Source: a virus (Duplodnaviria > Caudoviricetes). From it: DNA of 64,000 bases. Shown here one piece after another: positions 1 through 64,000 of this stretch; positions within the stretch are counted from its first letter, which is position 1; every line of letters starts with the position of its first letter. The stretch lies in the IMG/VR virus record IMGVR_UViG_3300020388_000010; one strand, written 5' to 3'. The position numbers were made by a program, and so were the translations under genes. The notes below the pieces were generated by a model. That model was not told the origin of the DNA. It did no database searches and worked only from the letters and a program-made list of their open reading frames with translations.

Positions 1-2
1 CA

Positions 3-389
3 TTAAGTGAAGAACATTTACAAAATGCAAAAAAATTATTTGCAAATGTTGTACAACCAATAAGAGAAAAGTTTGGTATAACACTCATTACATCTGGGTA
101 TAGAAGTCCAGATTTAAATGCAAAGATAGGTGGTTCTTCTAAATCACAACATTGTAAAGGTCAGGCGGTTGACCTTGAGTGTTTAAAAGAAAGTAATGCA
201 GATGTGGCTATGTGGATAGAAAACAATTTAGATTTTGACCAGTTAATTTTAGAGTTCTATACACCAGGCGACCCTAGAAGTGGGTGGATTCATATATCTT
301 ATAATGAAGATGGAAAAAATAGAAAATCGGTATTGACAGCAAGTAAAATAAATGGTAAAGTAGTATACACAAAAGGATTAAATGTATAA
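3..389 (+). CDS. Peptidase M15 family endolysin-like protein (N-terminus lies before the window)
   Basis: Frame is open from position 3 and reads ITSGYRSPDLNAKIGGSSKSQHCKGQAVD...DFDQLILEF...GWIHISY, the M15 Zn-peptidase motifs. The track's 204 start is internal. Confidence 0.85.
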   Translation, partial: LSEEHLQNAKKLFANVVQPIREKFGITLITSGYRSPDLNAKIGGSSKSQHCKGQAVDLECLKESNADVAMWIENNLDFDQLILEFYTPGDPRSGWIHISYNEDGKNRKSVLTASKINGKVVYTKGLNV

Positions 390-398
390 TTACTTACA

Positions 399-938
399 AT
401 GCAAAATATATTTTCAACAGGCATAGAAACATTTAAATTAGAAGGTATAGATAATGAATCAATTATTAACTATTCAGAAAAAAATTCAATCAGAAATGGT
501 GTGAAAGAAAATAAAGATATACTTACTAATAATATATTTACAGAATTAAATAATGTTGTAAAAATAAAAATGAATGAGTATTATAGTAAAATATATAATG
601 ACAAATATAATATGGTAGTATCGCAAGCTTGGTCAAATGTTAATAATGATGATTTAATAACAGAACCACATAATCACAGAGAATCTTTTATATCTGCTGT
701 ATATTATCCTTTGGCAACAGACGGTCACATTTCATTTTTAAATCCTATGCAATCATTAATATCTCATCAATCTAATGATATGATAGACGAGTTTAATGAA
801 TATAATAGTGATTATTATAAATTTAATGCTAGAACTGGACATCTAATAGTTTTTAATTCTATGTTACAACATTACATAGGTGACACTAAAGAAAAAAGAA
901 TATCAATAGCTTACAATGGAATTAATAGAAAATGCTAG
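399..938 (+). CDS. 2OG-Fe(II) oxygenase-like protein (TIGR02466-type)
   Basis: W-S-N, HNH..ISAVYY, LIVFNSMLQH, KRISIAYN motifs. Confidence 0.8.
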   Translation: MQNIFSTGIETFKLEGIDNESIINYSEKNSIRNGVKENKDILTNNIFTELNNVVKIKMNEYYSKIYNDKYNMVVSQAWSNVNNDDLITEPHNHRESFISAVYYPLATDGHISFLNPMQSLISHQSNDMIDEFNEYNSDYYKFNARTGHLIVFNSMLQHYIGDTKEKRISIAYNGINRKC

Positions 939-1036
939 ATAAAAAAGGTTATACTCAAAGAGAATGGGATAGAGTTGTAGGTTATGGGAAAGTACCAGAT
1001 GAATATAAGAAAAAGAATGTTCCAACACAAAAATAA
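932..1036 (+). CDS. Small hypothetical protein MLDKKGYTQREWDRVVGYGKVPDEYKKKNVPTQK (not in track)
   Basis: Manual translation; overlaps the flanking genes in the way tightly packed phage genes do. Confidence 0.5.
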   Translation: MLDKKGYTQREWDRVVGYGKVPDEYKKKNVPTQK

Positions 1037-1703
1037 TTTAGATATACCAGACATAAGTGCTAAGACTTCTGATGGCATAAGGTTATACGAAACACCAGAG
1101 GGTAAGTTTTATCCATCTATCACTACTGTTTTAAAAAACAGAGGTAAAGAAGGTTTATTTGAGTGGAGAAAAAGAGTTGGTGAAGATGTTGCAACTTATG
1201 TTTCAAGAAAATCTGCAACAAGAGGAACTCAAGTACATCATTATTGTGAAAAGTATTTAGACAATGGTTATGAGAACAAAGATTGGAATGAATATAAAAA
1301 AGGTAGATTTCTATCTTATTGTTTGTTCTCACAACTAAAACCATATTTAGATAAAAGAATTGGATTGATACATTGTCAAGAAAGAGCATTATGGCACGAC
1401 TTTTATAAGATTGCTGGTAGGGTTGATTGTATTGCAGAGTGGAACGGAGAGTTGTCTGTAATTGATTTCAAAACAAGTACCAAAGAACGAGAAGATAATT
1501 GGAATGAGAACTATTATATACAAGCCTCTGCATATGCAGAGATGTATCAAGAAAGAACATCACAAGAGATAAACCAGATAGTTATATTAGTGGTTACAGA
1601 AGACGGTACAGTTCAAGAGTTTGTAAAAGATAAACATAAATATTTGCATCTACTTGACAAAGAGTTAAATCTATATTATAATACTGTAGAGACTGGTAAA
1701 TGA
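1017..1703 (+). CDS. PD-(D/E)xK exonuclease of T4-like marine phages
   Basis: YPSITTVL, RGTQVH, AGRVDCIAE, IDFKTS, YYIQASAYA. Start probably ATG 1017 (track gives 984). Confidence 0.85.
   Translation: MFQHKNNLDIPDISAKTSDGIRLYETPEGKFYPSITTVLKNRGKEGLFEWRKRVGEDVATYVSRKSATRGTQVHHYCEKYLDNGYENKDWNEYKKGRFLSYCLFSQLKPYLDKRIGLIHCQERALWHDFYKIAGRVDCIAEWNGELSVIDFKTSTKEREDNWNENYYIQASAYAEMYQERTSQEINQIVILVVTEDGTVQEFVKDKHKYLHLLDKELNLYYNTVETGK
1655..1683 (+). promoter_or_regulatory. sigma70-type promoter probably driving tmRNA-pqqA
   Basis: TTGACA-N17-TATAAT perfect consensus. Confidence 0.7.
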
Positions 1704-1757
1704 CAAATAACAGTTTGTTCATATAACTTACAGAAATGTAATTTATAGATATAAAGG

Positions 1758-2003
1758 ATACTTGACGAAGATGACTTTGAGATAGACTGGACGAGGGGGC
1801 AGTACCCTCCACCTCCACCAAAAAGCCTCTAATGAGGGGGTGAAATAGGGTAGACAGATGTTAAAGGGTTATTGGAGAGTATGGGTTGACTTCCTTATAG
1901 GTCAAACACTATAAACGCAAACGATAACTTTGCATCTCAAGATTTTGCACTAGCTGCTTAATCTGATAGGGTTCGGTGAGTTCCTAGTAACAGAATACTC
2001 ACC
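1758..2003 (+). ncRNA. ssrA: Circularly permuted two-piece tmRNA (alphaproteobacterial type)
   Basis: Acceptor piece ends GAGGG-GGCAGTA-CCCTC-CACCTCC-ACCA at 1820. After a 15-nt spacer the coding piece starts GGGGGTGAAATAGG at 1836, giving a 7-bp acceptor stem with G3:U. Tag frame 1917-1961 = ANDNFASQDFALAA*. Terminal GGTGAG..CTAGTAACAGAA..CTCACC hairpin. Confidence 0.95.
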
Positions 2004-2068
2004 ATTTAATAATGAGTGGTCTGCGGCCCAAGGCAACCAGCACTCCAATACTAGTTAGGAGAATAACT

Positions 2069-2146
2069 ATGGCTTGGTCAAAACCAACTATTACTGAAAT
2101 TTCAGTAGGTCTTGAAATTAATTCATACGCTTGCGCTGAGAAGTAA
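2069..2146 (+). CDS. pqqA: PQQ precursor peptide PqqA, MAWSKPTITEISVGLEINSYACAEK (not in track)
   Basis: 25 aa with a W-x-KP leader and the G-x-E-I-N-S-Y core (ExxxY), strong AGGAGA RBS upstream, terminator downstream. Confidence 0.9.
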   Translation: MAWSKPTITEISVGLEINSYACAEK

Positions 2147-2158
2147 TTTCATTAAATT

Positions 2159-2202
2159 GGGTGGGGTATAATACCCTTGAGGTTTGAACCCACCCTCTTT
2201 TT
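2159..2202 (+). terminator. Intrinsic terminator after pqqA
   Basis: GGGTGGG...CCCACCC stem followed by TCTTTTT. Confidence 0.65.
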
Positions 2203-2231
2203 ATTAATTTTTATTAGATTGTGAATACATT

Positions 2232-2441
2232 ATGACACCAAAAACATTTTCAATATACATAGAATCTCAAGTCAGAGAGAAAAACATATCACATATGGAT
2301 GCAATATTAGAATATTGTACCAAGAACGAAGTAGAACCAGATAGTATAACTGGTCTAATCCAAAAACCACTTAAAGATAAAATAGAAGCAAACGCAAGAG
2401 ATTTAAACTTTTTACCTAAAATGGGTAAACTACCAGTATGA
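2232..2441 (+). CDS. gp33: gp33 late promoter transcription co-activator
   Basis: SHMDAILEYC..NEVEPDS..LI.KPLKDKIEANARDLNFLPK; upstream of gp59. Confidence 0.9.
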   Translation: MTPKTFSIYIESQVREKNISHMDAILEYCTKNEVEPDSITGLIQKPLKDKIEANARDLNFLPKMGKLPV

Positions 2442-3031
2442 TTCATATTATGGACGCCTTTAATGCATTTAAAATTTATATGGGTCTGAAAGCACACTTC
2501 AACTCAGACTATGACTTTACAAAGTATGGTGGTAAAACCAGAGCTAGTAAATCAAGTTATTTAAAAAGAAAAGACAAACATTTTTTTGGTAAAGTTGCAA
2601 GAAAATATGGTGATGAAACTCAAGACTTTTTTGTTTCTAATTTTTTAAGAAATGAAAAAGGATACATTGGAGAGTTTAATGATAGGAACTTTACAGATTG
2701 GAAAAAAAGACATCAATCATTAAGATATATGTTTGAACAAGATATGAACTTGTTGTTAAATCAAGTTACAAATTTTAATAAATTATTTACTGTTGAAAAC
2801 GGACAACACCCAATATTGTTTAGAAATTATTTATCACAAAGAATCAATATAGAAACAATGATTATATTAAACAAGTTAGTAAACTATCAAAAGGATTGGG
2901 ATAAACAAATAAGTGAAAACATCATCTGGCCTAATCATAGAAACAAATTAAATAATTACAATTCACTATTGACAATTAACGAAACAGAGTATAAAATGAA
3001 ACTCATTAACTTAACAAAAAGTAAAAAGTAA
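2438..3031 (+). CDS. gp59: gp59 helicase loader
   Basis: AFKIYMGLKAHF..YDFTKYGGK, KRKDKHFF, GQHPILF, INIETMIIL. Confidence 0.9.
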   Translation: MIHIMDAFNAFKIYMGLKAHFNSDYDFTKYGGKTRASKSSYLKRKDKHFFGKVARKYGDETQDFFVSNFLRNEKGYIGEFNDRNFTDWKKRHQSLRYMFEQDMNLLLNQVTNFNKLFTVENGQHPILFRNYLSQRINIETMIILNKLVNYQKDWDKQISENIIWPNHRNKLNNYNSLLTINETEYKMKLINLTKSKK

Positions 3032-3978
3032 TGCATATAATACCAATATACGATAAACAAGGTACAGAAGTAAACAGATTAGAAATAAACGATGATTTAA
3101 ATCATTGTGGTGGAAGGGTCTGGAAAGGTAAAGAACACTATTACAAAGGTTTAGGTATTCCTTACTCTCATCATCAATTACTAGAAAAAGATATTACAGA
3201 TGATTCTGAATTTGATATGATACAGAATACAAATATATTTTATCTAGGGTATCTTGTGTGTAGAAAAAATTGGAAGAATAAAGTAGGAATATTCCAAGAG
3301 AGATATCAACCATTTTTTCCAGATTTTATTGGTGCTTGTAGTGTTAAAGAAAAAACAATTACTGGTAACTCAAGAGGTTTTAAAAAGTCATCAGTTGATG
3401 TGATAGAAGTTATTAATTATGATGCAGTAAACAAACAGTATTATTTTAAAATGGATTATAAGTGTAAAAGAAAAAGTTATATTAAAGATGATGGTAAACC
3501 ACAAAAATTACAAGATTTATTAGAATATATGTTAGAAAGTGATTGGAACTTTCTGTGGGATAAAGGTGCAATCAATGATATAACACCAGAGGGTCTGGTG
3601 TCAGATGTAGCTGACCTATTTGAGTCAGATGAATTGCACCATCAATTAGGAACTGTATATTCAGTTTTATACAGTTTACACAATGTTAATGTACAAAAAT
3701 ATTTTGAGTTTCTTAAACATATGAAATTAGAACATAAGAATCAATCTTCTTTTATTACTAATTCCATATTGATTTTAGAGAATAATGGTATTGATACTTT
3801 ACCATTAAAACCTTTTAATGAAAATATGAAAAACTTTAAACATACAGTTTTGAATTTCTTATTACAAGGTAAAAATTGTGCATATTGTTCTTGTGATATG
3901 TTTATACACGAGGGTGATTTGGTCAGAGATGATTATGTACGAAAAGTATCAAAACAACTACAACACATACAATATTAA
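3031..3978 (+). CDS. Hypothetical protein with C-terminal CxxCxC
   Basis: 315-aa ORF with no recognised family. Confidence 0.7.
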   Translation: MHIIPIYDKQGTEVNRLEINDDLNHCGGRVWKGKEHYYKGLGIPYSHHQLLEKDITDDSEFDMIQNTNIFYLGYLVCRKNWKNKVGIFQERYQPFFPDFIGACSVKEKTITGNSRGFKKSSVDVIEVINYDAVNKQYYFKMDYKCKRKSYIKDDGKPQKLQDLLEYMLESDWNFLWDKGAINDITPEGLVSDVADLFESDELHHQLGTVYSVLYSLHNVNVQKYFEFLKHMKLEHKNQSSFITNSILILENNGIDTLPLKPFNENMKNFKHTVLNFLLQGKNCAYCSCDMFIHEGDLVRDDYVRKVSKQLQHIQY

Positions 3979-3995
3979 TTTAACTTGGAGTAAAT

Positions 3996-4196
3996 ATGGA
4001 ACAAAAACAATCTAACGAATCTTTAGTAAGAGAAAGAGATTTTTATCGTTCTAAATTTGAAGGTATGGAAGATAAAATAAAACTTCTATCATCTGATTGT
4101 GCATATCTTAAAAAAGATAATGACAGTTTAAGAGATAGATTAAAAGAAGTAAACAAACAAGCTTTTATTAAAAATAAAAGAAATTTTAGGAGATAG
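3996..4196 (+). CDS. Hypothetical coiled-coil protein
   Basis: GGAG RBS, heptad pattern. Confidence 0.7.
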   Translation: MEQKQSNESLVRERDFYRSKFEGMEDKIKLLSSDCAYLKKDNDSLRDRLKEVNKQAFIKNKRNFRR

Positions 4197-4198
4197 AT

Positions 4199-4507
4199 GT
4201 GGAACAAAGATTTACATTTATAAAAACAAATGAAATAAAAGATGATTTTGATTCTGAGGAGAGAGTAGAAGTTGAAGTTGTTATGGAAGAAAATGATTTA
4301 GGACAACTAGAAGAAAAGTTTAATAACTTTCTAAAAGGTTGTGGTTATGAAGATATTACAGTATCAATATCAGAACCTAGAATAGAACAAGATGGTGATG
4401 TTCTTGGTGACTTAGATGATGAACTAGAAGATGTTGACGAAGTGGACAATATTCACGCTTTCAAAAAAACTAGTGATTATAATGATAAACCATCTGATAC
4501 AGAGTAA
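4199..4507 (+). CDS. Hypothetical acidic protein
   Basis: AGGA RBS, FNNFLKGCGY segment, in operon. Confidence 0.65.
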   Translation: MEQRFTFIKTNEIKDDFDSEERVEVEVVMEENDLGQLEEKFNNFLKGCGYEDITVSISEPRIEQDGDVLGDLDDELEDVDEVDNIHAFKKTSDYNDKPSDTE

Positions 4508-5418
4508 TGCAACAACTATCTTTATTGGATATTATAGTGAATAATAGTAAACTTAAAAATGTATTTGTACTTGGTAATGGTGAGTCCAGAGATGGATATG
4601 ACCTAAAACAATTTAGACAATGGGGAAAGATATATGGGTGCAATGCACTTTATAGGGATTTTCAACCAGACGGATTGATATCAACAGATTGGGCTATGAT
4701 GCACGAGATATATTCATCTGGTTATTGTTCTAATAACAAATGTTATTTTAGACAATGGAAACTGTTACCAGAACAATTCTTTGAGATGTTACAATATACT
4801 GGATTAGAACAATCAAGTATGGAACAACTGAATGAACAACTCAAGAGTTTAGATTTAGATACAGTAGATAAATTTTTACATCAAAATGAAAAAGGTTCTA
4901 GAACACAATTAGTTTGTCACGGAATAGACCCAGAGAGATTTAAAGATGCGATATTAGAAATATTATCAAAGTTTAAAGGATTACCGAAAGGTGATGTAAG
5001 ACAAAAACTAGGTAATGCTGGTTTATGGATTACTTGGGTAGATGATAATGATATGGCTGAAGATTTAGATACTTTCTTTGATGGTGAATTTATGGGTTGG
5101 AGTTCTGGCCCTACTGCTGTTAGAGTTGCAATAGAAGAAAATAAAGATATAGATAGCGTCTATATGTTAGGATTTGATATGCCAAGAGATGGTAAAGTAA
5201 ATAATGTGTATAAAGACACAGATTGTTACATTACTTCTGATTGTAAATATGTAAGTCCTATGAACTGGATAGAACAACACGAAAATAATTTTAAGAAATA
5301 TCCAGACAAAAAGTTTTACAGAGTTATAGATGATGGTTCTGAAATACCAGAATGGTCAGACTATAACAATGTGAAAACAATCACCTACGGAAATATGTGG
5401 GGTAGAGTGGTTGTATAA
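4507..5418 (+). CDS. Conserved phage protein with a Rossmann-like (MptE/GT29-like) signature
   Basis: VFVLGNGESR, IYGCNALYRDF.PD, WSSGPTA, VYMLGFD, NNVYKDT. Confidence 0.6.
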   Translation: MQQLSLLDIIVNNSKLKNVFVLGNGESRDGYDLKQFRQWGKIYGCNALYRDFQPDGLISTDWAMMHEIYSSGYCSNNKCYFRQWKLLPEQFFEMLQYTGLEQSSMEQLNEQLKSLDLDTVDKFLHQNEKGSRTQLVCHGIDPERFKDAILEILSKFKGLPKGDVRQKLGNAGLWITWVDDNDMAEDLDTFFDGEFMGWSSGPTAVRVAIEENKDIDSVYMLGFDMPRDGKVNNVYKDTDCYITSDCKYVSPMNWIEQHENNFKKYPDKKFYRVIDDGSEIPEWSDYNNVKTITYGNMWGRVVV

Positions 5419-5421
5419 ATA
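5414..5421 (+). promoter_or_regulatory. T4-type late promoter upstream of gp32
   Basis: TATAAATA. Confidence 0.65.
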
Positions 5422-5488
5422 ACATTATATTATGATTAAGTGAAATAAAATAACATATAAAACATATAATAACATACGGAGATATAAT

Positions 5489-6379
5489 ATGTCATTAGAT
5501 ACTTTAAAAAAGTCTAATTCTTTAGACAAGATACTGGCTGCAGTTGAATCAGAAAATGCACCAGTAGAAAAACAATCATATGTAGATGAGAGATTGTGGA
5601 AACCAGAACTAGATAAGTCTGGTAATGGTTATGCAGTTATTCGTTTTCTGCCTGCACCAGATGGTGAAGATATGCCTTGGGCAAAACTTTGGAATCACGC
5701 ATTTCAAGGGCCAACTGGTAAGTGGTACATTGAAAACTCATTAACTACATTAAGTCAAAAAGACCCAGTTTCAGAATACAATTCTCAACTGTGGAACTCT
5801 GGTGTTGAAAGTGATAAAGAAATTGCTAGAAAACAAAAGAGAAAACTACAATACTACTCAAACATATATGTAGTGTCTGACCCAAAGCATCCAGAAAATG
5901 AAGGTAAAGTTTTCTTATTCAGATATGGTAAGAAAATTTATGATAAATTGATGGAAGCTTTACAACCTCAGTTTGAAGATGAAACTCCAGTAAATCCATT
6001 TGATTTCTGGGAAGGTGCAAACTTCAAATTGAAAATTAGGAAGGTTGACGGATATTGGAACTACGACAAGTCAGAGTTTGATAGTCCATCAAAATTAAAC
6101 GAAGATGATTCCGAATTAGATAAGATTTGGAAGACAGAATACTCTTTAAAAGAGTTTAATGCACCATCTAACTTTAAGACTTATGATGAACTCAAAAATC
6201 GTCTTGACGATGTTCTAAGTGGAACTCAATCATCAACAAGTTCTGCTGAAGATGTAGAACTTCCTAAGACAGAAGTTGACGGAGATGACAAATCTTATGT
6301 AGATAATGTTGTCAAAACAACTTCTAATGAAAGTGATGATAGTTTAGATTACTTTCAGAAATTAGCAAAAGAAGCCTAA
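5489..6379 (+). CDS. gp32: gp32 single-stranded DNA-binding protein
   Basis: DERLWKP.LDKSGNGYAVIRFLPA, WYIENSLTT, YGKKIYDK, acidic tail ending YFQKLA. Confidence 0.97.
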   Translation: MSLDTLKKSNSLDKILAAVESENAPVEKQSYVDERLWKPELDKSGNGYAVIRFLPAPDGEDMPWAKLWNHAFQGPTGKWYIENSLTTLSQKDPVSEYNSQLWNSGVESDKEIARKQKRKLQYYSNIYVVSDPKHPENEGKVFLFRYGKKIYDKLMEALQPQFEDETPVNPFDFWEGANFKLKIRKVDGYWNYDKSEFDSPSKLNEDDSELDKIWKTEYSLKEFNAPSNFKTYDELKNRLDDVLSGTQSSTSSAEDVELPKTEVDGDDKSYVDNVVKTTSNESDDSLDYFQKLAKEA

Positions 6380-6403
6380 ACTTCTTTTTGTTTCTCCTTA
6401 TTG

Positions 6404-6438
6404 AAGGGGTGTTACACTTTTGTGTACACCCCTTTTTT
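6404..6438 (+). terminator. Intrinsic terminator after gp32
   Basis: AAGGGGTGT..ACACCCCTT stem plus T run. Confidence 0.8.
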
Positions 6439-6472
6439 ATTATAAATAGTAATGAGAGTAGGAGAGGCAAAT

Positions 6473-6919
6473 ATGGTAGACCCAATTACAGCATTTGGAG
6501 CTGCAACAGCAGCCTTTAGTGCAATCAAAAAAGGATTTGAAATTGGCCGAGATGTGGAATCTATGTATGGAGACATCGGTAGGTGGATGACAAGTTGTGA
6601 AACTGTAACTAAAGAAGCAGCTAAAGCAAAAAAATCTGGTATGAGTGTTGAAGAAGAAGCACTTGAAGTCTTTGCACACAAAAAGAAAATCGCCGCAATG
6701 GAACAAGAACTCAGAACTTTCGTGAATATGAATCACGGCCCTGATGCTTGGAATGAAGTTTTAAGAATACAAGCAGAGATAAGAAAAAAAAGAAAAGAAG
6801 CAATAGCACTTGCAAAGAAAAAGCAAGAAGAAATGATTATGTGGATTATGATAGGTGTGGGTTCATTATGTTCCCTATGGGTAGTATTTTATGTTATCTG
6901 GAAGGCTATGGGACAGTAA
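6473..6919 (+). CDS. Hypothetical protein with C-terminal TM helix, late-expressed
   Basis: TATAAATA at 6441, AGGAGAGG RBS before MVDPIT, coiled coil plus TM. Confidence 0.75.
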   Translation: MVDPITAFGAATAAFSAIKKGFEIGRDVESMYGDIGRWMTSCETVTKEAAKAKKSGMSVEEEALEVFAHKKKIAAMEQELRTFVNMNHGPDAWNEVLRIQAEIRKKRKEAIALAKKKQEEMIMWIMIGVGSLCSLWVVFYVIWKAMGQ

Positions 6920-7061
6920 AATGGTAATATCCATAGGAGTATTAGAATGAAAAATAATATTTTGAGTAAATTAATGAAAAGTCATTGGTTTTGGATTTAT
7001 TTATTTGTTATAATTCTTTTTACAGTATTGACTTTTATTGATTTCATAACAAGTTAATTTA

Positions 7062-7250
7062 ATGAAAAAGTTTAAATGGACTCGTTGGCCGAGATTCAGA
7101 TCACAGTGGAGACACTCAATGCCATACAAGAGTCCAGTAGTAATGTGGGATAGTGAAATGGTATTAGTTGAGATTAAAGAAATAGACGGTGAGAAAGTTC
7201 CTATTCATATGTGTAGAGGGAAAAGTACCAGAAAGATACCAGAATATTAA
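7062..7250 (+). CDS. Hypothetical protein
   Basis: ORF converging on the tape-measure gene. Confidence 0.45.
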   Translation: MKKFKWTRWPRFRSQWRHSMPYKSPVVMWDSEMVLVEIKEIDGEKVPIHMCRGKSTRKIPEY

Positions 7251-8950
7251 CCAAATTGTTGTCTTACAACTTGACTATGAAAACTATCTGTAATTTTTGT
7301 ATCCATAACTATTGTTTGTTCAGATGGATTAGTTGTAATATTAGTGTTACCACCAGCCATCATAAATGATGCAGTTTGATTTTCTTTTTCTGCAACTAAT
7401 TTCTTATTATCTTTCATAAGTTCAACTAACTCATTTATTTTATCAACTTGTCTTATACTACTTTTTTCAATAATCTCATTATTCTTATCCATCACCTTTT
7501 TAATTTTTTCATTGTTTCTTTTCATACTCTCAACAGTAGCAACTCTTTTTTGTTCAATGAGTTTATCAAATTGTTCTTGAGTTATATCACCTGCTTCTAA
7601 TCTTTTTTGTTGAAACTTCTCAAATTTCTCAAAACTAAGTTGACTCTTTTCAACTTGTTTCGCATATCTTTCAATCTTATCGCCAGGTGTGTCAATTAAA
7701 TCTTCTGCCTTTATTAAACCAAAAGTAAAACCTTCAACTGCACCAGCACCCCCTGCTAATATTTTTTCAAACTTATTTGCCTCTTTACCAAATAGTTCAT
7801 TCGCATTTCCAAATGCTGCAACTGCATCTACTGCCGAAATAGCCACAGAACCAACTGCAAATCCTACTGGCCCTGCAGCTCTAAGTGTAGTAGCACCAAC
7901 TCTTAAACCACCTTTTGCAACATTTTTTAAACCAGGCATTCTTGATGGTTTGTCTGGTTTAATACTTTGTTTTTTCCCAGACATATCCATTTTTGATTTT
8001 CCACCAACGCCTGGTTTAACACCTTTTGCACCTTTACCACCTTTACCACCAAGACCCATCATTCCACCAAGTCCTCTGACCATACTTGTTGCAGTTTTTA
8101 TCGCAAAAATGATTGCAGCTCCAAAGGCAGCGATTGCTACACCTAATGTAATAAGAAAACCTTTTGTCCAACCACCAAACTTATCATTTGCATCTTTAAA
8201 TATTTTTTTTGCAACACCACCTAAACCCTCTTCTTGAAATACTGCATATAAATCTTTAACATAGTTAATAAATGACTTTGTAATTTCTATGGTTGCACGG
8301 ATAGTCTTTTTCAATCCCTCAAGAAATTTAGGCCACATATCACTATTAATAAATTTTTGTAAAGCAAATAGTGCAGTAAGTAAAAGACCACCAGTCAATA
8401 AATTTTTTAAAATTGCACCTATACTTTTAAATGTAGTTTCTATTGGTGATGTTATAGCACCTAATATACCTTTACCAAGATTCTGAACGGATGTTAATAA
8501 TTTACTTCGGTCTCTCTTTTCATCTTTTTTATCTTCGTTACTTTTTGTAACAGACTCTTTTATACCCAATGCAAAGAATTTTATTCTTTCACCAAAAGTT
8601 AAAAACCCCTTTTTATTCGCCTCTATAATTTGTTGTTGTAATTCACTTTGTTCTTCTTTTTGTTCTTTTGTTTCATTAATACTTTGAGATTGTATTTTTT
8701 GTAATTTTACTACTTCGTCTGTTGTCTCTTGTTGTAGATTATCAGTTTCAGTAATACCTTCTTTTTTATCAAATCTTTCTCTTTGAGCTGCAAGTCTAGT
8801 ATCATTAATTATTTCTGGTAATGCATCTTTTAATCTTTCACCAGCATCATCACCTCTATCATTCTGTTGAATAATAGTTTGTAGACTATCAGTAGTTTCT
8901 TTTTGTCTCTTGATAAGTTCTTGAAAGTCTCTTGAAGTGATGTCAGCCAT
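7247..8950 (-). CDS. Tail length tape-measure / baseplate hub protein (gp29-like)
   Basis: Helical protein with hydrophobic Gly/Ala-rich segments, downstream of gp26/gp51. Confidence 0.65.
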   Translation of the reverse strand: MADITSRDFQELIKRQKETTDSLQTIIQQNDRGDDAGERLKDALPEIINDTRLAAQRERFDKKEGITETDNLQQETTDEVVKLQKIQSQSINETKEQKEEQSELQQQIIEANKKGFLTFGERIKFFALGIKESVTKSNEDKKDEKRDRSKLLTSVQNLGKGILGAITSPIETTFKSIGAILKNLLTGGLLLTALFALQKFINSDMWPKFLEGLKKTIRATIEITKSFINYVKDLYAVFQEEGLGGVAKKIFKDANDKFGGWTKGFLITLGVAIAAFGAAIIFAIKTATSMVRGLGGMMGLGGKGGKGAKGVKPGVGGKSKMDMSGKKQSIKPDKPSRMPGLKNVAKGGLRVGATTLRAAGPVGFAVGSVAISAVDAVAAFGNANELFGKEANKFEKILAGGAGAVEGFTFGLIKAEDLIDTPGDKIERYAKQVEKSQLSFEKFEKFQQKRLEAGDITQEQFDKLIEQKRVATVESMKRNNEKIKKVMDKNNEIIEKSSIRQVDKINELVELMKDNKKLVAEKENQTASFMMAGGNTNITTNPSEQTIVMDTKITDSFHSQVVRQQFG

Positions 8951-9306
8951 TATTTTCTCTTTTTATCTGCATATGCATTTGCACCGAAATATGCGGCGAC
9001 TAGTGCTGAGATTGCAACAAAATATGTTGGTGCAATATCGGCAATTAATTTTGCAGCTGTGTCTTGTCCTAACATTGCAGTAATTAATATACCACTAGGA
9101 TAAAATAACATACCCAACAATGCGAACCAAGTCATTGTTCTCATTGCATCTCTACGAGCATCTGCATCTTCTAATTCTTTTCTTTTAAATTCCAAATCCA
9201 TCTCCAATTCTTCTTGGGAGATGTGTCCATCTCCATTCAAGTCTTTTTTAGCTAACTCTGGGTCAACTGTTTTAGTTATTTTGTTGTTGTTGTTTAAGTC
9301 GTTCAT
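8950..9306 (-). CDS. Two-TM membrane protein (holin-like) with EF-hand-like loop
   Basis: DLNGDGHISQEE, two TM helices, basic C-terminus. Confidence 0.6.
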   Translation of the reverse strand: MNDLNNNNKITKTVDPELAKKDLNGDGHISQEELEMDLEFKRKELEDADARRDAMRTMTWFALLGMLFYPSGILITAMLGQDTAAKLIADIAPTYFVAISALVAAYFGANAYADKKRK

Positions 9307-9463
9307 TTTCGTCTCTTATATGTTCGTTTAATAGTCCAACATATATTTCTCTTTCCCAAGGCACCATATTTTCTAATTCGGACAAACTGTATTTATGATG
9401 TTGCATAAATGAAAAGTTTGTTTTAAAATGGTTCTCAAGAGTATCGTGAGAAAGAGCTATGTA
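9272..9463 (-). CDS. gp51-like baseplate hub assembly ORF (not in track; first ATG at 9406, frame open back to the gp26 slippery site)
   Basis: YIALSHDTLENHFKTNFSFMQHHKYSLSELENMVPWEREIYVGLLNEHIRDENERLKQQQQNN*. Confidence 0.85.
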   Translation of the reverse strand, partial: YIALSHDTLENHFKTNFSFMQHHKYSLSELENMVPWEREIYVGLLNEHIRDENERLKQQQQNN

Positions 9464-10167
9464 AAAAAACTATTCAAACCCTCCAATCTTACTTTTGAAG
9501 AAACATTAGTGTTTGGATTATTAATTTCAACATCCTTATACAATTTTGGTATATTATCAAAGAATGTTCTTACTTTGTTAAATTGTGCAGAAGACAAACT
9601 TTCAATGAAATCTTTAGTTTCTTTTTCATTAAAGTCTGTTTTTTCATACACCTTTTCACCATCTATTACTCTATGCACACAATTTATAATAATTTTAAAT
9701 AAGTCTTCCAAAGTAGGACTTTTAAAATCTTTCAAGTGTGATAAATCATCAATAGATGGATATCTAAATTCTATTGAAATCTTATCATCTAGTCTAACTA
9801 AATTACTATCTGGTAAAGGTTTATCTACCACCAAATCAGTAAGGTTAACTTCTTTTGTCACATATGTATTTTCTTCATCTGGACATTTTATAGAAACTTT
9901 AGTCATTTCCCCAGATGATTTTGCACGAATATTTACAAATAAATACTCTAAATCTGCCATAGGTATTACACCACTTTTTATAGTGTTGTTAGTGCAATTC
10001 TCTATAAGATTTTTTACTGCATTAATTACATCTCTTTGTTCACCAGTTTCATTGGCAATCATAAGGTTCTTTTCTTCTTTTACTAGATATGGTCTATATT
10101 TAACATCTAGTTGAGAAATTGGTAGTTTTATGTCATAAGTTGACACTTCAAATTTTGGCAAAGCCAT
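9457..10167 (-). CDS. gp26: gp26-like baseplate hub subunit/assembly protein
   Basis: MALPK, YRPYLVKEEKNL, DLEYLFVNIRAKSSGE, ends EGLNSFF. Confidence 0.9.
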   Translation of the reverse strand: MALPKFEVSTYDIKLPISQLDVKYRPYLVKEEKNLMIANETGEQRDVINAVKNLIENCTNNTIKSGVIPMADLEYLFVNIRAKSSGEMTKVSIKCPDEENTYVTKEVNLTDLVVDKPLPDSNLVRLDDKISIEFRYPSIDDLSHLKDFKSPTLEDLFKIIINCVHRVIDGEKVYEKTDFNEKETKDFIESLSSAQFNKVRTFFDNIPKLYKDVEINNPNTNVSSKVRLEGLNSFFT

Positions 10168-10178
10168 AATGTACTCCT

Positions 10179-10973
10179 TTATCTAACAAATTTACCGATA
10201 GTGTTACCAACACCACCAGTGATTATATCTGCGGCTGAACCAGCGGTTGCAATCGCAGTAGGTGATGCACCAGATTTACCAAGAATATCATAAAGAACAC
10301 CTTTAGGACTTATGATACTGTATCTGGAATCATCTCCAATATATATATCCGACCCTCTCAACCTTAAACTCTTATCTGCAATACTATCATCAACACCTTC
10401 TTCTTTGATAGTATGCCACTCTCTATATGCAAGTTCAACGGTTACTCTTTGAATTTCACTAGATGCTTGGTTTAAATCTTGAGGTGAAATTGATTTAGGC
10501 CAAACCTCTTTTACTGAAACTCCATAACTGGTTTTTTCTTCTTTTGCACCAGTAAATGCAAAGAAATTAAATGGTATAACTGTATTACTACCTTTACCCA
10601 TTTGAAATATATCTAGTTCACCTATGTAATTATTATAATAGTTTAAATTGTGATTTACTGGATTGTAAATGTTTTTCATCCACATTTCAAAGAATCTTTT
10701 TTCAGACATATCTGCATTACATAAGAATGTTGCTTGTAATGATGCATATTGACCAACACCTTGAGGTAATTCTCTTGGTGGGCCGTATATATTATCATCT
10801 GGTGCAGAACGAATACTTCTGCCTGGAAACTGTAAATTTTCTGCTCTTAAACTAACATAACGATTACTTTCACCAGTAAATAATTTACACTTTAAAAATA
10901 TCTCAAATCTATTTTGTTGTGCTTGTTCTCTACCATATAAAGAACTTTTAAAATCTCTTAATGAAAATACCAT
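10179..10973 (-). CDS. Tail-tube-related protein (gp19/gp54 family)
   Basis: NRFEI, LQFPGRSI, FFEMWM, VWPKSISPQDL, VTVELAYREW. Confidence 0.75.
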   Translation of the reverse strand: MVFSLRDFKSSLYGREQAQQNRFEIFLKCKLFTGESNRYVSLRAENLQFPGRSIRSAPDDNIYGPPRELPQGVGQYASLQATFLCNADMSEKRFFEMWMKNIYNPVNHNLNYYNNYIGELDIFQMGKGSNTVIPFNFFAFTGAKEEKTSYGVSVKEVWPKSISPQDLNQASSEIQRVTVELAYREWHTIKEEGVDDSIADKSLRLRGSDIYIGDDSRYSIISPKGVLYDILGKSGASPTAIATAGSAADIITGGVGNTIGKFVR

Positions 10974-11482
10974 TAGATTGCTTTCCTACTATCTGACCAC
11001 ACTTTACTTGCAGATGATTTCTTGAATCTCTGTACTGGTAACATAATTGCAGTCATAAAATCTTCTTCTTCTAATTTCCTAAATCTACTTCTAACATTAC
11101 TATTTAAGTATCTTTTTAAAGTTGGTTTGATAAGTCTTACTTTTTTCAACGCACTATAATTTGCATTTGGGTCTAAACGACTTAATAGTTGGGCCCTCAA
11201 CGCATATGGTAAATAGTGAAAATTTATTCCTAAGAAACCATCTCTATATTTTTCTATTGGTAATACCAACGGAAATGTATCATAATATGGTAGTTTGTTT
11301 TTCAATTTAGGGTCATATATAAACATATTCAACGCACCAAAGTTAACTCTACCAGTAATCTTTCCATCTCTTATAAGTTGTGATTGAGATGGTGTACCGA
11401 GTTCTTTTATACGATTACGATACCATTGGTATGGTTCTTTACCACTTTTCCTTAACTTTGATATTTCGTCAAATATACTCAT
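10973..11482 (-). CDS. gp2: gp2 DNA end protector
   Basis: MFIYDPKLKNKLPYYDTFPLVL, FLGINFHYLP, LKRYL. Confidence 0.92.
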   Translation of the reverse strand: MSIFDEISKLRKSGKEPYQWYRNRIKELGTPSQSQLIRDGKITGRVNFGALNMFIYDPKLKNKLPYYDTFPLVLPIEKYRDGFLGINFHYLPYALRAQLLSRLDPNANYSALKKVRLIKPTLKRYLNSNVRSRFRKLEEEDFMTAIMLPVQRFKKSSASKVWSDSRKAI

Positions 11483-11931
11483 TTATTATATTTATAAGTG
11501 GGATTGAGGTGGTCTTCAGTCAATATTACAAAATCCATATTTCTATCTCTACAATATTCTTTTGCAGCTTTCCATTTTGCAGTGTTCTTTCCCCACTCGT
11601 AAACCTCTTTTATGAACGATTTTGTTTTTCTTTTAGGTATTTTAGGTTCAACAGTATATTTTTTAGGTTTGACTTCTATTATCATTTTTTTTAATTTACC
11701 ATCTGCTCTTTTGACTTTGACATAGAAATCTGGGAAATATCTATGATATTTGCCATCTGTTGGTAAAAAATAAGGTATTATCAGTTCTTCTGACCCCCAC
11801 TCTAATACTCTAGGATTTTTATCACAATACACCATAAATTTTCGTTCCCACAAACTTCTGTAATAAATAGTAGTAGGATTACCTTTATACTTTTTAGTAT
11901 CAGAAGGAATGAAACGACCACTATAACTCAT
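11479..11931 (-). CDS. gp4: gp4 head completion nuclease
   Basis: KYKGNPT.IYYRSLWERKFM.YCD, WGSEE, HRYFPDF, IEVKP. Confidence 0.95.
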   Translation of the reverse strand: MSYSGRFIPSDTKKYKGNPTTIYYRSLWERKFMVYCDKNPRVLEWGSEELIIPYFLPTDGKYHRYFPDFYVKVKRADGKLKKMIIEVKPKKYTVEPKIPKRKTKSFIKEVYEWGKNTAKWKAAKEYCRDRNMDFVILTEDHLNPTYKYNK

Positions 11932-11936
11932 AGGAA

Positions 11937-11944
11937 TATTTATA
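11937..11944 (-). promoter_or_regulatory. T4-type late promoter for the inverted gp4-gp2-tail block (second copy at 11489-11496)
   Basis: TATAAATA on the minus strand directly upstream of gp4 and of gp2. Confidence 0.7.
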
Positions 11945-13179
11945 TGGTTAATTATAAAGACATTGCAATGGGGAAACCTTCAACTGAGGGTTTGACAAAT
12001 GATTTTGATGCAGACCCATTTAAACAAAGAGTGAGTCTTGACCAAAACACTAGAAAAAGTAAATTCAATCAAGAGATTTTACAATATCCATTAAATGCTG
12101 GTAATGATGGTGGTAGAACACCAGCTGGACATCATATTCAATTTGAAATATTAGAACAAGATGTAGGTTCAATTAAATTTGGTGAATTACCTAAAGAAAC
12201 GACTGATGAAGTAGTTGGTATCAGTTCATTAATAAGTAACTCTGCTGTTGCAAGAGATGTTGTTGTAAGTAAAAATGGTTCTGTGTTTACTTTAGTTCCA
12301 GCATTATCACAGAAAGCACAAGCTGCAAGTGAGTCTGGAAATTCAAGTAGAGCTGCACAAGAGTTAGGTCTTAATCCATTTATTAGTGGTGCGGCAGAAG
12401 TTAAAAGAGTTCAAAAACAAGGTGCAAGAATTAGAAACCAAACATTTGCAAGAGCACCGACAAGTAGACTACAAAGTCTTATAAAATTGTTTATGCCTCC
12501 GTCTGTTGAGGTTACATATGCACCACAGTATACTGATATGGAAATAGGACTTGGTGCAAAAACAGCTGCTGGAGCAGTTGATACATTTGTCAACACCAAA
12601 GGTGATTTTGCTGAAAAAATAGCTGCGGCAACTGATGAAGTTATGAGAAAAAATAATTTAGTTGAGAAAGCTGGGATTGGTACGATAGATACAATGGCGC
12701 CTGGTTTTAAAGCAATATTATTTGGTAGGTCTGGTAAGGCAGTTAACAACAGAATGGAATTAATATTTTCTGGATTACAAAAAAGAAGTTTTTCATTTAA
12801 TTTTAAATTTTTACCAAAAAGTTATCAAGAAGCAAAAGCAGTTTACAATATTGTAAGAAGATTTAAGTTTCATATGTTACCAGAAATTGCTGGTGATGTA
12901 ACAACATCAAGAACATTTGTTACACCAGATGTTTTTGATATTAAGTATATGATGAATGATGGTAAAGAAAATGAATATATCAACAAAATATCAACTTGTG
13001 TATTAGAAAATATGAATGTAAAATATGGCGGTGATAGATATCAAACATTTGACCCATCTATGGCAGAGGCAGGAGCGCCAGATGGAATGAAAGCTCCACC
13101 AGTACAAACAGAAATGACACTTCAATTTAAAGAATTAGAATTAGTGACACAAAACAATGTATTAGCAAGAGGTTTTTAA
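11944..13179 (+). CDS. gp48: gp48 baseplate tail-tube cap
   Basis: LQYPL, IKLFMP, NNRMELIFSG..KRSFSFNFKFLPKS, CVLENMNVKY, LQFKELE. Confidence 0.9.
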   Translation: MVNYKDIAMGKPSTEGLTNDFDADPFKQRVSLDQNTRKSKFNQEILQYPLNAGNDGGRTPAGHHIQFEILEQDVGSIKFGELPKETTDEVVGISSLISNSAVARDVVVSKNGSVFTLVPALSQKAQAASESGNSSRAAQELGLNPFISGAAEVKRVQKQGARIRNQTFARAPTSRLQSLIKLFMPPSVEVTYAPQYTDMEIGLGAKTAAGAVDTFVNTKGDFAEKIAAATDEVMRKNNLVEKAGIGTIDTMAPGFKAILFGRSGKAVNNRMELIFSGLQKRSFSFNFKFLPKSYQEAKAVYNIVRRFKFHMLPEIAGDVTTSRTFVTPDVFDIKYMMNDGKENEYINKISTCVLENMNVKYGGDRYQTFDPSMAEAGAPDGMKAPPVQTEMTLQFKELELVTQNNVLARGF

Positions 13180-13712
13180 TGGCATACTTTCAGAATTTTG
13201 AAACTTTAGTATATGATGTAGTGGGTGATGATAATCCAAAACTTTTCACACACATATTAAGAAGAGTTAAGATAAATGATTTAGTAAAAGATAATATTTT
13301 ACTGTATGATTATTATCAAGTTAAACCAGGCGAAAAACCAGAAGATGTTGCATATGATTTTTATGGTAGTGCAGAATTACATTGGTTAGTGTTGTATGCA
13401 AACAATATAGTTGATAGATATCATCAATGGCCTATGAGTGTTAGAGGATTTGAAGATTATATGAAAGACAAATATGCAAGTCCACTTGGAACTCATCATT
13501 ATGAAATTAGTCAAAAGTCTGGTGATACAACAACAAAGATAAACATAGGTTTAGACTCTACTGGTCATAGTGGTGATACAGTAAGTGAAGTGACAAACAG
13601 AGAGTATGAGGAAAATTTACAAACTCAATATAGTAAAATAAGATTAGTAAGAAAAGAATTCGTAAATCAAATTAGGAAAGAATTAAGAACCTTATTACAA
13701 AGTGATAAATAA
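13179..13712 (+). CDS. gp53: gp53 baseplate wedge subunit
   Basis: MAYF, GEKPEDVAYDFYGSAELHWLVL.ANNI, WP. Confidence 0.92.
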   Translation: MAYFQNFETLVYDVVGDDNPKLFTHILRRVKINDLVKDNILLYDYYQVKPGEKPEDVAYDFYGSAELHWLVLYANNIVDRYHQWPMSVRGFEDYMKDKYASPLGTHHYEISQKSGDTTTKINIGLDSTGHSGDTVSEVTNREYEENLQTQYSKIRLVRKEFVNQIRKELRTLLQSDK

Positions 13713-15121
13713 TGTCTGTTGGATTAAGTCAATACAATTATAGTGGTACATTTGAAGTTGAAGAATGTAAACTTAAAACACATCACGGAACTGATGTGAG
13801 CCTTGAAGGTGTATTAAGTATTGTAAGTGTGTATGAAGATATAATGCAAGGTTTTATGACTGCAAACATATCTTTTGCAGATACAAATGATTTGGTATTA
13901 AATAATGGTATTGTAGGTAATGAATTTTGTTACTTAAAATTAGTTACACCCTCCACCGAAGATGTTTCAATAGATTTCACAACAGACCCACTTATCGTTA
14001 CATCAGTAACACAAAGAACTGAGGGGCAAGGTAAATTTGTTACATTAACTCTTGCATCAAGAGAATATATGAGAAATTCTAGAACCAGAATATCCCAAAG
14101 TTTTTCTGGTAATATGTCAGAAATAGTTCGTAGATTAGTAAAAGAGAAACAATTTTTAGGTAGTAATAAAAGATTTTTAACTGATGATAGTGTTGGTTTA
14201 GAGAGAGTGGTGATTCCTAATTTACGACCTTTAACTGCAATACAAATGATTGCACAAAGAGCTAAAACAAAAAAAGACTCACCTTTTGTGTTTTTTGAAA
14301 CTAGTAAAGGTTTGCATTTTTTATCTTTTGATATGATTAATAGACAAAATACTAAAACAACATTTACATTAGGTGCATCAGATACTTATGATAATAAACC
14401 ATCTAAATCATCTCAATTAGAAGCAAATATAGTTAGACAATTAGGACAAGTAGAAAGTGACCATAGTATAAGTAATAGTGTACTGTTAAACACAATGAAT
14501 GGAATGTATTCTTCAAGAATGTTGTTACACGATATATACAATAAAACTTATCACGATTTAAAGTTTAGATACTCTGATGCGTTTTCCAAAAAAAATGATA
14601 TAGAGAGTGGTATTGGTGAAACTGGTTATCCAGTATTTCCAATATCAAGTCCAGTAGATGAAGATGGAAAAACAGTAGAAGACTTTCACGATTCTTATTT
14701 GTCTGTACAATCCTCTTCTGGATTTAATAATCCAAAAGGTTCAATCCACAATATCAATCCTTACCCAAATACAATTTATCCTTTTGAGGAATCCTCAATA
14801 AGTGATCATTTGTTATCTAGAAATCATAAAATGGCATTTTTAGATAGAATGGGTATGACTATTGAAATGGTGGGTAACTTATCAATACAGGCTTCAGATG
14901 TAATAAGATTGAATGTATATAAAGCAAAAACTGATTCAGATAATGAAGATGAAGAATTATATGATGAAAGATTAACTGGTAGATATGTTATAACAAGATT
15001 AAGACACACTTTTGATTTTGGTAGACCTAAAAAACATACTATACAAGCAACAGTCATTAAAGATAGTGTGACTAAACCTTATTCAAATAATCTACCACCC
15101 AACCCTAAGAGGTTAATTTAA
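13712..15121 (+). CDS. Baseplate hub protein (gp27-like)
   Basis: SVYEDI, RISQSFSG, FVFFET, TGRYVITRLRH, KDS. Confidence 0.75.
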   Translation: MSVGLSQYNYSGTFEVEECKLKTHHGTDVSLEGVLSIVSVYEDIMQGFMTANISFADTNDLVLNNGIVGNEFCYLKLVTPSTEDVSIDFTTDPLIVTSVTQRTEGQGKFVTLTLASREYMRNSRTRISQSFSGNMSEIVRRLVKEKQFLGSNKRFLTDDSVGLERVVIPNLRPLTAIQMIAQRAKTKKDSPFVFFETSKGLHFLSFDMINRQNTKTTFTLGASDTYDNKPSKSSQLEANIVRQLGQVESDHSISNSVLLNTMNGMYSSRMLLHDIYNKTYHDLKFRYSDAFSKKNDIESGIGETGYPVFPISSPVDEDGKTVEDFHDSYLSVQSSSGFNNPKGSIHNINPYPNTIYPFEESSISDHLLSRNHKMAFLDRMGMTIEMVGNLSIQASDVIRLNVYKAKTDSDNEDEELYDERLTGRYVITRLRHTFDFGRPKKHTIQATVIKDSVTKPYSNNLPPNPKRLI

Positions 15122-15277
15122 AGGAAGTAAAATGACTAATAAACAAACTCGTAAGTTAAGAACACTAAATTTTCAAAAACAAGAACGATACATAAATAAT
15201 GAAGTGAATGACTTAACAACGGAGGTGAGTAAACTCTACCTCGCAAGAACGAGAAAGTTTTTAGGAAGAAGAACAGC

Positions 15278-15961
15278 GTGAAGACATTTGACCAACTACA
15301 AGAGGGTGTATACGACCCCAATATATTCAAAGCATTTTTTCTAGCAGGCGGGCCTGGTAGTGGTAAATCTTTTGTAGTAAGAAAGACCACTGGTGGGCTC
15401 GGTATGAAAGTTGTAAACTCTGATACTGCATTTGAAAAACTACTAAAAGATGCAGATATTGATTTAGACTTTAGAGATATGAGTCCAGAAAGAACTCTTG
15501 AGAGAGATAAAATAAGAAAGAGAGCAAAAGAAGTTACTGCAAAAATGCAAAAGAATTTTGTTGCTGGCAGACTTGGTTTGATTATAGATGGCACTGGTGC
15601 AGAATATGGTATAATAGAAACACAAAAAAAACTATTGCAACAATTAGGATATGATACCTATATGATTTTTGTCAATACATCACTAGATACTGCAATAGAA
15701 AGAAACAATAAAAGAGATAGAAAATTACCATTAGATATTGTTACAACATATTGGAATAATGTACAATCAAACATAGGTAAATTTCAAAGGTTATTTGGTA
15801 TGAAGAATTTTGTCGTTGTTGATAATAATAACCCAAAAGAAAATGTATTTAGAAGAGTATTTAAAACTATTAGAAATCTTGCAAACAAAAAGGTCAATAA
15901 TTATATTGCAAAACAATGGATTGATAATCAGTTAAGATTAAAAAAAATGTCAAAGGGTTGA
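15278..15961 (+). CDS. P-loop kinase (zeta-toxin/AAA_33-like) with capsid-targeting-like N-terminus
   Basis: GGPGSGKS Walker A, VNSD, LIIDGTG, MIFVNTSLDTAIERN. Confidence 0.8.
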   Translation: MKTFDQLQEGVYDPNIFKAFFLAGGPGSGKSFVVRKTTGGLGMKVVNSDTAFEKLLKDADIDLDFRDMSPERTLERDKIRKRAKEVTAKMQKNFVAGRLGLIIDGTGAEYGIIETQKKLLQQLGYDTYMIFVNTSLDTAIERNNKRDRKLPLDIVTTYWNNVQSNIGKFQRLFGMKNFVVVDNNNPKENVFRRVFKTIRNLANKKVNNYIAKQWIDNQLRLKKMSKG

Positions 15962-15986
15962 CAAACATAATTTTCTATGTTAATAT
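15958..15986 (+). promoter_or_regulatory. sigma70-type promoter
   Basis: TTGACA-N17-TAATAT with extended TG. Confidence 0.5.
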
Positions 15987-16019
15987 GTAAACAATAATAA
16001 TTATAATTAGTGAGGTATA

Positions 16020-16448
16020 ATGACTAAACGAAAAATGTCTGAAGAACAACGACAGGCTGCGATTGAAAGACTTGCACTCGCAAGAGAAAAACGACTAAAA
16101 GAAAATCCACCACAATATAAAAACATTTCACCGAAGGTACTTGCAATACCAGATGATGGATTTATGTCTATGAAAAAAGTTAAACAATGGATTAAGACAC
16201 AAAAAGATATCGCATCAACTTCTGAAAAGGCGTCAAGAAGACACGGTATTGATACTAAAATCAAGAATCAAGAAAGAGCAAAAGGACTTAATGCACGAGG
16301 ATATATTAGGTGGTTGAATAACTATCTAGAAAGTGGTGAGTTTGCTGGTGATTTTATTGGTGAATATGAAGAGATACCATTGACCAGAAGAATAATTGCA
16401 GGCCCTAGAGAGGGTTGTAGAATTAAAGGTGGAAAGGTTATAGACTAA
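16020..16448 (+). CDS. Conserved hypothetical phage protein
   Basis: MSEEQRQAAIERLALAREKR; GAGG RBS. Confidence 0.75.
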   Translation: MTKRKMSEEQRQAAIERLALAREKRLKENPPQYKNISPKVLAIPDDGFMSMKKVKQWIKTQKDIASTSEKASRRHGIDTKIKNQERAKGLNARGYIRWLNNYLESGEFAGDFIGEYEEIPLTRRIIAGPREGCRIKGGKVID

Positions 16449-16572
16449 TGGAAGAGTTTATGAAGTGTATAGGTATTAGTTGGTGGCAATGGTGGATACT
16501 TGTTGCAGTTACTGTAAACACTTCTATAAACTTAATAGTTTATATTAAAGGTAGGAAAATAAAAAAAGACAA

Positions 16573-17088
16573 ATGATACAATTATACAAGAACATTTTAC
16601 CAGATGATTTGGTAAAAGACTTGTTGGATTATTATGAATCATATGAACCTATTGATTATGGTAATTTCACACAAGTTGAGATAGATACTAAACATAAACT
16701 TACAGACTATATGAAAGATATAGTTTATAAAGTTGCAGACCATTATTTTGAGTTGCACGATAAAACAAACCAACACCCAGAACCATTTGCATTAGAGGGT
16801 TTTAGGATAAAAAGGTATGAACCTAATAAAGGTAGTTTTCCTTGGCATACTGACGCTGGTAATATACAAAACTGCACAAGGTTTCTTGCATTGTTGTTTT
16901 ATTTAAATACAAGTGAAGCTGGTACTAAATTTGAAAAGACATATGTACCAGCAGAAAAAGGTAGTGTGGTTGTATTCCCACCAATGTGGATGTTCCCACA
17001 CGAGGGTGAGATGCCTAAGAAAAAACCTAAGTTTATAATGAGTACATATTTACACTTTATGGGGGTTGACAAATCAAGACAAGTGTGA
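16573..17088 (+). CDS. 2OG-Fe(II) oxygenase
   Basis: WHTD, LFYLN, GTKF, VVFPPMWMFPHEG, K..STY. Confidence 0.88.
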   Translation: MIQLYKNILPDDLVKDLLDYYESYEPIDYGNFTQVEIDTKHKLTDYMKDIVYKVADHYFELHDKTNQHPEPFALEGFRIKRYEPNKGSFPWHTDAGNIQNCTRFLALLFYLNTSEAGTKFEKTYVPAEKGSVVVFPPMWMFPHEGEMPKKKPKFIMSTYLHFMGVDKSRQV

Positions 17089-17100
17089 TAAAATACTGAT

Positions 17101-17385
17101 ATGAAAGAATTTACATTACTAATAACTATTCTATTTAATTTTCCTAATGGTGAACACCAAGAGATACAAGTAGAACGAAAACAAATGAGTGAAATTGATT
17201 GTCGTACTGAGTTGGAAAAACAAGATGATGTTACAATCAATTTCTTGGGTAATAACATAGACTTATTCTTTGAGTGTACTTCTACTGTTGATAATGAAGA
17301 TACTTATAAATATGAATATGATTATAGAATGGACGAAAAGACTTTACAAGATATATTAATAAAGAAAGGTGGGGCAAATATATGA
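17101..17385 (+). CDS. Small secreted two-Cys protein
   Basis: Hydrophobic N-terminus, MSEIDC...FEC; sigma70 promoter directly upstream. Confidence 0.6.
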   Translation: MKEFTLLITILFNFPNGEHQEIQVERKQMSEIDCRTELEKQDDVTINFLGNNIDLFFECTSTVDNEDTYKYEYDYRMDEKTLQDILIKKGGANI

Positions 17386-17576
17386 TTGGTGTAAAGAATG
17401 GTGTTGGATATTTGAATTATAAAGGTGTATTAAAATGGTTAGAATCTATTCATAAAGATACATTAGAATATGGAAATGAAGACCAACAATTTGTTTTAGA
17501 ACAAATGATTGATTATATAAAAACAGAGTATAAAGAGGGTAAACCTCTTAAAAACAATAACATTATAGGATATTAA
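17382..17576 (+). CDS. Hypothetical protein
   Basis: ATGA overlap with the upstream gene. Confidence 0.6.
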   Translation: MIGVKNGVGYLNYKGVLKWLESIHKDTLEYGNEDQQFVLEQMIDYIKTEYKEGKPLKNNNIIGY

Positions 17577-17577
17577 A

Positions 17578-17829
17578 ATGGAAATATTATCAGCAATAAG
17601 TATAGTTTTCTCAATTTTCTCTTCATTATTTGTTTATGATGAGGCAGAATTTTTTGCACACAAAAAGAAAATGCAAGAACTGTATGGCCCCTGTAGCTGG
17701 GAATTTGTGGGAAAACAATCCCTAGACCCTACTGCAAAGTCCATACCTTTTAACCCACCAATTGGCGAAAAGTTCATATTTTTTAAACAAGTTTGCGAAA
17801 ATGACCCACATAGAAAAGATAAAGATTAG
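17578..17829 (+). CDS. Hypothetical exported/membrane protein
   Basis: Hydrophobic N-terminus, two Cys. Confidence 0.6.
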   Translation: MEILSAISIVFSIFSSLFVYDEAEFFAHKKKMQELYGPCSWEFVGKQSLDPTAKSIPFNPPIGEKFIFFKQVCENDPHRKDKD

Positions 17830-17943
17830 ATATCAAAGACTAATCAATAATTGCGATACTGCATTAAAAGATTGCCAAGACTTAGATATGAAAGAGTTTT
17901 GGTTAAAAACTAAATTGCTTGTAACAGAGAAGTATCAAAAATT

Positions 17944-18825
17944 ATGTTCTTTGGATTAGTAACATTAGCTGTTGCACTATGCATTAGTGCAGTTGCAGCC
18001 TATTATAGTATTGTTGGTTTAATGGCAATATTCTCTGCAGCTGCATTTTCTATTGCAGTAATGGGAATTGTTCTAGAGATAGGTAAACTTGTTACTGCAT
18101 CTTGGTTATATCAAAACTGGAAAACTGTTCCCAAAGTTTTAAAATATTATCTGACAAGTGCAGTAGTAATATTAATGTTTATTACTTCTATGGGTATATT
18201 CGGTTATCTATCTAAGTCACATATTGACGCTGGTACAAATACATCTCAAGTGTCAATAAAACTTGACAGAGTAAACAGTAGAATTACATCAGAACAAAAG
18301 ACAATAGATAGAGCAGAAAGACAATTAGAAAACCTAGACAAGGCTCTTGAGAGATATGTAGAATTAGGTGCAGTATCAAAAGGTTTAGATAGAAGAGAAA
18401 GTCAAGAAGAAGAACGAACAAAACTAACCAATATGGTTAATAAATCACAAGAAAAAATAGATGTATATTTAGATGAGAAGTCAGAGTATGAACTAGAGAT
18501 TAAGAACTTTGAGGTTGAGGTCGGCCCACTAAAATATATCTCTGCATTGTTATATGGTGATAATGCACTTACATTTTTAGAAAATGCAGTAAGATGGGTT
18601 ATATTAATTTTAGTATTTGTATTTGACCCACTTGCAGTTCTTTTAGTTGTGGCTGCAAACATAACGATTAGAGATGTTTTAAATAAAAGAAAAAGAATTA
18701 AAGATAAGTTGTTGCGAAAACAAAGAAAGAATAAGATACTTGTTAAGGAAGAACCAATCGGTGATGGTACTGCAAGAAAGATTACCAAAACAAAGAATGG
18801 TGTGACAATGGAATATTATGAGTAG
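17944..18825 (+). CDS. Conserved multi-TM membrane protein with coiled coil
   Basis: AAYYSIVGL, LEIGKLV, ITSMGIFGYLSKSH, EVGPLKY, VFDPLAV. Confidence 0.8.
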   Translation: MFFGLVTLAVALCISAVAAYYSIVGLMAIFSAAAFSIAVMGIVLEIGKLVTASWLYQNWKTVPKVLKYYLTSAVVILMFITSMGIFGYLSKSHIDAGTNTSQVSIKLDRVNSRITSEQKTIDRAERQLENLDKALERYVELGAVSKGLDRRESQEEERTKLTNMVNKSQEKIDVYLDEKSEYELEIKNFEVEVGPLKYISALLYGDNALTFLENAVRWVILILVFVFDPLAVLLVVAANITIRDVLNKRKRIKDKLLRKQRKNKILVKEEPIGDGTARKITKTKNGVTMEYYE

Positions 18826-18827
18826 AT

Positions 18828-18835
18828 TATAAATA
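18828..18835 (+). promoter_or_regulatory. T4-type late promoter upstream of iscA
   Basis: TATAAATA. Confidence 0.65.
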
Positions 18836-18845
18836 TATTTAAGGA

Positions 18846-19172
18846 TTGTTTATGATTACTATAACAGAAAACGCAAAAAAATACTTGTACGACATTGCAA
18901 AAAAGAACGACAAGAAGTTTGTTTCTTTTGGTGTAAGTGGTGGTGGTTGTGCTGGTTTCAGTTACAAGTGGGATTATATAGATGAGCCTGATAAAGGACA
19001 TACTATATTTCACATAAAAGACGAAGTATCACTTGCAGTAGATAAAGTTGCAGAGATGTATATAATGGGTGCTGAAATAGATTATGTACAAGAGATAATG
19101 GGTAGTTTCCTAAAAATAAATAATCCACTCACAAAGTCAAGTTGTGGTTGTGGAGAATCTTTTAGTGTTTAA
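18846..19172 (+). CDS. iscA: A-type Fe-S carrier protein (IscA/HesB family)
   Basis: ITITENA, GGGCAGFSY, IDY, NP..SCGCGESF. Confidence 0.95.
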   Translation: MFMITITENAKKYLYDIAKKNDKKFVSFGVSGGGCAGFSYKWDYIDEPDKGHTIFHIKDEVSLAVDKVAEMYIMGAEIDYVQEIMGSFLKINNPLTKSSCGCGESFSV

Positions 19173-19470
19173 AAATGTGTTAACTGCAATATTGTTTAGA
19201 ATATTTGTAACAACGATAATATTTTTAATTATATGTTTCACTATTGGGGTTGCAGTATCAAGAGGAATAGACCCTAGTAAGGGTAGATATTATGGAGAAC
19301 GAAAAGAGTATTATGTATTTTGTAGAATATATGATGAGAAATTAGATAGAAGTAGAAAAGATGAAGAAAGAAAATGTTTTTATGAGTGTAGTGATAAAGA
19401 AACCGTTGTTGTTACAACAAGCATAGGTTATCCTTGTCAAAATAGTATTACAGAGAAGAGAAAACCATAA
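19144..19470 (+). CDS. Hypothetical exported Cys-containing protein (start uncertain)
   Basis: TM/signal segment followed by four Cys. Confidence 0.55.
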   Translation: MVVENLLVFKNVLTAILFRIFVTTIIFLIICFTIGVAVSRGIDPSKGRYYGERKEYYVFCRIYDEKLDRSRKDEERKCFYECSDKETVVVTTSIGYPCQNSITEKRKP

Positions 19471-19503
19471 ATATATATGCAATAACTATTGTAGGAGTTT
19501 TAA

Positions 19504-19896
19504 ATGGCGTACAGTAAACAATTATTAGACCATTATGAGAACCCAAGAAATGTTGGGACTTTAGATAAAAATAAGAAAAATGTAGGTACTGGTTTGGTAG
19601 GAGCGCCAGCGTGTGGTGATGTTATGAAACTTCAGATAGAAGTTAATGACAAAGGTACAATAACAGATGCAAAATTTAAAACATTTGGATGTGGTTCTGC
19701 AATAGCCAGTAGTTCGCTAGTTACTGAGTGGCTGAAAGGAGCTCACATTGACGATGCACAATCAATTAAAAACACCGAGATTGCAACCGAACTTGCACTT
19801 CCCCCAGTTAAGATACATTGTTCAGTTCTTGCTGAAGATGCTGTCAAGTCTGCGATCTCTGATTATAAAAGAAAGTGCAGTTGTGATGATAGCTAG
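19504..19896 (+). CDS. iscU: Fe-S cluster scaffold IscU
   Basis: MAYS..LLDHYENPRNVG, GAPACGDVM, FKTFGCGSAIAS, LPPVKIHCS. Confidence 0.98.
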   Translation: MAYSKQLLDHYENPRNVGTLDKNKKNVGTGLVGAPACGDVMKLQIEVNDKGTITDAKFKTFGCGSAIASSSLVTEWLKGAHIDDAQSIKNTEIATELALPPVKIHCSVLAEDAVKSAISDYKRKCSCDDS

Positions 19897-20026
19897 TTCA
19901 TTCTGTTCAAATTGTGGCCACGATTCTCATTGTGGAACAAGGTATGTAGATGACATAGACAGAAGTGGAAATGAAATAGAAATTTGTAAGTATTGTAGAT
20001 GTGAAAAATGCCAAGACAGAGATTAA
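19886..20026 (+). CDS. Small Cys/His-rich metal-binding protein
   Basis: CSNCGHDSHCG...ICKYCRCEKC; start moved from the track's 19748. Confidence 0.65.
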   Translation: MIASSFCSNCGHDSHCGTRYVDDIDRSGNEIEICKYCRCEKCQDRD

Positions 20027-20217
20027 AGGGACAAAAACCCATAGAATCGTTTGACATTTTTCACGGATATGACCAAGATTTGAATACTTGGTTTGTGGAA
20101 ATTCAGATACCGAAATTCGGTAGTGGACAAATATTAGAATGGTTTAAAACAGAAGAGGCATACGAAAAGAGAATTAAAGAATTAAGGTACACATTGTATG
20201 ATATACAATGGGATTAA
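20008..20217 (+). CDS. Hypothetical protein
   Basis: ORF in operon. Confidence 0.6.
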   Translation: MPRQRLKGQKPIESFDIFHGYDQDLNTWFVEIQIPKFGSGQILEWFKTEEAYEKRIKELRYTLYDIQWD

Positions 20218-20278
20218 TTTCTTTACTTTTTGTATGCCTCATTATTACTCTTATGTGGAGAGATTAACACATAATTAG

Positions 20279-20286
20279 TATAAATA
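20279..20286 (+). promoter_or_regulatory. T4-type late promoter upstream of the leader ORF and sdhB
   Basis: TATAAATA. Confidence 0.65.
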
Positions 20287-20374
20287 GTAGTACCATCCAT
20301 ATGGTTCAAAAGTGGCTGATAGTCCATCAGTTAAAAGGGCGTAATGTTCAAATTAATAGCAAAAGGAGAATATT

Positions 20375-20491
20375 ATGCAAATTACAAAGAACATAATAAA
20401 ATTTAATAGCTTTCTAATAAGTATTCCTAGACAAATGAAGGGTCTGTGGGATAAATCTGAAAACCGTTGGGGTTATAAACCAAAAAAATAA
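20375..20491 (+). CDS. 38-aa ORF preceding sdh[39 protein letters not shown] (not in track)
   Basis: Strong AAGGAG RBS; its stop is 1 nt before the sdhB ATG. Confidence 0.7.
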
Positions 20492-20492
20492 T

Positions 20493-21239
20493 ATGTTTGA
20501 ACTACCTAATAATTCAAAGATAATGAAAGGTAAATCGTTTGGAACTAAAAAGAATTTAGTTGTAAACATTTATCGTTGGAATCGTGAAAGTGGAAATAAT
20601 CCTAGTATTGACACTTATCATTTAGATAAATCAAAAATGGGGCCTATGTTGTTAGATGCGATTATGCACATTAAAAACAATGTAGACCCCACACTTACAT
20701 TTAGAAGAAGTTGTAGAGAGGGTATTTGTGGTAGTTGTTCTATGAACATCAATGGTACAAATACTCTTGCGTGTTTAACACCTATTGATAAGAAAGAATA
20801 CAACATCTATCCATTACCACATATGAGTGTCATAAAAGATTTGGTTGTGGACTTAGAACCATTCTTTGAACAATACAAAAGTATCAAACCATATGTCGTT
20901 ACTGGTAAGAAACCTAAAAAAGAACATATACAATTACCAGAGGATAGAAAAAAGTTAGACGGATTGTATGAGTGTATATTATGTGCCTGTTGTTCTACCT
21001 CGTGTCCTAGTTATTGGTGGAATAGTGATAAGTTTCTAGGGCCTGCAATACTACTACAAGCATATCGTTTCATAGTAGATAGTAGAGATAAGAATAAAAA
21101 AGAAAGACTTAAACAATTAAACGATGCATTTAAATTATATCGTTGTCATACTATAATGAACTGTACCAAGACTTGTCCTAAAGGTCTTAATCCAGCGAAA
21201 GCGATTTCTGAAATCAAGAAATTACAAGTGTCAAATTAA
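20493..21239 (+). CDS. sdhB: Succinate dehydrogenase iron-sulfur subunit
   Basis: [59 protein letters not shown]; alpha-type LPNNSKI N-terminus. Confidence 0.98.
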
Positions 21240-21288
21240 AAAGACCGTCATTTTCTTGACATCTAATAAATATTATTAGGAGAGAGAA

Positions 21289-21432
21289 ATGTTAGAAATA
21301 ATCAATTCATTATGGCCTATGTTTATAGGTTTTATAACACTAGTAGTAGTGTTATCACAAATGTATATGAGAATCCAAGTATTAGAAGAAAAGGTTAAAA
21401 CCCTTTTTGACTTACACAATAAATCCAAGTAA
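21289..21432 (+). CDS. Small single-TM protein (not in track)
   Basis: AGGAG RBS; MLEIINSLWPMFIGFITLVVVLSQMYMRIQVLEEKVKTLFDLHNKSK. Confidence 0.65.
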   Translation: MLEIINSLWPMFIGFITLVVVLSQMYMRIQVLEEKVKTLFDLHNKSK

Positions 21433-21548
21433 GTTGTAGTTCTACAACAATCCAAAAATAATTTAAAATAATTTAAAAAAAGACTTGACTTGTTATTAAA
21501 ACAATGTTAAGATCAAGACATAATCAAGAAAGAAAGGCAATAATAATT

Positions 21549-21824
21549 ATGAAAGAAAGTTATAAAATGAATCAAATGGAAAGAATAGAACACAAAAAAA
21601 AGATTGAGAAGTGGTCTAAGGATAATGTACAAAAATTACTAATGGGTAATGATTGGTTAAAGAGTGGTGAGTATACACCAAGTAGAAAACTACAAGAAAA
21701 TGTTAGTTGGTTTGAATTAGAATCAATGTCATTGAATAAGTTTTTAGAACTTGCAGATTTAGTTACAGCTGAGTCGCCAGGAACTTATACTTTAAATGAT
21801 TTAGTTAGAAAATTAGCAAAATAA
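21549..21824 (+). CDS. Early hypothetical protein
   Basis: Follows a promoter cassette; start moved from 21504. Confidence 0.65.
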   Translation: MKESYKMNQMERIEHKKKIEKWSKDNVQKLLMGNDWLKSGEYTPSRKLQENVSWFELESMSLNKFLELADLVTAESPGTYTLNDLVRKLAK

Positions 21825-21899
21825 TTTAAAAAAAGACTTGACATTGTTGTCAAAACATAGTACAATATAAACATAATCAAAAAAGAAAGAGAAAAAAAT

Positions 21900-22316
21900 A
21901 TGAAAAGTTATGTAAGTTTAGAGAGAGCTAAATCAGTTGACAAAGATACATTGATTGATAGTGCATTTAAAAAGTTCAACAAACAAAATGTTGACAAGAA
22001 CGGCGACTATATCAAGTATAGTGATTTAGAACAAAACTTTGACGGAGTTACTCAAATGTATGAGGGTCTTAATGAGTTAGAAGATGCATTGATTGATTAC
22101 ATTGAAGTTATACAAACTGTTAAAGGTGTAGTTAAGGATAAGTTAAAAGACGGAAACTTCAAAACTGATGATAAGGTTAAAGACAAGTTGTTCTATGAAG
22201 TTCAAGATTTACAAACTTATGCAAATCAATGGTTGCCTGATTATTCTGGTAATGTTGTTAGTGGTTTTAACAAACTTGTTGGAGATACTGACGAAGAACA
22301 TTTTCACCAACTTTAA
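21900..22316 (+). CDS. Early hypothetical protein
   Basis: Follows a promoter cassette. Confidence 0.7.
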   Translation: MKSYVSLERAKSVDKDTLIDSAFKKFNKQNVDKNGDYIKYSDLEQNFDGVTQMYEGLNELEDALIDYIEVIQTVKGVVKDKLKDGNFKTDDKVKDKLFYEVQDLQTYANQWLPDYSGNVVSGFNKLVGDTDEEHFHQL

Positions 22317-22385
22317 TAAAAAAAGACTTGACAATGTTCTTAAAACAAAGTATAATAGTAATATAATCAAGAAAGAAAGGTAATT

Positions 22386-22610
22386 ATGAATAAAAAAGAT
22401 GCACTAAAATGTATAGATTTAGTTCTAAATGAACAAGCAAGTTTAGCTGGTCAATATCCAGAGGGAAATTACTATGGAGAATTTGCAGTTATTTGTAAGA
22501 AGTATAACATTGACCCAGAAACACATTGGGAAAATGTTTTAGATGGAATGTATAACCCAGATGTAGAAGGTTATACTGTTAACAATGGAGGTGAATATGT
22601 CAAAAACTAG
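22386..22610 (+). CDS. Early hypothetical protein
   Basis: Follows a promoter cassette, AAGG RBS. Confidence 0.65.
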   Translation: MNKKDALKCIDLVLNEQASLAGQYPEGNYYGEFAVICKKYNIDPETHWENVLDGMYNPDVEGYTVNNGGEYVKN

Positions 22611-22961
22611 AAGAGTTTGGAAAAATTTGGGTTATCCCCACTATGCAAGTAGAAAGTTTACACCAGAAGAATACAAGGTGTATGTAAAGAACAATAACAA
22701 GATTTTTGAGTATACAGGCGAGGACAATATCGTATCTGTTACTGAAAAAGAATATAAACTACCATTTTAAAGAGGACAATATGAACGAAGATGAAATGAA
22801 AATCACATTACCTCCAGTTTATTGGAATCAATATAGACTACAAAAAGTAATCAACAAAGAAATTGATACTCTTGTAGACAATAAAATCATAGATAAAAAT
22901 GATTTTTAACTTGACATTGTTGTTAAAACATAGTATAATATTAATATAATGAAAAAAGAAA

Positions 22962-23174
22962 GTGAGTAAAATTATGACAAAAAGAATGGAAGCTGGTTAT
23001 ACAGTAGAAGAAATACAAGATATTATTCAAGGTGCAATAGATACTGCCAATGACGATAAAGGTTATGGAGTAGAAGGTGCATTAGATGATTTGTATTCTT
23101 TGGTGCAAGATTTAGATGAACACCAAAACATTGAGATACCATTAGTTGGTGAGGGTAATAGTGCCACTCAGTAA
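22962..23174 (+). CDS. Early hypothetical acidic protein
   Basis: Follows a promoter cassette. Confidence 0.6.
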   Translation: MSKIMTKRMEAGYTVEEIQDIIQGAIDTANDDKGYGVEGALDDLYSLVQDLDEHQNIEIPLVGEGNSATQ

Positions 23175-23287
23175 TCAAAAAAAGGTTCAGTTGTTGAACA
23201 AGATATACAATGACATTGACAAAGCACTATTGAAACAAGATTTCAGTAGAATAAAAACATTACAAAAAAGAAAGAGTAGATTATATA

Positions 23288-23644
23288 ATGATTAACAGTA
23301 GTAATTATGAGAATCAAAAGAAATTAGGTATACCATTTTTTGCAGTACCTAATACATTTAAACATTTCACAGACCCAGGCCACGGTTGGTATAGGGTATC
23401 AAGAGAGATGTTATTTAAAATGGATATACTAGATAAGATTTCTAGTTATTCATATCAAAAAGGTGATTGGGTTTATTTAGAAGAAGATTGTGATGCAACG
23501 ATATTCTTTGATAGGTATAAAGAGTTATTTGGTGATGAGTATCAAATCAAAATCACTCAGAATATCGCAAACAATATGAGTTCTATAAGATACTACCATC
23601 ATTTTCAGATGGGTGTTGGTAGTGGTATTCCTAAACCGATTTAG
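23288..23644 (+). CDS. Conserved phage/mobile-element hypothetical protein
   Basis: TDPGHGW.V, ISSYSY, VYLEEDCDA motif set. Confidence 0.7.
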   Translation: MINSSNYENQKKLGIPFFAVPNTFKHFTDPGHGWYRVSREMLFKMDILDKISSYSYQKGDWVYLEEDCDATIFFDRYKELFGDEYQIKITQNIANNMSSIRYYHHFQMGVGSGIPKPI

Positions 23645-23676
23645 AGTAAGAAAATTTTTCACATATACATATTAGT

Positions 23677-23859
23677 ATGGGAAGAATAATATCATTCGCC
23701 GAACACCGAGAGAGGATTAAACTAGAGAAGATAAGAGAGCATCTTAATACTTCTTTAGGACTTAATCTCTCACAGAAATCGGTGAAGTTTTTATTCACAC
23801 CCCCAGACGACATAATGGAGAAATGGTATGACAAGCCCAAAGAAGTCAAAGATACTTAA
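23677..23859 (+). CDS. Hypothetical protein
   Basis: ORF on the coding strand. Confidence 0.5.
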   Translation: MGRIISFAEHRERIKLEKIREHLNTSLGLNLSQKSVKFLFTPPDDIMEKWYDKPKEVKDT

Positions 23860-23936
23860 TTTCAAACACGCTCAGAATCGTAAGTTTAACGAGGACAACA
23901 CAGTTGAATTTACAACAGATGATGAGGAATTGACAT

Positions 23937-24155
23937 TTGAATTTGAATTGGAAGAAGATGAAAAGGATAATATTCACTAAACAAAAAGAGTGTTTATTTC
24001 TTGACATATATGCGAATACTGTTGGGTTAGTCTATGACCCAGAGGAAAATTCATTTGCACGAGAAGTATTCTGTATAGATGCAAGTAATATGAGATATAT
24101 TGAACAGCAGATGAGTCTACACGGATTTCGTAGAATGTATAACCTAATGAGTTAA
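23937..24155 (+). CDS. Hypothetical protein (start uncertain)
   Basis: ORF on the coding strand. Confidence 0.5.
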   Translation: MNLNWKKMKRIIFTKQKECLFLDIYANTVGLVYDPEENSFAREVFCIDASNMRYIEQQMSLHGFRRMYNLMS

Positions 24156-24165
24156 GGAGAGAGAA

Positions 24166-24351
24166 ATGGGTTATGAGGATATTCATAGAGGAGTAACCAA
24201 AATTTTACAAGACACTAAAGAGAAAACAATCAAAGTTACAAAAGAAGTTGTTAGTTGTGATAACGGACACCCAGTGGTATATATTAATGTACCATTTGAT
24301 CAGATAATGAGATGTCCTTATTGTAATCTCGCATATGAGAGAATAAAATGA
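24166..24351 (+). CDS. zf-CHCC zinc-finger protein (NDUFS6/NUMM-like)
   Basis: VVSCD.GHPVVYI......CPYC; AGGAG RBS. Confidence 0.85.
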   Translation: MGYEDIHRGVTKILQDTKEKTIKVTKEVVSCDNGHPVVYINVPFDQIMRCPYCNLAYERIK

Positions 24352-24497
24352 AGTGGAATAAACCAAGTATAGAAGAGAAACAATTAGGTCAGTTTTCAGA
24401 CAAACCTAAGAAACCAAAAGAAATAAACGGCCCTAACGGACTAGAACCCACTCGGTATGGAGATTGGGAACGCAAGGGTATATGTTATGATTTCTAA
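24348..24497 (+). CDS. DUF1674 / succinate dehydrogenase assembly factor 4 (SDHAF4/Sdh8)-like protein (not in track)
   Basis: MKWNKPSIEEKQLGQFSDKPKKPKEINGPNGLEPTRYGDWERKGICYDF*, with the hallmark EPTRYGDWERKG...DF; ATGA overlap with zf-CHCC. Confidence 0.93.
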   Translation: MKWNKPSIEEKQLGQFSDKPKKPKEINGPNGLEPTRYGDWERKGICYDF

Positions 24498-24599
24498 ACT
24501 GATTGGTGGATTTAAAGAAGGATATGAAATGACAAACTTTGAAGGTAACCCAGATAATTGGAATGGTAAAGGTGATAAGAATGGATATACTGAGGGTAA

Positions 24600-25154
24600 A
24601 TGGTTAGCACAAAGAAAGAGATAAACTTTATAGAATCGTATACTTGCGATTTAGATTTTTCTTTCCTTAGACAAAAACACGAGTATCTCGTAGAGGGAGT
24701 CGTAAAGACTCATTATGGTCTAGAGGTAGATAAATCAGTAAAGAGTTGTAAAGAATACGGAATCAATCCAGAGAGTCCGTTAATCGTTCCTTATCGTAAT
24801 CATTTACAAGAATGCCTAAACGATTATGTACAGAAGTATGACCTACTAAACAAACACCCACATTTTAATATCTATGATGTAATCAATTATCAACGATATG
24901 ATAAGGGAGAAGGATATTATGATTGGCACTTTGAGAACTTTGACTGTGGTCGTGTAATCGTGTTTATGACTTATCTTACGAATACATCTGATGCCGGAAC
25001 TGAATTTCTCTATCAGAATATAAAGACTGAATGTGTTAAGGGAACAACTATATTATGGCCTGCGTATTGGACTCATACTCATAGAGGTATTATATCAAAA
25101 AAACATAGAAAAGAGATATTAACTGGTTGGTTCTCTACTAGAGCTCCGTCCTAG
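24600..25154 (+). CDS. 2OG-Fe(II) oxygenase
   Basis: WHFE, FMTYL, GTEF, LWPAYWTHTHRG, KEILTGW. Confidence 0.88.
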   Translation: MVSTKKEINFIESYTCDLDFSFLRQKHEYLVEGVVKTHYGLEVDKSVKSCKEYGINPESPLIVPYRNHLQECLNDYVQKYDLLNKHPHFNIYDVINYQRYDKGEGYYDWHFENFDCGRVIVFMTYLTNTSDAGTEFLYQNIKTECVKGTTILWPAYWTHTHRGIISKKHRKEILTGWFSTRAPS

Positions 25155-25332
25155 AGATACATTGACTGCGTACCACGACATTTCTGTTATTTTCATCAAT
25201 AAATGCAAGGTTAAAGATGTATTCTAACTCTAAACATATTTGATGTGATTCCATATACATTTCAATAGAATAAGACTTACTTTCTTCTTCAAACGATATA
25301 AAAACAATAAGTGCGAGAATAAATGACTGCAT
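25138..25332 (-). CDS. Small secreted two-Cys protein in inverted orientation
   Basis: Signal-like N-terminus, ESHQIC...SQC; late-promoter-like CTAAATA upstream. Confidence 0.55.
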   Translation of the reverse strand: MQSFILALIVFISFEEESKSYSIEMYMESHQICLELEYIFNLAFIDENNRNVVVRSQCISRTEL

Positions 25333-25530
25333 AGTTCTATTTAGTTCATTTCCGTAAGAATATTAAAAAGGTTAAAATAAAGTGTATGTGGTGTTCATTT
25401 GATTTCAACATTTATCGTTGCAAAAATACAACAACTCTGAGAAAAATTACGAAAAAAATAAAATAACACTTGACTTGTTCTTAAAACAATGGTACTATAG
25501 AGACATAATTAAAAAAGAAAGGGAATAATT

Positions 25531-25839
25531 ATGTTTAATTTTGTAACAAATCGTGAATACACTGGTCAGAACTATGATGTGCTGAGCGCTTCTGGTAAAG
25601 GTGAAGAGTTTGCTGGATTCCATCAAGGTAAGAAATTCTTTGGTGTAAAGGGAACTGACCTTAAAGGTATCAAGGCAGCCGCCGCTGTGATGTTCGTTGT
25701 TAAGAAAACGAAGGAAGATGGAGATGAGTCTAAGTCTATTAGATATAAGTCTGTGTTTGCAAAGTCTGACTTTGAACAAGCGATTGCTCGTAATAAGGTT
25801 CTTAATCCGAATAGGAAAGTAGAAACTATTTCTGAGTAG
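25531..25839 (+). CDS. ArdC-like N-terminal ssDNA-binding domain protein
   Basis: NFVTNREYTGQN, FAGFHQ, KG, YKSVF match the ArdC/DUF1738 pattern. Confidence 0.6.
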   Translation: MFNFVTNREYTGQNYDVLSASGKGEEFAGFHQGKKFFGVKGTDLKGIKAAAAVMFVVKKTKEDGDESKSIRYKSVFAKSDFEQAIARNKVLNPNRKVETISE

Positions 25840-25907
25840 AGGCCTTGACAAGGGGCCCTACTTAGTGTTATACTATACTTGTATTTAATGAGAAAGGTTT
25901 AAATAAT

Positions 25908-26144
25908 ATGTATGAAACAGATAGATATAAACCATTAGGTTTAACATTGAATCAAAGATTAAACTTTGTATATAACAATGGTATCTCAGATGATATTAAA
26001 CTGTCTGGTACTGTGAAAGAAATAGTATGTACAGACAAAAATGGAAAGAAGTTCTCCTATGTTGAGGTTCTTTCTGATAATGGTCTAGCTCACTTTCTAG
26101 TACCCAACTCAAATGGTGAGTGGCAGTCAACGGCAGAATACTAA
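25908..26144 (+). CDS. Hypothetical protein
   Basis: sigma70 promoter and GAAAGG RBS upstream. Confidence 0.6.
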   Translation: MYETDRYKPLGLTLNQRLNFVYNNGISDDIKLSGTVKEIVCTDKNGKKFSYVEVLSDNGLAHFLVPNSNGEWQSTAEY

Positions 26145-26156
26145 GAGGTTAGGGTT

Positions 26157-26216
26157 AGAAGTCTTACTGGAGCTCTTCGGAGTTAGGTGTTTTCGGAACA
26201 CACTGCATAGACTTCT
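26157..26216 (+). ncRNA. Unassigned structured RNA (three-way junction with two UUCG hairpins)
   Basis: AGAAGTCT/AGACTTCT closing stem, AGCTC-TTCG-GAGTT and GTGTT-TTCG-GAACAC hairpins, intergenic. Confidence 0.6.
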
Positions 26217-26395
26217 CTTACTTATGGGTGGGGGTCAAAACTGACAACAGTTTGGTAATCTATAAATGCAATAAAGATACGGAGAACTATTTTGGTTAAT
26301 AAAGAAGATATACTGAAAAGAATTAAAAGGGATATGAGAGATAAAGGGTTTCTCAATAAATATAGTGGGTGTATGACTAAGAAAAGGAATGACAA

Positions 26396-26557
26396 ATGAA
26401 CTGTTGGCATTGTGATACAGAATTAATCTGGGGAGGCGACCACGACATATCAGAAGATAACGAAGACTATCAGATGGTTACGAATCTATCGTGTCAGAAC
26501 TGTGGATGTCTGGTAGAGGTTTACCTACCCCACCCCCCTAAAACTGAGAGTAATTGA
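26396..26557 (+). CDS. Small zinc-ribbon protein (not in track)
   Basis: MNCWHCDTELIWGGDHD...TNLSCQNCG.LVEVY. Confidence 0.75.
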   Translation: MNCWHCDTELIWGGDHDISEDNEDYQMVTNLSCQNCGCLVEVYLPHPPKTESN

Positions 26558-26581
26558 TTTGCACTACCCTATATATAAAAT

Positions 26582-26731
26582 ATGAGTATTATTTCAACTC
26601 CTTGCATCAAAGTATGCAGACTAGTCAGTAATAAGTGTGAAGGTTGCAACAGAACTTTCAATCAAATACAGAACTGGCTATCATATTCCGAGAACAAAAG
26701 AAAAAGAATAATGGAGAAGTTAAATGGATAA
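26582..26731 (+). CDS. DUF1289/YdhL-like predicted Fe-S protein (not in track)
   Basis: STPCIKVC......CEGCNRT..QI.NW..YSE..R..IM. Confidence 0.85.
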   Translation: MSIISTPCIKVCRLVSNKCEGCNRTFNQIQNWLSYSENKRKRIMEKLNG

Positions 26732-27281
26732 CGACCCATACTTACAGTTAATGAATGAAATGAAAAGTATTCGTAAAGAAATGAAAGAACTCAATGATAA
26801 GTTAGATAGTCATATCTCATTCATAGAGGGAATATATAGTGGTTTACGCCACCCAATAGATAAAGTAAAGGATTGGTTCAAATGATTAGTGATAGAACAA
26901 AACAGTTAGTAGATAAATTTATACAAGAGGGAGTTAACTCACCAGTAAGAGGGTGGAGTATGTCAGAGGTATTAGAAAAGGTTAGAAAAGTAAAAGGTAG
27001 TGTACCACAAGCTCGTGAGTATATACTGGATAGTTATGACCGTAAGCATCATAATATGCTTAATGAATGAGAAGAGATGAGATAAATATGAAGTTATTGA
27101 TAATCATTATAATAGTAACCTTAACATCTTTTTGTTCTATGAGGGAACAAGGAGAGGTTATATTACAAGAAAGAGAAAAGAATTTAGAATGGATTCCGAC
27201 CCTATTGAGATAATCATCAATATGATCTGTGTATCTATTGTATCAATTCTTTTTCTATTAACTTAAAGAAAGGAGAAACCT

Positions 27282-27404
27282 ATGAGAGTATTATTAGTTG
27301 CATTACTACTGAGTGTCGGTGCGTGTGCAGATAAAGGATATGAAGTATTACCAAATCACGACCATATTAAATGTACTGGTAAATGTGATGTTAGATTAAA
27401 GTAG
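27282..27404 (+). CDS. Small lipoprotein (not in track)
   Basis: AGGAG RBS; MRVLLVALLLSVGA-C lipobox. Confidence 0.65.
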   Translation: MRVLLVALLLSVGACADKGYEVLPNHDHIKCTGKCDVRLK

Positions 27405-27506
27405 GTCTGAAATCCCCTCCGAAAAAAATCTTTAAAAAAAATCTTTGTGAGGGTTGACTTATTCTGAGAGGTATGTTATATTAATAATAAGAAAGAGAAG
27501 GTAAAT

Positions 27507-27773
27507 ATGGAACAACTTGAATTATTTGATATTAAAGACCTAGTTTTGGCTGGGTTAAGTTTTGAACAACCTAAACCAGGCAGTTTTGTTTGGTATGAAG
27601 AATGGCACGAGGATTATATTAATCCGAGAAGTGGTTATTGTTATGTTCAAAAGTTGGATGTTGATTTTAACTTTATCTGTTATGATGCAGAGAATAAAAG
27701 ACATCTAGTGTTAAGACATCACGAGATTAAGAGAGTTGATGAGTTAAGAGAATGGACACCAAAAAAACAATAA
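27507..27773 (+). CDS. Hypothetical protein
   Basis: Promoter TTGACT..TATATT and RBS upstream. Confidence 0.6.
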   Translation: MEQLELFDIKDLVLAGLSFEQPKPGSFVWYEEWHEDYINPRSGYCYVQKLDVDFNFICYDAENKRHLVLRHHEIKRVDELREWTPKKQ

Positions 27774-27876
27774 ACGATATAGAGTTCTGGGAGCATTACT
27801 GTCCTATTGAGCAAGATATTATGGGAACTGAAAAAGGGTGTCCTTGTAATTGGTGTGATAAAACTGAGGAAGATAT

Positions 27877-28134
27877 ATGAAATGGTTATTAGTATTAAGT
27901 GTTACTATCTTACATAATGATGGTGCATTTCCAGCCAAGACTTATGAAATGCGAGGTTATACAGACTTCGGACAATGTTCACAAGCAAAAGCTGATGTAG
28001 ATTACATTTTTAAAAACAAACACGAAACAGTTGTAGTTCTTGCAGACTGTTTTACAGATGAGTCTTACGGTGAGTTTCTTAATCGTAAGCAAGAAGGTAA
28101 AGACAAAGGTAGAAAACTTTTGGAGATTAAATAA
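27877..28134 (+). CDS. Small secreted two-Cys protein
   Basis: MKWLLVLSV, TDFGQC...ADC. Confidence 0.6.
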   Translation: MKWLLVLSVTILHNDGAFPAKTYEMRGYTDFGQCSQAKADVDYIFKNKHETVVVLADCFTDESYGEFLNRKQEGKDKGRKLLEIK

Positions 28135-28337
28135 TGTTTGGTGCGATTAAAGAAATAATGAAAGACACCTATATCTTTTTACGAGATATGTGGTTTGCAA
28201 TAGAGGACTTCTTTGAGTTCAAAGTATGGCCTCATAGATTAGAATGGCTGATTGCATTAACTGGATTACTTACTGCATTTAATATTATACTATTAATGCA
28301 TATTGCATTTAATGTTGACTTAGGGTGTATTCAATGA
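28134..28337 (+). CDS. Hypothetical membrane protein
   Basis: C-terminal TM. Confidence 0.55.
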   Translation: MFGAIKEIMKDTYIFLRDMWFAIEDFFEFKVWPHRLEWLIALTGLLTAFNIILLMHIAFNVDLGCIQ

Positions 28338-28546
28338 CAACTATATGGAAGATTAATTCAGAGAAGATTGCAAAACGACACGGAAGAAATACTTTTGACA
28401 AGTTGAGTAATGCAGAAGCAAAGAAAATAGGATATTGTTATTGTGTTCCCTACACAAATAAAGAAGCAATCAAAGAATATCGTAAAGGTTATGAAGAAGA
28501 ACAAAGACAAAGACAAGAAGAGTTGATGAAAGGAGGTAGTAAATGA
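28325..28546 (+). CDS. Hypothetical protein
   Basis: ORF in operon. Confidence 0.5.
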   Translation: MYSMTTIWKINSEKIAKRHGRNTFDKLSNAEAKKIGYCYCVPYTNKEAIKEYRKGYEEEQRQRQEELMKGGSK

Positions 28547-28669
28547 TGAGACTTATATGTGGTATTCTCATAGGTTTTTATCTGGTCTACAAGTTCCCCA
28601 TAGAAAAAGATGTGGAGAACGCAATGCGTGGTGCAGATGAAGTCTTTGGTGCGATTATGGATTCAGTAG

Positions 28670-28888
28670 ATGACGGTATTGGACGACAAGATAATTCTCT
28701 TTCCGAGTGAGAAAGAATTTAAGATAGAGTTTTTAATTGATGAAGAAGTATCAATGAGAGGCTCTGATAAAAATATACAATGGACGATTGACCATAACTT
28801 TGGTACTGCAATCGTCATTGCAAGAACACGAGAACAAGCAAAGCAATATGTTTGCGATTGTATTGATGTGTTAGAATGGATAGAATAA
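28670..28888 (+). CDS. Hypothetical protein
   Basis: ORF in operon. Confidence 0.55.
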   Translation: MTVLDDKIILFPSEKEFKIEFLIDEEVSMRGSDKNIQWTIDHNFGTAIVIARTREQAKQYVCDCIDVLEWIE

Positions 28889-29115
28889 TGGATAGAGATA
28901 GAATATGTGTGTTAATTTTAGTTGTAATGTTTGCAACACTTTACCTTGTAGGAAGTTAATATGTGTGGTTGGTATGCACAAGAGATAGATAATGGACGAA
29001 AGAATAAACAAAATACACCACGAACTACAAAACCACTTCTCAAGCGAAGTACCAAACCCATACAATTACCCTAAATGTTTTTGGTATTATTTAAAAGTTT
29101 ACAAGTTTGATAGAG

Positions 29116-29757
29116 ATGAAGGTAGAGTTAATAGATAAAATGGGTACGGACTTGTCTGTAGTAAATGCAGCTAGAGTTTCGTATGCAAAAATAAAAGAAG
29201 AATTTGAAAGAACAGATGAACGATTAATTCGTTATCTTGCAGAACATAAGCACTGGTCGCCCTTCGCACATACCTTTCTTTCTTTTCGCATAAAGGCGCC
29301 AGTGTTTGTGGCTAGACAGTTGGTTAAACATCAAGTGGGTTTAGTCTGGAATGAAGAAAGTCGTAGGTATATTTCTGATGACCCAGAAATTTATAATATT
29401 CGTAAGTGGAGAGAGAAACCAGAGAGTAGTAAGCAGGGAAGTGGAGAACAGATTCTAATATCCCAAGAACTCAATCTAGAAGTGAGTGAACATTTACAAC
29501 AAGGTTTAAGTTTATATAATCGTTTACTACTAGAAAATGTTGCACCAGAACAAGCTCGTGCAGTATTACCACAGAGTATGTATACTAATTGGATATGGTC
29601 TGGAACTCTTTACGCATTTGCGAGAGTATGTGAGTTGCGTTTAGATGCACATTCACAAAAAGAAACTCAAGAGATTGCACAGCAATTAAATATTCATTGT
29701 CAAGATGCGTTTCCGATTAGTTGGAAATACTTGACAAAAGAAAAAGATGAGGTATAA
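29116..29757 (+). CDS. thyX: Flavin-dependent thymidylate synthase
   Basis: VVNAARVS, H.HWSPF, ARQLVKH...WNEESRRY, APEQARAVLP, HSQKE. Confidence 0.95.
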   Translation: MKVELIDKMGTDLSVVNAARVSYAKIKEEFERTDERLIRYLAEHKHWSPFAHTFLSFRIKAPVFVARQLVKHQVGLVWNEESRRYISDDPEIYNIRKWREKPESSKQGSGEQILISQELNLEVSEHLQQGLSLYNRLLLENVAPEQARAVLPQSMYTNWIWSGTLYAFARVCELRLDAHSQKETQEIAQQLNIHCQDAFPISWKYLTKEKDEV

Positions 29758-29832
29758 TATGAATAATAAATGGTTTAAAGGATTCCTATTTGGTGTTCTG
29801 ACAACAATAACTGTTTTAATACTATTAGTTAG

Positions 29833-30030
29833 ATGAGATTAGAAAGTGATATATTAAGAGATGCAATCAATGATTGTGGCTCTATGATTCGTAAGTATCA
29901 AGATGACGAAACCAAAGCAGACATTCGTGGATTTTGGTGGGAACAAGTTATCAAACTTACGAAGAAAAGAAAGAATGTTCTCAAACAAGAACACAAAGAC
30001 CGTAAAGAGGTACTAGACTATTTGACATAA
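29833..30030 (+). CDS. Hypothetical protein
   Basis: ORF before the late operon. Confidence 0.55.
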   Translation: MRLESDILRDAINDCGSMIRKYQDDETKADIRGFWWEQVIKLTKKRKNVLKQEHKDRKEVLDYLT

Positions 30031-30038
30031 ATAAGAGT

Positions 30039-32762
30039 ATGCAAGATTATTCTTATTTTATGGGCAAGGATGGTTTTACTTGGTTTGTTGGTTGCGTAGA
30101 AGATAGAAACGACCCAGAGAGACTAGGTAGAGTTCGTGTACGGTGTCTAGGATATCACACAGAAGATAAAACCAAAATCCCAACAGAAGATTTACCGTGG
30201 GCATCAGTAATGATGCCTGTCACTACTCCATCTATGAATGGGTTAGGGGAAACACCTTCGTTTCTTACGCCAGGTTCTTGGGTTATAGGTTTCTTTACTG
30301 ATGCACAAACTATGCAAGAACCAGTTGTTATGGGAACACTGCCTGGTAGAAACGCAGTTGACAGAGATAAATCAAAAGGTTTCAATGACCCAACTAATGA
30401 ATATGTTTCAGACTTCGGGCCCTATCCATTACGATTAAATGAACCAGATGTAAGCAGACTTGCAGTTCCTAGTTTAATTCACGGAAACAGAGAAGTAAGA
30501 GATGGTGCTTATACAAAAGATGTACCGATTGCACTTGCAAGTGGATTAGGACTTGCTGGTACATTATTTAGTATAGGTGGTACTGCACTTGGATTAGGTG
30601 TTGGTGCGTTTCAAAATGCAACGAGTGGTGGGTTCTTATCTAACTTTGGTGTATCAGATGTAACTGGTGAGGGTTCACTTGCTGCTGGAATTGACATATC
30701 AGATAGTGGTGGGTCAATATTAGGTAATGTACAAAGGGGAGCACAAGTTTCTGGAACACACGCTATATTTGGTACGACCACTTCAAATCTTGCACAAGGT
30801 ATTGGAGATTTTGCACAAGCTGGTGTTGTAGGAAGAGCTGCACAAGGTTCTACATCTTTATTTGACAAATTAGGAGCTACATTTAAAAATTTAAGTTTTA
30901 AGGGTTTTACAAATGTTCTTCCAAGAACATTTAGTTCTATTGATTCTGCATCAAAAATTGCTGTGACTGCACAAGCAGTCGGTAAACTTTCATCTGGTAA
31001 TTTGTCGCCTGGTGGTGTAGTAGCTGCACTTGCATCAACACCGATTGGTTCAGAGATTATTAATACAGTTGCAGAACCAGTTACAGACACTTTGACTGGT
31101 TTGATAAGTGAAGAAACAAATGGATTTCTAACAGACAATTTTGGAACTATTGTAGATGTAGGAGCTGCAGCTTATCAACTTGCAGATGGTGATACATTGT
31201 TAGGTTTAACAACTGGTATAACAGCAACATTTAATGCCTTTAATGCAGACACTCATATTGATATAGGTGATTATAAAGTAAGTTTACCACAAGTAACAAA
31301 TACACTTTCAGATGTTATTAAAACTGGTTTACTTGCACCAACAACAAGGTCTGGTTATATTCTTGCTGGTGCAAAATTATTAAGTGCAGTTGACCCACTT
31401 TCAACTGTTGGTGGTGTTGATGAAAGAATGTCAAGGTATCTTTATGATAGTATCACGGTAGATTCACAAGGTAATATAACATCAGATGGTGCAATAAATT
31501 CAATAACTAATTTTGGTGTAGATGCATCAACAGCCCTTGCAAAAAGATATGGTGAAGACTATAAAATAGAATTACAAAAATACGGTGGTAGAATTCCAAC
31601 AAGAGATGAGAATCCCCAATACCACGACACGATAGTAGATACATTTAGAAGTACACAATCTGGAGGCAAAGTATTTAACTCAGCATCTGGTTGGAACTTT
31701 GTAAATAATAGTACCAACGATAGTGATTTAAATAGTTTGACAGATGAACTTGCAAATTTACTTCCAGATTTTGATGCAAGTAAGGGTGGTAATTTTAATT
31801 CTAGTGGTATGGCAATAACAGAAAACTGGTTGGATACTGCAAAATATTTACAAGACGGTGATGGTAATTTTGTCAATAGAAATGATGCAGTCACAGATGC
31901 TTTTGTAGAACAAAAAGCAAGACAAATATCTGAAAATTTATTAATAGAAAATAAAGGTAAAGAAAAAGAATTAATTTTAAGAACAGCAGAAAAACTAGGT
32001 GTAGACATATCAATCAAACCAGACCCAGTTGCAAATGCAATTACAATAGAAACACAAACTGGTAGAAGAACAACCACAGGCCCTACAACTACAAGTGGTG
32101 GTTATTGGAGTGAACCAAGAACAACTGATACTAATTTTACTGGTACAAGAGTGAGTGGTATCTCTACTGAAACTGGACAACCAAGAAATGAAAAGATGAG
32201 AGTTGACCCAGAGTATCCTTACAATCACGCAAGGGAAACAGAGTCTGGACACATCAAAGAGTATGATGATACGCCTGGTGCAGAAAGAATTATGGAATTC
32301 CATAGGACTGGAACATTCTATGAGGTAGATTCAGATGGTACAAAAATGACAAGAGTTGTAGGACATAATTATGAGGTTGTTGCTGGTAATGATTTTGTAA
32401 ACATTAAAGGTGCTTGTAATTTAACGATTGACCAAAACTGTAATACCTACATTAAAGGAAACTGGAATATACAAGTAGACGGAAGTAAAACTGAAGTAAT
32501 CAAAGGTTCACGAATGACAATGATTATGGGTGCAGATACATTAAACATAGCTGCAATGAGAAGTAAAGTTGTGGGTGCAGCTGAAAGTAATGCGATAGGT
32601 GGTGCTCAAACTGATACTGTTGGTGGTGCTCAAATAACTTCAGTAGGTGGTTATATATCACGAAAAGCTGGTGCAAAGATAGGTGATATGGCTGGTGGAG
32701 CATATACTGCAACTGCTGGTGGTTTCTATAAAGTAACTGCACCAAGAATTGACTTGAACTAG
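30039..32762 (+). CDS. gp5: gp5 baseplate central spike with a large central insertion and no lysozyme domain
   Basis: WFVGCVEDRNDPERLGRVRVRC OB-fold, YPYNH..ETESGH..EYDDTPG, beta-helix repeats, ends IDLN. Confidence 0.93.
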   Translation: MQDYSYFMGKDGFTWFVGCVEDRNDPERLGRVRVRCLGYHTEDKTKIPTEDLPWASVMMPVTTPSMNGLGETPSFLTPGSWVIGFFTDAQTMQEPVVMGTLPGRNAVDRDKSKGFNDPTNEYVSDFGPYPLRLNEPDVSRLAVPSLIHGNREVRDGAYTKDVPIALASGLGLAGTLFSIGGTALGLGVGAFQNATSGGFLSNFGVSDVTGEGSLAAGIDISDSGGSILGNVQRGAQVSGTHAIFGTTTSNLAQGIGDFAQAGVVGRAAQGSTSLFDKLGATFKNLSFKGFTNVLPRTFSSIDSASKIAVTAQAVGKLSSGNLSPGGVVAALASTPIGSEIINTVAEPVTDTLTGLISEETNGFLTDNFGTIVDVGAAAYQLADGDTLLGLTTGITATFNAFNADTHIDIGDYKVSLPQVTNTLSDVIKTGLLAPTTRSGYILAGAKLLSAVDPLSTVGGVDERMSRYLYDSITVDSQGNITSDGAINSITNFGVDASTALAKRYGEDYKIELQKYGGRIPTRDENPQYHDTIVDTFRSTQSGGKVFNSASGWNFVNNSTNDSDLNSLTDELANLLPDFDASKGGNFNSSGMAITENWLDTAKYLQDGDGNFVNRNDAVTDAFVEQKARQISENLLIENKGKEKELILRTAEKLGVDISIKPDPVANAITIETQTGRRTTTGPTTTSGGYWSEPRTTDTNFTGTRVSGISTETGQPRNEKMRVDPEYPYNHARETESGHIKEYDDTPGAERIMEFHRTGTFYEVDSDGTKMTRVVGHNYEVVAGNDFVNIKGACNLTIDQNCNTYIKGNWNIQVDGSKTEVIKGSRMTMIMGADTLNIAAMRSKVVGAAESNAIGGAQTDTVGGAQITSVGGYISRKAGAKIGDMAGGAYTATAGGFYKVTAPRIDLN

Positions 32763-32771
32763 GAGAAATAA

Positions 32772-32909
32772 ATGGCTAAAAAAATGAATACAATGTCAGT
32801 CTACGAACCTACTTTTAAAAGAACATCTATTGGTAGGGGTAAAATTAAAACTTCTACTATGAATAAACATAAAAGAAGTAGTTGGAAGAAGTATCGTGGA
32901 CAAGGATAA
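32772..32909 (+). CDS. Small basic protein ending KKYRGQG (not in track)
   Basis: AGGAGA RBS; MAKKMNTMSVYEPTFKRTSIGRGKIKTSTMNKHKRSSWKKYRGQG. Confidence 0.75.
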   Translation: MAKKMNTMSVYEPTFKRTSIGRGKIKTSTMNKHKRSSWKKYRGQG

Positions 32910-33805
32910 TGGTAACAATATCACCTTCATCAAGGTTTGCAAGTGTAGTTAGACAACAGAATGGTCATAGTCAAGTATTTTCAAGAACTGTAACTGCGAC
33001 TCCAGGCCCAAACGAAGTAATAGTTTCTACATCTTTATCTTTAGATAGAGAGTTTCATAATTTTTATTTAGAACCAGCAACCACTAACTCAATAGATAAC
33101 ATTATTACAGAAGATGATGATAACATTGTTTTTAATAGAACTAATTTATCTGGTGCAGATGCTGGAGATAAATTACAATTAGAAGCCGCAATAGTTGATG
33201 CAAATGTATTATTAGAAGAAGGAACTCCAGTTAGTGATGAAGATGAGGTGCGAGCAGACACAGATGTAATTTTATTAGAAGACACACTTGCAGACAGTGA
33301 ACCAGATATTTCAATTTCAAATGGTACTAGAAGTGCAACAACATCTGGATTTTATAGTCGTAGGTTTACTGATATTGGTCAGTTTGTTATTAAAGGAGAA
33401 AGTGATTTATTTTCTGGGAGTTTTGATTTTACTGGTATAGATAAGATGCCTTTAAATCATAATGATGAGTCTTTAGGAAAAAAATATACATTGTATAGTA
33501 TGAATCCAGATTTTACTGACCAATACAGATTTACATATAGTGTTACAGTATTGTATTATGAAGAACTAGAAATATCGGAAACTGACCCCATAACTTCAAC
33601 CACGACAACACATAAAATAAGAAGTAGTATAAAAACATTTTCTGCAACATTAACACACGCTGTGATAAATGATTTATCATTTATAGGAAGATATGTAAGT
33701 AGTTATTATGCACAAAATAGAATACAATTAGAAGATGATGAAGATGGAATAAATGATGAAGCATTTATATTATTAGAGGATGAAAACTTTGTTATTACAG
33801 AGTAA
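32909..33805 (+). CDS. Acidic structural protein with ILLED-type repeats
   Basis: TAATG coupling to the upstream gene; repeats shared with gp7. Confidence 0.65.
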   Translation: MVTISPSSRFASVVRQQNGHSQVFSRTVTATPGPNEVIVSTSLSLDREFHNFYLEPATTNSIDNIITEDDDNIVFNRTNLSGADAGDKLQLEAAIVDANVLLEEGTPVSDEDEVRADTDVILLEDTLADSEPDISISNGTRSATTSGFYSRRFTDIGQFVIKGESDLFSGSFDFTGIDKMPLNHNDESLGKKYTLYSMNPDFTDQYRFTYSVTVLYYEELEISETDPITSTTTTHKIRSSIKTFSATLTHAVINDLSFIGRYVSSYYAQNRIQLEDDEDGINDEAFILLEDENFVITE

Positions 33806-33832
33806 TAGTATAAATAATCATAGGAAAAGAAT

Positions 33833-34234
33833 ATGGCATTTAATTACACACCAGGCACAGCTTGTAGAATTGGCGACATAGATTTAGTTCATTGTAGTAC
33901 ACCACACCGTATGCAAGGTTCACCTAATGTTTTTGCAGAAAGTTTGCCTTGGAGTTGTCAAGGACATTTAAATACACCACATCTATTACCTTGTATATTG
34001 GGTTGCTGTGGTCATTTAGCTCCGATTGCAAAAGGTTCTACCACTGTATTTGTTAATGGTTTAGGTGCTGGTAGAGTAGGTGATGGTATAGCTGGTTGCA
34101 CACAAGTTTTTGCATCTGATAATAAAACTGTTTTTGCTGGTGCTGGTGGTGGTGCAGTAACTGGAAGTCAAGTTGACCCTCAACAGATAATTGATGATAG
34201 AATTCAAGCAGTATTTGAAGGGACGGCCGCATAA
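33833..34234 (+). CDS. PAAR-like spike tip protein (gp5.4-like)
   Basis: ACRIGD, GSPNVF, GSTTVFVNG.GAGRVGD; late promoter at 33809. Confidence 0.88.
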   Translation: MAFNYTPGTACRIGDIDLVHCSTPHRMQGSPNVFAESLPWSCQGHLNTPHLLPCILGCCGHLAPIAKGSTTVFVNGLGAGRVGDGIAGCTQVFASDNKTVFAGAGGGAVTGSQVDPQQIIDDRIQAVFEGTAA

Positions 34235-34674
34235 TGTCATTAACTGGAAATTTATTATTTGATGCACAAATAAATAACGAGAGACGAAGTAATCGTATCT
34301 TTAAGGATTTGAGTTTAAACTTTAATCAGAATCCAGTTACTAAAGATATTACTAAAGTTACAGATGTAGAGGCAATCAAAAGAAGTGTTAGAAATCTTAT
34401 ATCATTAAATCATTATGAAAAACCTTTTCACCCAGAGATAGGTTCTAATATTAGACAATCTTTATTTGAACCTTTAAACACATTAACTGCTGGAGTATTA
34501 ACTCACAACATCACTAATGTTTTAGAAACACACGAACCAAGAATTTTATTACATAGAGTTGATTGCACACCAGACATAGACAGAAATGCTTATAATATTA
34601 GATTAGACTTTTTTATTATTAATGCAACAACTGAACTAATATCATTTGAGTTTATACTAGAGAGAATAAGATAA
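34234..34674 (+). CDS. gp25: gp25 baseplate wedge subunit
   Basis: FKDLSL.F, AIKRSVRNL, EKPFHPEIGS, HEPRI. Confidence 0.95.
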   Translation: MSLTGNLLFDAQINNERRSNRIFKDLSLNFNQNPVTKDITKVTDVEAIKRSVRNLISLNHYEKPFHPEIGSNIRQSLFEPLNTLTAGVLTHNITNVLETHEPRILLHRVDCTPDIDRNAYNIRLDFFIINATTELISFEFILERIR

Positions 34675-36572
34675 TGGCAAATAAAGAAAGATTAAGAATT
34701 ACAGAATTAGATTTTGATGGTATCAAAAGTAATTTAAAAACATTCCTAAAAAATCAAACAGAATTTACAGACTACGACTTTGAAGGTTCTGGTATGAATG
34801 TCTTATTAGATGTTCTTGCATACAACACGCACTATCAAGCTATGAACGCAAACCTTATGGGTAATGAGATGTTTCTTGATACTGCACAACTTCGTTCTTC
34901 AGTCGTATCACACGCAAAACTATTAGGTTATAAAGTAAGAAGTTCACGAGCACCTAAAGCAATAGTTAATGTAGAGGTTAGTTCACTTACTGGCATAACA
35001 ACTGCAACAATACCAAAAGGTTTTTCTTTTCAATCATCTATTGATAATGTTCCTTACTTTTTTATTACAAATGAAGCAGTTACTAAATCAAGAGAAAATA
35101 ATGTATTAAGATTTGAAGGATTAGAAGTATTTGAGGGAACATTAATCACAACAAGATATACTGTTGATGCAGATAACATTGACCAAAGATTTATAATTGC
35201 AGATACAAAAGCAGATATGTCAACTCTTAAAGTTACTGTACAAAACTCTTCAACCGATTCAACTACTCAAACATATACAGAATCTGCTGACATAGTTCAA
35301 GCAACATCTACATCTAATGTATTTTTTATACAAGAGGTTGAAGATGGACAACACGAAATATTATTTGGTGATGGTGTAATAGGTAAAAAATTAACTGATG
35401 GTAATATAGTTGTTTTAGAATATATTGTTACTAACGAAACTTTAGCTAATGGTGCAGGCAGTCTTACTGGTTCTTCACAGATTTCTGGTTCTACTGCATA
35501 TACTGTTACGACAACATCTGCAGCCACTGGTGGTGCAACAAGAGAAACTATTGATAGTATTAAATTTAATGCACCTTTAGATTACTCTGCACAAAATAGA
35601 GCAGTCACAGTAAATGATTACAAAGTATTTGTAAGACAAGTATTTCCAGATACTGCAGCTGTTTCAGTTTGGGGTGGTGAAGATAATGACCCACCAAAAT
35701 ATGGAATAGTTTATATCTCTATTAAAACAAATGATGGAAACACATTAACTAATTCTCAAAAGTCTACAATACAAAATTCTTTAAAACCATATAATGTTGC
35801 ATCTATTAGAACAGAAATAGTTGACCCAGAAACTATTCAAATTAGATTAACAACTAATTTCAAATACAATTCTACAATCACTACAAAAACAGTTAATGAT
35901 TTAAATGCATTAATTGTAACAACACTTACAACTTATAGTGCAGACACTTTAGAACAATTTAATTCACAATTTAGATTTTCAGATTTGATTGGACAAATAG
36001 ATGATACTGATAGTGCAATAACTTCAAATGTAACTACTATTCAAATGTCTAAAATAATCACACCAACTCTCAACACCAATTCATCATATACAGTAAACTT
36101 TGGCAATTCAATATATAATCCTCATAGTGGTCACGAAGCTGTTGTATCATCAACTGGATTTAAAGTAAGTGGTAATGATAACGAACTTTTTATTGATGAC
36201 ACAGATGGTACATTAAGAACTTATTATTTTGTTGGTACAACGAAGACTATTGTAGATGCAAATTTTGGTACTGTTGATTATATTACTGGTAAAGTATCTA
36301 TACCTAGTGCAAAAATAACAAGTATATCTAATGTTGATGGTGCAACATCTACACAAATTAGAATAGTTGCAGTTCCATCATCTCCAGATATAATACCTTT
36401 GAGAAATAATATATTAGAAATAGATTTACCTAATTCAACTGTTAATGGAAAAGTAGACACTGCAACCTCAAGTTCTGGTTCGTCTGTTGCAACAACATCG
36501 GCTGCTGTAACAACTGCTGATACATCAACATCTTATATTACTACTGGAAGTAGTTCCTCAAGTGGTTACTAA
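34674..36572 (+). CDS. gp6: gp6 baseplate wedge subunit
   Basis: LDFDGIK, FTDYDFEGS, LAYNTHY, QNRAVT..DY, WGGED. Confidence 0.97.
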   Translation: MANKERLRITELDFDGIKSNLKTFLKNQTEFTDYDFEGSGMNVLLDVLAYNTHYQAMNANLMGNEMFLDTAQLRSSVVSHAKLLGYKVRSSRAPKAIVNVEVSSLTGITTATIPKGFSFQSSIDNVPYFFITNEAVTKSRENNVLRFEGLEVFEGTLITTRYTVDADNIDQRFIIADTKADMSTLKVTVQNSSTDSTTQTYTESADIVQATSTSNVFFIQEVEDGQHEILFGDGVIGKKLTDGNIVVLEYIVTNETLANGAGSLTGSSQISGSTAYTVTTTSAATGGATRETIDSIKFNAPLDYSAQNRAVTVNDYKVFVRQVFPDTAAVSVWGGEDNDPPKYGIVYISIKTNDGNTLTNSQKSTIQNSLKPYNVASIRTEIVDPETIQIRLTTNFKYNSTITTKTVNDLNALIVTTLTTYSADTLEQFNSQFRFSDLIGQIDDTDSAITSNVTTIQMSKIITPTLNTNSSYTVNFGNSIYNPHSGHEAVVSSTGFKVSGNDNELFIDDTDGTLRTYYFVGTTKTIVDANFGTVDYITGKVSIPSAKITSISNVDGATSTQIRIVAVPSSPDIIPLRNNILEIDLPNSTVNGKVDTATSSSGSSVATTSAAVTTADTSTSYITTGSSSSSGY

Positions 36573-39500
36573 TGTCTTCTACATTTGATAAAAAAATATC
36601 ACCTTTATTACAAGAATTCGTTCCAGAGTTCTTAAAATCTGACCACCCTAAATTTGTAAAATTTTTAAAAGATTATTATAGATATCTTGAGTGTGGACAA
36701 CTAACCATTTCTGGTGATGTCAATTATGTGTTACAAGAAACTACATCTAATAATTATATTTTAAATGAGAAAGGTGATGAGAATGTTGTATTAGAAGATT
36801 CTGTTGCAAAGTTTACAGTTGGTGAAACAATCAAAGGTATTACATCTAATGCAACTGCGACAGTTTTAATTGATGACTTTGATGACAATCAAGTATTATA
36901 CATTACTTCACAAAATAAATTTGAAACTAATGAAGAAATTCAAGGTTTAACTTCTAATGCCCGAGCTAAAATTACACAGTTTCGTGGTAATCCAATACAA
37001 AACATTCAACAACTTTTAGATTATGCAGATGTTGATAATACCATATATGATTTTCTAACTCAATTTAGAGATTCATTTTTAGAAGGTATTAGTGAAACAC
37101 TTGCAAGTGGTGTATCAAAAAGACAATTAATAAAAACAATAAAAGATTTATATACTTCTAAAGGTACTATTGATGGTCACAAATATTTCTTTAGATTATT
37201 ATTTGATGAAGAAGCTGAAATAGTATTTCCAAGAGATAATATGTTAAGAGTTTCTGACGGTTTCTGGGACTCAGAAATTGTTATGAAAGTTATTGAAACA
37301 GGCACATCAGACTTTGGTAGTCTTTCTAATAAAATAATAACTGGTAGAACATCTGGTGCAACAGCAAGAATCACGACAGTCACTAAATTTACAGAGGGTG
37401 GTAATGCGTTTGCACAATTAAGAATTGCAGATAACTCTATTACTGGAACATTTCAAATTGGTGAAACTGTTTTTGGAACAGACCCTAATAATGATTTTGA
37501 TATTTTTGCAGTCATACAAGAAATTGTTTCTGGTGTTGATATTACTAGAAGTGGACAGTATTATGAAATCAATGACCCAGTAACTGTAATAGGTGGTGAT
37601 GGTTTTGCAGAAATGGTTGTTGCAGATGTATCAAAAGGTAAGATAGATGAAATAGTAATTGATGATACTGGTACTGGTTATACAAATGGAGCTCAACTTC
37701 AATTTGATAATAGTGATACAGATGGTACTGGTGTAGAAGCAAATGTTGATATTGTAGGTGGTTCAATACAATTAGAAAACGCAACATCTGGTGATAACAT
37801 TATTACTGATGAAAGAGAAAGTATTATTGTTGATGATGTCGGTGATATAGAACAAGAAGATGCAACCTTTGAAAATGTAAATATAGTTTTAAATAGAACT
37901 GCAACTCCCCACACAGATGCCGGTGATAATATAATTATTGAAACACCAGTTGACCCAGACAACTTCATTACAAATCATATTCAAATAGAAGATGATTCTG
38001 ATGGTGTCACTAATATAATTTTTGATAGAACAGATGCAACTGGGTCAGATGCAAATTCAAAAATACTTACAGAGGATTCTGTTGTTACGAGTGCAATACA
38101 AACTGGTGTGTTAGTCGGTGAAGAAACAAATTCATCTGAAAGATTTAGACAATCACTACCAGTAGATAACAATAACGATTTTATATTAGAAGACGAATTA
38201 GGAAACTTTAGATTACTAAGAGAAGAATCTGAACCAGAGTTCTTGATATTAGAACAAGATGCAACTGTTGATCACATAGTTCTTGATGGTACTGATACAA
38301 ATAGTGCTAACGAAAATGATAATATAGTTCAAGAGAATGATGGTGCTTCTAGAATCACTATGGAATTGTCAGATAGTGATGATGTATTACTATTTGAAAA
38401 TGAACAGTTTACACAATTAGAAACTGCAACATTACCGTCACAAGAACAAGGTGAGATAAGAAGAATAAGAATTACAAATGAAGGTAATGGTTATACTAAA
38501 TTACCATCTATAACTGTATCTGGTGGTACTGGTGCAAAACTTCTTGCAAAATCTAATACTGGAGTTGGTGGTGTTACAGAAGTAGGTATTAGAAACTTCG
38601 GTTCTGGGTATAAGAACGATTCTGTTTATCACATATTAGAAGATGCAACTGTTACTGGTGAAGCAATATCTGGCCAAAAAATATTATTAGAAAATGAGGG
38701 TGAAGGTGATGCAATCTTAAATGAAGATACAGTAAGAGATTCTGTAAGATTTAATAAAACTGTATTAGTAAAAGACATTGTTGGAACATTTGTTGCAACA
38801 GAAGGTTTAACATCATCAGAAGGAACTATTGTTTCCTTTGATAGTGCAAAACAAACCATTAAAATAAATTCAACACATACACCAGAAGAGGATGATTTAA
38901 TTACAACTGGTACTGCAAGTGGAATAGTTGTACAATGTTTAACAGCTGATGGTGATTTAACAACTGGTGCAACTGGTAGAACAACTGGTAACTTCATAGG
39001 TTCAAAAGGATTTGTATCTGAAGATACTATGAGAATTCAAGACTCGTATTATTATCAAGATTTTTCTTATGTTGTGAAAATAGGTGAATCAATTAATGAG
39101 TGGCGTGATAGTATTAGAACTGCGACACACCCTGCTGGGTTTGCAGTATTCGGACAAGTTACTATTGCATCATTAGTCAATGCACAACTTAAAATACCTA
39201 CTGGTTCTGAGATTTCTGGATTTGTAGGTGATACTGAAACATTTACTCCAGAACTTGCATCTACACTTACAACTCTATTTACAACTGTATTTGGTCGTAG
39301 GTTGGGTACAACAAATGATGGTACAACTTTAAATACAGCACCAGCTATTGGTTATCAAGAAAATACAAGTGGGGGTGGAACAGTATTACCATCTGGTAAA
39401 AGAGAACTAACATTATCAAGTTCTGTATCTATTACTATGGGTGGTGCAACATCATCATCATTTGCACCTTTCTTAGTTAATCTTGCAAAATATGGATTTA

Positions 39501-40111
39501 TGCAAGAGGGATTTTTAGGTGATGATGAAAATGTAGATACTTATTTTACTATTGACCAATTTAAAGATGTTAAAATAAATGAAGTATCAGTAACTGGTGG
39601 ATTTAGTGATACTGATGAAGAAAACTTTGATTCCACAACAAGGTTCTTTGATGAAAGTAGAAACTTTATACCAAACTCTGCATTTACTACAAGAATTAAT
39701 GTACCACCAAGAGGTGAATTAAGAATTACTAAAACTGGTATGTTCCAAACATTTGATATGGACTTTAGAACATTTGATGATATTAGACAAACATTTGATG
39801 AAGATAATGCTGGTGGTAAGACAATAGATACATTGGGTCAAGAGTTCTTAGACTTCTCTGAGACACAAAAAACATTTGATTCAACAAGTACGAAGTTTGA
39901 TGTAGGTTTTGCTGGATTAACTAATCCACTAGACTTCTCACAGACATTATATAAATTTGATGATACACTAGGTGGTGATTATGCAAGATTTGATGCAGAC
40001 TTTAGTGTTTCACAAACTGCAAACATAACAACTACATTTGATGCAAGTGCATTTAGATTTGATGCAACTTTATCAGATATGGGATTAACTTTTGATAATA
40101 CTGCAACTTAA
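36572..40111 (+). CDS. gp7: gp7 baseplate wedge initiator with acidic repeat insertions
   Basis: LYTSKGT...FFRLLF, RIQDSYYYQDFSYV, HPAGFAVFG; follows gp6. Confidence 0.85.
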   Translation: MSSTFDKKISPLLQEFVPEFLKSDHPKFVKFLKDYYRYLECGQLTISGDVNYVLQETTSNNYILNEKGDENVVLEDSVAKFTVGETIKGITSNATATVLIDDFDDNQVLYITSQNKFETNEEIQGLTSNARAKITQFRGNPIQNIQQLLDYADVDNTIYDFLTQFRDSFLEGISETLASGVSKRQLIKTIKDLYTSKGTIDGHKYFFRLLFDEEAEIVFPRDNMLRVSDGFWDSEIVMKVIETGTSDFGSLSNKIITGRTSGATARITTVTKFTEGGNAFAQLRIADNSITGTFQIGETVFGTDPNNDFDIFAVIQEIVSGVDITRSGQYYEINDPVTVIGGDGFAEMVVADVSKGKIDEIVIDDTGTGYTNGAQLQFDNSDTDGTGVEANVDIVGGSIQLENATSGDNIITDERESIIVDDVGDIEQEDATFENVNIVLNRTATPHTDAGDNIIIETPVDPDNFITNHIQIEDDSDGVTNIIFDRTDATGSDANSKILTEDSVVTSAIQTGVLVGEETNSSERFRQSLPVDNNNDFILEDELGNFRLLREESEPEFLILEQDATVDHIVLDGTDTNSANENDNIVQENDGASRITMELSDSDDVLLFENEQFTQLETATLPSQEQGEIRRIRITNEGNGYTKLPSITVSGGTGAKLLAKSNTGVGGVTEVGIRNFGSGYKNDSVYHILEDATVTGEAISGQKILLENEGEGDAILNEDTVRDSVRFNKTVLVKDIVGTFVATEGLTSSEGTIVSFDSAKQTIKINSTHTPEEDDLITTGTASGIVVQCLTADGDLTTGATGRTTGNFIGSKGFVSEDTMRIQDSYYYQDFSYVVKIGESINEWRDSIRTATHPAGFAVFGQVTIASLVNAQLKIPTGSEISGFVGDTETFTPELASTLTTLFTTVFGRRLGTTNDGTTLNTAPAIGYQENTSGGGTVLPSGKRELTLSSSVSITMGGATSSSFAPFLVNLAKYGFMQEGFLGDDENVDTYFTIDQFKDVKINEVSVTGGFSDTDEENFDSTTRFFDESRNFIPNSAFTTRINVPPRGELRITKTGMFQTFDMDFRTFDDIRQTFDEDNAGGKTIDTLGQEFLDFSETQKTFDSTSTKFDVGFAGLTNPLDFSQTLYKFDDTLGGDYARFDADFSVSQTANITTTFDASAFRFDATLSDMGLTFDNTAT

Positions 40112-40148
40112 TCATTATAAATAAAAGTAGATAATAGGAGATATAGGA

Positions 40149-41060
40149 ATGGCATATCAATCTATCGGACTTGGAAGTTCAGCAAATGATGGGACAGGCG
40201 ATACCCTCAGAGCTGGAGGTGACAAGGCAAACGATAACTTTGTAGAACTGTACACATTATTAGGTACTGGTTCTGCTTTAACTTCTGGGATGAGTGCAAC
40301 TGCAACCGTAGTTACATTAACAGCCCCAGTAATCGCTACAAGTTTAGACCTTAATGGTTCTGAACTTATTTTAGATGTTGATGCAGATACTTCAATAACT
40401 GCTGATTCAGACGATACAATAGATTTTAAAATAGGTGGTGCTGATATATTTCAGATGACTGCAACTAAACTTGACCTTAATGGTAAAGAATTAGTTTTAG
40501 ATGCAGACGCTGATACATCTATCACTGCTGATGTAGATGATACTATTCACTTTAAAATAAATGGTGATGATGATATCATTTTCACAACTGGTATTATTGA
40601 TGTAAAAAATAGTGGTGCAAAATCACAAGTAAGATTATATTGTGAGAGTTCAAATGCACACTATGTTGCAATAGAATCTCCAGCTCACGCTGTATATTCT
40701 GGTAATGTCACAGTCACACTACCAAACAAAACATCAACACTTCAAGGTTCATCAACTGAAACCATAACTGGTGCTGGTGGTTCTAACGCACTAGATAAAG
40801 ATACTGAAGTATCACTTCTAAACACAGCTAGTGGTACTGCTGGACTTACTCTTGCAACTGGTCGTTTTGTTGGTCAAAGAAAAATAATCATTATGACTGT
40901 TGCTGGTAACAATGCAACAATGACACAATCAAATGGTAACTTAAACTCTACCAATGTTTCTACAAGTATTGTATTTAATGCAATCGGTGAAAGTGTTGTT
41001 TTAGTTTACAATGGTGCAAACTGGAATGTAGTTTCTAGTAACGGTGCAACCATATCATAG
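40149..41060 (+). CDS. gp9/gp10-like baseplate-fibre connector
   Basis: NDGTGDTLRAGGDKANDNFVELY; tandem LDLNG.EL.LD.DADTSITAD.DDTI.FKI repeat; late promoter at 40116. Confidence 0.8.
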   Translation: MAYQSIGLGSSANDGTGDTLRAGGDKANDNFVELYTLLGTGSALTSGMSATATVVTLTAPVIATSLDLNGSELILDVDADTSITADSDDTIDFKIGGADIFQMTATKLDLNGKELVLDADADTSITADVDDTIHFKINGDDDIIFTTGIIDVKNSGAKSQVRLYCESSNAHYVAIESPAHAVYSGNVTVTLPNKTSTLQGSSTETITGAGGSNALDKDTEVSLLNTASGTAGLTLATGRFVGQRKIIIMTVAGNNATMTQSNGNLNSTNVSTSIVFNAIGESVVLVYNGANWNVVSSNGATIS

Positions 41061-41068
41061 GATAAATT

Positions 41069-41455
41069 ATGGCTGTCTTTCAACTTCCAACTGATGGTAT
41101 CGCAGACGGTGCCATCACAACTGCTAAGATTAATGCATCAGTTAGTCTTGGTGCATCTGTTAATATTATTCTTAACGGAACAGATGGTGGAGGTTCTAAT
41201 GCTGGTGATAATTTAATCCTTGACGGTACAGATGGTGCTAGTGCTAATGCTGGTGATAAAGTTCAATATAATGATGTCCTAGATGCAAATGCCATTCCCC
41301 AATCTTTCGGACAATCAGCACAGTTTAGAGCAAACATTAAATTTTTAAATGAAACACTTACAATTCCTCAAGGAGTCAATGCAATGGCAGTCGGGCCTAT
41401 TACGGTTACTTCTGGTAATACATTGACAATAGAGGGAGATGTTGTTATACTTTAG
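41069..41455 (+). CDS. Small structural/fibre-associated protein
   Basis: DGAITTAKI, LDGTD repeats, NAMAVGPITV..G.TLTI C-terminus. Confidence 0.7.
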   Translation: MAVFQLPTDGIADGAITTAKINASVSLGASVNIILNGTDGGGSNAGDNLILDGTDGASANAGDKVQYNDVLDANAIPQSFGQSAQFRANIKFLNETLTIPQGVNAMAVGPITVTSGNTLTIEGDVVIL

Positions 41456-41464
41456 GTAGATTTT

Positions 41465-42079
41465 ATGGGTACATTAAAAGTAGATAATTTACAAAAAGAA
41501 GACGGAACAGCTATTATTACTGATGGTGTGATTCCAACTACAATATTAAAAAATTCTAGTGTTGGTATGGTTAAATTATTTCAAGGTAGTGCAGCTTCTG
41601 CTGCTTCATTTGAAATAAACAGTACATACATTAATTCTACTTATGACAATTATTTAATCTTTATAGATGCAACACCAGTTACTGATGCACAAACATTAAG
41701 AATGAGATTTTTACATAGTGATTCTGCTCATACTGGTAGTGATTATTTTTATGAGTGTGAAGTTCATTCAAGTTCAACACATACTTACGACCACGATGCC
41801 GCTGACCATATTAGAATGGTTTATCAAACCCCAGGCAATGCAGCTGGTGAGGGTTTAAATGTTTTTTGTACTTTGACACAAGTAAATAGTACCTCTAGAC
41901 CAACAACAGTTAAAGGTGATTATACAGTTGTGAACGATAGTGCAAGTAGTCAAGGGGGTACATTTAATGGAGGTCAAGACCTCGGAGGTAGAGCAACTGC
42001 GATAACTGGAGTTCATATTTATTTTGGTAGTGGTAATATAATTATGAATGACTTTGCAATTTATGGGATGGTAAAATAA
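41465..42079 (+). CDS. Putative receptor-binding/fibre subunit
   Basis: MGTLKVDNLQK N-terminus, beta-rich domain ending IYGM. Confidence 0.7.
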   Translation: MGTLKVDNLQKEDGTAIITDGVIPTTILKNSSVGMVKLFQGSAASAASFEINSTYINSTYDNYLIFIDATPVTDAQTLRMRFLHSDSAHTGSDYFYECEVHSSSTHTYDHDAADHIRMVYQTPGNAAGEGLNVFCTLTQVNSTSRPTTVKGDYTVVNDSASSQGGTFNGGQDLGGRATAITGVHIYFGSGNIIMNDFAIYGMVK

Positions 42080-42080
42080 A

Positions 42081-42752
42081 ATGGGTACATTAAAAGTAGA
42101 TAATTTACAAAAAAGAGATGGTACTGCACTTATCACAGATGGAGCTGCATCAACAACTTTACTTTCTCAAGCATCGTTAAGAAGTGCTGGTGTAGGTCTT
42201 ATAAAAATTAATACACAAACAGTTTCTGGTGCGGCCACAGTAAATTTTACTGATTTAGACACAACCTCTGGTTCTGCTCTTTATTCAAGTTTTAAAATTG
42301 TTATGGATAATGTTACAGCTGATTCTGATAATGCTGCTTTATTTTATGGAAGATTTGGTATTGGTGCAACACCAACATATAACACATCATCAAACTATAA
42401 TACTGTATTTGTTAATGGATTTTCAAATGTAGCAGGTTTACAACAACAAGGTGCTGGTAGTGCAGCTCAATTTTGGCTTGCGGCTAATGCTTCAAGTGGT
42501 TATTATATGCCTGGTGATACTTTTGAATTTTTAAGTGGAACAATGGATTTATTTAGAATGGGTGATTCAAATCACCCACCACAAACAAATTGGTTTTTAG
42601 GTTATCCGATATCAGGCAATGTACAATCTACTGGATTTGGTACAGCAACATTTGTTGAGAGTTCTGAAATTGTTAACGGAACAGCAGTACAATTATATAT
42701 GAGTACAGGCAACATATCTGGAACATTCACTTTATACGGAGTAACCAAATAA
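42081..42752 (+). CDS. Putative receptor-binding/fibre subunit (paralog)
   Basis: Same N-terminus; ends GNISGTFTLYGV. Confidence 0.7.
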   Translation: MGTLKVDNLQKRDGTALITDGAASTTLLSQASLRSAGVGLIKINTQTVSGAATVNFTDLDTTSGSALYSSFKIVMDNVTADSDNAALFYGRFGIGATPTYNTSSNYNTVFVNGFSNVAGLQQQGAGSAAQFWLAANASSGYYMPGDTFEFLSGTMDLFRMGDSNHPPQTNWFLGYPISGNVQSTGFGTATFVESSEIVNGTAVQLYMSTGNISGTFTLYGVTK

Positions 42753-43261
42753 TGGGAACATTAACAGTAGATAATTTAAATGTAAACAGTACAGCTAGTA
42801 TTACTAGTGGAGTAGGAATAGTTCTACAACAAATAACTGGTGCTGTGGTAAAAGCAACTTTTACTTCTTCAATACCAGATGATGATACAACTCCCACAGT
42901 TTCAGAAGGAACAGAAATTTACTCACAAGCAATAACACCGAGTTCTACTTCAAATAAAATTTTTATAACTGGTTCTATTGAGGGTTCAAGTTCTGCTGCT
43001 AATGGGTGGGGTATTACTGTTTTTAGAGGAAGCACTTGTATATTAACTGTTCATCAAACTAATGCTATGGGTGGTGGTCAGCCAAATCAATGTAATATTA
43101 ATGTTTTAGATTCACCTAGTTCAACATCAGCAGTAACATATTCAATTAGAGCTGGTTGTATGGCAGGGTCTTCAGCAATTTATGTACAAAGAAGAAGTTC
43201 AGAAAAATATAATGGAACAATGGCTTTAAATTCCGTAACACTTCAAGAGATAAAAGGTTAG
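42752..43261 (+). CDS. Putative fibre subunit
   Basis: MGTLTVDNL, ITPSSTSNKI, DSPSSTSAVTY, TLQEI. Confidence 0.7.
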   Translation: MGTLTVDNLNVNSTASITSGVGIVLQQITGAVVKATFTSSIPDDDTTPTVSEGTEIYSQAITPSSTSNKIFITGSIEGSSSAANGWGITVFRGSTCILTVHQTNAMGGGQPNQCNINVLDSPSSTSAVTYSIRAGCMAGSSAIYVQRRSSEKYNGTMALNSVTLQEIKG

Positions 43262-43265
43262 TAAT

Positions 43266-43634
43266 ATGAATATAGCAAAATTATTAGAATACTATTGGCC
43301 TGGTTGTTTATGGGAGTTAGTGGGTAATGACCAAACTGATTATAAAAATTTAACTTGGTTAGACAAATCAACAACGAAACCAACAGAATCAGAATTATTA
43401 GCAAAAAAAGATGAGGGTGAACTTCGTGAAGCATTAGATGAAATAAGACCAATAAGAAATAGACTTTTAAGAGAAAGTGATTGGACACAAATGCCAGACA
43501 TAAGTGACTCTAGAATGGATAGTACAACTAAAGGTAAATGGCAAGTGTATAGAGAAGAATTAAGAGATTTAACAAAAGGATTAGATACTGTTGACAAAGT
43601 AAAAAAAGTTACTTGGCCAACAGAACCAAGTTAG
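43266..43634 (+). CDS. Tail fibre assembly chaperone
   Basis: RNRLLRESDWTQ, W..YREELRDL, TWPTEP. Confidence 0.85.
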   Translation: MNIAKLLEYYWPGCLWELVGNDQTDYKNLTWLDKSTTKPTESELLAKKDEGELREALDEIRPIRNRLLRESDWTQMPDISDSRMDSTTKGKWQVYREELRDLTKGLDTVDKVKKVTWPTEPS

Positions 43635-43642
43635 GAAAATAA

Positions 43643-44440
43643 ATGGCATATATTGGAAAAGAACCTTCGTTTGGTGCATTTGAGAAAGACATCTTTACTG
43701 GTGATGGTTCAACTACACAATTTACTTTGACTCACACAGTTGCATCTGCAACATCTATGATTGTTTCTTTAGGTGGTGTTATTCAAGAGCCTGGTAGTGC
43801 ATATGATATTGCAATGGTGAGTGGTGTACAAAAAATTAATTTTGCTTCTGCTCCAGCAAACTCTGTAAGATGTTTTGTAGTTTATCTTGGTAGACAACAA
43901 ATAGTTCAAGCAAGAGCAGCCACAGATACAACTCCTACAATAGATACATTTACTGGAGGAAGTGGAACAACTGCATTTACTTTATCTAGAGTTCCTCAAA
44001 ACCCATCATCAACTGTAATTGCATTTGTGAATGGTGTGTTTCAAAAATATACAACAAACTTTTCAATCGCTGGTACAACTATAACTTTTACTTCTGCACC
44101 AGAAACATCTGCTGTCATAGTGGTAGTTCATTTATCAACAACAAACGAAGTTAATTTAGGTTCTCCAGATGATAATTCAGTAGGTACTGCAAAAATTCAA
44201 GACAACGCAGTAACAAATGCAAAAGCAGCTTTCACTTATACATCATCTTATTTTACTGGTGATGGTTCAACAACTGCATTTACAATTACTACTGGACATA
44301 CAGTAAATAGTGTTATAGTTACAGAAAATGGAGTTATGCAAAAACCAACAACCGATTATGGTGTGTCTGGTACAACCTTAACTTTTACAACTGCACCATC
44401 CAATACAGTACAAATTGGTGTTAGATATTTAGTGGTATAG
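43643..44440 (+). CDS. Structural protein with FTGDGSTTxF repeats
   Basis: MAYIG start; three repeated beta modules. Confidence 0.75.
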   Translation: MAYIGKEPSFGAFEKDIFTGDGSTTQFTLTHTVASATSMIVSLGGVIQEPGSAYDIAMVSGVQKINFASAPANSVRCFVVYLGRQQIVQARAATDTTPTIDTFTGGSGTTAFTLSRVPQNPSSTVIAFVNGVFQKYTTNFSIAGTTITFTSAPETSAVIVVVHLSTTNEVNLGSPDDNSVGTAKIQDNAVTNAKAAFTYTSSYFTGDGSTTAFTITTGHTVNSVIVTENGVMQKPTTDYGVSGTTLTFTTAPSNTVQIGVRYLVV

Positions 44441-44449
44441 GAAAATTAA

Positions 44450-45136
44450 ATGACTACAAGAATTACTACGGCTAATATTACAGATGGAACAATAGAAAAC
44501 ATTGATATAAAAAATGGTGATATTGATATAACATCAAAAATAACTGGTACAATTCCTAGTGCAAATTTAGGGACAATACCAGTATCAAAAGGCGGAACTG
44601 GTTTAACTTCATTAGGAAGTGCTGGACAAGCAATCAAAGTCAACAGTGGTGGAAGTGCATTAGAATTTGGTACTGCTGGTACAGTATTACAAGTTCAATC
44701 ATCATTTAAAGCTGATACAGATAGTACAACATCTACAAGTGATGTTGCGATATCTGGATTATCGTTAACCTTAACTCCAGCATCTACATCTAATAAAGTG
44801 TTAGTGCAATTTGATGTAGGTACTATGGGTAATAATTACAATGCTCATATGTTTTTTACAGTTTACAGAGATATTGCTGGTGGTGGATATAATGCTATTG
44901 GTCTAGGAACTGGTGGTAGTTCATATAATTATGGTGCTGGTTCTTATGCTGCTAATGGATATTATCATACAGTAGGTCATAATTTTTTAGACTCACCAAA
45001 CACTACATCAGAAATAACTTATAAATTATATTTTAGAGGAAGTAGTGGTTCATATACTTATTACATTAATAGAAGAAGTAGTGATGATTTATTTAGAGGG
45101 TCAACAAGTTTAATTTGTATGGAGGTAAAAGGATGA
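44450..45136 (+). CDS. Putative fibre subunit
   Basis: KGGTGLTS, VLQV, TPASTSNKVLV, DSPNTTSEITY, MEV. Confidence 0.7.
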   Translation: MTTRITTANITDGTIENIDIKNGDIDITSKITGTIPSANLGTIPVSKGGTGLTSLGSAGQAIKVNSGGSALEFGTAGTVLQVQSSFKADTDSTTSTSDVAISGLSLTLTPASTSNKVLVQFDVGTMGNNYNAHMFFTVYRDIAGGGYNAIGLGTGGSSYNYGAGSYAANGYYHTVGHNFLDSPNTTSEITYKLYFRGSSGSYTYYINRRSSDDLFRGSTSLICMEVKG

Positions 45137-45432
45137 GTTATACTAGACACGAAGCAATCAGAGAATTATATTCTAATGTCGTTACTGTTAGTGATAGTGC
45201 TGGTGCGTTTGATAAAGATGGAAAATTAGTTTCTGTTGATGAAGATAAAGTTAAAACAAAAATGGCAGAACTTAAAACTGCATATGATAAATTACAATAC
45301 CAAAGGGATAGAAAAGATGACTATCCAAGTATAGAAGACCAATTAGATATGCAGTATCACGATTTGATAAATGACACCACAACTTGGAAAGATGCTATTA
45401 AATCTGTCAAAGTTAAATATCCTAAGAAATAA
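45133..45432 (+). CDS. Tail fibre assembly chaperone-like protein
   Basis: YQRDR..YPSIEDQLD..YHD, W...I..VK.KYPK. Confidence 0.75.
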   Translation: MSYTRHEAIRELYSNVVTVSDSAGAFDKDGKLVSVDEDKVKTKMAELKTAYDKLQYQRDRKDDYPSIEDQLDMQYHDLINDTTTWKDAIKSVKVKYPKK

Positions 45433-45454
45433 TAAATAAATAAAAGGAATAAGA

Positions 45455-45622
45455 ATGGTAACTAGAATCACAAAACAATCACCAACTGGTGGTGCAAAGT
45501 TAAAAAGACCAGATGGTTCTACTTATATAGAATTACCAAAAACACCTTTTGATGCAAACAAAGAAGGTGAAACTAGGAAAATTAATGAAACAACTGGTTA
45601 CTTTGGAAAGAAGGTTTCATAA
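45455..45622 (+). CDS. Small hypothetical protein (not in track)
   Basis: AAGGA RBS; 55 aa; abuts the next gene. Confidence 0.55.
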   Translation: MVTRITKQSPTGGAKLKRPDGSTYIELPKTPFDANKEGETRKINETTGYFGKKVS

Positions 45623-46633
45623 ATGCCAATAAGTAAAATACCCGTAGGTGCAATACAATCTGGAACGATTGGAACTTCTCAAATTGCTGATGATGCTGTC
45701 ACTACTGCAAAGATTTTAAACGATAATGTTACTTCTGCAAAAATTCCAAATGATGCAGTCGGTTCAACAGAAATTTCTTCTAATGCAGTCACTCGTGATG
45801 AGTTACAATCAGCTGCAGTAAATAATATTTCATCAGATTCTATTATTTTAAATTCTACTAATGGTACTGCTGATGCTGGTGATTTTTTAGTTTTAGATGG
45901 AACAGATAATTCTAGTACAAATGCAAATCACAGAATATTATATGATGAAACATTTAACCCATCAACATTTAATGTTAGTGGTACTGCAACAGCAGGAAAT
46001 GCTATTAAAGTGAAGTCAGGCGGTGGGTTTGAATTTGGTGCAGCTGGTGGACTGGTTTTATTAGAAACAAAAACTGTTGCTTCTGGTTCTGCAGCTAATC
46101 AACCCTTTCATTTTCAAAACATATTTTCTTCTACATATAGAAACTATAAAGTAATATACAATGTAAAAGAAACAGAAAGTTCTGCAAATGCTGGTAGTGC
46201 TGGATTGATTGTAAGATTAGGTAATGCTGGTACATTATCAACTGGTACATCATCAACTTGCAAACATTCATTAATGTATTGTCAAGGTGATGCTACTGCT
46301 GATTCTATTGTTTATGGTGATTCTGATGATATATTTGTTTTATGTCAGAACTTTAGTAGTAATGAAGATATGACTACATCTGGAGAGTGTACTTTTATGA
46401 ATATGTTAGATACTGATTTTCAAGGAAGTTGTATATCTAGTACAATGATGCACGGCGAGACAAATTCATATTATTATGAACACGGACTAAATATGATTAT
46501 AAATAAGGCAACAACTTTTACTGATATATCATTTGAAATCAAAGTTACTGGTGGAGGTGGTGGTGGCAATATGGATTCTTCCACAGCTGGATATCCAGTA
46601 TTTGGTGAAGTAAAAGTATATGGAATCATTTAG
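45623..46633 (+). CDS. Putative fibre/receptor-binding subunit
   Basis: AVTTAKI repeats, LDGTD module, C-terminal domain ending VKVYGI. Confidence 0.7.
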   Translation: MPISKIPVGAIQSGTIGTSQIADDAVTTAKILNDNVTSAKIPNDAVGSTEISSNAVTRDELQSAAVNNISSDSIILNSTNGTADAGDFLVLDGTDNSSTNANHRILYDETFNPSTFNVSGTATAGNAIKVKSGGGFEFGAAGGLVLLETKTVASGSAANQPFHFQNIFSSTYRNYKVIYNVKETESSANAGSAGLIVRLGNAGTLSTGTSSTCKHSLMYCQGDATADSIVYGDSDDIFVLCQNFSSNEDMTTSGECTFMNMLDTDFQGSCISSTMMHGETNSYYYEHGLNMIINKATTFTDISFEIKVTGGGGGGNMDSSTAGYPVFGEVKVYGII

Positions 46634-46642
46634 GAGATAAAA

Positions 46643-46936
46643 ATGGCATACACACATAAAATGGTTAATGGTGAAAAAGTACCTTTGACCGATTCAGAAA
46701 TAGAAGAACTTGAAGCAAGAGATGTAGAATGGGCAAAAGGTGCTTACGATAGAGCGATTGCTGGTTTAAGAATGGAAAGAGATAATAAACTTGCACAGTC
46801 AGATTGGATGGCTAACTCTGATGTGACAATGAGTTCTGATTGGAAAACTTATAGACAAGAGTTAAGAGACTTGACTAAAGGTTTAGATACTGAGGACAAA
46901 GTAAATAAAGTTACTTGGCCAAAAGAACCATCATAA
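46643..46936 (+). CDS. Tail fibre assembly chaperone
   Basis: RDNKLAQSDW, W.TYRQELRDL, TWPKEP. Confidence 0.85.
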   Translation: MAYTHKMVNGEKVPLTDSEIEELEARDVEWAKGAYDRAIAGLRMERDNKLAQSDWMANSDVTMSSDWKTYRQELRDLTKGLDTEDKVNKVTWPKEPS

Positions 46937-46964
46937 GATGGACTAAATAGTAGAAGGAAATACA

Positions 46965-48482
46965 ATGGCTGCAATTATTACAGAAAAATTTAGACAAACA
47001 AACGCTGCTCAGTTTGAGGAATCATTTTCTGAAACAAACGAAAACTATTATATGTTTGTAGGAAAATCAACTCCTTTTACTAGTGGAACTTCTGGTGGAA
47101 GTGATACTTCTCCACCAAGTCCAGTAGACGATATTACATCAGAGAATTATAGATGGGACTCAATGTTAGGTGCAAATGCGATTGCATCTTCTGATGTATC
47201 AAGAGGTGTTCCTAGAAGAACATATACATCTGGTACTACTTACGATATGTACGAACATAACATTAGTGCAGCTAATCCTTCAAATCAAACTGGTGCAAGT
47301 AATCTTGTTGATTCTACATATTTTTTCATAACTTCAGATTACAGAGTTTACAAAGTTTTATATAACTTAAATTCTTCTGGAGTAAAAATCGCACTTTCAA
47401 CAGAACCTACTTTTACTTCCCCAGTAAAACAATTTGTTGGTGGTTATTATTTACAATATATGTACACATTGACAACCACTCAAGTAGACAAATTTTTAAC
47501 AACTGACTTTATGGCAGTCGCAACAGACTCAACTGTATCATCTGGTGCAGTAACAACAAGTACAGACTCTGCACCTTTTAATGGTGCTCCTATTGATACT
47601 TTCTTGGTAACAAGTCAAGGTAGTGGATATCCAGACGGAACTTATTATGTTAAAGTTGCTGGAGACGGAACTGGTGGAATCTTAAAGGTTGTTGTGAGTT
47701 CAAATGTAATAACAAGATTTGGTGAAACTGGTGTATCATCAGTACAAGCTGGTGGTGCAAATTATACTTTTGCAACAGTAGATTTGGCAGGAACTAATGT
47801 TTATACAAATGCTGGTGCAACATCTTTAATAAGTGGAGGTACTTTATCAACTTGGAATTCAGCTAGTGCTGGAACTATAACTCCAATTATATCACCTCAA
47901 GTTGGTCACGGACACGATGCAGTTGAAGAATTAGGTGGACACTATGTAATTTTAAATACAAAGTTTGAACAAGAAGAAGGTAATGATATTACTGTTGCAA
48001 ACGACTTTAGACAAGTAGGTATTATGAAAAATCCTACTCAATTTAACAGTTCGTCATTATTTACAGCATCTACTGCCAGACAAACATATGCAATTTATAT
48101 TCCTTCACCAAGTGGAGATTTTGATGCAGATGAAAAAATAACTCAAGCAACTACTGGTGCAATCGGTAGAGTCGTTGAATGGGATGCAACAAATAAGATT
48201 TTATATTATCAACAAGAAAGATTTACAAATTATGGTGTTAATACTGCAAGTAACACAGTTTTATTTTCTGGTGCAAATGCAGTATCTGGTGCAGACTCTA
48301 GTGCATCTGGCACTCCATCATCAACTGGTTCTGAAACTGTTGATAGTATCGCATTTTCAAGTGGATATGCAAATCCAGAAATGCACCCAGATAGTGGGGA
48401 CATAATTTATATAGAAAACAGAAGACCTATTTCACGAGCATCTGACCAAACAGAGGATGTTAAAATCATAGTTGAGTTTTAA
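46965..48482 (+). CDS. gp8: gp8 baseplate wedge subunit
   Basis: MAAIITEKFR, YRVYKVL, DFRQVGI, SGDIIYIENRRPISRASDQTEDVKIIVEF. Confidence 0.93.
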   Translation: MAAIITEKFRQTNAAQFEESFSETNENYYMFVGKSTPFTSGTSGGSDTSPPSPVDDITSENYRWDSMLGANAIASSDVSRGVPRRTYTSGTTYDMYEHNISAANPSNQTGASNLVDSTYFFITSDYRVYKVLYNLNSSGVKIALSTEPTFTSPVKQFVGGYYLQYMYTLTTTQVDKFLTTDFMAVATDSTVSSGAVTTSTDSAPFNGAPIDTFLVTSQGSGYPDGTYYVKVAGDGTGGILKVVVSSNVITRFGETGVSSVQAGGANYTFATVDLAGTNVYTNAGATSLISGGTLSTWNSASAGTITPIISPQVGHGHDAVEELGGHYVILNTKFEQEEGNDITVANDFRQVGIMKNPTQFNSSSLFTASTARQTYAIYIPSPSGDFDADEKITQATTGAIGRVVEWDATNKILYYQQERFTNYGVNTASNTVLFSGANAVSGADSSASGTPSSTGSETVDSIAFSSGYANPEMHPDSGDIIYIENRRPISRASDQTEDVKIIVEF

Positions 48483-48484
48483 GA

Positions 48485-51400
48485 ATGGCACAAAAAACAA
48501 ATCTAAATGTATCACCATATTATGATGATTTTGATACAAGTAAAAATTTTCATAAAGTATTATATAGACCTGGCTTTGCAGTACAGGCTAGAGAACTAAC
48601 CACACAACAATCTATACTTCAAAATCAAGTTGAAGAAATGGGTAGAAACATCTTTAAAGAAGGTGCAATTATATCTGGTGGTGAAGTTGGAATGGACAAA
48701 CAGTATTATGCTGTTAAAGTTCAAGGAACATTTAATACCACAGACATTACATCTAATATTTCATCTTATGTAGATAAAGTTATTACTGGTGCAACATCTG
48801 GAGTATCTGCAAAAGTTGTAGGAACTGCAGCTGCAAGTGGTGATGACCCAATCACTTTATTTGTAAAATATTTAAATCCAGATTTAACTGGTGAAACTTT
48901 TGTATTTTCTAATGGTGAAAACTTAACAGCTAACGGTGCAGTCGGTTCATTTATTGCTGGACAAGAATCATTAACTTGTCAATCAACAGATGCAACTGCA
49001 ATAGGTTCAGCAGTAACAGTTGCGGCTGGAACATATTTTGTTAGAGGTATTTTTGTAAATGTTACAGAACAAACATTAGTTTTAGATAAGTATGGAAACA
49101 CACCATCATATAGAATAGGTTTTACAGTTACAGAAGATTTAGTAACTCCAGAAGAAGATAGTACATTATATGATAATGCAACTGGTACATCAAACGAAAA
49201 CGCAGCTGGTGCTCATAGATTAAAAATTTCATTAACACTTTCTAAATTATCTTTAACAGATACTAATGATACAAATTTTGTAGAAATAATGAGAGTAAAT
49301 CTTGGTAATGTTTTATCTGCATCAAGAAATACTGAATATGCAGTATTAGGTGAAACACTTGCAAGAAGAACTTATGACGAATCTGGACACTATATTGTTA
49401 GAGATTTTAAACCAGATGCAAGAGAAACTTTAGCTGATGGTATTAATAATGGAATATTTGAATCTGGTGCTACTACTGATAGTGGAAATACAGCATCTGA
49501 AGATTTACTTACTTTACATCTAACGCCGGGTAAGGCATATGTTGCTGGTTATGAAATAGAAAAAAGTCACCCAACATTTATAGATATTAGAAAACCAAGA
49601 ACAACTGATAATGTTGATAACGCAATCACACCAGTTGAAGTTGGTAATACAATCGTAGTAGAAAATGCATTTGGTTCTCCAGACATATCTCCAGAAACGC
49701 CTGGTTCTATTGATGAACCATTTATGGAAGTTTCACTTCACGATAATTTTACAGCATCTAAAGTAACTGGAACAACTGGTGGGCCAGGAAGAGGAATAGA
49801 AACAGATAGTATTTTAACAGAAGACGGTGGAAAAATTGGTGTTGCAAGAGTAAGAAGTTTTGACTCATCTGCAAACAATTCCACAGTAACTGACTTTTTA
49901 TCAAATAGTGCAGATAATGATTCAACATTTAATCTTGGATTATTTGATATTAAAATGTTTACAGAGATTGATTTTAGTGGAGTAGTAACTTCATCTGAAT
50001 TTGCTGCTGGGGCAAAAATAACTGGTGCAAATTCTGGTGCAACTGGATTTGTTCACTCTGTCAGTTCAGATGCAGTTTATCTTACAAATGTAAATGGTAT
50101 ATTCTCAAGTGGTGAAAAAACAAAATCAAGTGCATCAACTCAATCAGATGAATTCGTACACCAAAATGGTACAACAACAGATTTAACAATTAGTGCAATA
50201 GAGTCATTTGACATTAGTCAAGTCAGACAAGTCTTTATGAATGATGATGATTCTAATCAAGCAAACTTTAGTGCTGATTGTACTATGCAAAATAGATTCA
50301 CTCTTACTGGTACAGTATCTCTTACAAGAAACACAAATACTTTAGTTGGACAAAATACTTTATTTAATACCGAATTAAAAGCTGGTGATGTTTTAGAAGT
50401 TCCAACTGGTGCTGCTAGTGCAACAGAAAAAATTGTTATTGAAAGTGTAACAAATAATACTTCTGCAACTTATTTCTGTATTCAAGGTGGTGCAGTTGTA
50501 AACACATCTAATACTACTCGTTCTAGTGGTACTGCAACATTTACTGCAACTGGAGCGTTCACTGCAACTACTGGTTCAGTATTAAGTGGTTCTGGAAGTA
50601 GAACTGTTGTATTTAAAGACCACGCAGTTAATGGATATAATGGTAAAGCTACTATTACATTTGCATCAAATAATACAGCTACATTTCCAGTAAACTCTGG
50701 TATTACAACTCCAGATACTGCTGGTACTGGTAATTCAGATATAGTTTTAATTTCTACTGATGTAACAAGTGTTGGTGCAATTAGAACAAGAACAAAAATT
50801 AATGATGTAAACAAAAATATTCTTTTAAGAAAAACAGTTAAGAAATATGCAAAAACAATGTTGACTACGGACAACAATGGTGTATCACAAACTTCTTATA
50901 CATTTAAGAAACAATTTATTGTTACATCAAATGCATCTGGACAGATAGTAATAACTGCTGGAACTAACGAAACATTTAATGCACTATCTAATACAAATTA
51001 TGCAATTACTATTTTAGATGATGGTTCTGGTGGGTGTAATGATGGAGATATTATTGATATTGATGATATGACTTCTGCTGTATTGGCTGGTGATTCTAAA
51101 ACTGCAACAATTACTGATACAACTGTTTTCGGAACATCTTCAGATTGTGTAGTTAAAGTGACTGCAACAATTTCAAAAACTACTGCACAACAAAAAAACA
51201 AAACAAACAATCCTGCTCATTTAGTTATTGTAGATAACAATGGTGTAGGTGGTGGTGTACAATATGGTACATCTGCACATCACAAAGAGATTTCTTTAGG
51301 TAGAACTGATGTATATAAAATAAGAGCAATATACGAATCTGCAAACGCATCTACCGACCCATTAGTTCCACAATTTACTGGAACAGTTTCAAGTGGAACA

Positions 51401-54400
51401 TTTACTAAAGGTGAAAGAATAAAAGGTACAACTAGTGGTGCAATAGGTTCTCTTATTAACACAGGCCCAACTACTTTCTTTTATGTTTTATTATCTAATA
51501 AAAACTTTTCAGACGGCGAAACATTTACTGGTTTAACAAGTGGTGCAACTGGTACAACTACTGTTGTTACTGCTAGTGATACAGTAGTAACTAGTAATTA
51601 TGTATTAGATGATGGTATGAGAGATTCATATTATGATATTTCTAGAATAATCAGAAAAACAAATGTTGATGTTCCTATTGGTAAATTATTAATTGTATGC
51701 GACCACTTTACTCACGGTACTGGTGATTTCTTCAATGTAGATTCATATTCAAACATAGATTATAAAGAAATTCCTACATACCTTGCAACAAGAGTAGACA
51801 CAGAACAAAGACAACCTAGAGGTAGATTCCTATTACACGACTCAATAGATTTTAGACCTACTGTTGCAAATGATGATACAATATCTACTGTAACAACATC
51901 ATCACAAAGTTTATCTACTGAAAGAGTAAATGATTATACATTTAACTTTGCACAAAGAAACTTCTCTGCAGCTGGTTCAATAGTTTCAAATATACCACAA
52001 GATAATTCTAACTTCCAATATGATTTAGATTTTTATGTAGGTAGAACAGATAGTGTTTTCTTAACTAAAGATAAACAGTTTGTTGTTAAAGAAGGTTTAG
52101 ATGTTGAAACAGAAATAACAGAACCACCTAAACCATTATCTGAAAATGAAGCTATGAAAATAGTTGATGTATTAATGCAACCTTATGTCAAAGAACCAGA
52201 ACAAGATATATTTTTAAGAATACAAAAAAATAACAGATTTACAATGAGAGATATTGGTCGTTTAGAAAATAGAATAGAACGACTAGAAGATTATACAACT
52301 CTTAACTTATTAGAAGCAGAAACAGAAAACTTCCAAGTATTAGATGCAAACGGATTTGATAGATTTAAATCTGGTTTTGTTGTTGATAATTTTACTGGAC
52401 ATAAAACTGGTGATGTATCTCACCAAGATTATAGTTGTGCAATAGATTATGAAAACAGAACACTAAGACCAAAATACTCTATGAAGAATGTTGCACTTAT
52501 AGAACAAAACGAAGATTCTACTGCAAGAGCAAATGATGGTTATTCTAAAATTGGTGACCAATGTATGCTACCATTTACTTCTGTTGAAACTGTTGGAAAC
52601 AAGTTTGCAACTAGAGTAGAAAGTGCTCAAGCTGCATACTTCTTTGCTTGGGTTGGTGTATTAGAATTAGACCCATCTGGTGATGAATGGTTTGAAGTAA
52701 ATAAACTTCCACAAATTGTAATTAACTTAGAGGGTAACTTTGACCAGATATTACAAGCCGCTGGTGGTGAAGATGCATTAGGTACTATATGGAATGCTTG
52801 GGAAACTATTTCATCTGGTGTTATCGGACAAACTAGTAATGGTTGGGGACGAGGTGGTCTTTGGGAATTAGTTTTAACAGACCAAGTTAGAAATGGTACA
52901 AGAACTTTTGTAACTGAAGTTAATGACCATAAACCTATCGGTAATGAATTAATTAGACAAGATGTAGTTCCATTTATTCGTTCTAGAAATGTTACATTTA
53001 GAGCATCTAAAATGAAACCTAAAACAAGAGTTTATCCTTTCTTTGATAGACAATATATTGGTGATTTTTGTGTTCCAGACGGTGGTAAGCCTGGTGGAAC
53101 ATTAACAACAATCACTTTACCAGAAACTCCAAACTGGACTGCCATAGGTAAAATTAGATTTGGTTACGATAATAACGATACTGCACACGATTATGTTGCA
53201 AAAATTATGAGTTCTGATTCTGAATATGGATTTAATACAGTAGGACAGTTCTCATTACATACAACAATAAACATCTCAAGAAATAGTAATGCATTTTATA
53301 CTTATGACTTTACAACTGCAGCTGAGGGTGTAGTTGGCCCTAACATTCAAGGTGAAAAGTTTTGGAGAATTCAGATTGAAAGAGCAGAAGACCCTATTCA
53401 TACTTGTGCTGGACATAGATTATATGGTGTAGAATTTTTCAATGCAGATGCAACAACTAATATTGATTTAACACAATTCTGTTCTGTTGTACAATTCCAG
53501 AATTTAACAAATCCAAGTGCAACTATTGACGGAATAGTACCACCAGTTGGTGCAGAAACTCCAGGCACTCCTAGAGATTCTGTTCTTCAGATTACATATA
53601 ATTTATTTACTGGAACAAGAACACAGACTCCAGAAAGTGGAACTGTACAAAAACTATTACCGCCAGGTGAAGATGGTAATAATTTCATAACAGGCCCTAC
53701 TGGTTCAATAAGTGGTGTCTTTAGTATTCCAGACCCTAACGCTCCAGGCAACCCAGCATTTAAAACTGGCGAAAGACAATTCAGATTAACATCTTCTAGA
53801 ATTAATGAAGCAGATGATGTCAATTTAGAAGGTGTAGAAACATATGCAGAGGGTATCTATACTGCAAGAGGTTTCTTAAACACTATTGAAGAAACTGTTA
53901 CAAGAACAAGAAACGGACAATTATTCCAAGAGGAAGTTTTTGAATCAAGAAGTTTCCAACATAGAGGTAGAACTTTAATACAGCCATGGGATCCGCTTGC
54001 ACAATCATTTATTGTTGATAGTGTTGGTGGTGAGTTTATTACAAAAGTAGATTTATATTTTCAAGAAAAAGATGAAAGAGTTCCAGTAACTGTTCAAATC
54101 AGAGAGATGAGAGATGGTTATCCAACTGAAAAATTATTACCACTTGCATCTAAAACACTAGAGTCTTCTGAAATATTATTATCAGATAACGCAACTACTG
54201 CTACAACATTTGAATTTGAATCACCAATTTATGTTGCAGACCATAGTGAATATGCATTAGTTATCAAAACAGACTCAAGAGATTATAAACTTTGGATTTC
54301 TAAATTAGGTGATGCAGATATTGATACTGGAACGATTGTTAATGACCAACCATATCTTGGTGTGTTATTTAAATCTCAAAACAATAGAACTTGGAACGCA

Positions 54401-55810
54401 TATCAAGATGAAGATATTAAGTTCTCACTTTATCGTGCAAAATTTGATACAAGTAAAACATCAAATCTAGTATTAACAAATGATTCAGTAGAAACTAGAA
54501 CATTAAAACAAAATTCATTAGAATCACTTGCAAGTTCTGGTGTAGTAAAAGTTACACATAGAAACCACCATATGTATGCAACAACAAATAATGTTGCAAT
54601 TAGTGGTGTATCGTCTGGAGTTTCAACTACTCTTAACGGTGCTTTTGGTGCCTCTGATACTTCACTAACATTAACTAGTAATACTGGTTTCCCAGGCAGT
54701 GGTTCAGTAAGATTAAAAATTACAGTTCCAAGAGATTCAACTACTGGTGATATTAGAGAAGATGAAATCTTTAGTGGTACTATTTCTGGTTCTTCTGTAA
54801 CCAGTATAACAAGACCTACTGGTGCGATTGCACATAGTTCTGGTGCTGGTATAGAATTATATGAAGTAGATGGAATACCATTAGACCAAATTAATAGAAC
54901 TCATACATCAGTCGGAAATGTAGGAATTGATTCGTATACAATTACAACTGCAAATACACTTGCAACCCAGACTGCAACTGCAACAACAGCTTCAAATGCA
55001 ACCTCTGGTATTAAATTTGGTGATTCAACAACTGTTGTAACTGAAAATGCAATGATGGATGTTATGAAACCACTTGTAAGTAATGTTGAATATCCAAATA
55101 CAAAAATTACTGCAAACATTAGAACAACAACTGCAACATCTGTTGACGGTACACAAACATCATTTAATTTACAATCTACTAGTGCATCTAGACCAATAGT
55201 ATTAGGTAGAAACTATTATTTTGATGTACCAAGAATGATTACATCAACAATTAATGAAACAAACGAATTGAATTCATCTAAATCATTCTTCTTAACTTTG
55301 ACTATGTCTTCAGAGTTTGATAACTTAACACCAGTTATTGATTTAGATAGAGCATCAATCGCAGCTATAACTCATAGACTAAACAATGTTCAAAGTTCAT
55401 CTGATGTATATCCGACTGCATTGTTTGTTCCAGCAACTGAACCAGAAGGTGATAGTTTAGAAGCAATTTATCTGACACGACAAGTTCAAATGAAGAGTGC
55501 AGCCAATCAGATTAATGTAAAATTTGATGCAGTCAGACCAGCAACATCAACTATTGATGTAATGTTTAAAACATTAAGAACTGATGATTCATCAGACTTT
55601 AATGATGTTGGTTATACTTTCTTTAATACAAATGGACAACCAGATATTACTACTAACTCATCTACTACAAGAGATGACTTTATAGAACACGAATATTCTG
55701 CGAAAGACCTTGCAGACTTTAATGCGTTCCAAATCAAAATAAGAATGAGAGGAACAGATTCAACTAACCCACCAATTATAAAAAGATTAAGGGTTGTTGC
55801 AACTGGATAG
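48485..55810 (+). CDS. Large virion structural protein (VrlC/DUF4815-like)
   Basis: TNLNVSPYYDDF, VQARELT, LARRTYDESG, RFTMRDIG.LE.RI, DPLAQSF. Confidence 0.9.
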   Translation: MAQKTNLNVSPYYDDFDTSKNFHKVLYRPGFAVQARELTTQQSILQNQVEEMGRNIFKEGAIISGGEVGMDKQYYAVKVQGTFNTTDITSNISSYVDKVITGATSGVSAKVVGTAAASGDDPITLFVKYLNPDLTGETFVFSNGENLTANGAVGSFIAGQESLTCQSTDATAIGSAVTVAAGTYFVRGIFVNVTEQTLVLDKYGNTPSYRIGFTVTEDLVTPEEDSTLYDNATGTSNENAAGAHRLKISLTLSKLSLTDTNDTNFVEIMRVNLGNVLSASRNTEYAVLGETLARRTYDESGHYIVRDFKPDARETLADGINNGIFESGATTDSGNTASEDLLTLHLTPGKAYVAGYEIEKSHPTFIDIRKPRTTDNVDNAITPVEVGNTIVVENAFGSPDISPETPGSIDEPFMEVSLHDNFTASKVTGTTGGPGRGIETDSILTEDGGKIGVARVRSFDSSANNSTVTDFLSNSADNDSTFNLGLFDIKMFTEIDFSGVVTSSEFAAGAKITGANSGATGFVHSVSSDAVYLTNVNGIFSSGEKTKSSASTQSDEFVHQNGTTTDLTISAIESFDISQVRQVFMNDDDSNQANFSADCTMQNRFTLTGTVSLTRNTNTLVGQNTLFNTELKAGDVLEVPTGAASATEKIVIESVTNNTSATYFCIQGGAVVNTSNTTRSSGTATFTATGAFTATTGSVLSGSGSRTVVFKDHAVNGYNGKATITFASNNTATFPVNSGITTPDTAGTGNSDIVLISTDVTSVGAIRTRTKINDVNKNILLRKTVKKYAKTMLTTDNNGVSQTSYTFKKQFIVTSNASGQIVITAGTNETFNALSNTNYAITILDDGSGGCNDGDIIDIDDMTSAVLAGDSKTATITDTTVFGTSSDCVVKVTATISKTTAQQKNKTNNPAHLVIVDNNGVGGGVQYGTSAHHKEISLGRTDVYKIRAIYESANASTDPLVPQFTGTVSSGTFTKGERIKGTTSGAIGSLINTGPTTFFYVLLSNKNFSDGETFTGLTSGATGTTTVVTASDTVVTSNYVLDDGMRDSYYDISRIIRKTNVDVPIGKLLIVCDHFTHGTGDFFNVDSYSNIDYKEIPTYLATRVDTEQRQPRGRFLLHDSIDFRPTVANDDTISTVTTSSQSLSTERVNDYTFNFAQRNFSAAGSIVSNIPQDNSNFQYDLDFYVGRTDSVFLTKDKQFVVKEGLDVETEITEPPKPLSENEAMKIVDVLMQPYVKEPEQDIFLRIQKNNRFTMRDIGRLENRIERLEDYTTLNLLEAETENFQVLDANGFDRFKSGFVVDNFTGHKTGDVSHQDYSCAIDYENRTLRPKYSMKNVALIEQNEDSTARANDGYSKIGDQCMLPFTSVETVGNKFATRVESAQAAYFFAWVGVLELDPSGDEWFEVNKLPQIVINLEGNFDQILQAAGGEDALGTIWNAWETISSGVIGQTSNGWGRGGLWELVLTDQVRNGTRTFVTEVNDHKPIGNELIRQDVVPFIRSRNVTFRASKMKPKTRVYPFFDRQYIGDFCVPDGGKPGGTLTTITLPETPNWTAIGKIRFGYDNNDTAHDYVAKIMSSDSEYGFNTVGQFSLHTTINISRNSNAFYTYDFTTAAEGVVGPNIQGEKFWRIQIERAEDPIHTCAGHRLYGVEFFNADATTNIDLTQFCSVVQFQNLTNPSATIDGIVPPVGAETPGTPRDSVLQITYNLFTGTRTQTPESGTVQKLLPPGEDGNNFITGPTGSISGVFSIPDPNAPGNPAFKTGERQFRLTSSRINEADDVNLEGVETYAEGIYTARGFLNTIEETVTRTRNGQLFQEEVFESRSFQHRGRTLIQPWDPLAQSFIVDSVGGEFITKVDLYFQEKDERVPVTVQIREMRDGYPTEKLLPLASKTLESSEILLSDNATTATTFEFESPIYVADHSEYALVIKTDSRDYKLWISKLGDADIDTGTIVNDQPYLGVLFKSQNNRTWNAYQDEDIKFSLYRAKFDTSKTSNLVLTNDSVETRTLKQNSLESLASSGVVKVTHRNHHMYATTNNVAISGVSSGVSTTLNGAFGASDTSLTLTSNTGFPGSGSVRLKITVPRDSTTGDIREDEIFSGTISGSSVTSITRPTGAIAHSSGAGIELYEVDGIPLDQINRTHTSVGNVGIDSYTITTANTLATQTATATTASNATSGIKFGDSTTVVTENAMMDVMKPLVSNVEYPNTKITANIRTTTATSVDGTQTSFNLQSTSASRPIVLGRNYYFDVPRMITSTINETNELNSSKSFFLTLTMSSEFDNLTPVIDLDRASIAAITHRLNNVQSSSDVYPTALFVPATEPEGDSLEAIYLTRQVQMKSAANQINVKFDAVRPATSTIDVMFKTLRTDDSSDFNDVGYTFFNTNGQPDITTNSSTTRDDFIEHEYSAKDLADFNAFQIKIRMRGTDSTNPPIIKRLRVVATG

Positions 55811-55813
55811 AAT

Positions 55814-56056
55814 ATGTCAGAAATATCAGAATTGAAAGTAAAGGATAAAGACCATTTAGTAAGAGATACTTACTCTGGTGCAATATTAAATACAGATGAA
55901 AGTGCATTTAATAAAATTAGAAAAAGAAGAATGGAAGCACAAAGACAAAGAGATGAATTAAGAAACGCAGTTCGTGAGATAAATACTATTAAGTCAGAAA
56001 TGCACGAAATGAAAAGTATGATGAAACAAATGTTAGAGAAGAGCAATGGCAGATAG
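55814..56056 (+). CDS. Conserved small coiled-coil protein
   Basis: LVRD..SGAILNTD, EINTIKSEMHEMK. Confidence 0.8.
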   Translation: MSEISELKVKDKDHLVRDTYSGAILNTDESAFNKIRKRRMEAQRQRDELRNAVREINTIKSEMHEMKSMMKQMLEKSNGR

Positions 56057-56387
56057 AAGCGTATTAGCATCAAATTCGTTTGAAACTTTTAGAACGACAT
56101 TTAACTCAACTGCGAGTGATGTTGGTGATATCGCAAACTTACTAGCTGCAACTGGTACTATTGCATCTTCAACAGATGTAGTAGAAGCGATAGTAGCACT
56201 AAATGCTGTTGCCTTTGATGCAACTGCAAATATTTCTTTTAGTGGTAATAATACATTTTCTGGTAGTAGCACTTTTGCTGGTGTAACATTAAGTTCTGGT
56301 GCATTAACATTTGCTGATGGAACTTCACAATCAACAGCTGCAACAACACAAGGGTTTGCGATTGCAGTCGCAGTTGCACTTGGATAA
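56046..56387 (+). CDS. Structural protein (fibritin-like N-terminus)
   Basis: SFETFR...N, ends FAIAVAVALG. Confidence 0.7.
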   Translation: MADRSVLASNSFETFRTTFNSTASDVGDIANLLAATGTIASSTDVVEAIVALNAVAFDATANISFSGNNTFSGSSTFAGVTLSSGALTFADGTSQSTAATTQGFAIAVAVALG

Positions 56388-56406
56388 ATAATAGAGAGAA
56401 ATACAT

Positions 56407-57003
56407 ATGGCAAATAATTTTAAAAATTCATTCGTAAGTGTAACTACTGCTGGAGAATTTTATCAGTCTGATGCATCTGATTCTTTGACAGGCCCACAAA
56501 CAGTTTATACTGCAAACAATGGTTCTGGAGTAAATTCAATTCTTATTGAGTTAGATGCCGCCAATACTGGTGGTAGTGCAATAACAGCAACTGCATATCT
56601 TCAAGACACTAGTGCAACATTAGGTACAATTTCAAGTGTGGTATCAACAAGTGATACTGCAACGGTTACTTGTGGTACTGCACACGGATTACAAACTGGT
56701 ATGTATGTTAATGTAACTGGTTCTACAACAAACTATGTTAATGGAATTTACAAGATTACAAAAACTGGTGCAACTACATTTACATATGCACAAAATACAA
56801 GTGCATCAAATGGAACTGCAGCTGGTACGATTGTAATTTATAAAGCATTTCATATTGTAAAAGATGCACCTATTCCACCACAATCAACTTTAAAAATTGT
56901 GTCTGGACAAAAAGTAGTTTTAAATAATGACGATAAAGTTTTAGTTTATGGTAGTGCAGCTACATTAGATGTTGTTGCATCAATACTTGAAGATGTAACT
57001 TAA
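56407..57003 (+). CDS. Structural protein
   Basis: MANNFKN...KVVL...D...SILE with an inserted HGL.TG beta module. Confidence 0.7.
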   Translation: MANNFKNSFVSVTTAGEFYQSDASDSLTGPQTVYTANNGSGVNSILIELDAANTGGSAITATAYLQDTSATLGTISSVVSTSDTATVTCGTAHGLQTGMYVNVTGSTTNYVNGIYKITKTGATTFTYAQNTSASNGTAAGTIVIYKAFHIVKDAPIPPQSTLKIVSGQKVVLNNDDKVLVYGSAATLDVVASILEDVT

Positions 57004-57015
57004 TGGAGTTTGTAA

Positions 57016-57816
57016 ATGGCATATATAGGTAGTCCATTTTTAAATATTCCAGCAAACACATTTGCAAAAGAAGACTTTGTAGGTTCTGATGCTGGTACAA
57101 ATAATAGCATTGCAAATTCAGTTGTTCTTTCACGAGAAGTGCCTGGACTTAACGCATCTAATGTAGAAGTATTTGTAAACAATATTAGACAAGAACCAGA
57201 TGTTGCATATTTTATCAAAGATGATGCAAACGGTGTTCCAAAGATTTTAGAATTTTCTGAAGCATTAGCTGGAAGTGATGAAGTTTATATTATTCATAAA
57301 GGTTTAGGGCCTGGTACAGAAAAAAGTGCTATTGCAGCTGGTTCTATTACTGCATCTCTTTTAAACGACACTTTAAAAACATTTACACTAGATACTTTCA
57401 CTGGTGATAATTCAACAACTGCATTTGTAACATCATCAACAATTTCATCTGCAAATTCTTTATTAGTAACGATTGATGGTATTGTTCAAAAACCGTCAAC
57501 AAACTATTCTACTTCTGGTGCAACTGTTACATTTACATCTGCCCCAGCTGCATCTGCTGAAATAGAAGTTAGAGATTTAGGAATTAAAACATCAGTAAGA
57601 AGAGGAACTGGTTTTAATTTAGACACACTTACTGTAAGTGGCAGTTCAACAACCACTATGACATTATCACACGAAGTTTTAGTGAATGATGTATTTATTT
57701 TTATCAATGGAGTTTGTCAAATTCCAACATCTGCTTATTCTGTAAGTGGTACAACCGTAACATTTGCATCTGCATTATCTGACGGTGATGTTGTAGTTGC
57801 AAGATACCAGAGATAA
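57016..57816 (+). CDS. Structural protein with FTGD..TT.F repeats
   Basis: MAYIG start; paralog-like to 43643. Confidence 0.75.
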   Translation: MAYIGSPFLNIPANTFAKEDFVGSDAGTNNSIANSVVLSREVPGLNASNVEVFVNNIRQEPDVAYFIKDDANGVPKILEFSEALAGSDEVYIIHKGLGPGTEKSAIAAGSITASLLNDTLKTFTLDTFTGDNSTTAFVTSSTISSANSLLVTIDGIVQKPSTNYSTSGATVTFTSAPAASAEIEVRDLGIKTSVRRGTGFNLDTLTVSGSSTTTMTLSHEVLVNDVFIFINGVCQIPTSAYSVSGTTVTFASALSDGDVVVARYQR

Positions 57817-57818
57817 AT

Positions 57819-59504
57819 ATGCCATTAACAACTATCAAATCATCAAACATAAAAGACGCTGAAGTAAAAAATGCAGACATTAGTCCAACTGCTGGTATTG
57901 CAGAATCTAAAGTTGCTGGATTAGATGCAGCTCAAATTAGTACAAACGCATTTAATATTGGTGTCTTAGGTTTTAAGATGGCAGTAAGTGAAGGACTTAC
58001 TGTTTTCAATTTAATTGATGGTATTGTTGATGAATTCAACAATGAAAGTGGTATAGACACATCAGAAAATGTAACTTCTAGTTATGATTCTAGTTCAGAT
58101 TTCTATTCAAATTTAGATGGCCCTAATCCTATTCCAACTCCACAAGCATCTTTGACTCAAATTACATCAAGTGGGCCTGGTACATATAGTGTTGAACCCA
58201 CAACAACTGTCGTTAAAGTTTTTGCTGTTGGTGGTGGAGGTGCTGGTGGTGGTTCTGGGCCTGGTAATGGAGGCGGTGGCGGCGGAGGTGCTGGTGGTGT
58301 ATTTTTAGATGCTGATGTTCCAGTAACTGGTGGTGCTGGTGTTGCAGTAAATGTTGGTGCTGGTGGTGAGGGTCATTTTGTACCTAATCATCCATCTTAT
58401 CCAGCAGTTGGTTCTGCACATCCTTCAAGACCTTCAGAGTGGGTAACTTACTCACCATTCTCTGCTGAGCCTGGTACTCACTCAAAACCTGGCGCTGATA
58501 CAACTTTTGGCCCTACTGTTTTAGCAGAAGGTGGTGGAGGTGGTGGTCACGGATATCAAGGAACAAGTGAGGGTGCATCTGACCCAGCATTTCCTGGCCA
58601 AGAATTAGTAGATGGATTGCCTGGTGGTTCTGGTGGTGGTGCTGGATATTCTGAAGGTACAATAGGTGAGGGAGAAACTGGAGAAAGTAGACACCCTGCT
58701 GGAGATTTAGCACAACAAGGATTTGACGGTGGTATATTTTATGGTTCTGGGCCAGGTTATGGTGGTGGTGGCGGTGGTGGTGCTGGTCAACTAGGTGAAG
58801 CTGCAAGTGGTTCAGAAGGTGGAGAAGGTGGTAATGGCATACAAGTCGGCCCTGCTAATCCACAATTAAATTGGATGCCTGCTGGTTACGGTTTTGATAC
58901 TGGTGAATATATTGCTGGTGGAGGAGCTGGAGGAGAATATGCCCCTGGCGCTTTAAATAATGGTGGTTTAGGTGGTGGTGGTGATGCAAATCATTTTCCA
59001 CAAGCAAGTGGTATAAGTGAACCAGCTGTAGAAACAAGAGGTGAAGATGGTGATGCAAACTCTGGTGGAGGTGGTGGTTCATTTGGTGGTGGGCCAGGTG
59101 GTAGCACTCCAGATAAAAGAGGTGGTCTCGGTGGTAGTGGACAAATAGTTGTATTAGAAATGGAGTCATTAGCCACATCTGCAAGTAGCACATTAGTATC
59201 AGATACATTTACTGCAAACTCAACACCAACTAAAGCAAGAATAGTTTTATTTGCAGAAATAAGTGATGATTTAAATACAGATGTGTCAGTTTCTGCAACC
59301 AGAGATAACACTAACTACGATGCAATCACATTAACAGATACTGGTTATGTAAGTGGTAGTAGTGGTACAAAAGTATATTCTGGTTCTACTACATTAACTG
59401 GAGCTGCACCTGGCCAACCTCAAGTACAAGTCCGTTGGAAAATTGTTGGAAGTAATCAAACTGCTGAAAATAAAATACACGGTGTTGCGTTGCAGTGGAA
59501 ATAA
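57819..59504 (+). CDS. Glycine-rich adhesin-like protein
   Basis: AVGGGGAGG...GGGGGAGG polyglycine motifs. Confidence 0.8.
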   Translation: MPLTTIKSSNIKDAEVKNADISPTAGIAESKVAGLDAAQISTNAFNIGVLGFKMAVSEGLTVFNLIDGIVDEFNNESGIDTSENVTSSYDSSSDFYSNLDGPNPIPTPQASLTQITSSGPGTYSVEPTTTVVKVFAVGGGGAGGGSGPGNGGGGGGGAGGVFLDADVPVTGGAGVAVNVGAGGEGHFVPNHPSYPAVGSAHPSRPSEWVTYSPFSAEPGTHSKPGADTTFGPTVLAEGGGGGGHGYQGTSEGASDPAFPGQELVDGLPGGSGGGAGYSEGTIGEGETGESRHPAGDLAQQGFDGGIFYGSGPGYGGGGGGGAGQLGEAASGSEGGEGGNGIQVGPANPQLNWMPAGYGFDTGEYIAGGGAGGEYAPGALNNGGLGGGGDANHFPQASGISEPAVETRGEDGDANSGGGGGSFGGGPGGSTPDKRGGLGGSGQIVVLEMESLATSASSTLVSDTFTANSTPTKARIVLFAEISDDLNTDVSVSATRDNTNYDAITLTDTGYVSGSSGTKVYSGSTTLTGAAPGQPQVQVRWKIVGSNQTAENKIHGVALQWK

Positions 59505-59507
59505 ATT

Positions 59508-61277
59508 ATGCCAAATCCCTTAACTGGTTTAACTCAGATAAAATCAACTGACATCACAGATGGAACTATCACTGATGCAGACATATCACCTAGTGCAAGT
59601 ATCACATCTACAAAAACTGAAATTGATACCGATTTAGCAGACACAAATACACCTTTCAATATTGGTGTATTAGGATTTAAACACGCAGTCAATGAAGGTT
59701 TGACAATATTTAATTTAGTAGATGGTATTGTTGATGAGTTTAATAGTGAAGGTGGTATAGATACTTCAGAAAATTCAAACGCAGTATATAATTCTTCTTC
59801 AGATTTTTATGCAAATACAAATCCAAATCAACCTTTACCCTCTCCATCAATACAAAGAACATCTATTACTGATACTGGTTCTGGAACTTACTCAGTAGAA
59901 CCTACAACATCAGCAGTTGATATTTTAGTTATTGGAGGAGGTGGTTCTGGTGGTGCTGGTGGATATAATAATACTGCTGGTGGTGGTGGAGGTGCTGGTG
60001 GTTTAATATTTTATGAAGATTATCCAGTAACTGGTGGAACAAGTATTCCAGTATCAGTAGGTGCTGGTGGTAGAAGTGCTGGAGGAGGTGGCCCTCTTGG
60101 AGTTGCATCATCTGGTTATGAACCATTTCAACCACAAAGATTTACTTGGGCTTACGACCCAATGCCAGAAACTCCCGTTCAACAACTTTATTCGCCAGGC
60201 GAAAAAGGTACAGATTCAGTTTTTGGTTCAGCTCCAGCGTTAGTTCTAACTGCTGAGGGTGGTGGTGCTGGTGGTGGATATTATCACGAAGGTTATGTTG
60301 GAAGTTTAGAACACACACAAATACAAGGTGGTAGTGCTGGTGGAACTGGTTCTATAAATAATGCCCCAGTAGTTCCAGCTGCTGAACACGCATCAACTCA
60401 AACAACAAATCATCCAGTTCCTGGCTTATCAAATGACCCTTTGCCTGGAACTCCTATAAATGCACGAGGTGCTTTTGGTAGTGCTGGTGGATTAGGTTTT
60501 CATACTGGCCCACAAAGTCAACTTGCAAACTCTGGTGGCGGTGGAGGAGCAGGAGCAGAAGGTGGAGATGTAACATCACCTCAAGGACAAAGAGGTGGTG
60601 CTGGTGGTATAGGTTTAAATTATAATATTGCAGATGGTTCAACACCAGTAGGTTATGCTGGCGGCGGTGGTGGAGGTGGTGCTGATACTGCACCTCCTAG
60701 TGAAAGTGTTCCTTATGGTGGTGGAGTAGGACAAGTAACAACTAATCAAGCATCTGCACCTTGGGCTCCAACACCAAGTCCATATAGTCCTTTCGTTACA
60801 GGCACAGAGGGTTTCTTTGGAACTGATGCAGTTGTAAATACTGGTGGTGGTTCTGGTGGTGGTCATATGGAAGGCCCTGCTCCGGCAAGCACTGGTGTAA
60901 GTGGTATTGCTGGTTCTGGTATTATTGTTGTTGCAGAAAGTAAAGGTGATATTGCTAACTCTAGTATGACTTTAATATCTGATACATTTACTGCAAGTTC
61001 AACACCAAGTAAAGCAAGACTTGTATTGTTTGCAGAAATAGGAGATGATTTAAATACCGATATCAACGCATCAGTAACAAGAGATAATACAACATTTAAT
61101 GCAGTCACACTAACAGACGAAGGGTTTCAAGCAGGAAGTTCTGGTATAAAAATATTTACTGGTAGTACACCTTTAACTGGTACTGCAAGTCCTCAAGTAC
61201 AACTTAGATGGAAAATTGTTGGAAGTAACCAAGTTAATACAAATAAAATTCACGGTGTAGCCCTCCAGTGGGCATAG
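59508..61277 (+). CDS. Glycine-rich adhesin-like protein (tandem paralog)
   Basis: Shares the N- and C-terminal domains of 57819. Confidence 0.8.
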   Translation: MPNPLTGLTQIKSTDITDGTITDADISPSASITSTKTEIDTDLADTNTPFNIGVLGFKHAVNEGLTIFNLVDGIVDEFNSEGGIDTSENSNAVYNSSSDFYANTNPNQPLPSPSIQRTSITDTGSGTYSVEPTTSAVDILVIGGGGSGGAGGYNNTAGGGGGAGGLIFYEDYPVTGGTSIPVSVGAGGRSAGGGGPLGVASSGYEPFQPQRFTWAYDPMPETPVQQLYSPGEKGTDSVFGSAPALVLTAEGGGAGGGYYHEGYVGSLEHTQIQGGSAGGTGSINNAPVVPAAEHASTQTTNHPVPGLSNDPLPGTPINARGAFGSAGGLGFHTGPQSQLANSGGGGGAGAEGGDVTSPQGQRGGAGGIGLNYNIADGSTPVGYAGGGGGGGADTAPPSESVPYGGGVGQVTTNQASAPWAPTPSPYSPFVTGTEGFFGTDAVVNTGGGSGGGHMEGPAPASTGVSGIAGSGIIVVAESKGDIANSSMTLISDTFTASSTPSKARLVLFAEIGDDLNTDINASVTRDNTTFNAVTLTDEGFQAGSSGIKIFTGSTPLTGTASPQVQLRWKIVGSNQVNTNKIHGVALQWA

Positions 61278-61290
61278 AATATATATTATT

Positions 61291-61803
61291 ATGAAGATAT
61301 TTAAACAGAAATACAAAACCCCATCAAAAGAAGAATTTCCTCCAATCATAAGTTATCACGATAAAAGATATAATGGTACAATGGTTGATGAACAAGGTCG
61401 TTTCTATACAGTAGAAGATGAAACACAAAGATTGTTTCGTTGGGAACGAATGATTCGTAAAAAAGAAAGACAAAAAGAACAAATTAAAACTTGGATTGCA
61501 ATCAAAGAAGGAACATATCATAAAAAAAATTATTATATGAGTAATAATACTAATAAACAACATTTTCACTGGAATAAAATGCCTAAACCTAAAACTGGTG
61601 GTAAACTATCTAGAAAATTAGATGGTGGTTGGGTAGAAGAATATAAACCAGTAAAATCTACACGATTACATAAATGGTTAGAAAATGCAAAAGAGGGAAA
61701 AGTTTTTAATGGACAAAAACACAGAACAAAACAATGGTTAATAAAACCAACTAGTGCAGATGTTGACCAAATTAAAAACCCTATTGACATTGAAAAAAAA
61801 TAG
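61291..61803 (+). CDS. Hypothetical basic protein
   Basis: Lys/Arg-rich ORF. Confidence 0.6.
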   Translation: MKIFKQKYKTPSKEEFPPIISYHDKRYNGTMVDEQGRFYTVEDETQRLFRWERMIRKKERQKEQIKTWIAIKEGTYHKKNYYMSNNTNKQHFHWNKMPKPKTGGKLSRKLDGGWVEEYKPVKSTRLHKWLENAKEGKVFNGQKHRTKQWLIKPTSADVDQIKNPIDIEKK

Positions 61804-61830
61804 TGTATAATTATTAAAAGGTGAAAAATT

Positions 61831-62490
61831 ATGAATACATTTACAGACTCAGAGATTGATACTCTGGAACTTCCTAAAAAAGAGGAAGAAAAAAAAGAAG
61901 AACCCCAAGAAAAAAATATTGTTGAACCAGATGATAAAAATATTGTCAAACTGGTAGGTAATAAAAATATAGTTTCTATATTAACATCACAGTTTTTTGC
62001 AGAAAAAGAATGTGATGCAATAGTAAAAGAAACAGTTAAAGAATTATGGGTTGATAGTTCATTAAAAGGTGTGAGAAAAGCAACACAACAATCTTTACCT
62101 ATGAACGATAAAGGTTGGCCCTATACTAAAGTGTTAGAACTTGCACAACAAGCTAATGATAAAAATTTTAAAATGCAACTTGCTGGTTTTTATCAAGCAG
62201 ACAATCCACAAATAGTTTGTTATAAGAACAAAAACTTCTATAATTATCATTTAGACATTGGAAACAATGCACCATTTAGAAAATTAACTTTTATTATTCA
62301 ATTATCTGACACCAAAGATTATGATGGTGGGCATATTGAATTAATGAATATGACTACGGATAATAAATTATTTAGACAAAAAGGTCAAATAATTATATTC
62401 CCATCTTTTGTTCCTTGGCGTGTTACTAAAGTTACAAAGGGTGTAAGAAATTGTATTGAGGGTTGGTTACACGGCCCAAGTTATGTATGA
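61831..62490 (+). CDS. 2OG-Fe(II) oxygenase (prolyl-hydroxylase-like; distal His replaced by Trp)
   Basis: YHLD, RKLTFIIQLS, YDGG, IFPSFVPWRVTKVTKGVR; promoter TTGACA-N17-TATAAT at 61784. Confidence 0.85.
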   Translation: MNTFTDSEIDTLELPKKEEEKKEEPQEKNIVEPDDKNIVKLVGNKNIVSILTSQFFAEKECDAIVKETVKELWVDSSLKGVRKATQQSLPMNDKGWPYTKVLELAQQANDKNFKMQLAGFYQADNPQIVCYKNKNFYNYHLDIGNNAPFRKLTFIIQLSDTKDYDGGHIELMNMTTDNKLFRQKGQIIIFPSFVPWRVTKVTKGVRNCIEGWLHGPSYV

Positions 62491-63233
62491 CATTTAATAA
62501 ACTCGCACAAGAAGTACCATTAAATAATAGGGGAAAGATAACATCTGAGATATGGTTTCCTACACTATTTCATTTTAAAGATATTTTAGATTATCAAGAA
62601 AGAAATAAAAAATGGTTAAAACATATCTTCAAATGGAGAGATGATGACAATAGAGGTATTGTTCGTTCTAACTCAAGAGGTTGGCATAGTGCAGTGGATA
62701 TGCATATGCGAGAAGAATATGAAGATTTAGGAAAAGAAGCACTTAAAATAGGTTTGAGAATACAAGAAATAATGGATTTAAATCCAGACACAGAACCAGT
62801 CATTGATAATATGTGGGCGAATGTTTCTCAGTTTGGTGCTCATAATCGTAATCATACTCACCCAGGCTCACATTTTAGTTTTGTTTACTATTTACAATCT
62901 CCAGAAAAATGTGGAAGTATATGGTTCTCTGACCCAAGAGCACAAGCAATCGCAGTTCAACTACCATATAATCCAAAAAAACAGAGAGTAAGAGAAACAC
63001 TTAATGAAGTATATTGGGCTCCAGTTCCAGGCAGATTAATTATGTTTCCATCTTGGGCAGTACACGAAGTAGAACCTAATTTATCAGAACTAAAAGGTAA
63101 AAAAGGTCTAAGAGTAAGTGTTTCTGGTAATTTATCTTTTCACATAAAAAAAGGTCTTAAATTTAAAGACGAAAGAGAAGGACACGATGCGAAAGGTTTT
63201 CTTACTATGAAGGGTGCTGAAAAACGAACATAA
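62487..63233 (+). CDS. 2OG-Fe(II) oxygenase-like protein (TIGR02466-type)
   Basis: WFPT, SNSRGWHS, MWAN, HTHPGS, FSDPR, MFPSWAVHEV, RVSVSGN. Confidence 0.88.
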   Translation: MTFNKLAQEVPLNNRGKITSEIWFPTLFHFKDILDYQERNKKWLKHIFKWRDDDNRGIVRSNSRGWHSAVDMHMREEYEDLGKEALKIGLRIQEIMDLNPDTEPVIDNMWANVSQFGAHNRNHTHPGSHFSFVYYLQSPEKCGSIWFSDPRAQAIAVQLPYNPKKQRVRETLNEVYWAPVPGRLIMFPSWAVHEVEPNLSELKGKKGLRVSVSGNLSFHIKKGLKFKDEREGHDAKGFLTMKGAEKRT

Positions 63234-63271
63234 TCTCTTTTTATTATAAATAGTTATAAAAAGGATTAGTT

Positions 63272-64000
63272 ATGGCAGTACCTACTTCAAAGTCAACATT
63301 TAAAGAATATTGTTTAAGAGCATTAGGTAAAGGTGTCATTGATATCAATATATCTGATGACCAATTAGATGATAGAGTAGATGAAGCTTTACAATATTTT
63401 TCAAAATACCACTATGATGGTATTGAAAGAGTATATTTAAAACATCAACTGACAACCACTGAAATTACAAGAATGAGAAGTAATGAAAGTGCAGTTACAG
63501 CAACTGATAAAGTTGATAGTTCAATTACAGCAGACTTCTTACAACAAGAAAATTATTTACCTATTCCAGATAGTGTATTATCAGTTGTAAAAGTATACCC
63601 AGTAACAGATAAATTAACTCAAAATTTATTTGATGTTCGTTATCAATTAAGACTAAATGATTTATATGATTTCAGTTCAACTTCAATAATTCACTATGAA
63701 ATGACAATGAGGCATCTAGATTTTCTAGACCACATTCTTACTGGTGAATATCCAATAGATTTTAAAGAACATCAAAACAGATTATACATTCACGCAGATA
63801 TGGAAAAAGATTTCAATAACGGTGATTTTCTTTTAATTGAATGTTATAGAAAATTAGACCCAGCAGTATACACAGATGTATTTGATGATATGTATTTAAA
63901 AAGATATGCAACTGCATTAATTAAAAAACAATGGGGTTCTAACCTATCAAAATTTAATGGTGTTCAAATGTTAGGTGGAGTTACTATGAACGGTGAAGCA
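63272..64000 (+). CDS. gp13: gp13 neck protein (runs off the window; not in track)
   Basis: YCLRALG...I.INI.DDQ.DDR.DEALQYF..YHYDG, LKRYATALIKKQWG.NL.KF; TATAAATA at 63245. Confidence 0.95.
   Translation, partial: MAVPTSKSTFKEYCLRALGKGVIDINISDDQLDDRVDEALQYFSKYHYDGIERVYLKHQLTTTEITRMRSNESAVTATDKVDSSITADFLQQENYLPIPDSVLSVVKVYPVTDKLTQNLFDVRYQLRLNDLYDFSSTSIIHYEMTMRHLDFLDHILTGEYPIDFKEHQNRLYIHADMEKDFNNGDFLLIECYRKLDPAVYTDVFDDMYLKRYATALIKKQWGSNLSKFNGVQMLGGVTMNGEA

Follow-up and report, generated by a model that had tools for sequence, protein, structure and literature searches.

In the surface ocean, alcohol dehydrogenases that depend on PQQ and use lanthanides rank among the carbon-oxidation enzymes with the highest expression. 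The top xoxF5 transcripts of the ocean have been traced to a poorly known, streamlined clade of alphaproteobacteria (PMC11996626). Supply of the PQQ precursor by a phage is already a published idea: stand-alone PqqA was described in the methylotroph phages of Lake Baikal (Coutinho et al. 2020, Microbiome 8:163, PMC7678222), where the lone gene, present without pqqB-E as in the phage described here, was read as an auxiliary gene boosting PQQ for methanol dehydrogenase. An earlier note on the DNA analysed here had suspected that annotations of phage pqqA might exist, and the Baikal study confirms it.

The genomic setting also has described counterparts. The OM43 phage Melnitz and the Pelagibacter phage Mosig carry a two-piece tmRNA (ssrA) locus (Buchholz et al. 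2022, PMC9004378) that has, in the same order as the locus studied here, a nuclease gene, a permuted alpha-type tmRNA, gp33 and gp59. In the literature we found no description of pqqA in marine T4-like phages, beside a tmRNA, or with a leader RNA.

Here, we report the analysis of a 64,000-nt stretch of viral DNA from IMG/VR (record IMGVR_UViG_3300020388_000010, hereafter the window), all features of which are described on the + strand. What is new in it is a marine alphaproteobacterial form of the gene, its conserved placement in a tmRNA unit, a SoxYZ-like companion, and an uncatalogued leader RNA. Taken together, the data make it probable that leader, ribosome-binding site, pqqA and terminator constitute an AMG cassette lodged between the two-piece tmRNA and gp33, which is expressed via the tmRNA promoter and supplies PQQ precursor.

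Results

A stand-alone pqqA gene in a T4-like phage

The gene runs from the ATG at position 2069 (not 2070) to the TAA ending at 2146, and its 25 codons translate to MAWSKPTITEISVGLEINSYACAEK. The earlier note had proposed that this peptide is PqqA, the PQQ precursor, and profile searches support the identification, with 39.4 bits against TIGR02107 (E 3.8e-10, cut-off 20) and 32 bits against PF08042 (cut-off 21.1). Since both scores lie above their cut-offs and the PqqA model gave no match in any of 14 control genomes, the reading frame is a genuine PqqA rather than a chance ORF. Its core places Glu16 and Tyr20 within E-I-N-S-Y, and in PqqA the Glu and Tyr of the Glu-X3-Tyr motif are the residues that are cross-linked. 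A Shine-Dalgarno sequence, AGGAG, can be read at 2057-2061, 7 nt 5' of the ATG, and its GGAG is kept in every aligned pqqA leader. The start codon lies 65 nt 3' of the tmRNA end, with a terminator beyond the gene; every element that had been named from the letters alone (a 25-residue ORF with a ribosome-binding site and ExxxY core between tmRNA and terminator) could be located.

There is no adjoining pqqBCDE, and the reported absence of pqqB-E is borne out by tblastn with host proteins, which detected no homologue of PqqB, PqqC, PqqD, PqqE or XoxF in the 64-kb window. Candidate-host proteins likewise found neither pqqB-E nor xoxF in 233 related viral loci (~2 Mb, tblastn). Such non-adjacency is not disqualifying, because candidate host genomes hold orphan pqqA copies too.

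Gene content assigns the window to a marine myophage of the T4-like kind, with relatives among the myophages of SAR11 and OM43. The gp32 of the window shares 62-65% identity with the proteins of Methylophilales phage Melnitz and of the Pelagibacter phages Mosig and HTVC008M, and the neighbours of the locus are an exonuclease, gp33 and gp59. The PD-(D/E)XK-type exonuclease gene (984-1703; phrog_298 exonuclease, 230.5 bits) takes the position of the nuclease gene 5' of the tmRNA in Melnitz and Mosig. An endolysin/peptidase-like fragment (3-389) and a 2OG-Fe(II) oxygenase gene (399-938), both ordinary for this phage group, lie 5' of it. The tmRNA itself (1717-2004) is of the permuted, two-piece alphaproteobacterial type (RF01849 alpha_tmRNA, 107.8 bits; RF04321 tmRNA_permuted, 113.2 bits), with the acceptor piece, ending in CCACCA at about 1817-1822, preceding the coding piece; the tag frame at 1917-1961 reads ANDNFASQDFALAA and ends in LAA. 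ARAGORN reported no tmRNA in the window, while the Rfam models did detect one. On the far side of pqqA follows a gp33-like late-transcription coactivator (2232-2441; phrog_254, 68.3 bits), which in the annotation of phage Mosig is the gene immediately 3' of the tmRNA.

The tmRNA-gp33 interval as a cargo slot

The content of the interval between tmRNA and gp33 differs among the three phages. In Mosig, unlike the window, the tmRNA abuts gp33 with nothing between them and no terminator, whereas Melnitz carries a glutamine riboswitch and a 32-aa ORF where the window has its leader-pqqA-terminator cassette. The Melnitz elements span L001:4646-4815, with RF01739 at 52.8 bits followed by the unannotated 32-codon ORF MTLYQQWCYLKAQKEYRRRQKILMYFRIRLKG. 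These contents mark the tmRNA-gp33 space as a cargo slot, the cargo of the window being pqqA. From the Mosig arrangement, moreover, downstream read-through looks ancestral in the phage group, and the coding piece of the tmRNA would in any case appear to be excised from a longer RNA.

Searches by blastn and tblastn yielded no relatives of the locus or the peptide among 50,697 deposited phage genomes, and the nearest virus record compared (G001) does not extend over this part of the window. In IMG/VR, a degenerate pattern (W-x-K-P...G-x-E-[VI]-[TN]-x-Y) gave at least 120 matches; all those listed were intact short PqqA-like ORFs, and among the 120 listed, 103 were of a betaproteobacterial type (class-a, MWTKPxATEMRFGFEVTMYVMNK) and 17 of the alphaproteobacterial type of the window (class-b). 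Their neighbours include genes for RegA, clamp-loader subunits, portal, major head, holin, endolysin, Sak and exonuclease, hallmark genes by which these contigs can be assigned to phages of several lineages. One 13.8-kb, 36% GC contig with the leader and pqqA, labelled as a Maricaulis sp. MAG (L125, NZMJ01000006.1), seems to be of phage origin and to have been binned with a bacterium, its flanking ORFs apparently resembling those of non-T4 phage contigs.

The synteny of ssrA and pqqA, which the earlier note had proposed to check, recurs among class-b viral contigs. When loci were scanned for the combination of T-arm, CCA end and matching acceptor strand, the CCA end of a permuted tmRNA was found 239-254 nt before pqqA in at least 48 of the 129 class-b viral loci listed; these tmRNA-linked loci include at least five leader subtypes, with tmRNA identity down to about 75%. 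The linkage is rare for class-a genes (1 of 103 listed loci in the scan, 1 of 20 with Rfam models).

Layout of the transcription unit

A consensus sigma70-type (early) promoter, TTGACA-17-TATAAT, with 12 of 12 matching positions, is located at 1654-1682, inside the 3' end of the exonuclease gene and 5' of the tmRNA. No other strong sigma70 match occurs nearby on the + strand, and this promoter is kept in a related contig (L104). Beyond pqqA, an intrinsic terminator (GGGUGGG...CCCACCC plus a U-run; 2159-2202, fold -16.5 kcal/mol) consists of a 7-bp GC stem (2159-2165/2189-2195) followed by UCUUUUUAUU. A simple scan missed this terminator because its loop is long, and in L117 a different hairpin with a U-run stands at the same place. 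Compared by eye, terminator and tmRNA tail show no resemblance. An exact TATAAT occurs within the terminator loop (2167-2172), 60 nt before the gp33 start, with no matching -35 found.

No terminator-like site was detected between tmRNA and pqqA, and the region between 1700 and 2232 contains neither a sigma70 hexamer pair at the scan threshold nor a T4-type late-promoter box (TATAAATA), in a layout defined by consensus scans for sigma70-type and T4-type late promoters and for terminators. The earlier note had seen no separate promoter for pqqA and had described the gene as apparently co-transcribed with the tmRNA; the first point is matched by the scan, and the second holds as a likely reading. 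The sole consensus promoter precedes the tmRNA, neither a promoter nor a terminator match separates the two genes, and a terminator follows pqqA; these consensus scans outline a single unit, and co-transcription is the simplest and likely interpretation of the sequence.

A conserved leader RNA precedes phage pqqA

Between the tmRNA and the Shine-Dalgarno sequence, conservation is far higher at bases 2013-2046 than on either side. These bases form a 34-nt structured leader RNA, an irregular 12-bp hairpin with invariant bulges, which is present as a single copy in the window (covariance model R1, 48.8 bits) and follows the motif GUGG-N-CUGCG-(variable hairpin)-AACCAGCACU. A 44-aa reading frame from an ATG at 2012 was considered for the same bases; indels of 1 nt and 4 nt in L104 and L117 break the frame while the nucleotides are conserved, which rules out a coding role for 2013-2046.

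Several lines of evidence support the predicted structure. Across the alignment, 93.9% of the cells of the 12-pair hairpin are paired, compared with 19-56% when partners are slid, and none of 500 shuffles reached the observed score. Six of the 12 pairs change on both sides in a compensatory manner (for example U:A to C:G in L100 and L010, and GU/AC to AA/UU in L010), and RNAalifold recovers the same outer stem. Folds of single sequences show no greater stability than shuffled ones, as is usually the case for small RNA elements. Hairpins containing the Shine-Dalgarno sequence occur 3' of the leader in several subtypes, again with no more stability than shuffled sequence.

An exact-pattern scan of IMG/VR gave, with the window copy, at least 121 instances of the leader, a set of limited diversity since most members were retrieved by exact match, the independent variants being L010 and L100, which were found via pqqA. 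Among these instances, 113 of those listed are followed by PqqA as defined by the first regular expression and seven by a Val-variant PqqA; the last one leaves its contig after MWSK, so that all 121 listed stand in front of pqqA. A second lineage of phages, non-T4 in type, likewise has the element ahead of pqqA; there, the cassette comes after a holin-like gene and is equipped with a -10-like box of its own.

The leader has no Rfam match. The glutamine riboswitch, RF01739, was sought as a candidate in window 1650-2300 at E values up to 10 and did not match, while the Melnitz copy was recovered by the same model. The covariance model found no leader in class-a viral loci, Melnitz, Mosig, host pqqA loci or 27 pqqA-bearing genomes. 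In bacterial genomes the exact motif was encountered only in the apparently mis-binned phage contig and once in candidate host genome G005, where motif, next hairpin and ribosome-binding region (L369:2944-2981, - strand) make up the 5' UTR of the chromosomal rpoH. The RpoH there scores 343 bits with TIGR02392, and its gene is flanked by purA and rluD. A general host rpoH leader was rejected as an identity for the element, the motif being absent from four related rpoH leaders; 101 genomes searched as G005 relatives returned only G005 itself and one weak 24-bit match.

Our best guess is that the leader is a 5' element controlling how stable the cassette mRNA is or how well it is translated. We propose more tentatively, and with well under even confidence, that it represents a cis-regulatory RNA of a new class, either a small riboswitch or a translational operator bound by protein, that has moved with pqqA as a cassette and couples PqqA to a cellular signal such as a metabolite of the PQQ pathway or a stress state. 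A ligand-sensing role is possible.

The leader also bears on how pqqA is transcribed. Conceivably, the gene is transcribed independently from a start where the leader hairpin begins, the position behind the tmRNA being simply a permissive insertion slot. In the non-T4 lineage, either TTGCCA-16-TAAAAT or, at a distance of a few nucleotides, a TATAAT stands ahead of the leader, and the rpoH leader of G005 has a TATAAT five nucleotides upstream; from this placement directly behind a -10-like box in another phage lineage and one host genome, it follows that the cassette can have its own start site. The interval between tmRNA and gp33, empty in Mosig and differently filled in Melnitz, does behave as a cargo site, and a putative weak promoter, TTCCTA-18-TTTAAT, can be read inside the tmRNA tail of the window. 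Against an independent start stand the scans of the T4-like locus itself: the lack of a hexamer pair at threshold between 1700 and 2232 extends from the window to its T4-like relatives, there is no late-promoter box in that interval, and nothing resembling a terminator separates tmRNA from pqqA. We consider independent transcription unlikely for this phage, and expression from the tmRNA promoter remains the preferred reading.

Candidate hosts are streamlined marine alphaproteobacteria

Across 185,579 species genomes, the core pattern of the window type is alphaproteobacterial. The closest bacterial peptides, MAWTKP[TM]ISEISVGLEINSYACAEK, share 20-21 of 23 core residues with the window PqqA, and the phage ORF is identical to the chromosomal copies of candidate hosts at 68-71 of 78 nt. 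The loci concerned have 27-36% GC and belong to genomes of ~1.3 Mb and 27-33% GC, represented by marine alphaproteobacterial single cells and metagenome bins that their submitters labelled as Pelagibacteraceae, Rickettsiales, Rhodospirillaceae, or plain Alphaproteobacteria.

Four of the five candidate host genomes searched contain pqqC and pqqE above cut-off and, a few kb from pqqE, a dehydrogenase of the methanol/ethanol (XoxF-type) family (TIGR03075, 666-674 bits); in the fifth, matches are truncated. These bacteria bear out the expectation in the earlier note of a PQQ-producing host, as they combine near-identical PqqA with pqqC, pqqE and a dehydrogenase of XoxF type. Possibly they are the streamlined xoxF5 clade described previously (PMC11996626). 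All five genomes (G002-G006) have two to four copies of pqqA, some of them far from the operon, an unusual redundancy for small genomes which suggests that precursor supply matters. In G003, for instance, copies are found at C1:2015-2077, C1:7245-7307, C1:62107-62169 and C5:55038-55100. The operon of one candidate host spans L404:3410-6522.

The tmRNA tags of the candidate hosts are ANDNEMVLAA-like and differ from that of the phage. This mismatch implies that the phage did not recently acquire its tmRNA from these bacteria and gives no host link, so the assignment rests mainly on pqqA similarity.

A SoxYZ-like companion gene

The tblastn searches with PqqB-E, XoxF and neighbouring proteins were empty with one exception. 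Contig L334, which is 99.2% identical to window positions 1-5444 and hence derives from the same phage population, encodes at 4127-4852 a SoxYZ-like fused carrier that scores 138.7 bits against TIGR04557 (cut-off 140) and is 33-37% identical to the product of a gene beside xoxF in candidate host G005. TIGR04557 describes the quinoprotein dehydrogenase-associated SoxYZ-like carrier. The identity of the two contigs places this gene, in the same population, ~2.3 kb before window base 1. It is found in more than 20 related T4-like contigs and may, alongside pqqA, be another auxiliary gene serving the PQQ dehydrogenase system; two quinoprotein-linked genes in one phage would argue for support of the host pathway, not sabotage.

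Phage pqqA appears to be maintained by selection as a substrate

Comparison of 53 distinct class-b phage alleles gave pS 0.69, pN 0.096 and pN/pS 0.14, with synonymous differences near saturation and amino-acid change low, a pattern indicating that phage pqqA is under purifying selection. W, P, G-L-E-I-N and Y-A-C-A are invariant in these alleles; the conservation of ExxxY, by which the earlier note had proposed to judge the idea, is complete. Among ~240 phage copies listed, none is frameshifted or truncated. Seven leader-linked genes (L242, L253, L261, L269, L270, L273, L298) carry Val-Val in place of the N-terminal acidic residue (KPSITVV, TPKITVV) and retain the E-I-N-S-Y core, from which it appears that the N-terminal Glu is dispensable and the cross-link Glu is not.

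This regime of selection, with Glu and Tyr invariant, favours, on allele comparison, the supply of a substrate over a decoy. As a decoy, which the earlier note had raised as its alternative, the peptide would tie up PqqD/PqqE or another radical-SAM peptide system and stop or redirect host PQQ synthesis. The sole points in its favour are the lack of any phage-encoded modifying enzyme and the binding of PqqD to the leader region of PqqA. A mere binder would not need the Glu, the Tyr and the entire C-terminal core to be held invariant under strong purifying selection; the phage peptide is near-identical to the substrate of the host, hosts themselves retain additional pqqA copies, and the presence of a second quinoprotein-system gene in the same phage suggests support of the pathway. 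We regard the decoy as highly improbable. That pqqA is recently captured host DNA without function for the phage, as the 68-71 nucleotides shared with host copies might suggest, is hardly credible given its presence in at least 129 class-b and at least 103 class-a viral contigs on several unrelated phage backbones, saturated synonymous sites alongside little amino-acid change, and a conserved leader of its own that is not found at host pqqA genes.

Discussion

The arrangement of the locus is consistent with the following course of events. Early in infection, the sigma70 promoter at 1654-1682 would drive a single precursor RNA from which the pieces of the tmRNA would be excised; the 3' remainder, extending from the leader hairpin, or near it, to the terminator, would serve as pqqA mRNA. 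The peptide would be passed to PqqD, PqqE, PqqB and PqqC, none of them phage-encoded, of the host, and one PqqA would be consumed for each PQQ made. In this way, PQQ supply to the periplasmic XoxF-type alcohol dehydrogenase of the host could persist after host transcription fails. We infer that transcription continues beyond the tmRNA, that the RNA is processed, that the peptide is used as a substrate, and that the benefit is energetic, in the form of electron input to respiration; PQQ is a stable cofactor, and demand for fresh PQQ during one infection is assumed.

From an ecological standpoint, the existence of a common phage gene for the one consumable step in PQQ synthesis suggests that the pathway is limited by the supply of its precursor. 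Phage pqqA would at the same time offer a sequence handle linking uncultured T4-like phages to candidate hosts. The locus further suggests that stable-RNA operons can act as landing pads for small metabolic cargo, and the leader, should it prove regulatory, would add an abundant new member, represented by over 120 natural variants, to the RNA elements that phages carry.

Compared with the bacterial PqqA family (TIGR02107/PF08042), the window peptide has the same length, W-x-K-P leader and E-x-x-x-Y core. Bacterial genes, however, are found in pqqABCDE operons and as orphan copies, whereas that of the window is virus-encoded with no biosynthetic partner in cis, and its 5' leader is unrelated to those of host pqqA genes. 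The Baikal phages differ from the window phage, which is marine, in coming from freshwater, in having Methylophilaceae hosts and, in one case, in carrying a methanol dehydrogenase gene; the alphaproteobacterial type (G-L-E-I-N-S-Y-A-C-A), the tmRNA linkage and the leader RNA are not described in that paper (PMC7678222).

A further comparison, by analogy and not homology, can be made with psbA (D1) of cyanophages, a gene of another pathway encoding another protein. Its expression and benefit have been shown experimentally, whereas pqqA is known here from sequence alone. The logic that the two would share is that the phage supplies the used-up part of a host energy system and the host provides the rest.

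Follow-up and report, generated by a model that had tools for sequence, protein, structure and literature searches.

Why would a marine phage carry the iron-sulfur (Fe-S) subunit of respiratory complex II, together with Fe-S assembly genes, among its ordinary phage genes? The window, a stretch of 64,000 nucleotides (IMG/VR record IMGVR_UViG_3300020388_000010), belongs to a T4-like marine phage of the pelagimyophage/Melnitz-like type. The gene set lies between a gp48-type tail-tube cap gene and tail genes on the 5' side and gp5, gp6, gp7, and gp8 on the 3' side. A preliminary description of this DNA had named iscA, iscU, sdhB, zf-CHCC, DUF1674/SDHAF4, and DUF1289 as intact genes, and all six were found intact, with identities taken from Pfam profile matches above the curated cut-offs. 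The relevant features are:

2069-2146, + strand, pqqA, PQQ precursor peptide, 25 aa, with an E-x3-Y core (Pfam PqqA PF08042, E 1.2e-7)
18828-18835, + strand, late-promoter-like motif TATAAATA, 17 nt 5' of iscA
18852-19172, + strand, iscA, A-type Fe-S carrier, 106 aa, with Cys33, Cys98, and Cys100 (Pfam Fe-S_biosyn, E 3.6e-14)
19177-19470, + strand, membrane-anchored, Cys-containing ORF of 97 aa, adjoining iscA
19466-19473, + strand, late-type motif CATAAATA, 31 nt 5' of iscU
19504-19896, + strand, iscU, Fe-S scaffold, 130 aa (Pfam NifU_N, full-length model, E 4.4e-52)
19886-20026, + strand, ORF of 46 aa with 8 Cys, overlapping the iscU stop
20279-20286, + strand, second copy of TATAAATA, 89 nt 5' of the 38-aa ORF and 207 nt 5' of sdhB
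20375-20491, + strand, ORF of 38 aa with a strong Shine-Dalgarno sequence, its stop 1 nt 5' of the sdhB ATG
20493-21239, + strand, sdhB, succinate:quinone oxidoreductase Fe-S subunit, 248 aa (Fer2_3, E 1.3e-32, plus Fer4_17/8/10)
21838-21866, + strand, sigma-70-type promoter, TTGACA-17-TACAAT, the first of a series
24166-24351, + strand, zf-CHCC, zinc-finger protein, 61 aa, with an NDUFS6/NUMM-type domain (Pfam, E 1.8e-8)
24348-24497, + strand, DUF1674/SDHAF4-like peptide, 49 aa (Pfam, E 6e-18)
24600-25154, + strand, 2OG-Fe(II) oxygenase (Pfam 2OG-FeII_Oxy_3, E 3e-7), directly 3' of DUF1674
26582-26731, + strand, DUF1289, YdhL-type 4-Cys protein, 49 aa, with Cys8, Cys12, Cys19, and Cys22 (Pfam, E 2.1e-14)

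All 11 cluster cysteines of the phage SdhB are retained (Cys74/79/82/94 for [2Fe-2S], Cys161/164/167/228 for [4Fe-4S], and Cys171/218/224 for [3Fe-4S]), and the protein matches chicken SDHB (1YQ3_B, E 4e-101). We defined near-invariant columns as those at least 97% conserved among 91 cellular SdhB sequences; 88 of these 95 columns, including the motifs around the cluster cysteines, are retained in all 13 phage copies. Selection on the set is purifying, strongest for sdhB (dN/dS 0.09), followed by iscU (0.14), iscA (0.15), DUF1289 (0.22), and DUF1674 (0.30). The 38-aa ORF upstream of sdhB is also conserved (dN/dS 0.29). sdhA, sdhC, and sdhD had been described as missing from the window, and tblastn found none of them there or in about 70 related viral loci.

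The Fe-S assembly genes are also intact. IscU has the key residues Cys37, Asp39, Cys63, His105, and Cys106 and the LPPVK motif at 99-103. The true start of iscA is the ATG at 18852, and the listed TTG at 18846 is further 5'. The 97-aa membrane ORF always accompanies iscA in relatives (L002-L004, L007-L011, L013, L015, L125, and L150), and a Pfam search with it gave no match; the 46-aa ORF is kept in close relatives. The zf-CHCC gene, whose product carries Cys31, His35, Cys50, and Cys53 and weakly matches 2JRR and NDUFS6 chains, shares its last 4 nt with the beginning of DUF1674. The DUF1674 peptide aligns with human SDHAF4 (8DYD_C, E 6.6e-9), and its E25, E33, D48, and F49 correspond to SDHAF4 E84, E92, D107, and F108, all of which matter by mutagenesis (PMC10784507). 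Of 80 cellular loci, at least 20 have DUF1674 directly 5' of sdhC.

In the SdhB tree, the phage sequences formed a single clade (UFBoot 99/SH-aLRT 93), which was sister (100/100) to SdhB of streamlined marine alphaproteobacteria with genomes of 1.0-1.5 Mb and about 30-32% GC. The sister cellular genes lie in sdhCDAB operons, and the phage SdhB is 76-78% identical to their products. Similarly, 25 of 41 relatives of the host-like genome G002 encode an IscU that shares 77-81% identity with the phage protein, and the phage PqqA shares 22 of 25 residues (88%) with the G002 PqqA that heads a pqq gene cluster with PqqC. The same lineage encodes pqqABCDE in a pqqA-led cluster, as well as DUF1674, zf-CHCC, and DUF1289. 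Thus, the gene set derives from this lineage, and the host is probably a streamlined marine alphaproteobacterium of the SAR11 type. The origin and role of IscA, zf-CHCC, and DUF1289 are less certain, because these proteins are far from the host-lineage copies (only 33-43%, 27-30%, and 37-43% identity, respectively).

Close cellular homologues exist for every gene of the set, as they would in an assembly chimera or in contaminating host DNA. However, the same junctions with phage baseplate genes and small phage genes recur in contigs obtained independently from six metagenomes (L002, L003, L004, L007, L015, and L125), GC is even throughout the window (30-34%), the phage sequences group in a clade of their own, 22-24% away from any cellular sequence, and phage-type promoter motifs lie upstream of the genes. 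These observations refute a chimera beyond reasonable doubt, and the earlier view that the genes reside in the phage and are no bacterial fragment holds.

The linkage of these genes is recurrent. Among the phage-clade sdhB loci, 11 of 14 also carry iscA or iscU, and all six genes occur together in L003 and L004. Close relatives share the block iscA-TM-iscU-Cys-x-38aa-sdhB, and in diverged T4-like relatives the same genes are near gp59/gp32. Elsewhere, sdhB adjoins ribonucleotide reductase and primase genes (L006), is equally isolated (L005), or adjoins a cytochrome c gene (L014). Thus, sdhB was retained in one phage clade across at least three genomic contexts. Viral DUF1674 loci (n=45) are far more numerous than viral sdhB loci (n=22). 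When DUF1674 was used as bait, iscU or iscA was also present in 13 of the 45 viral loci, and sdhB was within the available flanks in 3 of 45; therefore, DUF1674 need not act via the phage SdhB. Moreover, an unrelated PolA-type phage encodes a natural IscA-DUF1674 fusion, with iscU 1.3 kb downstream. The respiratory genes are not obligatory. In L125, a phage about 99% identical, sdhB is cleanly deleted and zf-CHCC is missing, and iscA, iscU, and the 38-aa ORF are kept. Therefore sdhB is accessory, and both sdhB and zf-CHCC are dispensable. By tblastn, neither sdhB nor iscU was found in three cultured relatives (HTVC008M, Mosig, and Melnitz).

iscA, iscU, and sdhB had been described as apparently wired into the T4-type late programme, and conserved motifs bear this out for these three genes. 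The late motif is strongly enriched just 5' of gene starts in the window (P about 5e-6). AATAAATA is 13 nt 5' of iscA in L002, L015, and L125; of 7 close relatives, 6 have the iscU-upstream motif between -38 and -40, and all have the motif upstream of the 38-aa ORF and sdhB between -92 and -98. NATAAATA keeps its place in close relatives, is found at -13 of iscU in L008, L009, and L012, and lies 13-15 nt 5' of iscU and sdhB in diverged relatives with another genomic placement. In contrast, the late motif was not found in the zf-CHCC/DUF1674/DUF1289 stretch, which has near-perfect sigma-70-type promoters (21838, 22328, 22911, and 25845) of a kind that suggests early expression. Thus, judging from these motifs, the set is not one late regulon.

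We consider it reasonably probable that these are auxiliary metabolic genes of the host lineage, kept by a pelagimyophage-like T4-type phage because each can join respiratory machinery that the phage itself lacks. The phage SdhB would assemble with host SdhA, SdhC, and SdhD into complex II. The SDHAF4-like peptide, through its C-terminal Asp-Phe, would cap free, flavinylated SdhA before SdhB binds. IscU and IscA, drawing on the host cysteine desulfurase, would build and deliver clusters (nine iron atoms' worth) for SdhB and other Fe-S proteins, PqqA would be a substrate consumed stoichiometrically by host PqqB-E, and zf-CHCC and DUF1289 might be small metal-binding helpers. From these sequence features, we infer that the gene set functions in the resupply of complex II, Fe-S clusters, and cofactors, to the benefit of the phage. 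TCA and respiratory capacity of the infected cell would be sustained or raised, most usefully under iron scarcity, and the phage may plausibly keep respiration running after host shut-off, as the preliminary description proposed. When SAR11 is infected by pelagiphage HTVC027P, host TCA, oxidative-phosphorylation, and iron genes rise (PMC12753301); therefore, respiration and iron are plausibly limiting.

An excess of the SDHAF4-like peptide could also inhibit rather than help, because the C-terminus of SDHAF4 resembles a dicarboxylate, closes off the active site of SdhA, and overlaps the surface on which SdhB docks (PMC10784507). DUF1674 might then block the dicarboxylate site while surplus SdhB titrates SdhA off its membrane anchor, so that the TCA cycle is re-routed or shut down, and the many viral DUF1674 loci that mostly lack sdhB would fit. 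We find such a take-over quite unlikely, since a mere decoy could dispense with the cluster ligands and the near-invariant columns (88 of 95 retained), association with IscU/IscA, PqqA, and cytochrome c suggests capacity building, and the host genes go up, not down, in pelagiphage infection (PMC12753301).

Turnover of 2OG oxygenases converts 2OG to succinate, which inhibits these enzymes, and SDH catalyses the first reaction on the way back to 2OG. Complex II might thus be raised mainly to remove and recycle succinate from the phage's own many dioxygenases. The window encodes four 2OG-Fe(II) oxygenases (399-938, 16573-17088, 24600-25154, and 61831-62490); the third is directly 3' of DUF1674, as in L115 and L125, in the unrelated L154, L156, and L157 about 1.7 kb separates the two genes, and in L014 a weak 2OG-oxygenase match lies just 5' of sdhB. 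However, marine T4-like phages commonly encode such oxygenases, so the two genes may be neighbours by chance, the loci were obtained with DUF1674 as bait, and PqqA and cytochrome c are left unexplained. A succinate sink is therefore unlikely. It is distinctly improbable that IscU/IscA simply serve phage or host Fe-S enzymes in replication, with SdhB, DUF1674, and the rest as loose passengers of a hyperplastic region. Fe-S assembly genes without sdhB in many marine T4-like genomes (PMC5332604), the loss of sdhB alone from the iscA-iscU-sdhB trio in L125, and the variable character of this stretch, rich in small early genes, would agree with it, but the selection on sdhB, its retention across contexts, and the fusion that physically couples Fe-S delivery to a complex II factor argue against it.

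Support of host respiration can be compared with several known systems. Marine phage Fe-S assembly genes are already published: 16 of 1,352 marine viral genomes carry any such gene (Nishimura et al. 2017, PMC5332604, which also cites earlier virome surveys), against 13 of the 45 DUF1674 loci with iscU or iscA in the present analysis, and uncultured HTVC008M-related phages, whose relatives often lack them, encode iscU and A-type carriers, read as Fe-S supply. That study placed IscU with gammaproteobacteria, whereas the present IscU resembles that of the alphaproteobacterial host lineage and is linked to sdhB, DUF1674, zf-CHCC, DUF1289, and PqqA; succinate dehydrogenase genes were not found there, and the word "succinate" appears nowhere in the paper. 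Essentially nothing has been described for the complex II part. Viral sdhB is listed in virome KO tables (Roux et al. 2013, PMC3877843; Hurwitz et al. 2013, PMC4053976; PMC13720004) as bare entries without the genome context, phylogeny, or partners given here. SDH genes are known from giant viruses, and giant-virus-labelled contigs (L016, L017, L019, and L023) also encode SdhB, on a separate branch apart from the phage clade. The IscA-DUF1674 fusion, the cytochrome c gene beside sdhB, and the near-identical phage with sdhB deleted are new here. Like mitochondrial SDHAF4/Sdh8 (8DYD, 8DYE), the phage peptide belongs to Pfam DUF1674, with 20 of 26 C-terminal residues identical, including the proven SDHA-binding residues; unlike it, the peptide is phage-encoded, has only 49 aa without a targeting sequence, and is fused to IscA in one phage, and its SdhA binding is putative. 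The analogy with cyanophage psbA/psbD is plausible: in both cases a T4-like phage encodes one subunit of a membrane-bound energy complex of the host, relies on the remaining host subunits, and keeps the gene under purifying selection in a phage clade of its own. The target is respiratory complex II instead of photosystem II, the rapid-turnover argument is not established for SdhB, and, unlike psbA/psbD, sdhB is accompanied by an assembly factor and cofactor builders and is accessory even between near-identical genomes. This is probably a known type of phage strategy with a new target, the supply of the infected cell's respiration.

All six genes named in the preliminary description (iscA, iscU, sdhB, and the genes for zf-CHCC, DUF1674/SDHAF4, and DUF1289) scored above the Pfam curated cut-offs, and so did pqqA. 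The genes and small ORFs referred to by position are as follows:

2069-2146, pqqA
19177-19470, 97-aa membrane-anchored, Cys-containing ORF
19886-20026, 46-aa ORF with 8 Cys
20375-20491, 38-aa leader ORF directly before sdhB
20493-21239, sdhB

The phage SdhB is full length, with an N-terminal Fer2_3 domain (Pfam, E 1.3e-32) and a C-terminal dicluster domain (Fer4_17/8/10). It matched mitochondrial SDHB structures, with residues 23-245 aligned to 1YQ3_B at E 4e-101. The gene had been described as intact with all three Cys clusters, and all 11 cysteine ligands of the [2Fe-2S], [4Fe-4S], and [3Fe-4S] clusters are indeed kept (Cys74/79/82/94, Cys161/164/167/171, and Cys218/224/228). All 13 phage copies retain 88 of the 95 near-invariant columns (those with at least 97% conservation among 91 cellular SdhB), and the sole change at these columns common to every phage copy is W134Y. 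Presumably E. coli SdhB also has a tyrosine at this position. As first described, there is no sdhA, sdhC, or sdhD in the window, and none was found across about 70 related viral loci. Pairwise dN/dS (Nei-Gojobori) among the phage copies was 0.09 for sdhB, 0.14 for iscU, 0.15 for iscA, 0.22 for DUF1289, 0.30 for DUF1674, and 0.46 for zf-CHCC; these ratios are rough because the synonymous distances are near saturation.

Gene trees had been proposed in the preliminary description as a check for phage-specific clades, and in a maximum-likelihood tree the phage SdhB sequences are monophyletic (support 99/93). Their sister group is cellular SdhB with 73-78% identity (joint support 100/100); a broader tree was also built. 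Each of these sister genes belongs to an sdhC-sdhD-sdhA-sdhB operon, after which come AFG1, nadA, mdh, and sucC. The contigs reach 1.48 Mb, and the alphaproteobacterial genomes that carry the operons are 1.0-1.5 Mb with about 30-32% GC. Two MAGs labelled Pelagibacteraceae (L081 and L091) are less similar, with an SdhB at 62-65% identity and a NifU_N that is only partial. From the small genome, the GC content, and the phage kinship, we infer that the host is 'SAR11-type'.

More divergent SdhB sequences were also seen. Phage C48C1 (L001, OQ984149.1, record 43111-43818) encodes an SdhB with 53% identity that is annotated as 'hypothetical protein'; the gene is 2 kb from a NifU-like gene, and the protein is on a separate branch with those of L020 and L021. 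Contigs labelled giant-virus MAGs (L016, L017, L019, and L023) encode SdhB with 58-63% identity and N-terminal extensions, and the one in L023 is apparently interrupted (two pieces). No sdhA was found within 10 kb of SdhB on these four contigs.

Upstream of the region are genes for a gp48-like tail-tube cap and tail proteins, and downstream are those for gp5, gp6, gp7-like, and gp8-like baseplate proteins (PHROG profiles), while gp59 and gp32 were recognised by Pfam. The window comes from a T4-type myophage. For its gp6 homologue, identity is 53% with OM43 phage Melnitz, 48% with pelagiphage Mosig, and 46.5% with HTVC008M. The GC content across the finding is 30-34%. The gene arrangement is repeated in independent IMG/VR contigs from different samples (L002, L003, L004, L007, L015, and L125; up to 24 ORFs in common), and thus the genes belong to the phage, as had been proposed, and are not a chimera. 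The contigs L002, L004, L007, and L015 carry both sdhB and, upstream, the gp48-type tail-tube cap gene and the tail genes. By tblastn, sdhB and iscU are absent from the deposited isolates of the window's phage group, and of the deposited phages only C48C1 (Kyanoviridae) carries the two. A megablast search with the region as query gave no match among deposited phages. The record closest to the window (G001) is a fragment of 47 kb that does not include sdhB. No tRNA or tmRNA was detected by ARAGORN. The variable region is bordered by genes for an AAA_33/zeta-toxin-like P-loop kinase (15278-15961) and the flavin-dependent thymidylate synthase ThyX (29107-29757).

Close relatives share a string of iscA, the 97-aa membrane protein, iscU, the 46-aa 8-Cys protein, a 69-aa ORF, the 38-aa ORF, and sdhB, to which L003 and L004 add zf-CHCC, DUF1674, and DUF1289. 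Distant T4-like contigs (L008-L013) carry iscA, iscU, and sdhB, some of them also DUF1289, DUF1674, or zf-CHCC, in a different orientation and adjoining gp59/gp32 homologues. The expected co-occurrence among relatives was thus found: iscA or iscU is present in 11 of 14 phage-clade sdhB loci, and among 45 viral loci retrieved with DUF1674 as bait, 13 have iscA or iscU and three have sdhB, counts that are not phylogenetically independent and come from many short contigs. Any Fe-S assembly gene was reported in 16 of 1,352 marine viral genomes (PMC5332604). Phage-clade sdhB also occurs in other settings. In L006 it is beside ribonucleotide reductase, primase, and exonuclease genes, and L005 has a near-identical sdhB but no other gene in common with the window. 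In L014, the sdhB stop overlaps the start of a gene for a 109-aa c-type cytochrome (L014:5048-5377; Pfam Cytochrom_C, CxxCH, signal-like N-terminus). Genes for a ribonucleotide reductase small subunit, an asparagine synthase, and a DegT aminotransferase are nearby. Four 2OG-Fe(II) oxygenase genes are present in the 64 kb (399-938, 16573-17088, 24600-25154, and 61831-62490); one of them is directly after DUF1674, and the two genes are also paired, about 1.7 kb apart, in the unrelated viral contigs L154, L156, and L157.

One close relative, L125, shares about 99% identity with the window across 20 ORFs but has neither sdhB nor zf-CHCC. When L125:6892-7221 was aligned with window 20375-21432, identity was 100% to the end of the 38-aa ORF, followed by a gap that spans sdhB apart from about ten bases at its end (GTCAAATTAA). 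This clean gap with a 3' remnant indicates a deletion of sdhB in L125, so that sdhB is an accessory gene. Therefore, sdhB-plus and sdhB-minus genotypes of nearly the same phage exist in nature, and they offer a ready-made test of its benefit, for example along iron gradients.

iscA, iscU, and sdhB had also been described as apparently wired into the T4-type late programme. The late motif TATAAATA occurs 12 times in the window against 11.5 expected by chance, so its placement alone is informative. Six of the 12 sites lie no more than 60 nt before a start on the same strand, compared with 4.3% expected (crude gene set; P about 5e-6), and three further sites do once small or open-ended ORFs are counted. 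A conserved TATAAATA-type -10 element is just upstream of iscA, of iscU, and of the leader ORF plus sdhB. Its position before iscU and before the 38-aa ORF leading into sdhB is kept in nearly all close relatives, and in a diverged group NATAAATA is found 13-15 nt before iscU and sdhB with unrelated flanks. Late-type transcription of iscA, iscU, and sdhB is therefore a well-founded prediction. No TATAAATA motif was found near zf-CHCC, DUF1674, or DUF1289 (21250-27500), a stretch that has perfect or near-perfect sigma-70-type promoters at 21838, 22328, 22911, and 25845. Two programmes therefore appear to divide the set, and the late wiring holds for iscA, iscU, and sdhB but not for zf-CHCC, DUF1674, or DUF1289. 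In window 21485-25874, many of the small ORFs come after a recurring arrangement of early-promoter type, CTTGAC(A/T)-17-TAnnnT. Sites of this type are at:

21485, CTTGAC(A/T)-17-TAnnnT
21838, CTTGAC(A/T)-17-TAnnnT
22328, CTTGAC(A/T)-17-TAnnnT
22911, CTTGAC(A/T)-17-TAnnnT
25470, CTTGAC(A/T)-17-TAnnnT
25845, CTTGAC(A/T)-17-TAnnnT
27454, CTTGAC(A/T)-17-TAnnnT

The cluster-building proteins keep their functional residues. IscU matches positions 1-126 of the 127 in the NifU_N model (E 4.4e-52), and Cys37, Asp39, Cys63, His105, Cys106, and the LPPVK chaperone-binding motif can be read from the translation. Host-lineage IscU, found in 25 of 41 genomes searched, is 77-81% identical to that of the phage. 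IscA matches Fe-S_biosyn with 53.4 bits (cut-off 26.3) and has the C-Xn-C-X-C triad (Cys33, Cys98, and Cys100). The 97-aa ORF always adjoins iscA in phage relatives, and the 46-aa ORF, whose start overlaps the iscU stop, travels with iscA and iscU. Protein-atlas look-ups of these two ORFs gave only unnamed viral clusters or chance-level matches, and a Pfam search matched neither these two nor the 38-aa and 69-aa ORFs.

The zf-CHCC protein (PF10276, 34.7 bits, cut-off 27; ligands Cys31, His35, Cys50, and Cys53) aligned to 2JRR and NDUFS6 chains. Its gene adjoins DUF1674 or sdhB in viral loci that were retrieved using those genes as bait, and its neighbours in the host genome G004 are an ABC transporter ATPase-like ORF on one side and a polA-like ORF on the other (read from translations). 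The YdhL-type protein DUF1289 (PF06945, 53.5 bits, cut-off 27) has four N-terminal cysteines (Cys8, Cys12, Cys19, and Cys22), and no solved structural relative was found. Overexpression of ydhL in E. coli gave resistance to H2O2 and HOCl in a screen (PMC8228696). Bait searches of viral contigs by a pattern-limited method returned one locus for zf-CHCC and two for DUF1289. DUF1674, zf-CHCC, and DUF1289 are also present in the host lineage. Identity to the host copies is low for IscA (33-43%), zf-CHCC (27-30%), and DUF1289 (37-43%). PqqA has the E-x3-Y core (PF08042, 32 bits, cut-off 21.1), and no pqqB-E was found in the window. PqqC was above the cut-off in 20 of 41 host-lineage genomes. In one of the lineage, G002, a pqqA-like ORF is followed by four ORFs of pqqB/C/D/E-like size in order, of which only PqqC was confirmed by a model; the PqqA that heads this cluster (L177) is identical to that of the phage at 22 of 25 positions.

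The DUF1674 peptide matches PF07896 with 65.4 bits (cut-off 23.5), and its alignment with human SDHAF4 (8DYD_C) is gapless (E 6.6e-9). Its C-terminal motif EPTRYGDWERKGICYDF ends in Asp-Phe, and D48 and F49 are invariant among the aligned homologues; for the corresponding D107 and F108 of SDHAF4, strict conservation extends as far as the proteobacterial homologues (PMC10784507). Phage E25 and E33 align with human E84 and E92, which contact SDHA R171 (PMC10784507). All four phage residues (E25, E33, D48, and F49) are thus equivalents of SDHAF4 residues whose mutation abolishes function (PMC10784507). The C-terminal half of the peptide is 85% identical to the host copy. When host-type SdhA (L024) with FAD and the phage peptide were predicted as a complex, the score was 0.01 and the partner was disordered, an outcome that weighs neither way on binding. 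In at least 20 of 80 cellular loci retrieved, DUF1674 is immediately upstream of sdhC. A DUF1674-sdhCDAB unit is seen in many gammaproteobacterial and some other loci (L026-L087, with DUF1674 at about 3000-3400).

A natural fusion of IscA and DUF1674 is the strongest single evidence of linkage and the most original element of the finding. The protein encoded at L128:2428-2943 has 171 aa, with Fe-S_biosyn at residues 30-124 and DUF1674 at 136-171. The fusion is also in L129 and L162:10001-10504 (proteins P0121 and P0122; lengths 167-171 aa). It occurs in two protein clusters, one of them on a phage contig of the PolA/DnaB/primase type, 97 kb long, where iscU follows after 1.3 kb, and a search for longer proteins found it to be the only recurrent DUF1674 fusion. 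A fusion-bearing marine phage of the PolA/DnaB/primase/NAD-ligase type also encodes ribosomal protein S21 and IscU. To our knowledge, the function of bacterial SDHAF4 homologues has never been studied experimentally, and the fusion, together with the widespread viral DUF1674, gives a handle on them. A poorly targeted literature search found no paper on viral DUF1674/SDHAF4.

In the reading that we prefer, each phage product would complement host machinery. SdhB is predicted to join host SdhA, SdhC, and SdhD, DUF1674 would act like SDHAF4, IscU and IscA would make and deliver clusters, and PqqA would feed host PqqB-E. Infection by pelagiphage HTVC027P raises host TCA, oxidative-phosphorylation, and iron genes (PMC12753301), which makes it plausible that a phage may gain from complex II and cofactor genes. 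Less probably, the same genes act otherwise. DUF1674 and SdhB could form an inhibitory cap or decoy, the set could have a generic role in Fe-S supply, or it could serve succinate recycling, a role linked to the four 2OG-Fe(II) oxygenases, one of which lies directly after DUF1674.

A more specific form of the complementation reading is that, in marine phages that infect streamlined heterotrophs, the genes are more than generic Fe-S helpers and make up a set dedicated to complex II biogenesis, in which an SDHAF4-like hub would dock host SdhA and recruit the Fe-S carrier where SdhB is loaded and joined. Recruitment of the carrier by the hub is suggested by the IscA-DUF1674 fusion, and we regard the scheme as a whole as rather unlikely. 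If it is true, a coupling of Fe-S delivery to SdhA-SdhB assembly by bacterial-type DUF1674 would have its first evidence, and complex II would gain a phage-driven control point, possibly tied to succinate recycling from the phage 2OG dioxygenases.

Ocean phages alter the chemistry of the cells they infect by means of auxiliary metabolic genes, and examples from photosynthesis, nucleotide, phosphate, and Fe-S metabolism are known. Such sets are easily overlooked by annotation: three members here have only 25-49 residues, and in C48C1 the sdhB product bears the label 'hypothetical protein'. Marine T4-like viral genomes with Fe-S assembly genes have already been published (PMC5332604). In the virome literature, sdhB appears only as a line in KO tables (PMC3877843, PMC4053976, PMC13720004), and a comparative study of pelagimyophages does not mention any of these genes. 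The present finding is a set of auxiliary metabolic genes directed at respiratory complex II and its cofactors. Here a complex II subunit travels with an assembly factor, cluster builders, and a PQQ precursor, joined in one relative by a cytochrome c, and this extends the auxiliary-gene idea to the respiratory chain of marine heterotrophs of the most abundant kind.

What the first reader, a model, noticed from the sequence alone, without database searches (positions are those of the whole stretch)
24166..24497. Translationally coupled pair of mitochondrial-type assembly factors (NDUFS6-like + SDHAF4-like)
Seen: the zf-CHCC gene and the DUF1674 gene overlap by ATGA, and the second is absent from the ORF track. 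Established: both families are characteristic of alphaproteobacteria and mitochondria and act on complex I and complex II respectively. Inference: the phage has assembled a mini-operon targeting both respiratory entry points, either aiding assembly or modulating/inhibiting it.
Basis: partly seen in the sequence, partly recalled or inferred. Interest (0 to 1): 0.7.

Follow-up and report, generated by a model that had tools for sequence, protein, structure and literature searches.

The report
Phage SDHAF4-like and NDUFS6-like gene pair
A marine T4-like phage carries two tiny overlapping genes, copies of a bacterial helper that matures succinate dehydrogenase and of a zinc-finger subunit of respiratory complex I, and they belong to a larger phage gene set (IscA, IscU, SdhB) that most likely keeps the host's iron-sulfur respiratory enzymes working during infection.

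Summary
ORF 24166-24351 (61 aa) scores above Pfam's cut-off for zf-CHCC, and ORF 24348-24497 (49 aa) scores far above it for DUF1674/SDHAF4. They overlap by ATGA.

The DUF1674 protein keeps all four residues shown by experiment to dock human SDHAF4 onto SDHA. The zinc finger keeps the C-H-C-C ligands and models as an NDUFS6 fold, but its first loop is short (Cx3H).

The ATGA overlap is ordinary here: 11 of 100 neighbouring ORF pairs have one. The linkage is not ordinary. Neither gene had the other beside it in the bacterial loci searched (80 and 33). In phage contigs they are adjacent in both orders. The finger also sits directly before a phage sdhB, and DUF1674 abuts iscU or is fused to IscA.

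The window itself encodes IscA, IscU and an intact SdhB upstream.

Best reading: these are parts of a shuffled phage kit that sustains complex II and perhaps complex I. Calling NDUFS6 an assembly factor is inaccurate; it is a structural subunit. The finger's target in the phage setting is open, and a fold test gave only weak support for binding to phage SdhB.

Earlier notes of this scan describe similar phage genes on other DNA.

The parts
24166..24351 (+). zf-CHCC / NDUFS6-like zinc-finger gene (61 aa). It has an N-terminal helix (residues 4-19) followed by five short strands. Zinc ligands are C31, H35, C50 and C53, with a short Cx3H first loop.
   Evidence: Pfam PF10276 scores 34.7 bits against a cut-off of 27. 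A profile of five viral sequences hits NDUFS6 chains in the PDB. The AF2 model has pLDDT 72.6, and the top Foldseek hits are all NDUFS6 with TM about 0.65 and rmsd 1.8-2.4 A over about 54 residues. The ligands are invariant in 11 aligned sequences.
24348..24497 (+). DUF1674 / SDHAF4-like gene (49 aa). It ends in the tail ...KE..GP.G.EPTRYGDWERKG...DF.
   Evidence: Pfam PF07896 scores 65.4 bits against a cut-off of 23.5. Its profile hits human SDHAF4 (8DYD/8DYE) and Rhodobacter RhR2 (2K5K). E25, E33, D48 and F49 align with human E84, E92, D107 and F108, and all four are invariant in 16 viral sequences.
24348..24351 (+). ATGA start/stop overlap between the two genes.
   Evidence: Read directly. 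Eleven such overlaps occur among 100 consecutive + strand ORF pairs in the window.
24154..24163 (+). Shine-Dalgarno-like AAGGAGAGAG in front of the zf-CHCC start.
   Evidence: Sequence read. This is an inference, not an experiment.
24337..24341 (+). Internal GAGAG 6 nt before the DUF1674 start, inside the zf-CHCC gene.
   Evidence: Sequence read. This is an inference.
24487..24624 (+). Next small gene (about 45 aa, no family hit). Its likely start at 24487 overlaps the end of DUF1674 by 11 nt, which continues the chain of tightly packed genes.
   Evidence: It is conserved in L001 and L012.
24600..25154 (+). 2OG-Fe(II) oxygenase gene directly downstream, in the same packed gene run.
   Evidence: Pfam PF13640 scores 31.7 bits; PHROG 61 gives E 9.5e-30.
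22911..22939 (+). Perfect sigma-70-like promoter (TTGACA, 17 nt, TATAAT). It is the nearest upstream promoter candidate, and no + strand terminator-like site follows before 25600.
   Evidence: This is a consensus match only.
20493..21239 (+). Phage sdhB, the succinate dehydrogenase iron-sulfur subunit (248 aa). All cysteine ligands of the three clusters are conserved.
   Evidence: NCBIfam NF004616 scores 355.7 bits against a cut-off of 228; Pfam finds Fer2_3 plus Fer4 domains. Alignment A5. The gene recurs in 22 IMG/VR loci.
19504..19896 (+). Phage iscU, the Fe-S cluster scaffold.
   Evidence: TIGR01999 scores 225 bits against a cut-off of 192; Pfam NifU_N scores 176 bits.
18852..19172 (+). 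Phage iscA/erpA-type Fe-S carrier.
   Evidence: Pfam Fe-S_biosyn scores 53.3 bits; TIGR00049 scores 91 bits.

Best explanation
Both ORFs are real phage genes derived from cellular genes. They belong to a flexible phage gene set for iron-sulfur respiratory enzymes: IscA, IscU, SdhB, an SDHAF4-like peptide and an NDUFS6-like zinc finger.

Proposed mechanism:
- The 49-aa DUF1674 protein works like SDHAF4. Its two conserved Glu residues make first contact with flavinylated host SdhA. Its terminal Asp-Phe then plugs the dicarboxylate site and keeps SdhA capped and ready for assembly.
- Phage-made SdhB, loaded with clusters by phage IscU and IscA, then takes its place. Complex II therefore keeps being rebuilt while host gene expression fails. 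This preserves TCA flux, quinone reduction and removal of succinate.
- The 61-aa zinc finger most likely acts as its alphaproteobacterial homologue does, as a small zinc-bound clamp on the Fe-S-bearing NuoG/NuoI region that stabilises the N-module of complex I.
- The ATGA overlap only makes the two genes be transcribed and translated together, probably from the sigma-70-like promoter at 22911. The adjacency reflects membership of one co-selected gene pool, not a proven physical pair.

Shown here: gene reality, family membership, conserved contact and ligand residues, and phage-specific linkage. Inferred: every binding event, the timing, and the benefit to the phage.
For: - Family membership: both Pfam scores exceed their cut-offs. 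PDB profile hits are SDHAF4 8DYD/8DYE and RhR2, and NDUFS6 chains including the P. denitrificans complex I subunit 8QBY_R.
- Contact residues: the four SDHAF4 residues whose mutation impairs SDHA binding or SDHAF2 displacement (E84, E92, D107, F108; PMC10784507) correspond to E25, E33, D48 and F49. All four are invariant in 16 viral homologues.
- Zinc finger: the ligands are invariant, and the fold model matches NDUFS6.
- The window encodes IscA, IscU and a complete SdhB 3-5.5 kb upstream.
- The same families recur together in other viral contigs in different arrangements. zf then DUF1674: window, L001. DUF1674 then zf: L002/3, L004, L005. zf about 1.7 kb upstream of DUF1674: L027-29, L031. 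zf 8 nt before sdhB: L162/163. DUF1674 abutting iscU: L039, L045. IscA-DUF1674 fusion: L015/16.
- Independent context: 17 of 80 bacterial DUF1674 loci, mostly Gammaproteobacteria, have sdhB 2.7-3.7 kb downstream on the same strand, consistent with DUF1674 heading the sdh operon.
- In P. denitrificans the zf-CHCC protein is a zinc-binding complex I subunit that contacts NDUFS1 and NDUFS8 (PMC11522691).
- The genome is a T4-like phage whose nearest cultured relatives are Melnitz, Mosig and HTVC008M. Contigs from RNA libraries, from close relatives, cover 24264-24621, but DNA carry-over is not excluded.
Against: - No experiment exists for any bacterial or phage DUF1674 or for any phage zf-CHCC.
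- The host is not identified. In the SdhB tree the phage clade is monophyletic on a long stem and the donor is unresolved.
- The zinc finger departs from the usual first-loop length (Cx3H, against 8-9 residues in the bacterial sequences aligned here) and carries an extra N-terminal helix, so its partner may differ.
- No complex I gene was seen near it in the phage loci whose neighbours were examined.
- Linkage is not obligatory. 11 of 20 viral zf-CHCC loci have no DUF1674 within 5 kb, and in five of these the neighbours are replication or nucleotide genes. The relative L012 lacks both sdhB and the finger but keeps a DUF1674.
- The six contigs with direct adjacency are close kin, so they represent few independent events.
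- No RNA-library contig covered 24103-24263.
Confidence: 0.5

Rival explanations
1. The pair is one functional unit acting on succinate dehydrogenase. In these phages the NDUFS6-type finger has been recruited to complex II. It would bind phage SdhB, or the SdhA-SDHAF4 intermediate, as a phage-specific stabiliser or assembly helper, not host complex I.
For: - Where the finger's phage neighbours are respiratory genes, they are complex II or Fe-S genes. It flanks DUF1674 on either side, it sits 8 nt before sdhB in L162/163, and SdhB lies 3 kb away in the window, L002 and L004. In bacteria it is linked to none of these.
- SdhB combines a 2Fe-2S ferredoxin domain with a dicluster ferredoxin-like domain. 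These are the kinds of modules NDUFS6 contacts in complex I (NDUFS1, NDUFS8). That parallel is my inference.
- Complex prediction of phage SdhB with the finger gave weak support. The median score was 0.38 and the best of 3 controls 0.01. This mark was reached by 58 of 80 solved complexes and 2 of 110 mismatched pairs. At 0.60 or below, though, it was reached by only 7 of those 80 solved complexes and by both mismatches that passed. The runs agree in at least 93% of contacts, and the partner's pLDDT is at least 69. No solved complex of these two families is known to me.
- An earlier scan note (e1-5326635) reports a phage gene that fuses such a finger to an SDHAF4 tail. I could not reproduce this.
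Against: - By the tool's own calibration, a pass this weak is more often wrong than right unless the guess was already likely.
- The only experimentally placed homologues sit in complex I (and the related COX5B fold in complex IV).
- Many viral zf-CHCC genes are not near any SDH gene.
- Hyperplastic regions of T4-like phages pack unrelated host-derived genes together.
- My searches for the fused form found none.
Confidence: 0.2
2. The genes are inhibitors or decoys. Excess SDHAF4-like peptide caps SdhA's active site and withholds it from complex II, and the free finger competes with the host subunit. The phage would thereby throttle or redirect host respiration.
For: The SDHAF4 tail occludes the dicarboxylate site, with Asp acting as a substrate mimic, and prevents catalysis while it is bound (PMC10784507). 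DUF1674 tails are attached to unrelated domains (NUDIX in L017/19/20; unknown N-termini in L018, L022 and L026). This would suit a portable SdhA-docking or blocking peptide.
Against: The same phage and its relatives carry an intact SdhB with all cluster ligands, plus IscU and IscA. These are pointless if SDH is to be shut down. In the normal pathway SdhB binding follows the SDHAF4-bound state. The finger keeps the full zinc site and core, as expected of a working subunit rather than a decoy.
Confidence: 0.12
3. The neighbourhood is an accident. The two genes are unrelated passengers in a variable slot of the genome and have no common selective reason. One or both may be nearly neutral morons.
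For: The slot is variable. L012 has 84-100% identical proteins upstream of the slot (71-98% downstream) but a different DUF1674, another small ORF and no finger. Overlapping starts and stops are generic here. Direct adjacency is confined to a set of related contigs.
Against: Adjacency is kept in both gene orders, with the finger only 52-56% identical between the two orders while DUF1674 is 87-90% identical. Other arrangements join the same five families in other phage lineages. Both proteins keep their functional residues across 16 and 11 sequences.
Confidence: 0.15

Closest known systems
SDHAF4 / yeast Sdh8 / bacterial DUF1674 (Pfam PF07896; human SDHA-SDHAF4 structures 8DYD and 8DYE; Rhodobacter RhR2, 2K5K)
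   Same: It has the same C-terminal 27-residue signature, including the terminal Asp-Phe and the two Glu residues needed for SDHA binding. It has the same small size with a variable N-terminus. Like the family in Gammaproteobacteria, it is genomically associated with sdh genes.
   Different: It is encoded by a phage and is shorter (49 aa) than the mitochondrial forms. It is linked to a phage-made SdhB, to Fe-S scaffold genes and to a zinc finger, not to sdhCDAB. In other phages the tail is fused to IscA or NUDIX domains. Its function has not been tested.
NDUFS6 / NUMM / alphaproteobacterial zf-CHCC subunit of complex I (Pfam PF10276; P. denitrificans 8QBY chain R)
   Same: It has the C-H-C-C zinc site, the HPxVY core and the CxYC knuckle. 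It is a small strand-rich zinc domain. Like the bacterial forms, it lacks the mitochondrial N-terminal domain.
   Different: Its first loop has 3 residues instead of 8-9, and it has an added N-terminal helix of about 16 residues. It is encoded by a phage, and no complex I gene was seen near it in the phage loci whose neighbours were examined. In phages it neighbours complex II and Fe-S genes. NDUFS6 is a structural subunit, not an assembly factor.
Auxiliary metabolic genes of marine T4-like phages (for example cyanophage psbA, or mazG and phoH in Melnitz; PMC7029224, PMC9004378)
   Same: These are host-derived genes carried among small phage genes in T4-like genomes and presumed to sustain host energy metabolism during infection.
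   Different: The targets here are respiratory complexes and their maturation. Neither pelagimyophage nor Melnitz paper mentions succinate or NADH genes. In the held library the only papers containing 'DUF1674' or 'zf-CHCC' do not concern phages.

Membership tests
SDHAF4 / DUF1674 (PF07896) | Profile match above the curated cut-off | tested here: met
   65.4 bits against 23.5, covering residues 6-49. A PDB profile search hits human SDHAF4 with E 3e-13.
SDHAF4 / DUF1674 (PF07896) | Asp-Phe as the last two residues (human D107, F108: dicarboxylate mimic and active-site plug) | tested here: met
   D48 and F49 are the last residues before the stop codon. They are invariant in 16 viral sequences.
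SDHAF4 / DUF1674 (PF07896) | Two conserved Glu residues that contact SDHA (human E84, E92) | tested here: met
   E25 and E33 align to them and are invariant.
SDHAF4 / DUF1674 (PF07896) | Genomic association with succinate dehydrogenase genes | tested here: met
   Phage sdhB lies 3.1 kb upstream. In 17 of 80 bacterial loci sdhB follows DUF1674 by 2.7-3.7 kb on the same strand.
SDHAF4 / DUF1674 (PF07896) | Binds flavinylated SdhA, displaces SdhE/SDHAF2 and promotes SdhA-SdhB assembly | not tested
This needs biochemistry.
NDUFS6 / zf-CHCC (PF10276) | Profile match above the curated cut-off | tested here: met
   34.7 bits against 27. A viral-only profile hits NDUFS6 chains with E about 1e-5.
NDUFS6 / zf-CHCC (PF10276) | Cys-His-Cys-Cys zinc ligands | tested here: met
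   C31, H35, C50 and C53 are invariant in 11 viral and bacterial sequences.
NDUFS6 / zf-CHCC (PF10276) | Usual spacing of about 8 residues between the first Cys and the His | tested here: not met
   The spacing is 3 residues here, against 8-9 in the bacterial homologues aligned. Of 55 short representatives (150 aa or less) found with the viral profile, 17 share the 3-residue loop.
NDUFS6 / zf-CHCC (PF10276) | NDUFS6-type fold | tested here: met
   The AF2 model has pLDDT 72.6. The top Foldseek PDB hits are all NDUFS6, with TM about 0.65 and rmsd 1.8-2.4 A over 53-56 columns; COX5B hits are weaker. E-values are only about 1e-3 because the domain is small.
NDUFS6 / zf-CHCC (PF10276) | Is a subunit of complex I that contacts NuoG (NDUFS1) and NuoI (NDUFS8) | not tested
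   This is known for P. denitrificans (PMC11522691) but was not examined for the phage protein. No nuo gene was seen beside it in the phage loci examined.
Translationally coupled gene pair | Start codon overlapping the upstream stop, with a ribosome-binding site inside the upstream gene | tested here: met
   ATGA at 24348-24351, with GAGAG 6 nt upstream. Actual coupling cannot be tested here, and the overlap is common in this genome.
Phage auxiliary metabolic gene | Homologue of a cellular metabolic gene embedded among phage genes and expressed in infection | tested here: inconclusive
   The gene is embedded in a T4-like genome. RNA-library contigs of relatives cover 24264-24621, but DNA carry-over is not excluded and 24103-24263 is uncovered.

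The most novel reading that the evidence does not exclude
The NDUFS6-type zinc finger of these phages has switched partner. It works on succinate dehydrogenase, binding phage SdhB or the SdhA-SDHAF4 intermediate. The overlapping pair would then be a single phage-invented complex II assembly module, not a two-target set. It would be the first case of a complex I accessory-subunit fold re-used for complex II.
Probability: 0.2. Interest if true: 0.8.

Novelty: new member of a known kind. Interest (0 to 1): 0.6.

Why it matters
Bacterial SDHAF4-like proteins have never been tested, and complex II assembly in bacteria is known mainly through SdhE. A phage carries SDHAF4, SdhB and the Fe-S scaffolds together and keeps shuffling them as a set. 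That is natural evidence that these parts work together. It also gives a compact system for reconstituting SdhA-to-SdhB hand-over.

For marine virology it adds respiratory-complex maintenance to the list of host functions that abundant T4-like phages of streamlined heterotrophs take over. The best-known parallel is photosystem repair by cyanophages.

If the zinc finger proves to act on SdhB, it would show how a supernumerary subunit fold can move between respiratory complexes.

One speculative link is worth testing. The phage encodes several 2-oxoglutarate oxygenases, which produce succinate. Keeping SDH active may relieve product inhibition of those enzymes.

Tried and rejected
- Cultured-phage records (INPHARED): blastn of 23000-26000 and tblastn of both proteins found nothing.
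- The nearest held virus record, G001, has no match to 23600-25200. The window's own assembly is not held.
- No tRNA genes in the window.
- PHROGs and NCBIfam have no family for either protein.
- An alignment mixing viral and bacterial fingers was too divergent for a locus search.
- The word-based homologue search for the finger returned only close metagenomic relatives.
- A fused zf-CHCC-DUF1674 gene, a lead from scan note e1-5326635, was not found. I looked among longer DUF1674 proteins (lengths of 87-104 aa were covered only by the single-sequence search). I looked among 63 profile hits of the finger. I also ran two back-translated DNA pattern scans of IMG/VR, whose 16 hits were all chance. 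This does not show that the fusion is absent.
- TATAAATA late-promoter words are not enriched in the window (12 against 11.5 expected), and none lies near the pair.
- RNA-library contigs: no cover of 24103-24263 in four runs, and the covered parts may be DNA carry-over.
- The SdhB tree did not resolve a donor or a host (this was the quick tree, because the careful search did not finish).
- Pfam found nothing for ten small ORFs downstream, 25531-28885.

Full report
**What is there**

On the + strand of a 32% G+C window lie two small ORFs, 24166..24351 (61 aa) and 24348..24497 (49 aa). The second start overlaps the first stop as ATGA. A GGAG precedes the first start. A GAGAG lies 6 nt before the second start, inside the first gene.

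Pfam places the first ORF in zf-CHCC (34.7 bits, cut-off 27) and the second in DUF1674 (65.4 bits, cut-off 23.5). PHROGs and NCBIfam have nothing for either. The 49-aa ORF is simply too short for a 60-aa ORF listing.

The window is a T4-like phage. Its baseplate and tail proteins hit PHROG families strongly. The nearest cultured relatives by the baseplate wedge protein are Methylophilales phage Melnitz (53%) and the Pelagibacter phages Mosig (48%) and HTVC008M (46.5%).

**Are they what the HMMs say?**

A profile of 16 viral DUF1674 proteins hits human SDHAF4 (8DYD/8DYE) and Rhodobacter RhR2 (2K5K) over the last 28 residues. The structural paper on SDHA-SDHAF4 shows that the terminal Asp-Phe (D107, F108) enters the SDHA active site, with the Asp acting as a dicarboxylate mimic. 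It also shows that E84 and E92 are needed for binding or for displacing SDHAF2 (PMC10784507). In the phage protein these positions are E25, E33, D48 and F49, and all four are invariant in the 16 viral sequences.

For the finger, a viral-only profile hits NDUFS6 chains of many complex I structures. A mixed profile also hits the 62-aa zf-CHCC subunit of Paracoccus denitrificans complex I, 8QBY_R. The ligands C31, H35, C50 and C53 are invariant.

An AlphaFold2 model (pLDDT 72.6) has a helix at residues 4-19 and five strands. Its best PDB matches are all NDUFS6, with TM about 0.65 and rmsd 1.8-2.4 A, followed by weaker COX5B matches.

One family habit is not kept. The first Cys and the His are 3 residues apart, not 8-9 as in the bacterial proteins aligned here. 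This short-loop form is a sizeable subfamily: 17 of the 55 short representatives (150 aa or less) found with the viral profile have it.

In P. denitrificans this protein is a zinc-binding structural subunit that contacts NDUFS1 and NDUFS8 and stabilises the N-module (PMC11522691). So 'assembly factor' is the wrong label for it.

**Is the pairing special?**

The overlap itself is not. Among 100 consecutive + strand ORF pairs in the window, 11 overlap by ATGA and 35 overlap in some way.

The neighbourhood is special.
- 80 bacterial DUF1674 loci with 10 kb on each side, 1.27 Mb in all and mostly Alphaproteobacteria and Gammaproteobacteria, contain no zf-CHCC gene.
- 33 bacterial zf-CHCC loci with 1.5 kb on each side contain no DUF1674, SdhB, IscU or IscA. 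Locus L202, from the unpublished genome G051, was left out.
- In five genomes, including a Pelagibacterales chromosome, the two genes are single-copy and 245-960 kb apart.
- In the Pelagibacterales genome the finger lies between folE and a zinc alcohol dehydrogenase gene, and DUF1674 lies next to acetyl-CoA synthetase.
- zf-CHCC was found in 96 of 121 sampled genomes of that class. One of the 121 is the unpublished G051; the tally is 95 of 120 without it.

**What phage contigs show**

IMG/VR holds 45 loci with a DUF1674 gene. The finger lies immediately upstream of it in L001, as in the window. It lies immediately downstream in L002/L003, L004 and L005, and about 1.7 kb upstream in L027-L029 and L031.

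Between the two gene orders, DUF1674 stays 87-90% identical while the finger is only 52-56% identical.

Taken the other way, 9 of 20 viral zf-CHCC loci have DUF1674 within 5 kb. In five of the others the neighbours are ThyX, primase, DnaB, RNase H or tryptophan dioxygenase.

L012 has 84-100% identical proteins upstream of the slot (71-98% downstream), but the slot holds a different DUF1674 and no finger.

**The larger context**

A scan of the neighbouring ORFs showed that the window also encodes three related genes:
- IscA at 18852-19172;
- IscU at 19504-19896 (TIGR01999, 225 bits);
- a complete SdhB at 20493-21239 (NF004616, 355.7 bits against 228), with every cysteine of its three clusters conserved.

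Phage-type SdhB recurs in IMG/VR (22 loci). The T4-like copies form one well-supported clade on a long stem, separate from Pelagibacterales and other Proteobacteria, so the donor is unresolved (quick tree).

The same five families keep meeting in different arrangements:
- the finger sits 8 nt before sdhB in L162/L163;
- DUF1674 abuts iscU in L039 and L045;
- an IscA domain is fused to a DUF1674 tail in L015/L016, and NUDIX is fused to it in L017/19/20;
- SdhB lies about 3.5 kb upstream of the pair in L002 and L004.

In 17 of the 80 bacterial loci, mostly Gammaproteobacteria, sdhB lies 2.7-3.7 kb downstream of DUF1674 on the same strand, as expected if DUF1674 heads sdhCDAB. This is independent context evidence for the SDHAF4-like role.

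**Expression**

A perfect sigma-70-like promoter lies at 22911-22939, and no + strand terminator-like site follows before 25600. No TATAAATA lies near the pair.

Contigs from four RNA libraries, from relatives 90-99% alike, cover much of 20400-25200. This includes 24264-24621 but not 24103-24263. DNA in these libraries cannot be excluded. Two of those libraries hold contigs that skip 20475 to 21229. These are relatives without sdhB, like L012.

**Mechanism**

The best-supported reading is that the SDHAF4-like peptide caps flavinylated host SdhA and hands it to phage-made SdhB, which phage IscU and IscA have loaded with clusters. This keeps complex II assembled during infection. By homology, the finger would stabilise the Fe-S-bearing N-module of complex I. 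All of the binding steps are inferred.

An inhibitory role for the peptide is conceivable, because the tail blocks the active site while it is bound. The intact SdhB and the scaffold genes argue against that.

**A more novel reading**

The finger may serve complex II. Where its phage neighbours are respiratory genes, they are always SDH or Fe-S genes.

One fold test of phage SdhB with the finger gave weak support.
- The median score was 0.38 and the best of 3 controls 0.01.
- This mark was reached by 58 of 80 solved complexes and 2 of 110 mismatched pairs.
- At 0.60 or below it was reached by only 7 of those 80 solved complexes and by both mismatches that passed.
- The runs agree in at least 93% of contacts, and the partner's pLDDT is at least 69.

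By the tool's own calibration, such a pass is more often wrong than right unless the guess was already likely.

An earlier scan note reports a phage gene that fuses such a finger to an SDHAF4 tail. I could not find one in my searches, and those searches had gaps in length coverage.

**Literature and earlier notes**

In the held library no paper combines DUF1674 with phage. The only papers containing 'DUF1674' or 'zf-CHCC' do not concern phages. The pelagimyophage and Melnitz genome papers do not mention succinate or NADH genes. One paper lists bacterial Zf-CHCC as a precursor of COX subunit Vb (PMC10411912).

They also show similar phage genes flagged on other DNA.

**Verdict**

The genes are new phage members of known families. 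Their linkage is specific to phages and belongs to a complex II and Fe-S gene set. The finger's partner is unresolved.

Noticed in passing
window 20493-21239: A complete succinate dehydrogenase iron-sulfur subunit gene (sdhB) in a T4-like phage. It is present or absent among close relatives: L012 lacks it, and RNA-library contigs join 20475 to 21229. In INPHARED the only plausible phage hit is a 'hypothetical protein' of Phage C48C1 (OQ984149.1, 53% identity); most of the other hits look like bacterial DNA.
   Followed up: partly
L015:2428-2940 and L016:798-1310; L017:3596-4147, L019:1928-2479 and L020: Single ORFs in viral contigs fuse an IscA/HesB Fe-S carrier domain, or a NUDIX hydrolase domain, to a C-terminal DUF1674/SDHAF4 tail. 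L018, L022 and L026 carry the tail on N-terminal parts with no known family. The tail behaves as a portable module.
   Followed up: partly
L162:1129-2023 and L163:5850-6744: A zf-CHCC gene of about 38 codons, probably with a TTG start, ends 8 nt before the start of a phage sdhB. This is a third way in which the finger is joined to complex II genes.
   Followed up: partly
L039:3711-4330 and L045:1-482: A DUF1674 gene abuts or overlaps the start of iscU in viral contigs. An iscA lies upstream in L039.
   Followed up: no
Bacterial loci such as L048, L050, L067, L072, L082, L087, L104, L112, L121 and L126: In 17 of 80 bacterial DUF1674 loci, mostly Gammaproteobacteria, sdhB lies 2.7-3.7 kb downstream on the same strand. 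This fits DUF1674 heading the sdhCDAB operon. The alphaproteobacterial loci lack this linkage.
   Followed up: partly
Proteins P0049-P0107: A short-loop (Cx3H) subfamily of zf-CHCC proteins, many of them Lys/Asn/Ile-rich and 40-100 aa long, makes up about a third of the representatives found with the viral profile. Their origin (phage or cellular) was not determined.
   Followed up: no
window 16573-17088 and 24600-25154: Two 2OG-Fe(II) oxygenase genes flank the Fe-S/SDH gene set. These enzymes release succinate, so sustained SDH activity might relieve their product inhibition. This is speculative.
   Followed up: no
window 22911-22939: A perfect TTGACA, 17 nt, TATAAT promoter-like site lies in front of the run of small genes that contains the pair.
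   Followed up: no
L012:3900-4400 compared with window 24090-24640: The slot between two conserved small genes holds different cassettes in close relatives. The window and L001 have zf-CHCC plus DUF1674. L012 has a DUF1674 with a different N-terminus plus another small ORF.
   Followed up: partly
L143:4468-5745: In another viral contig a zf-CHCC-like gene sits between a DUF4396 gene and a tryptophan 2,3-dioxygenase-like gene.
   Followed up: no
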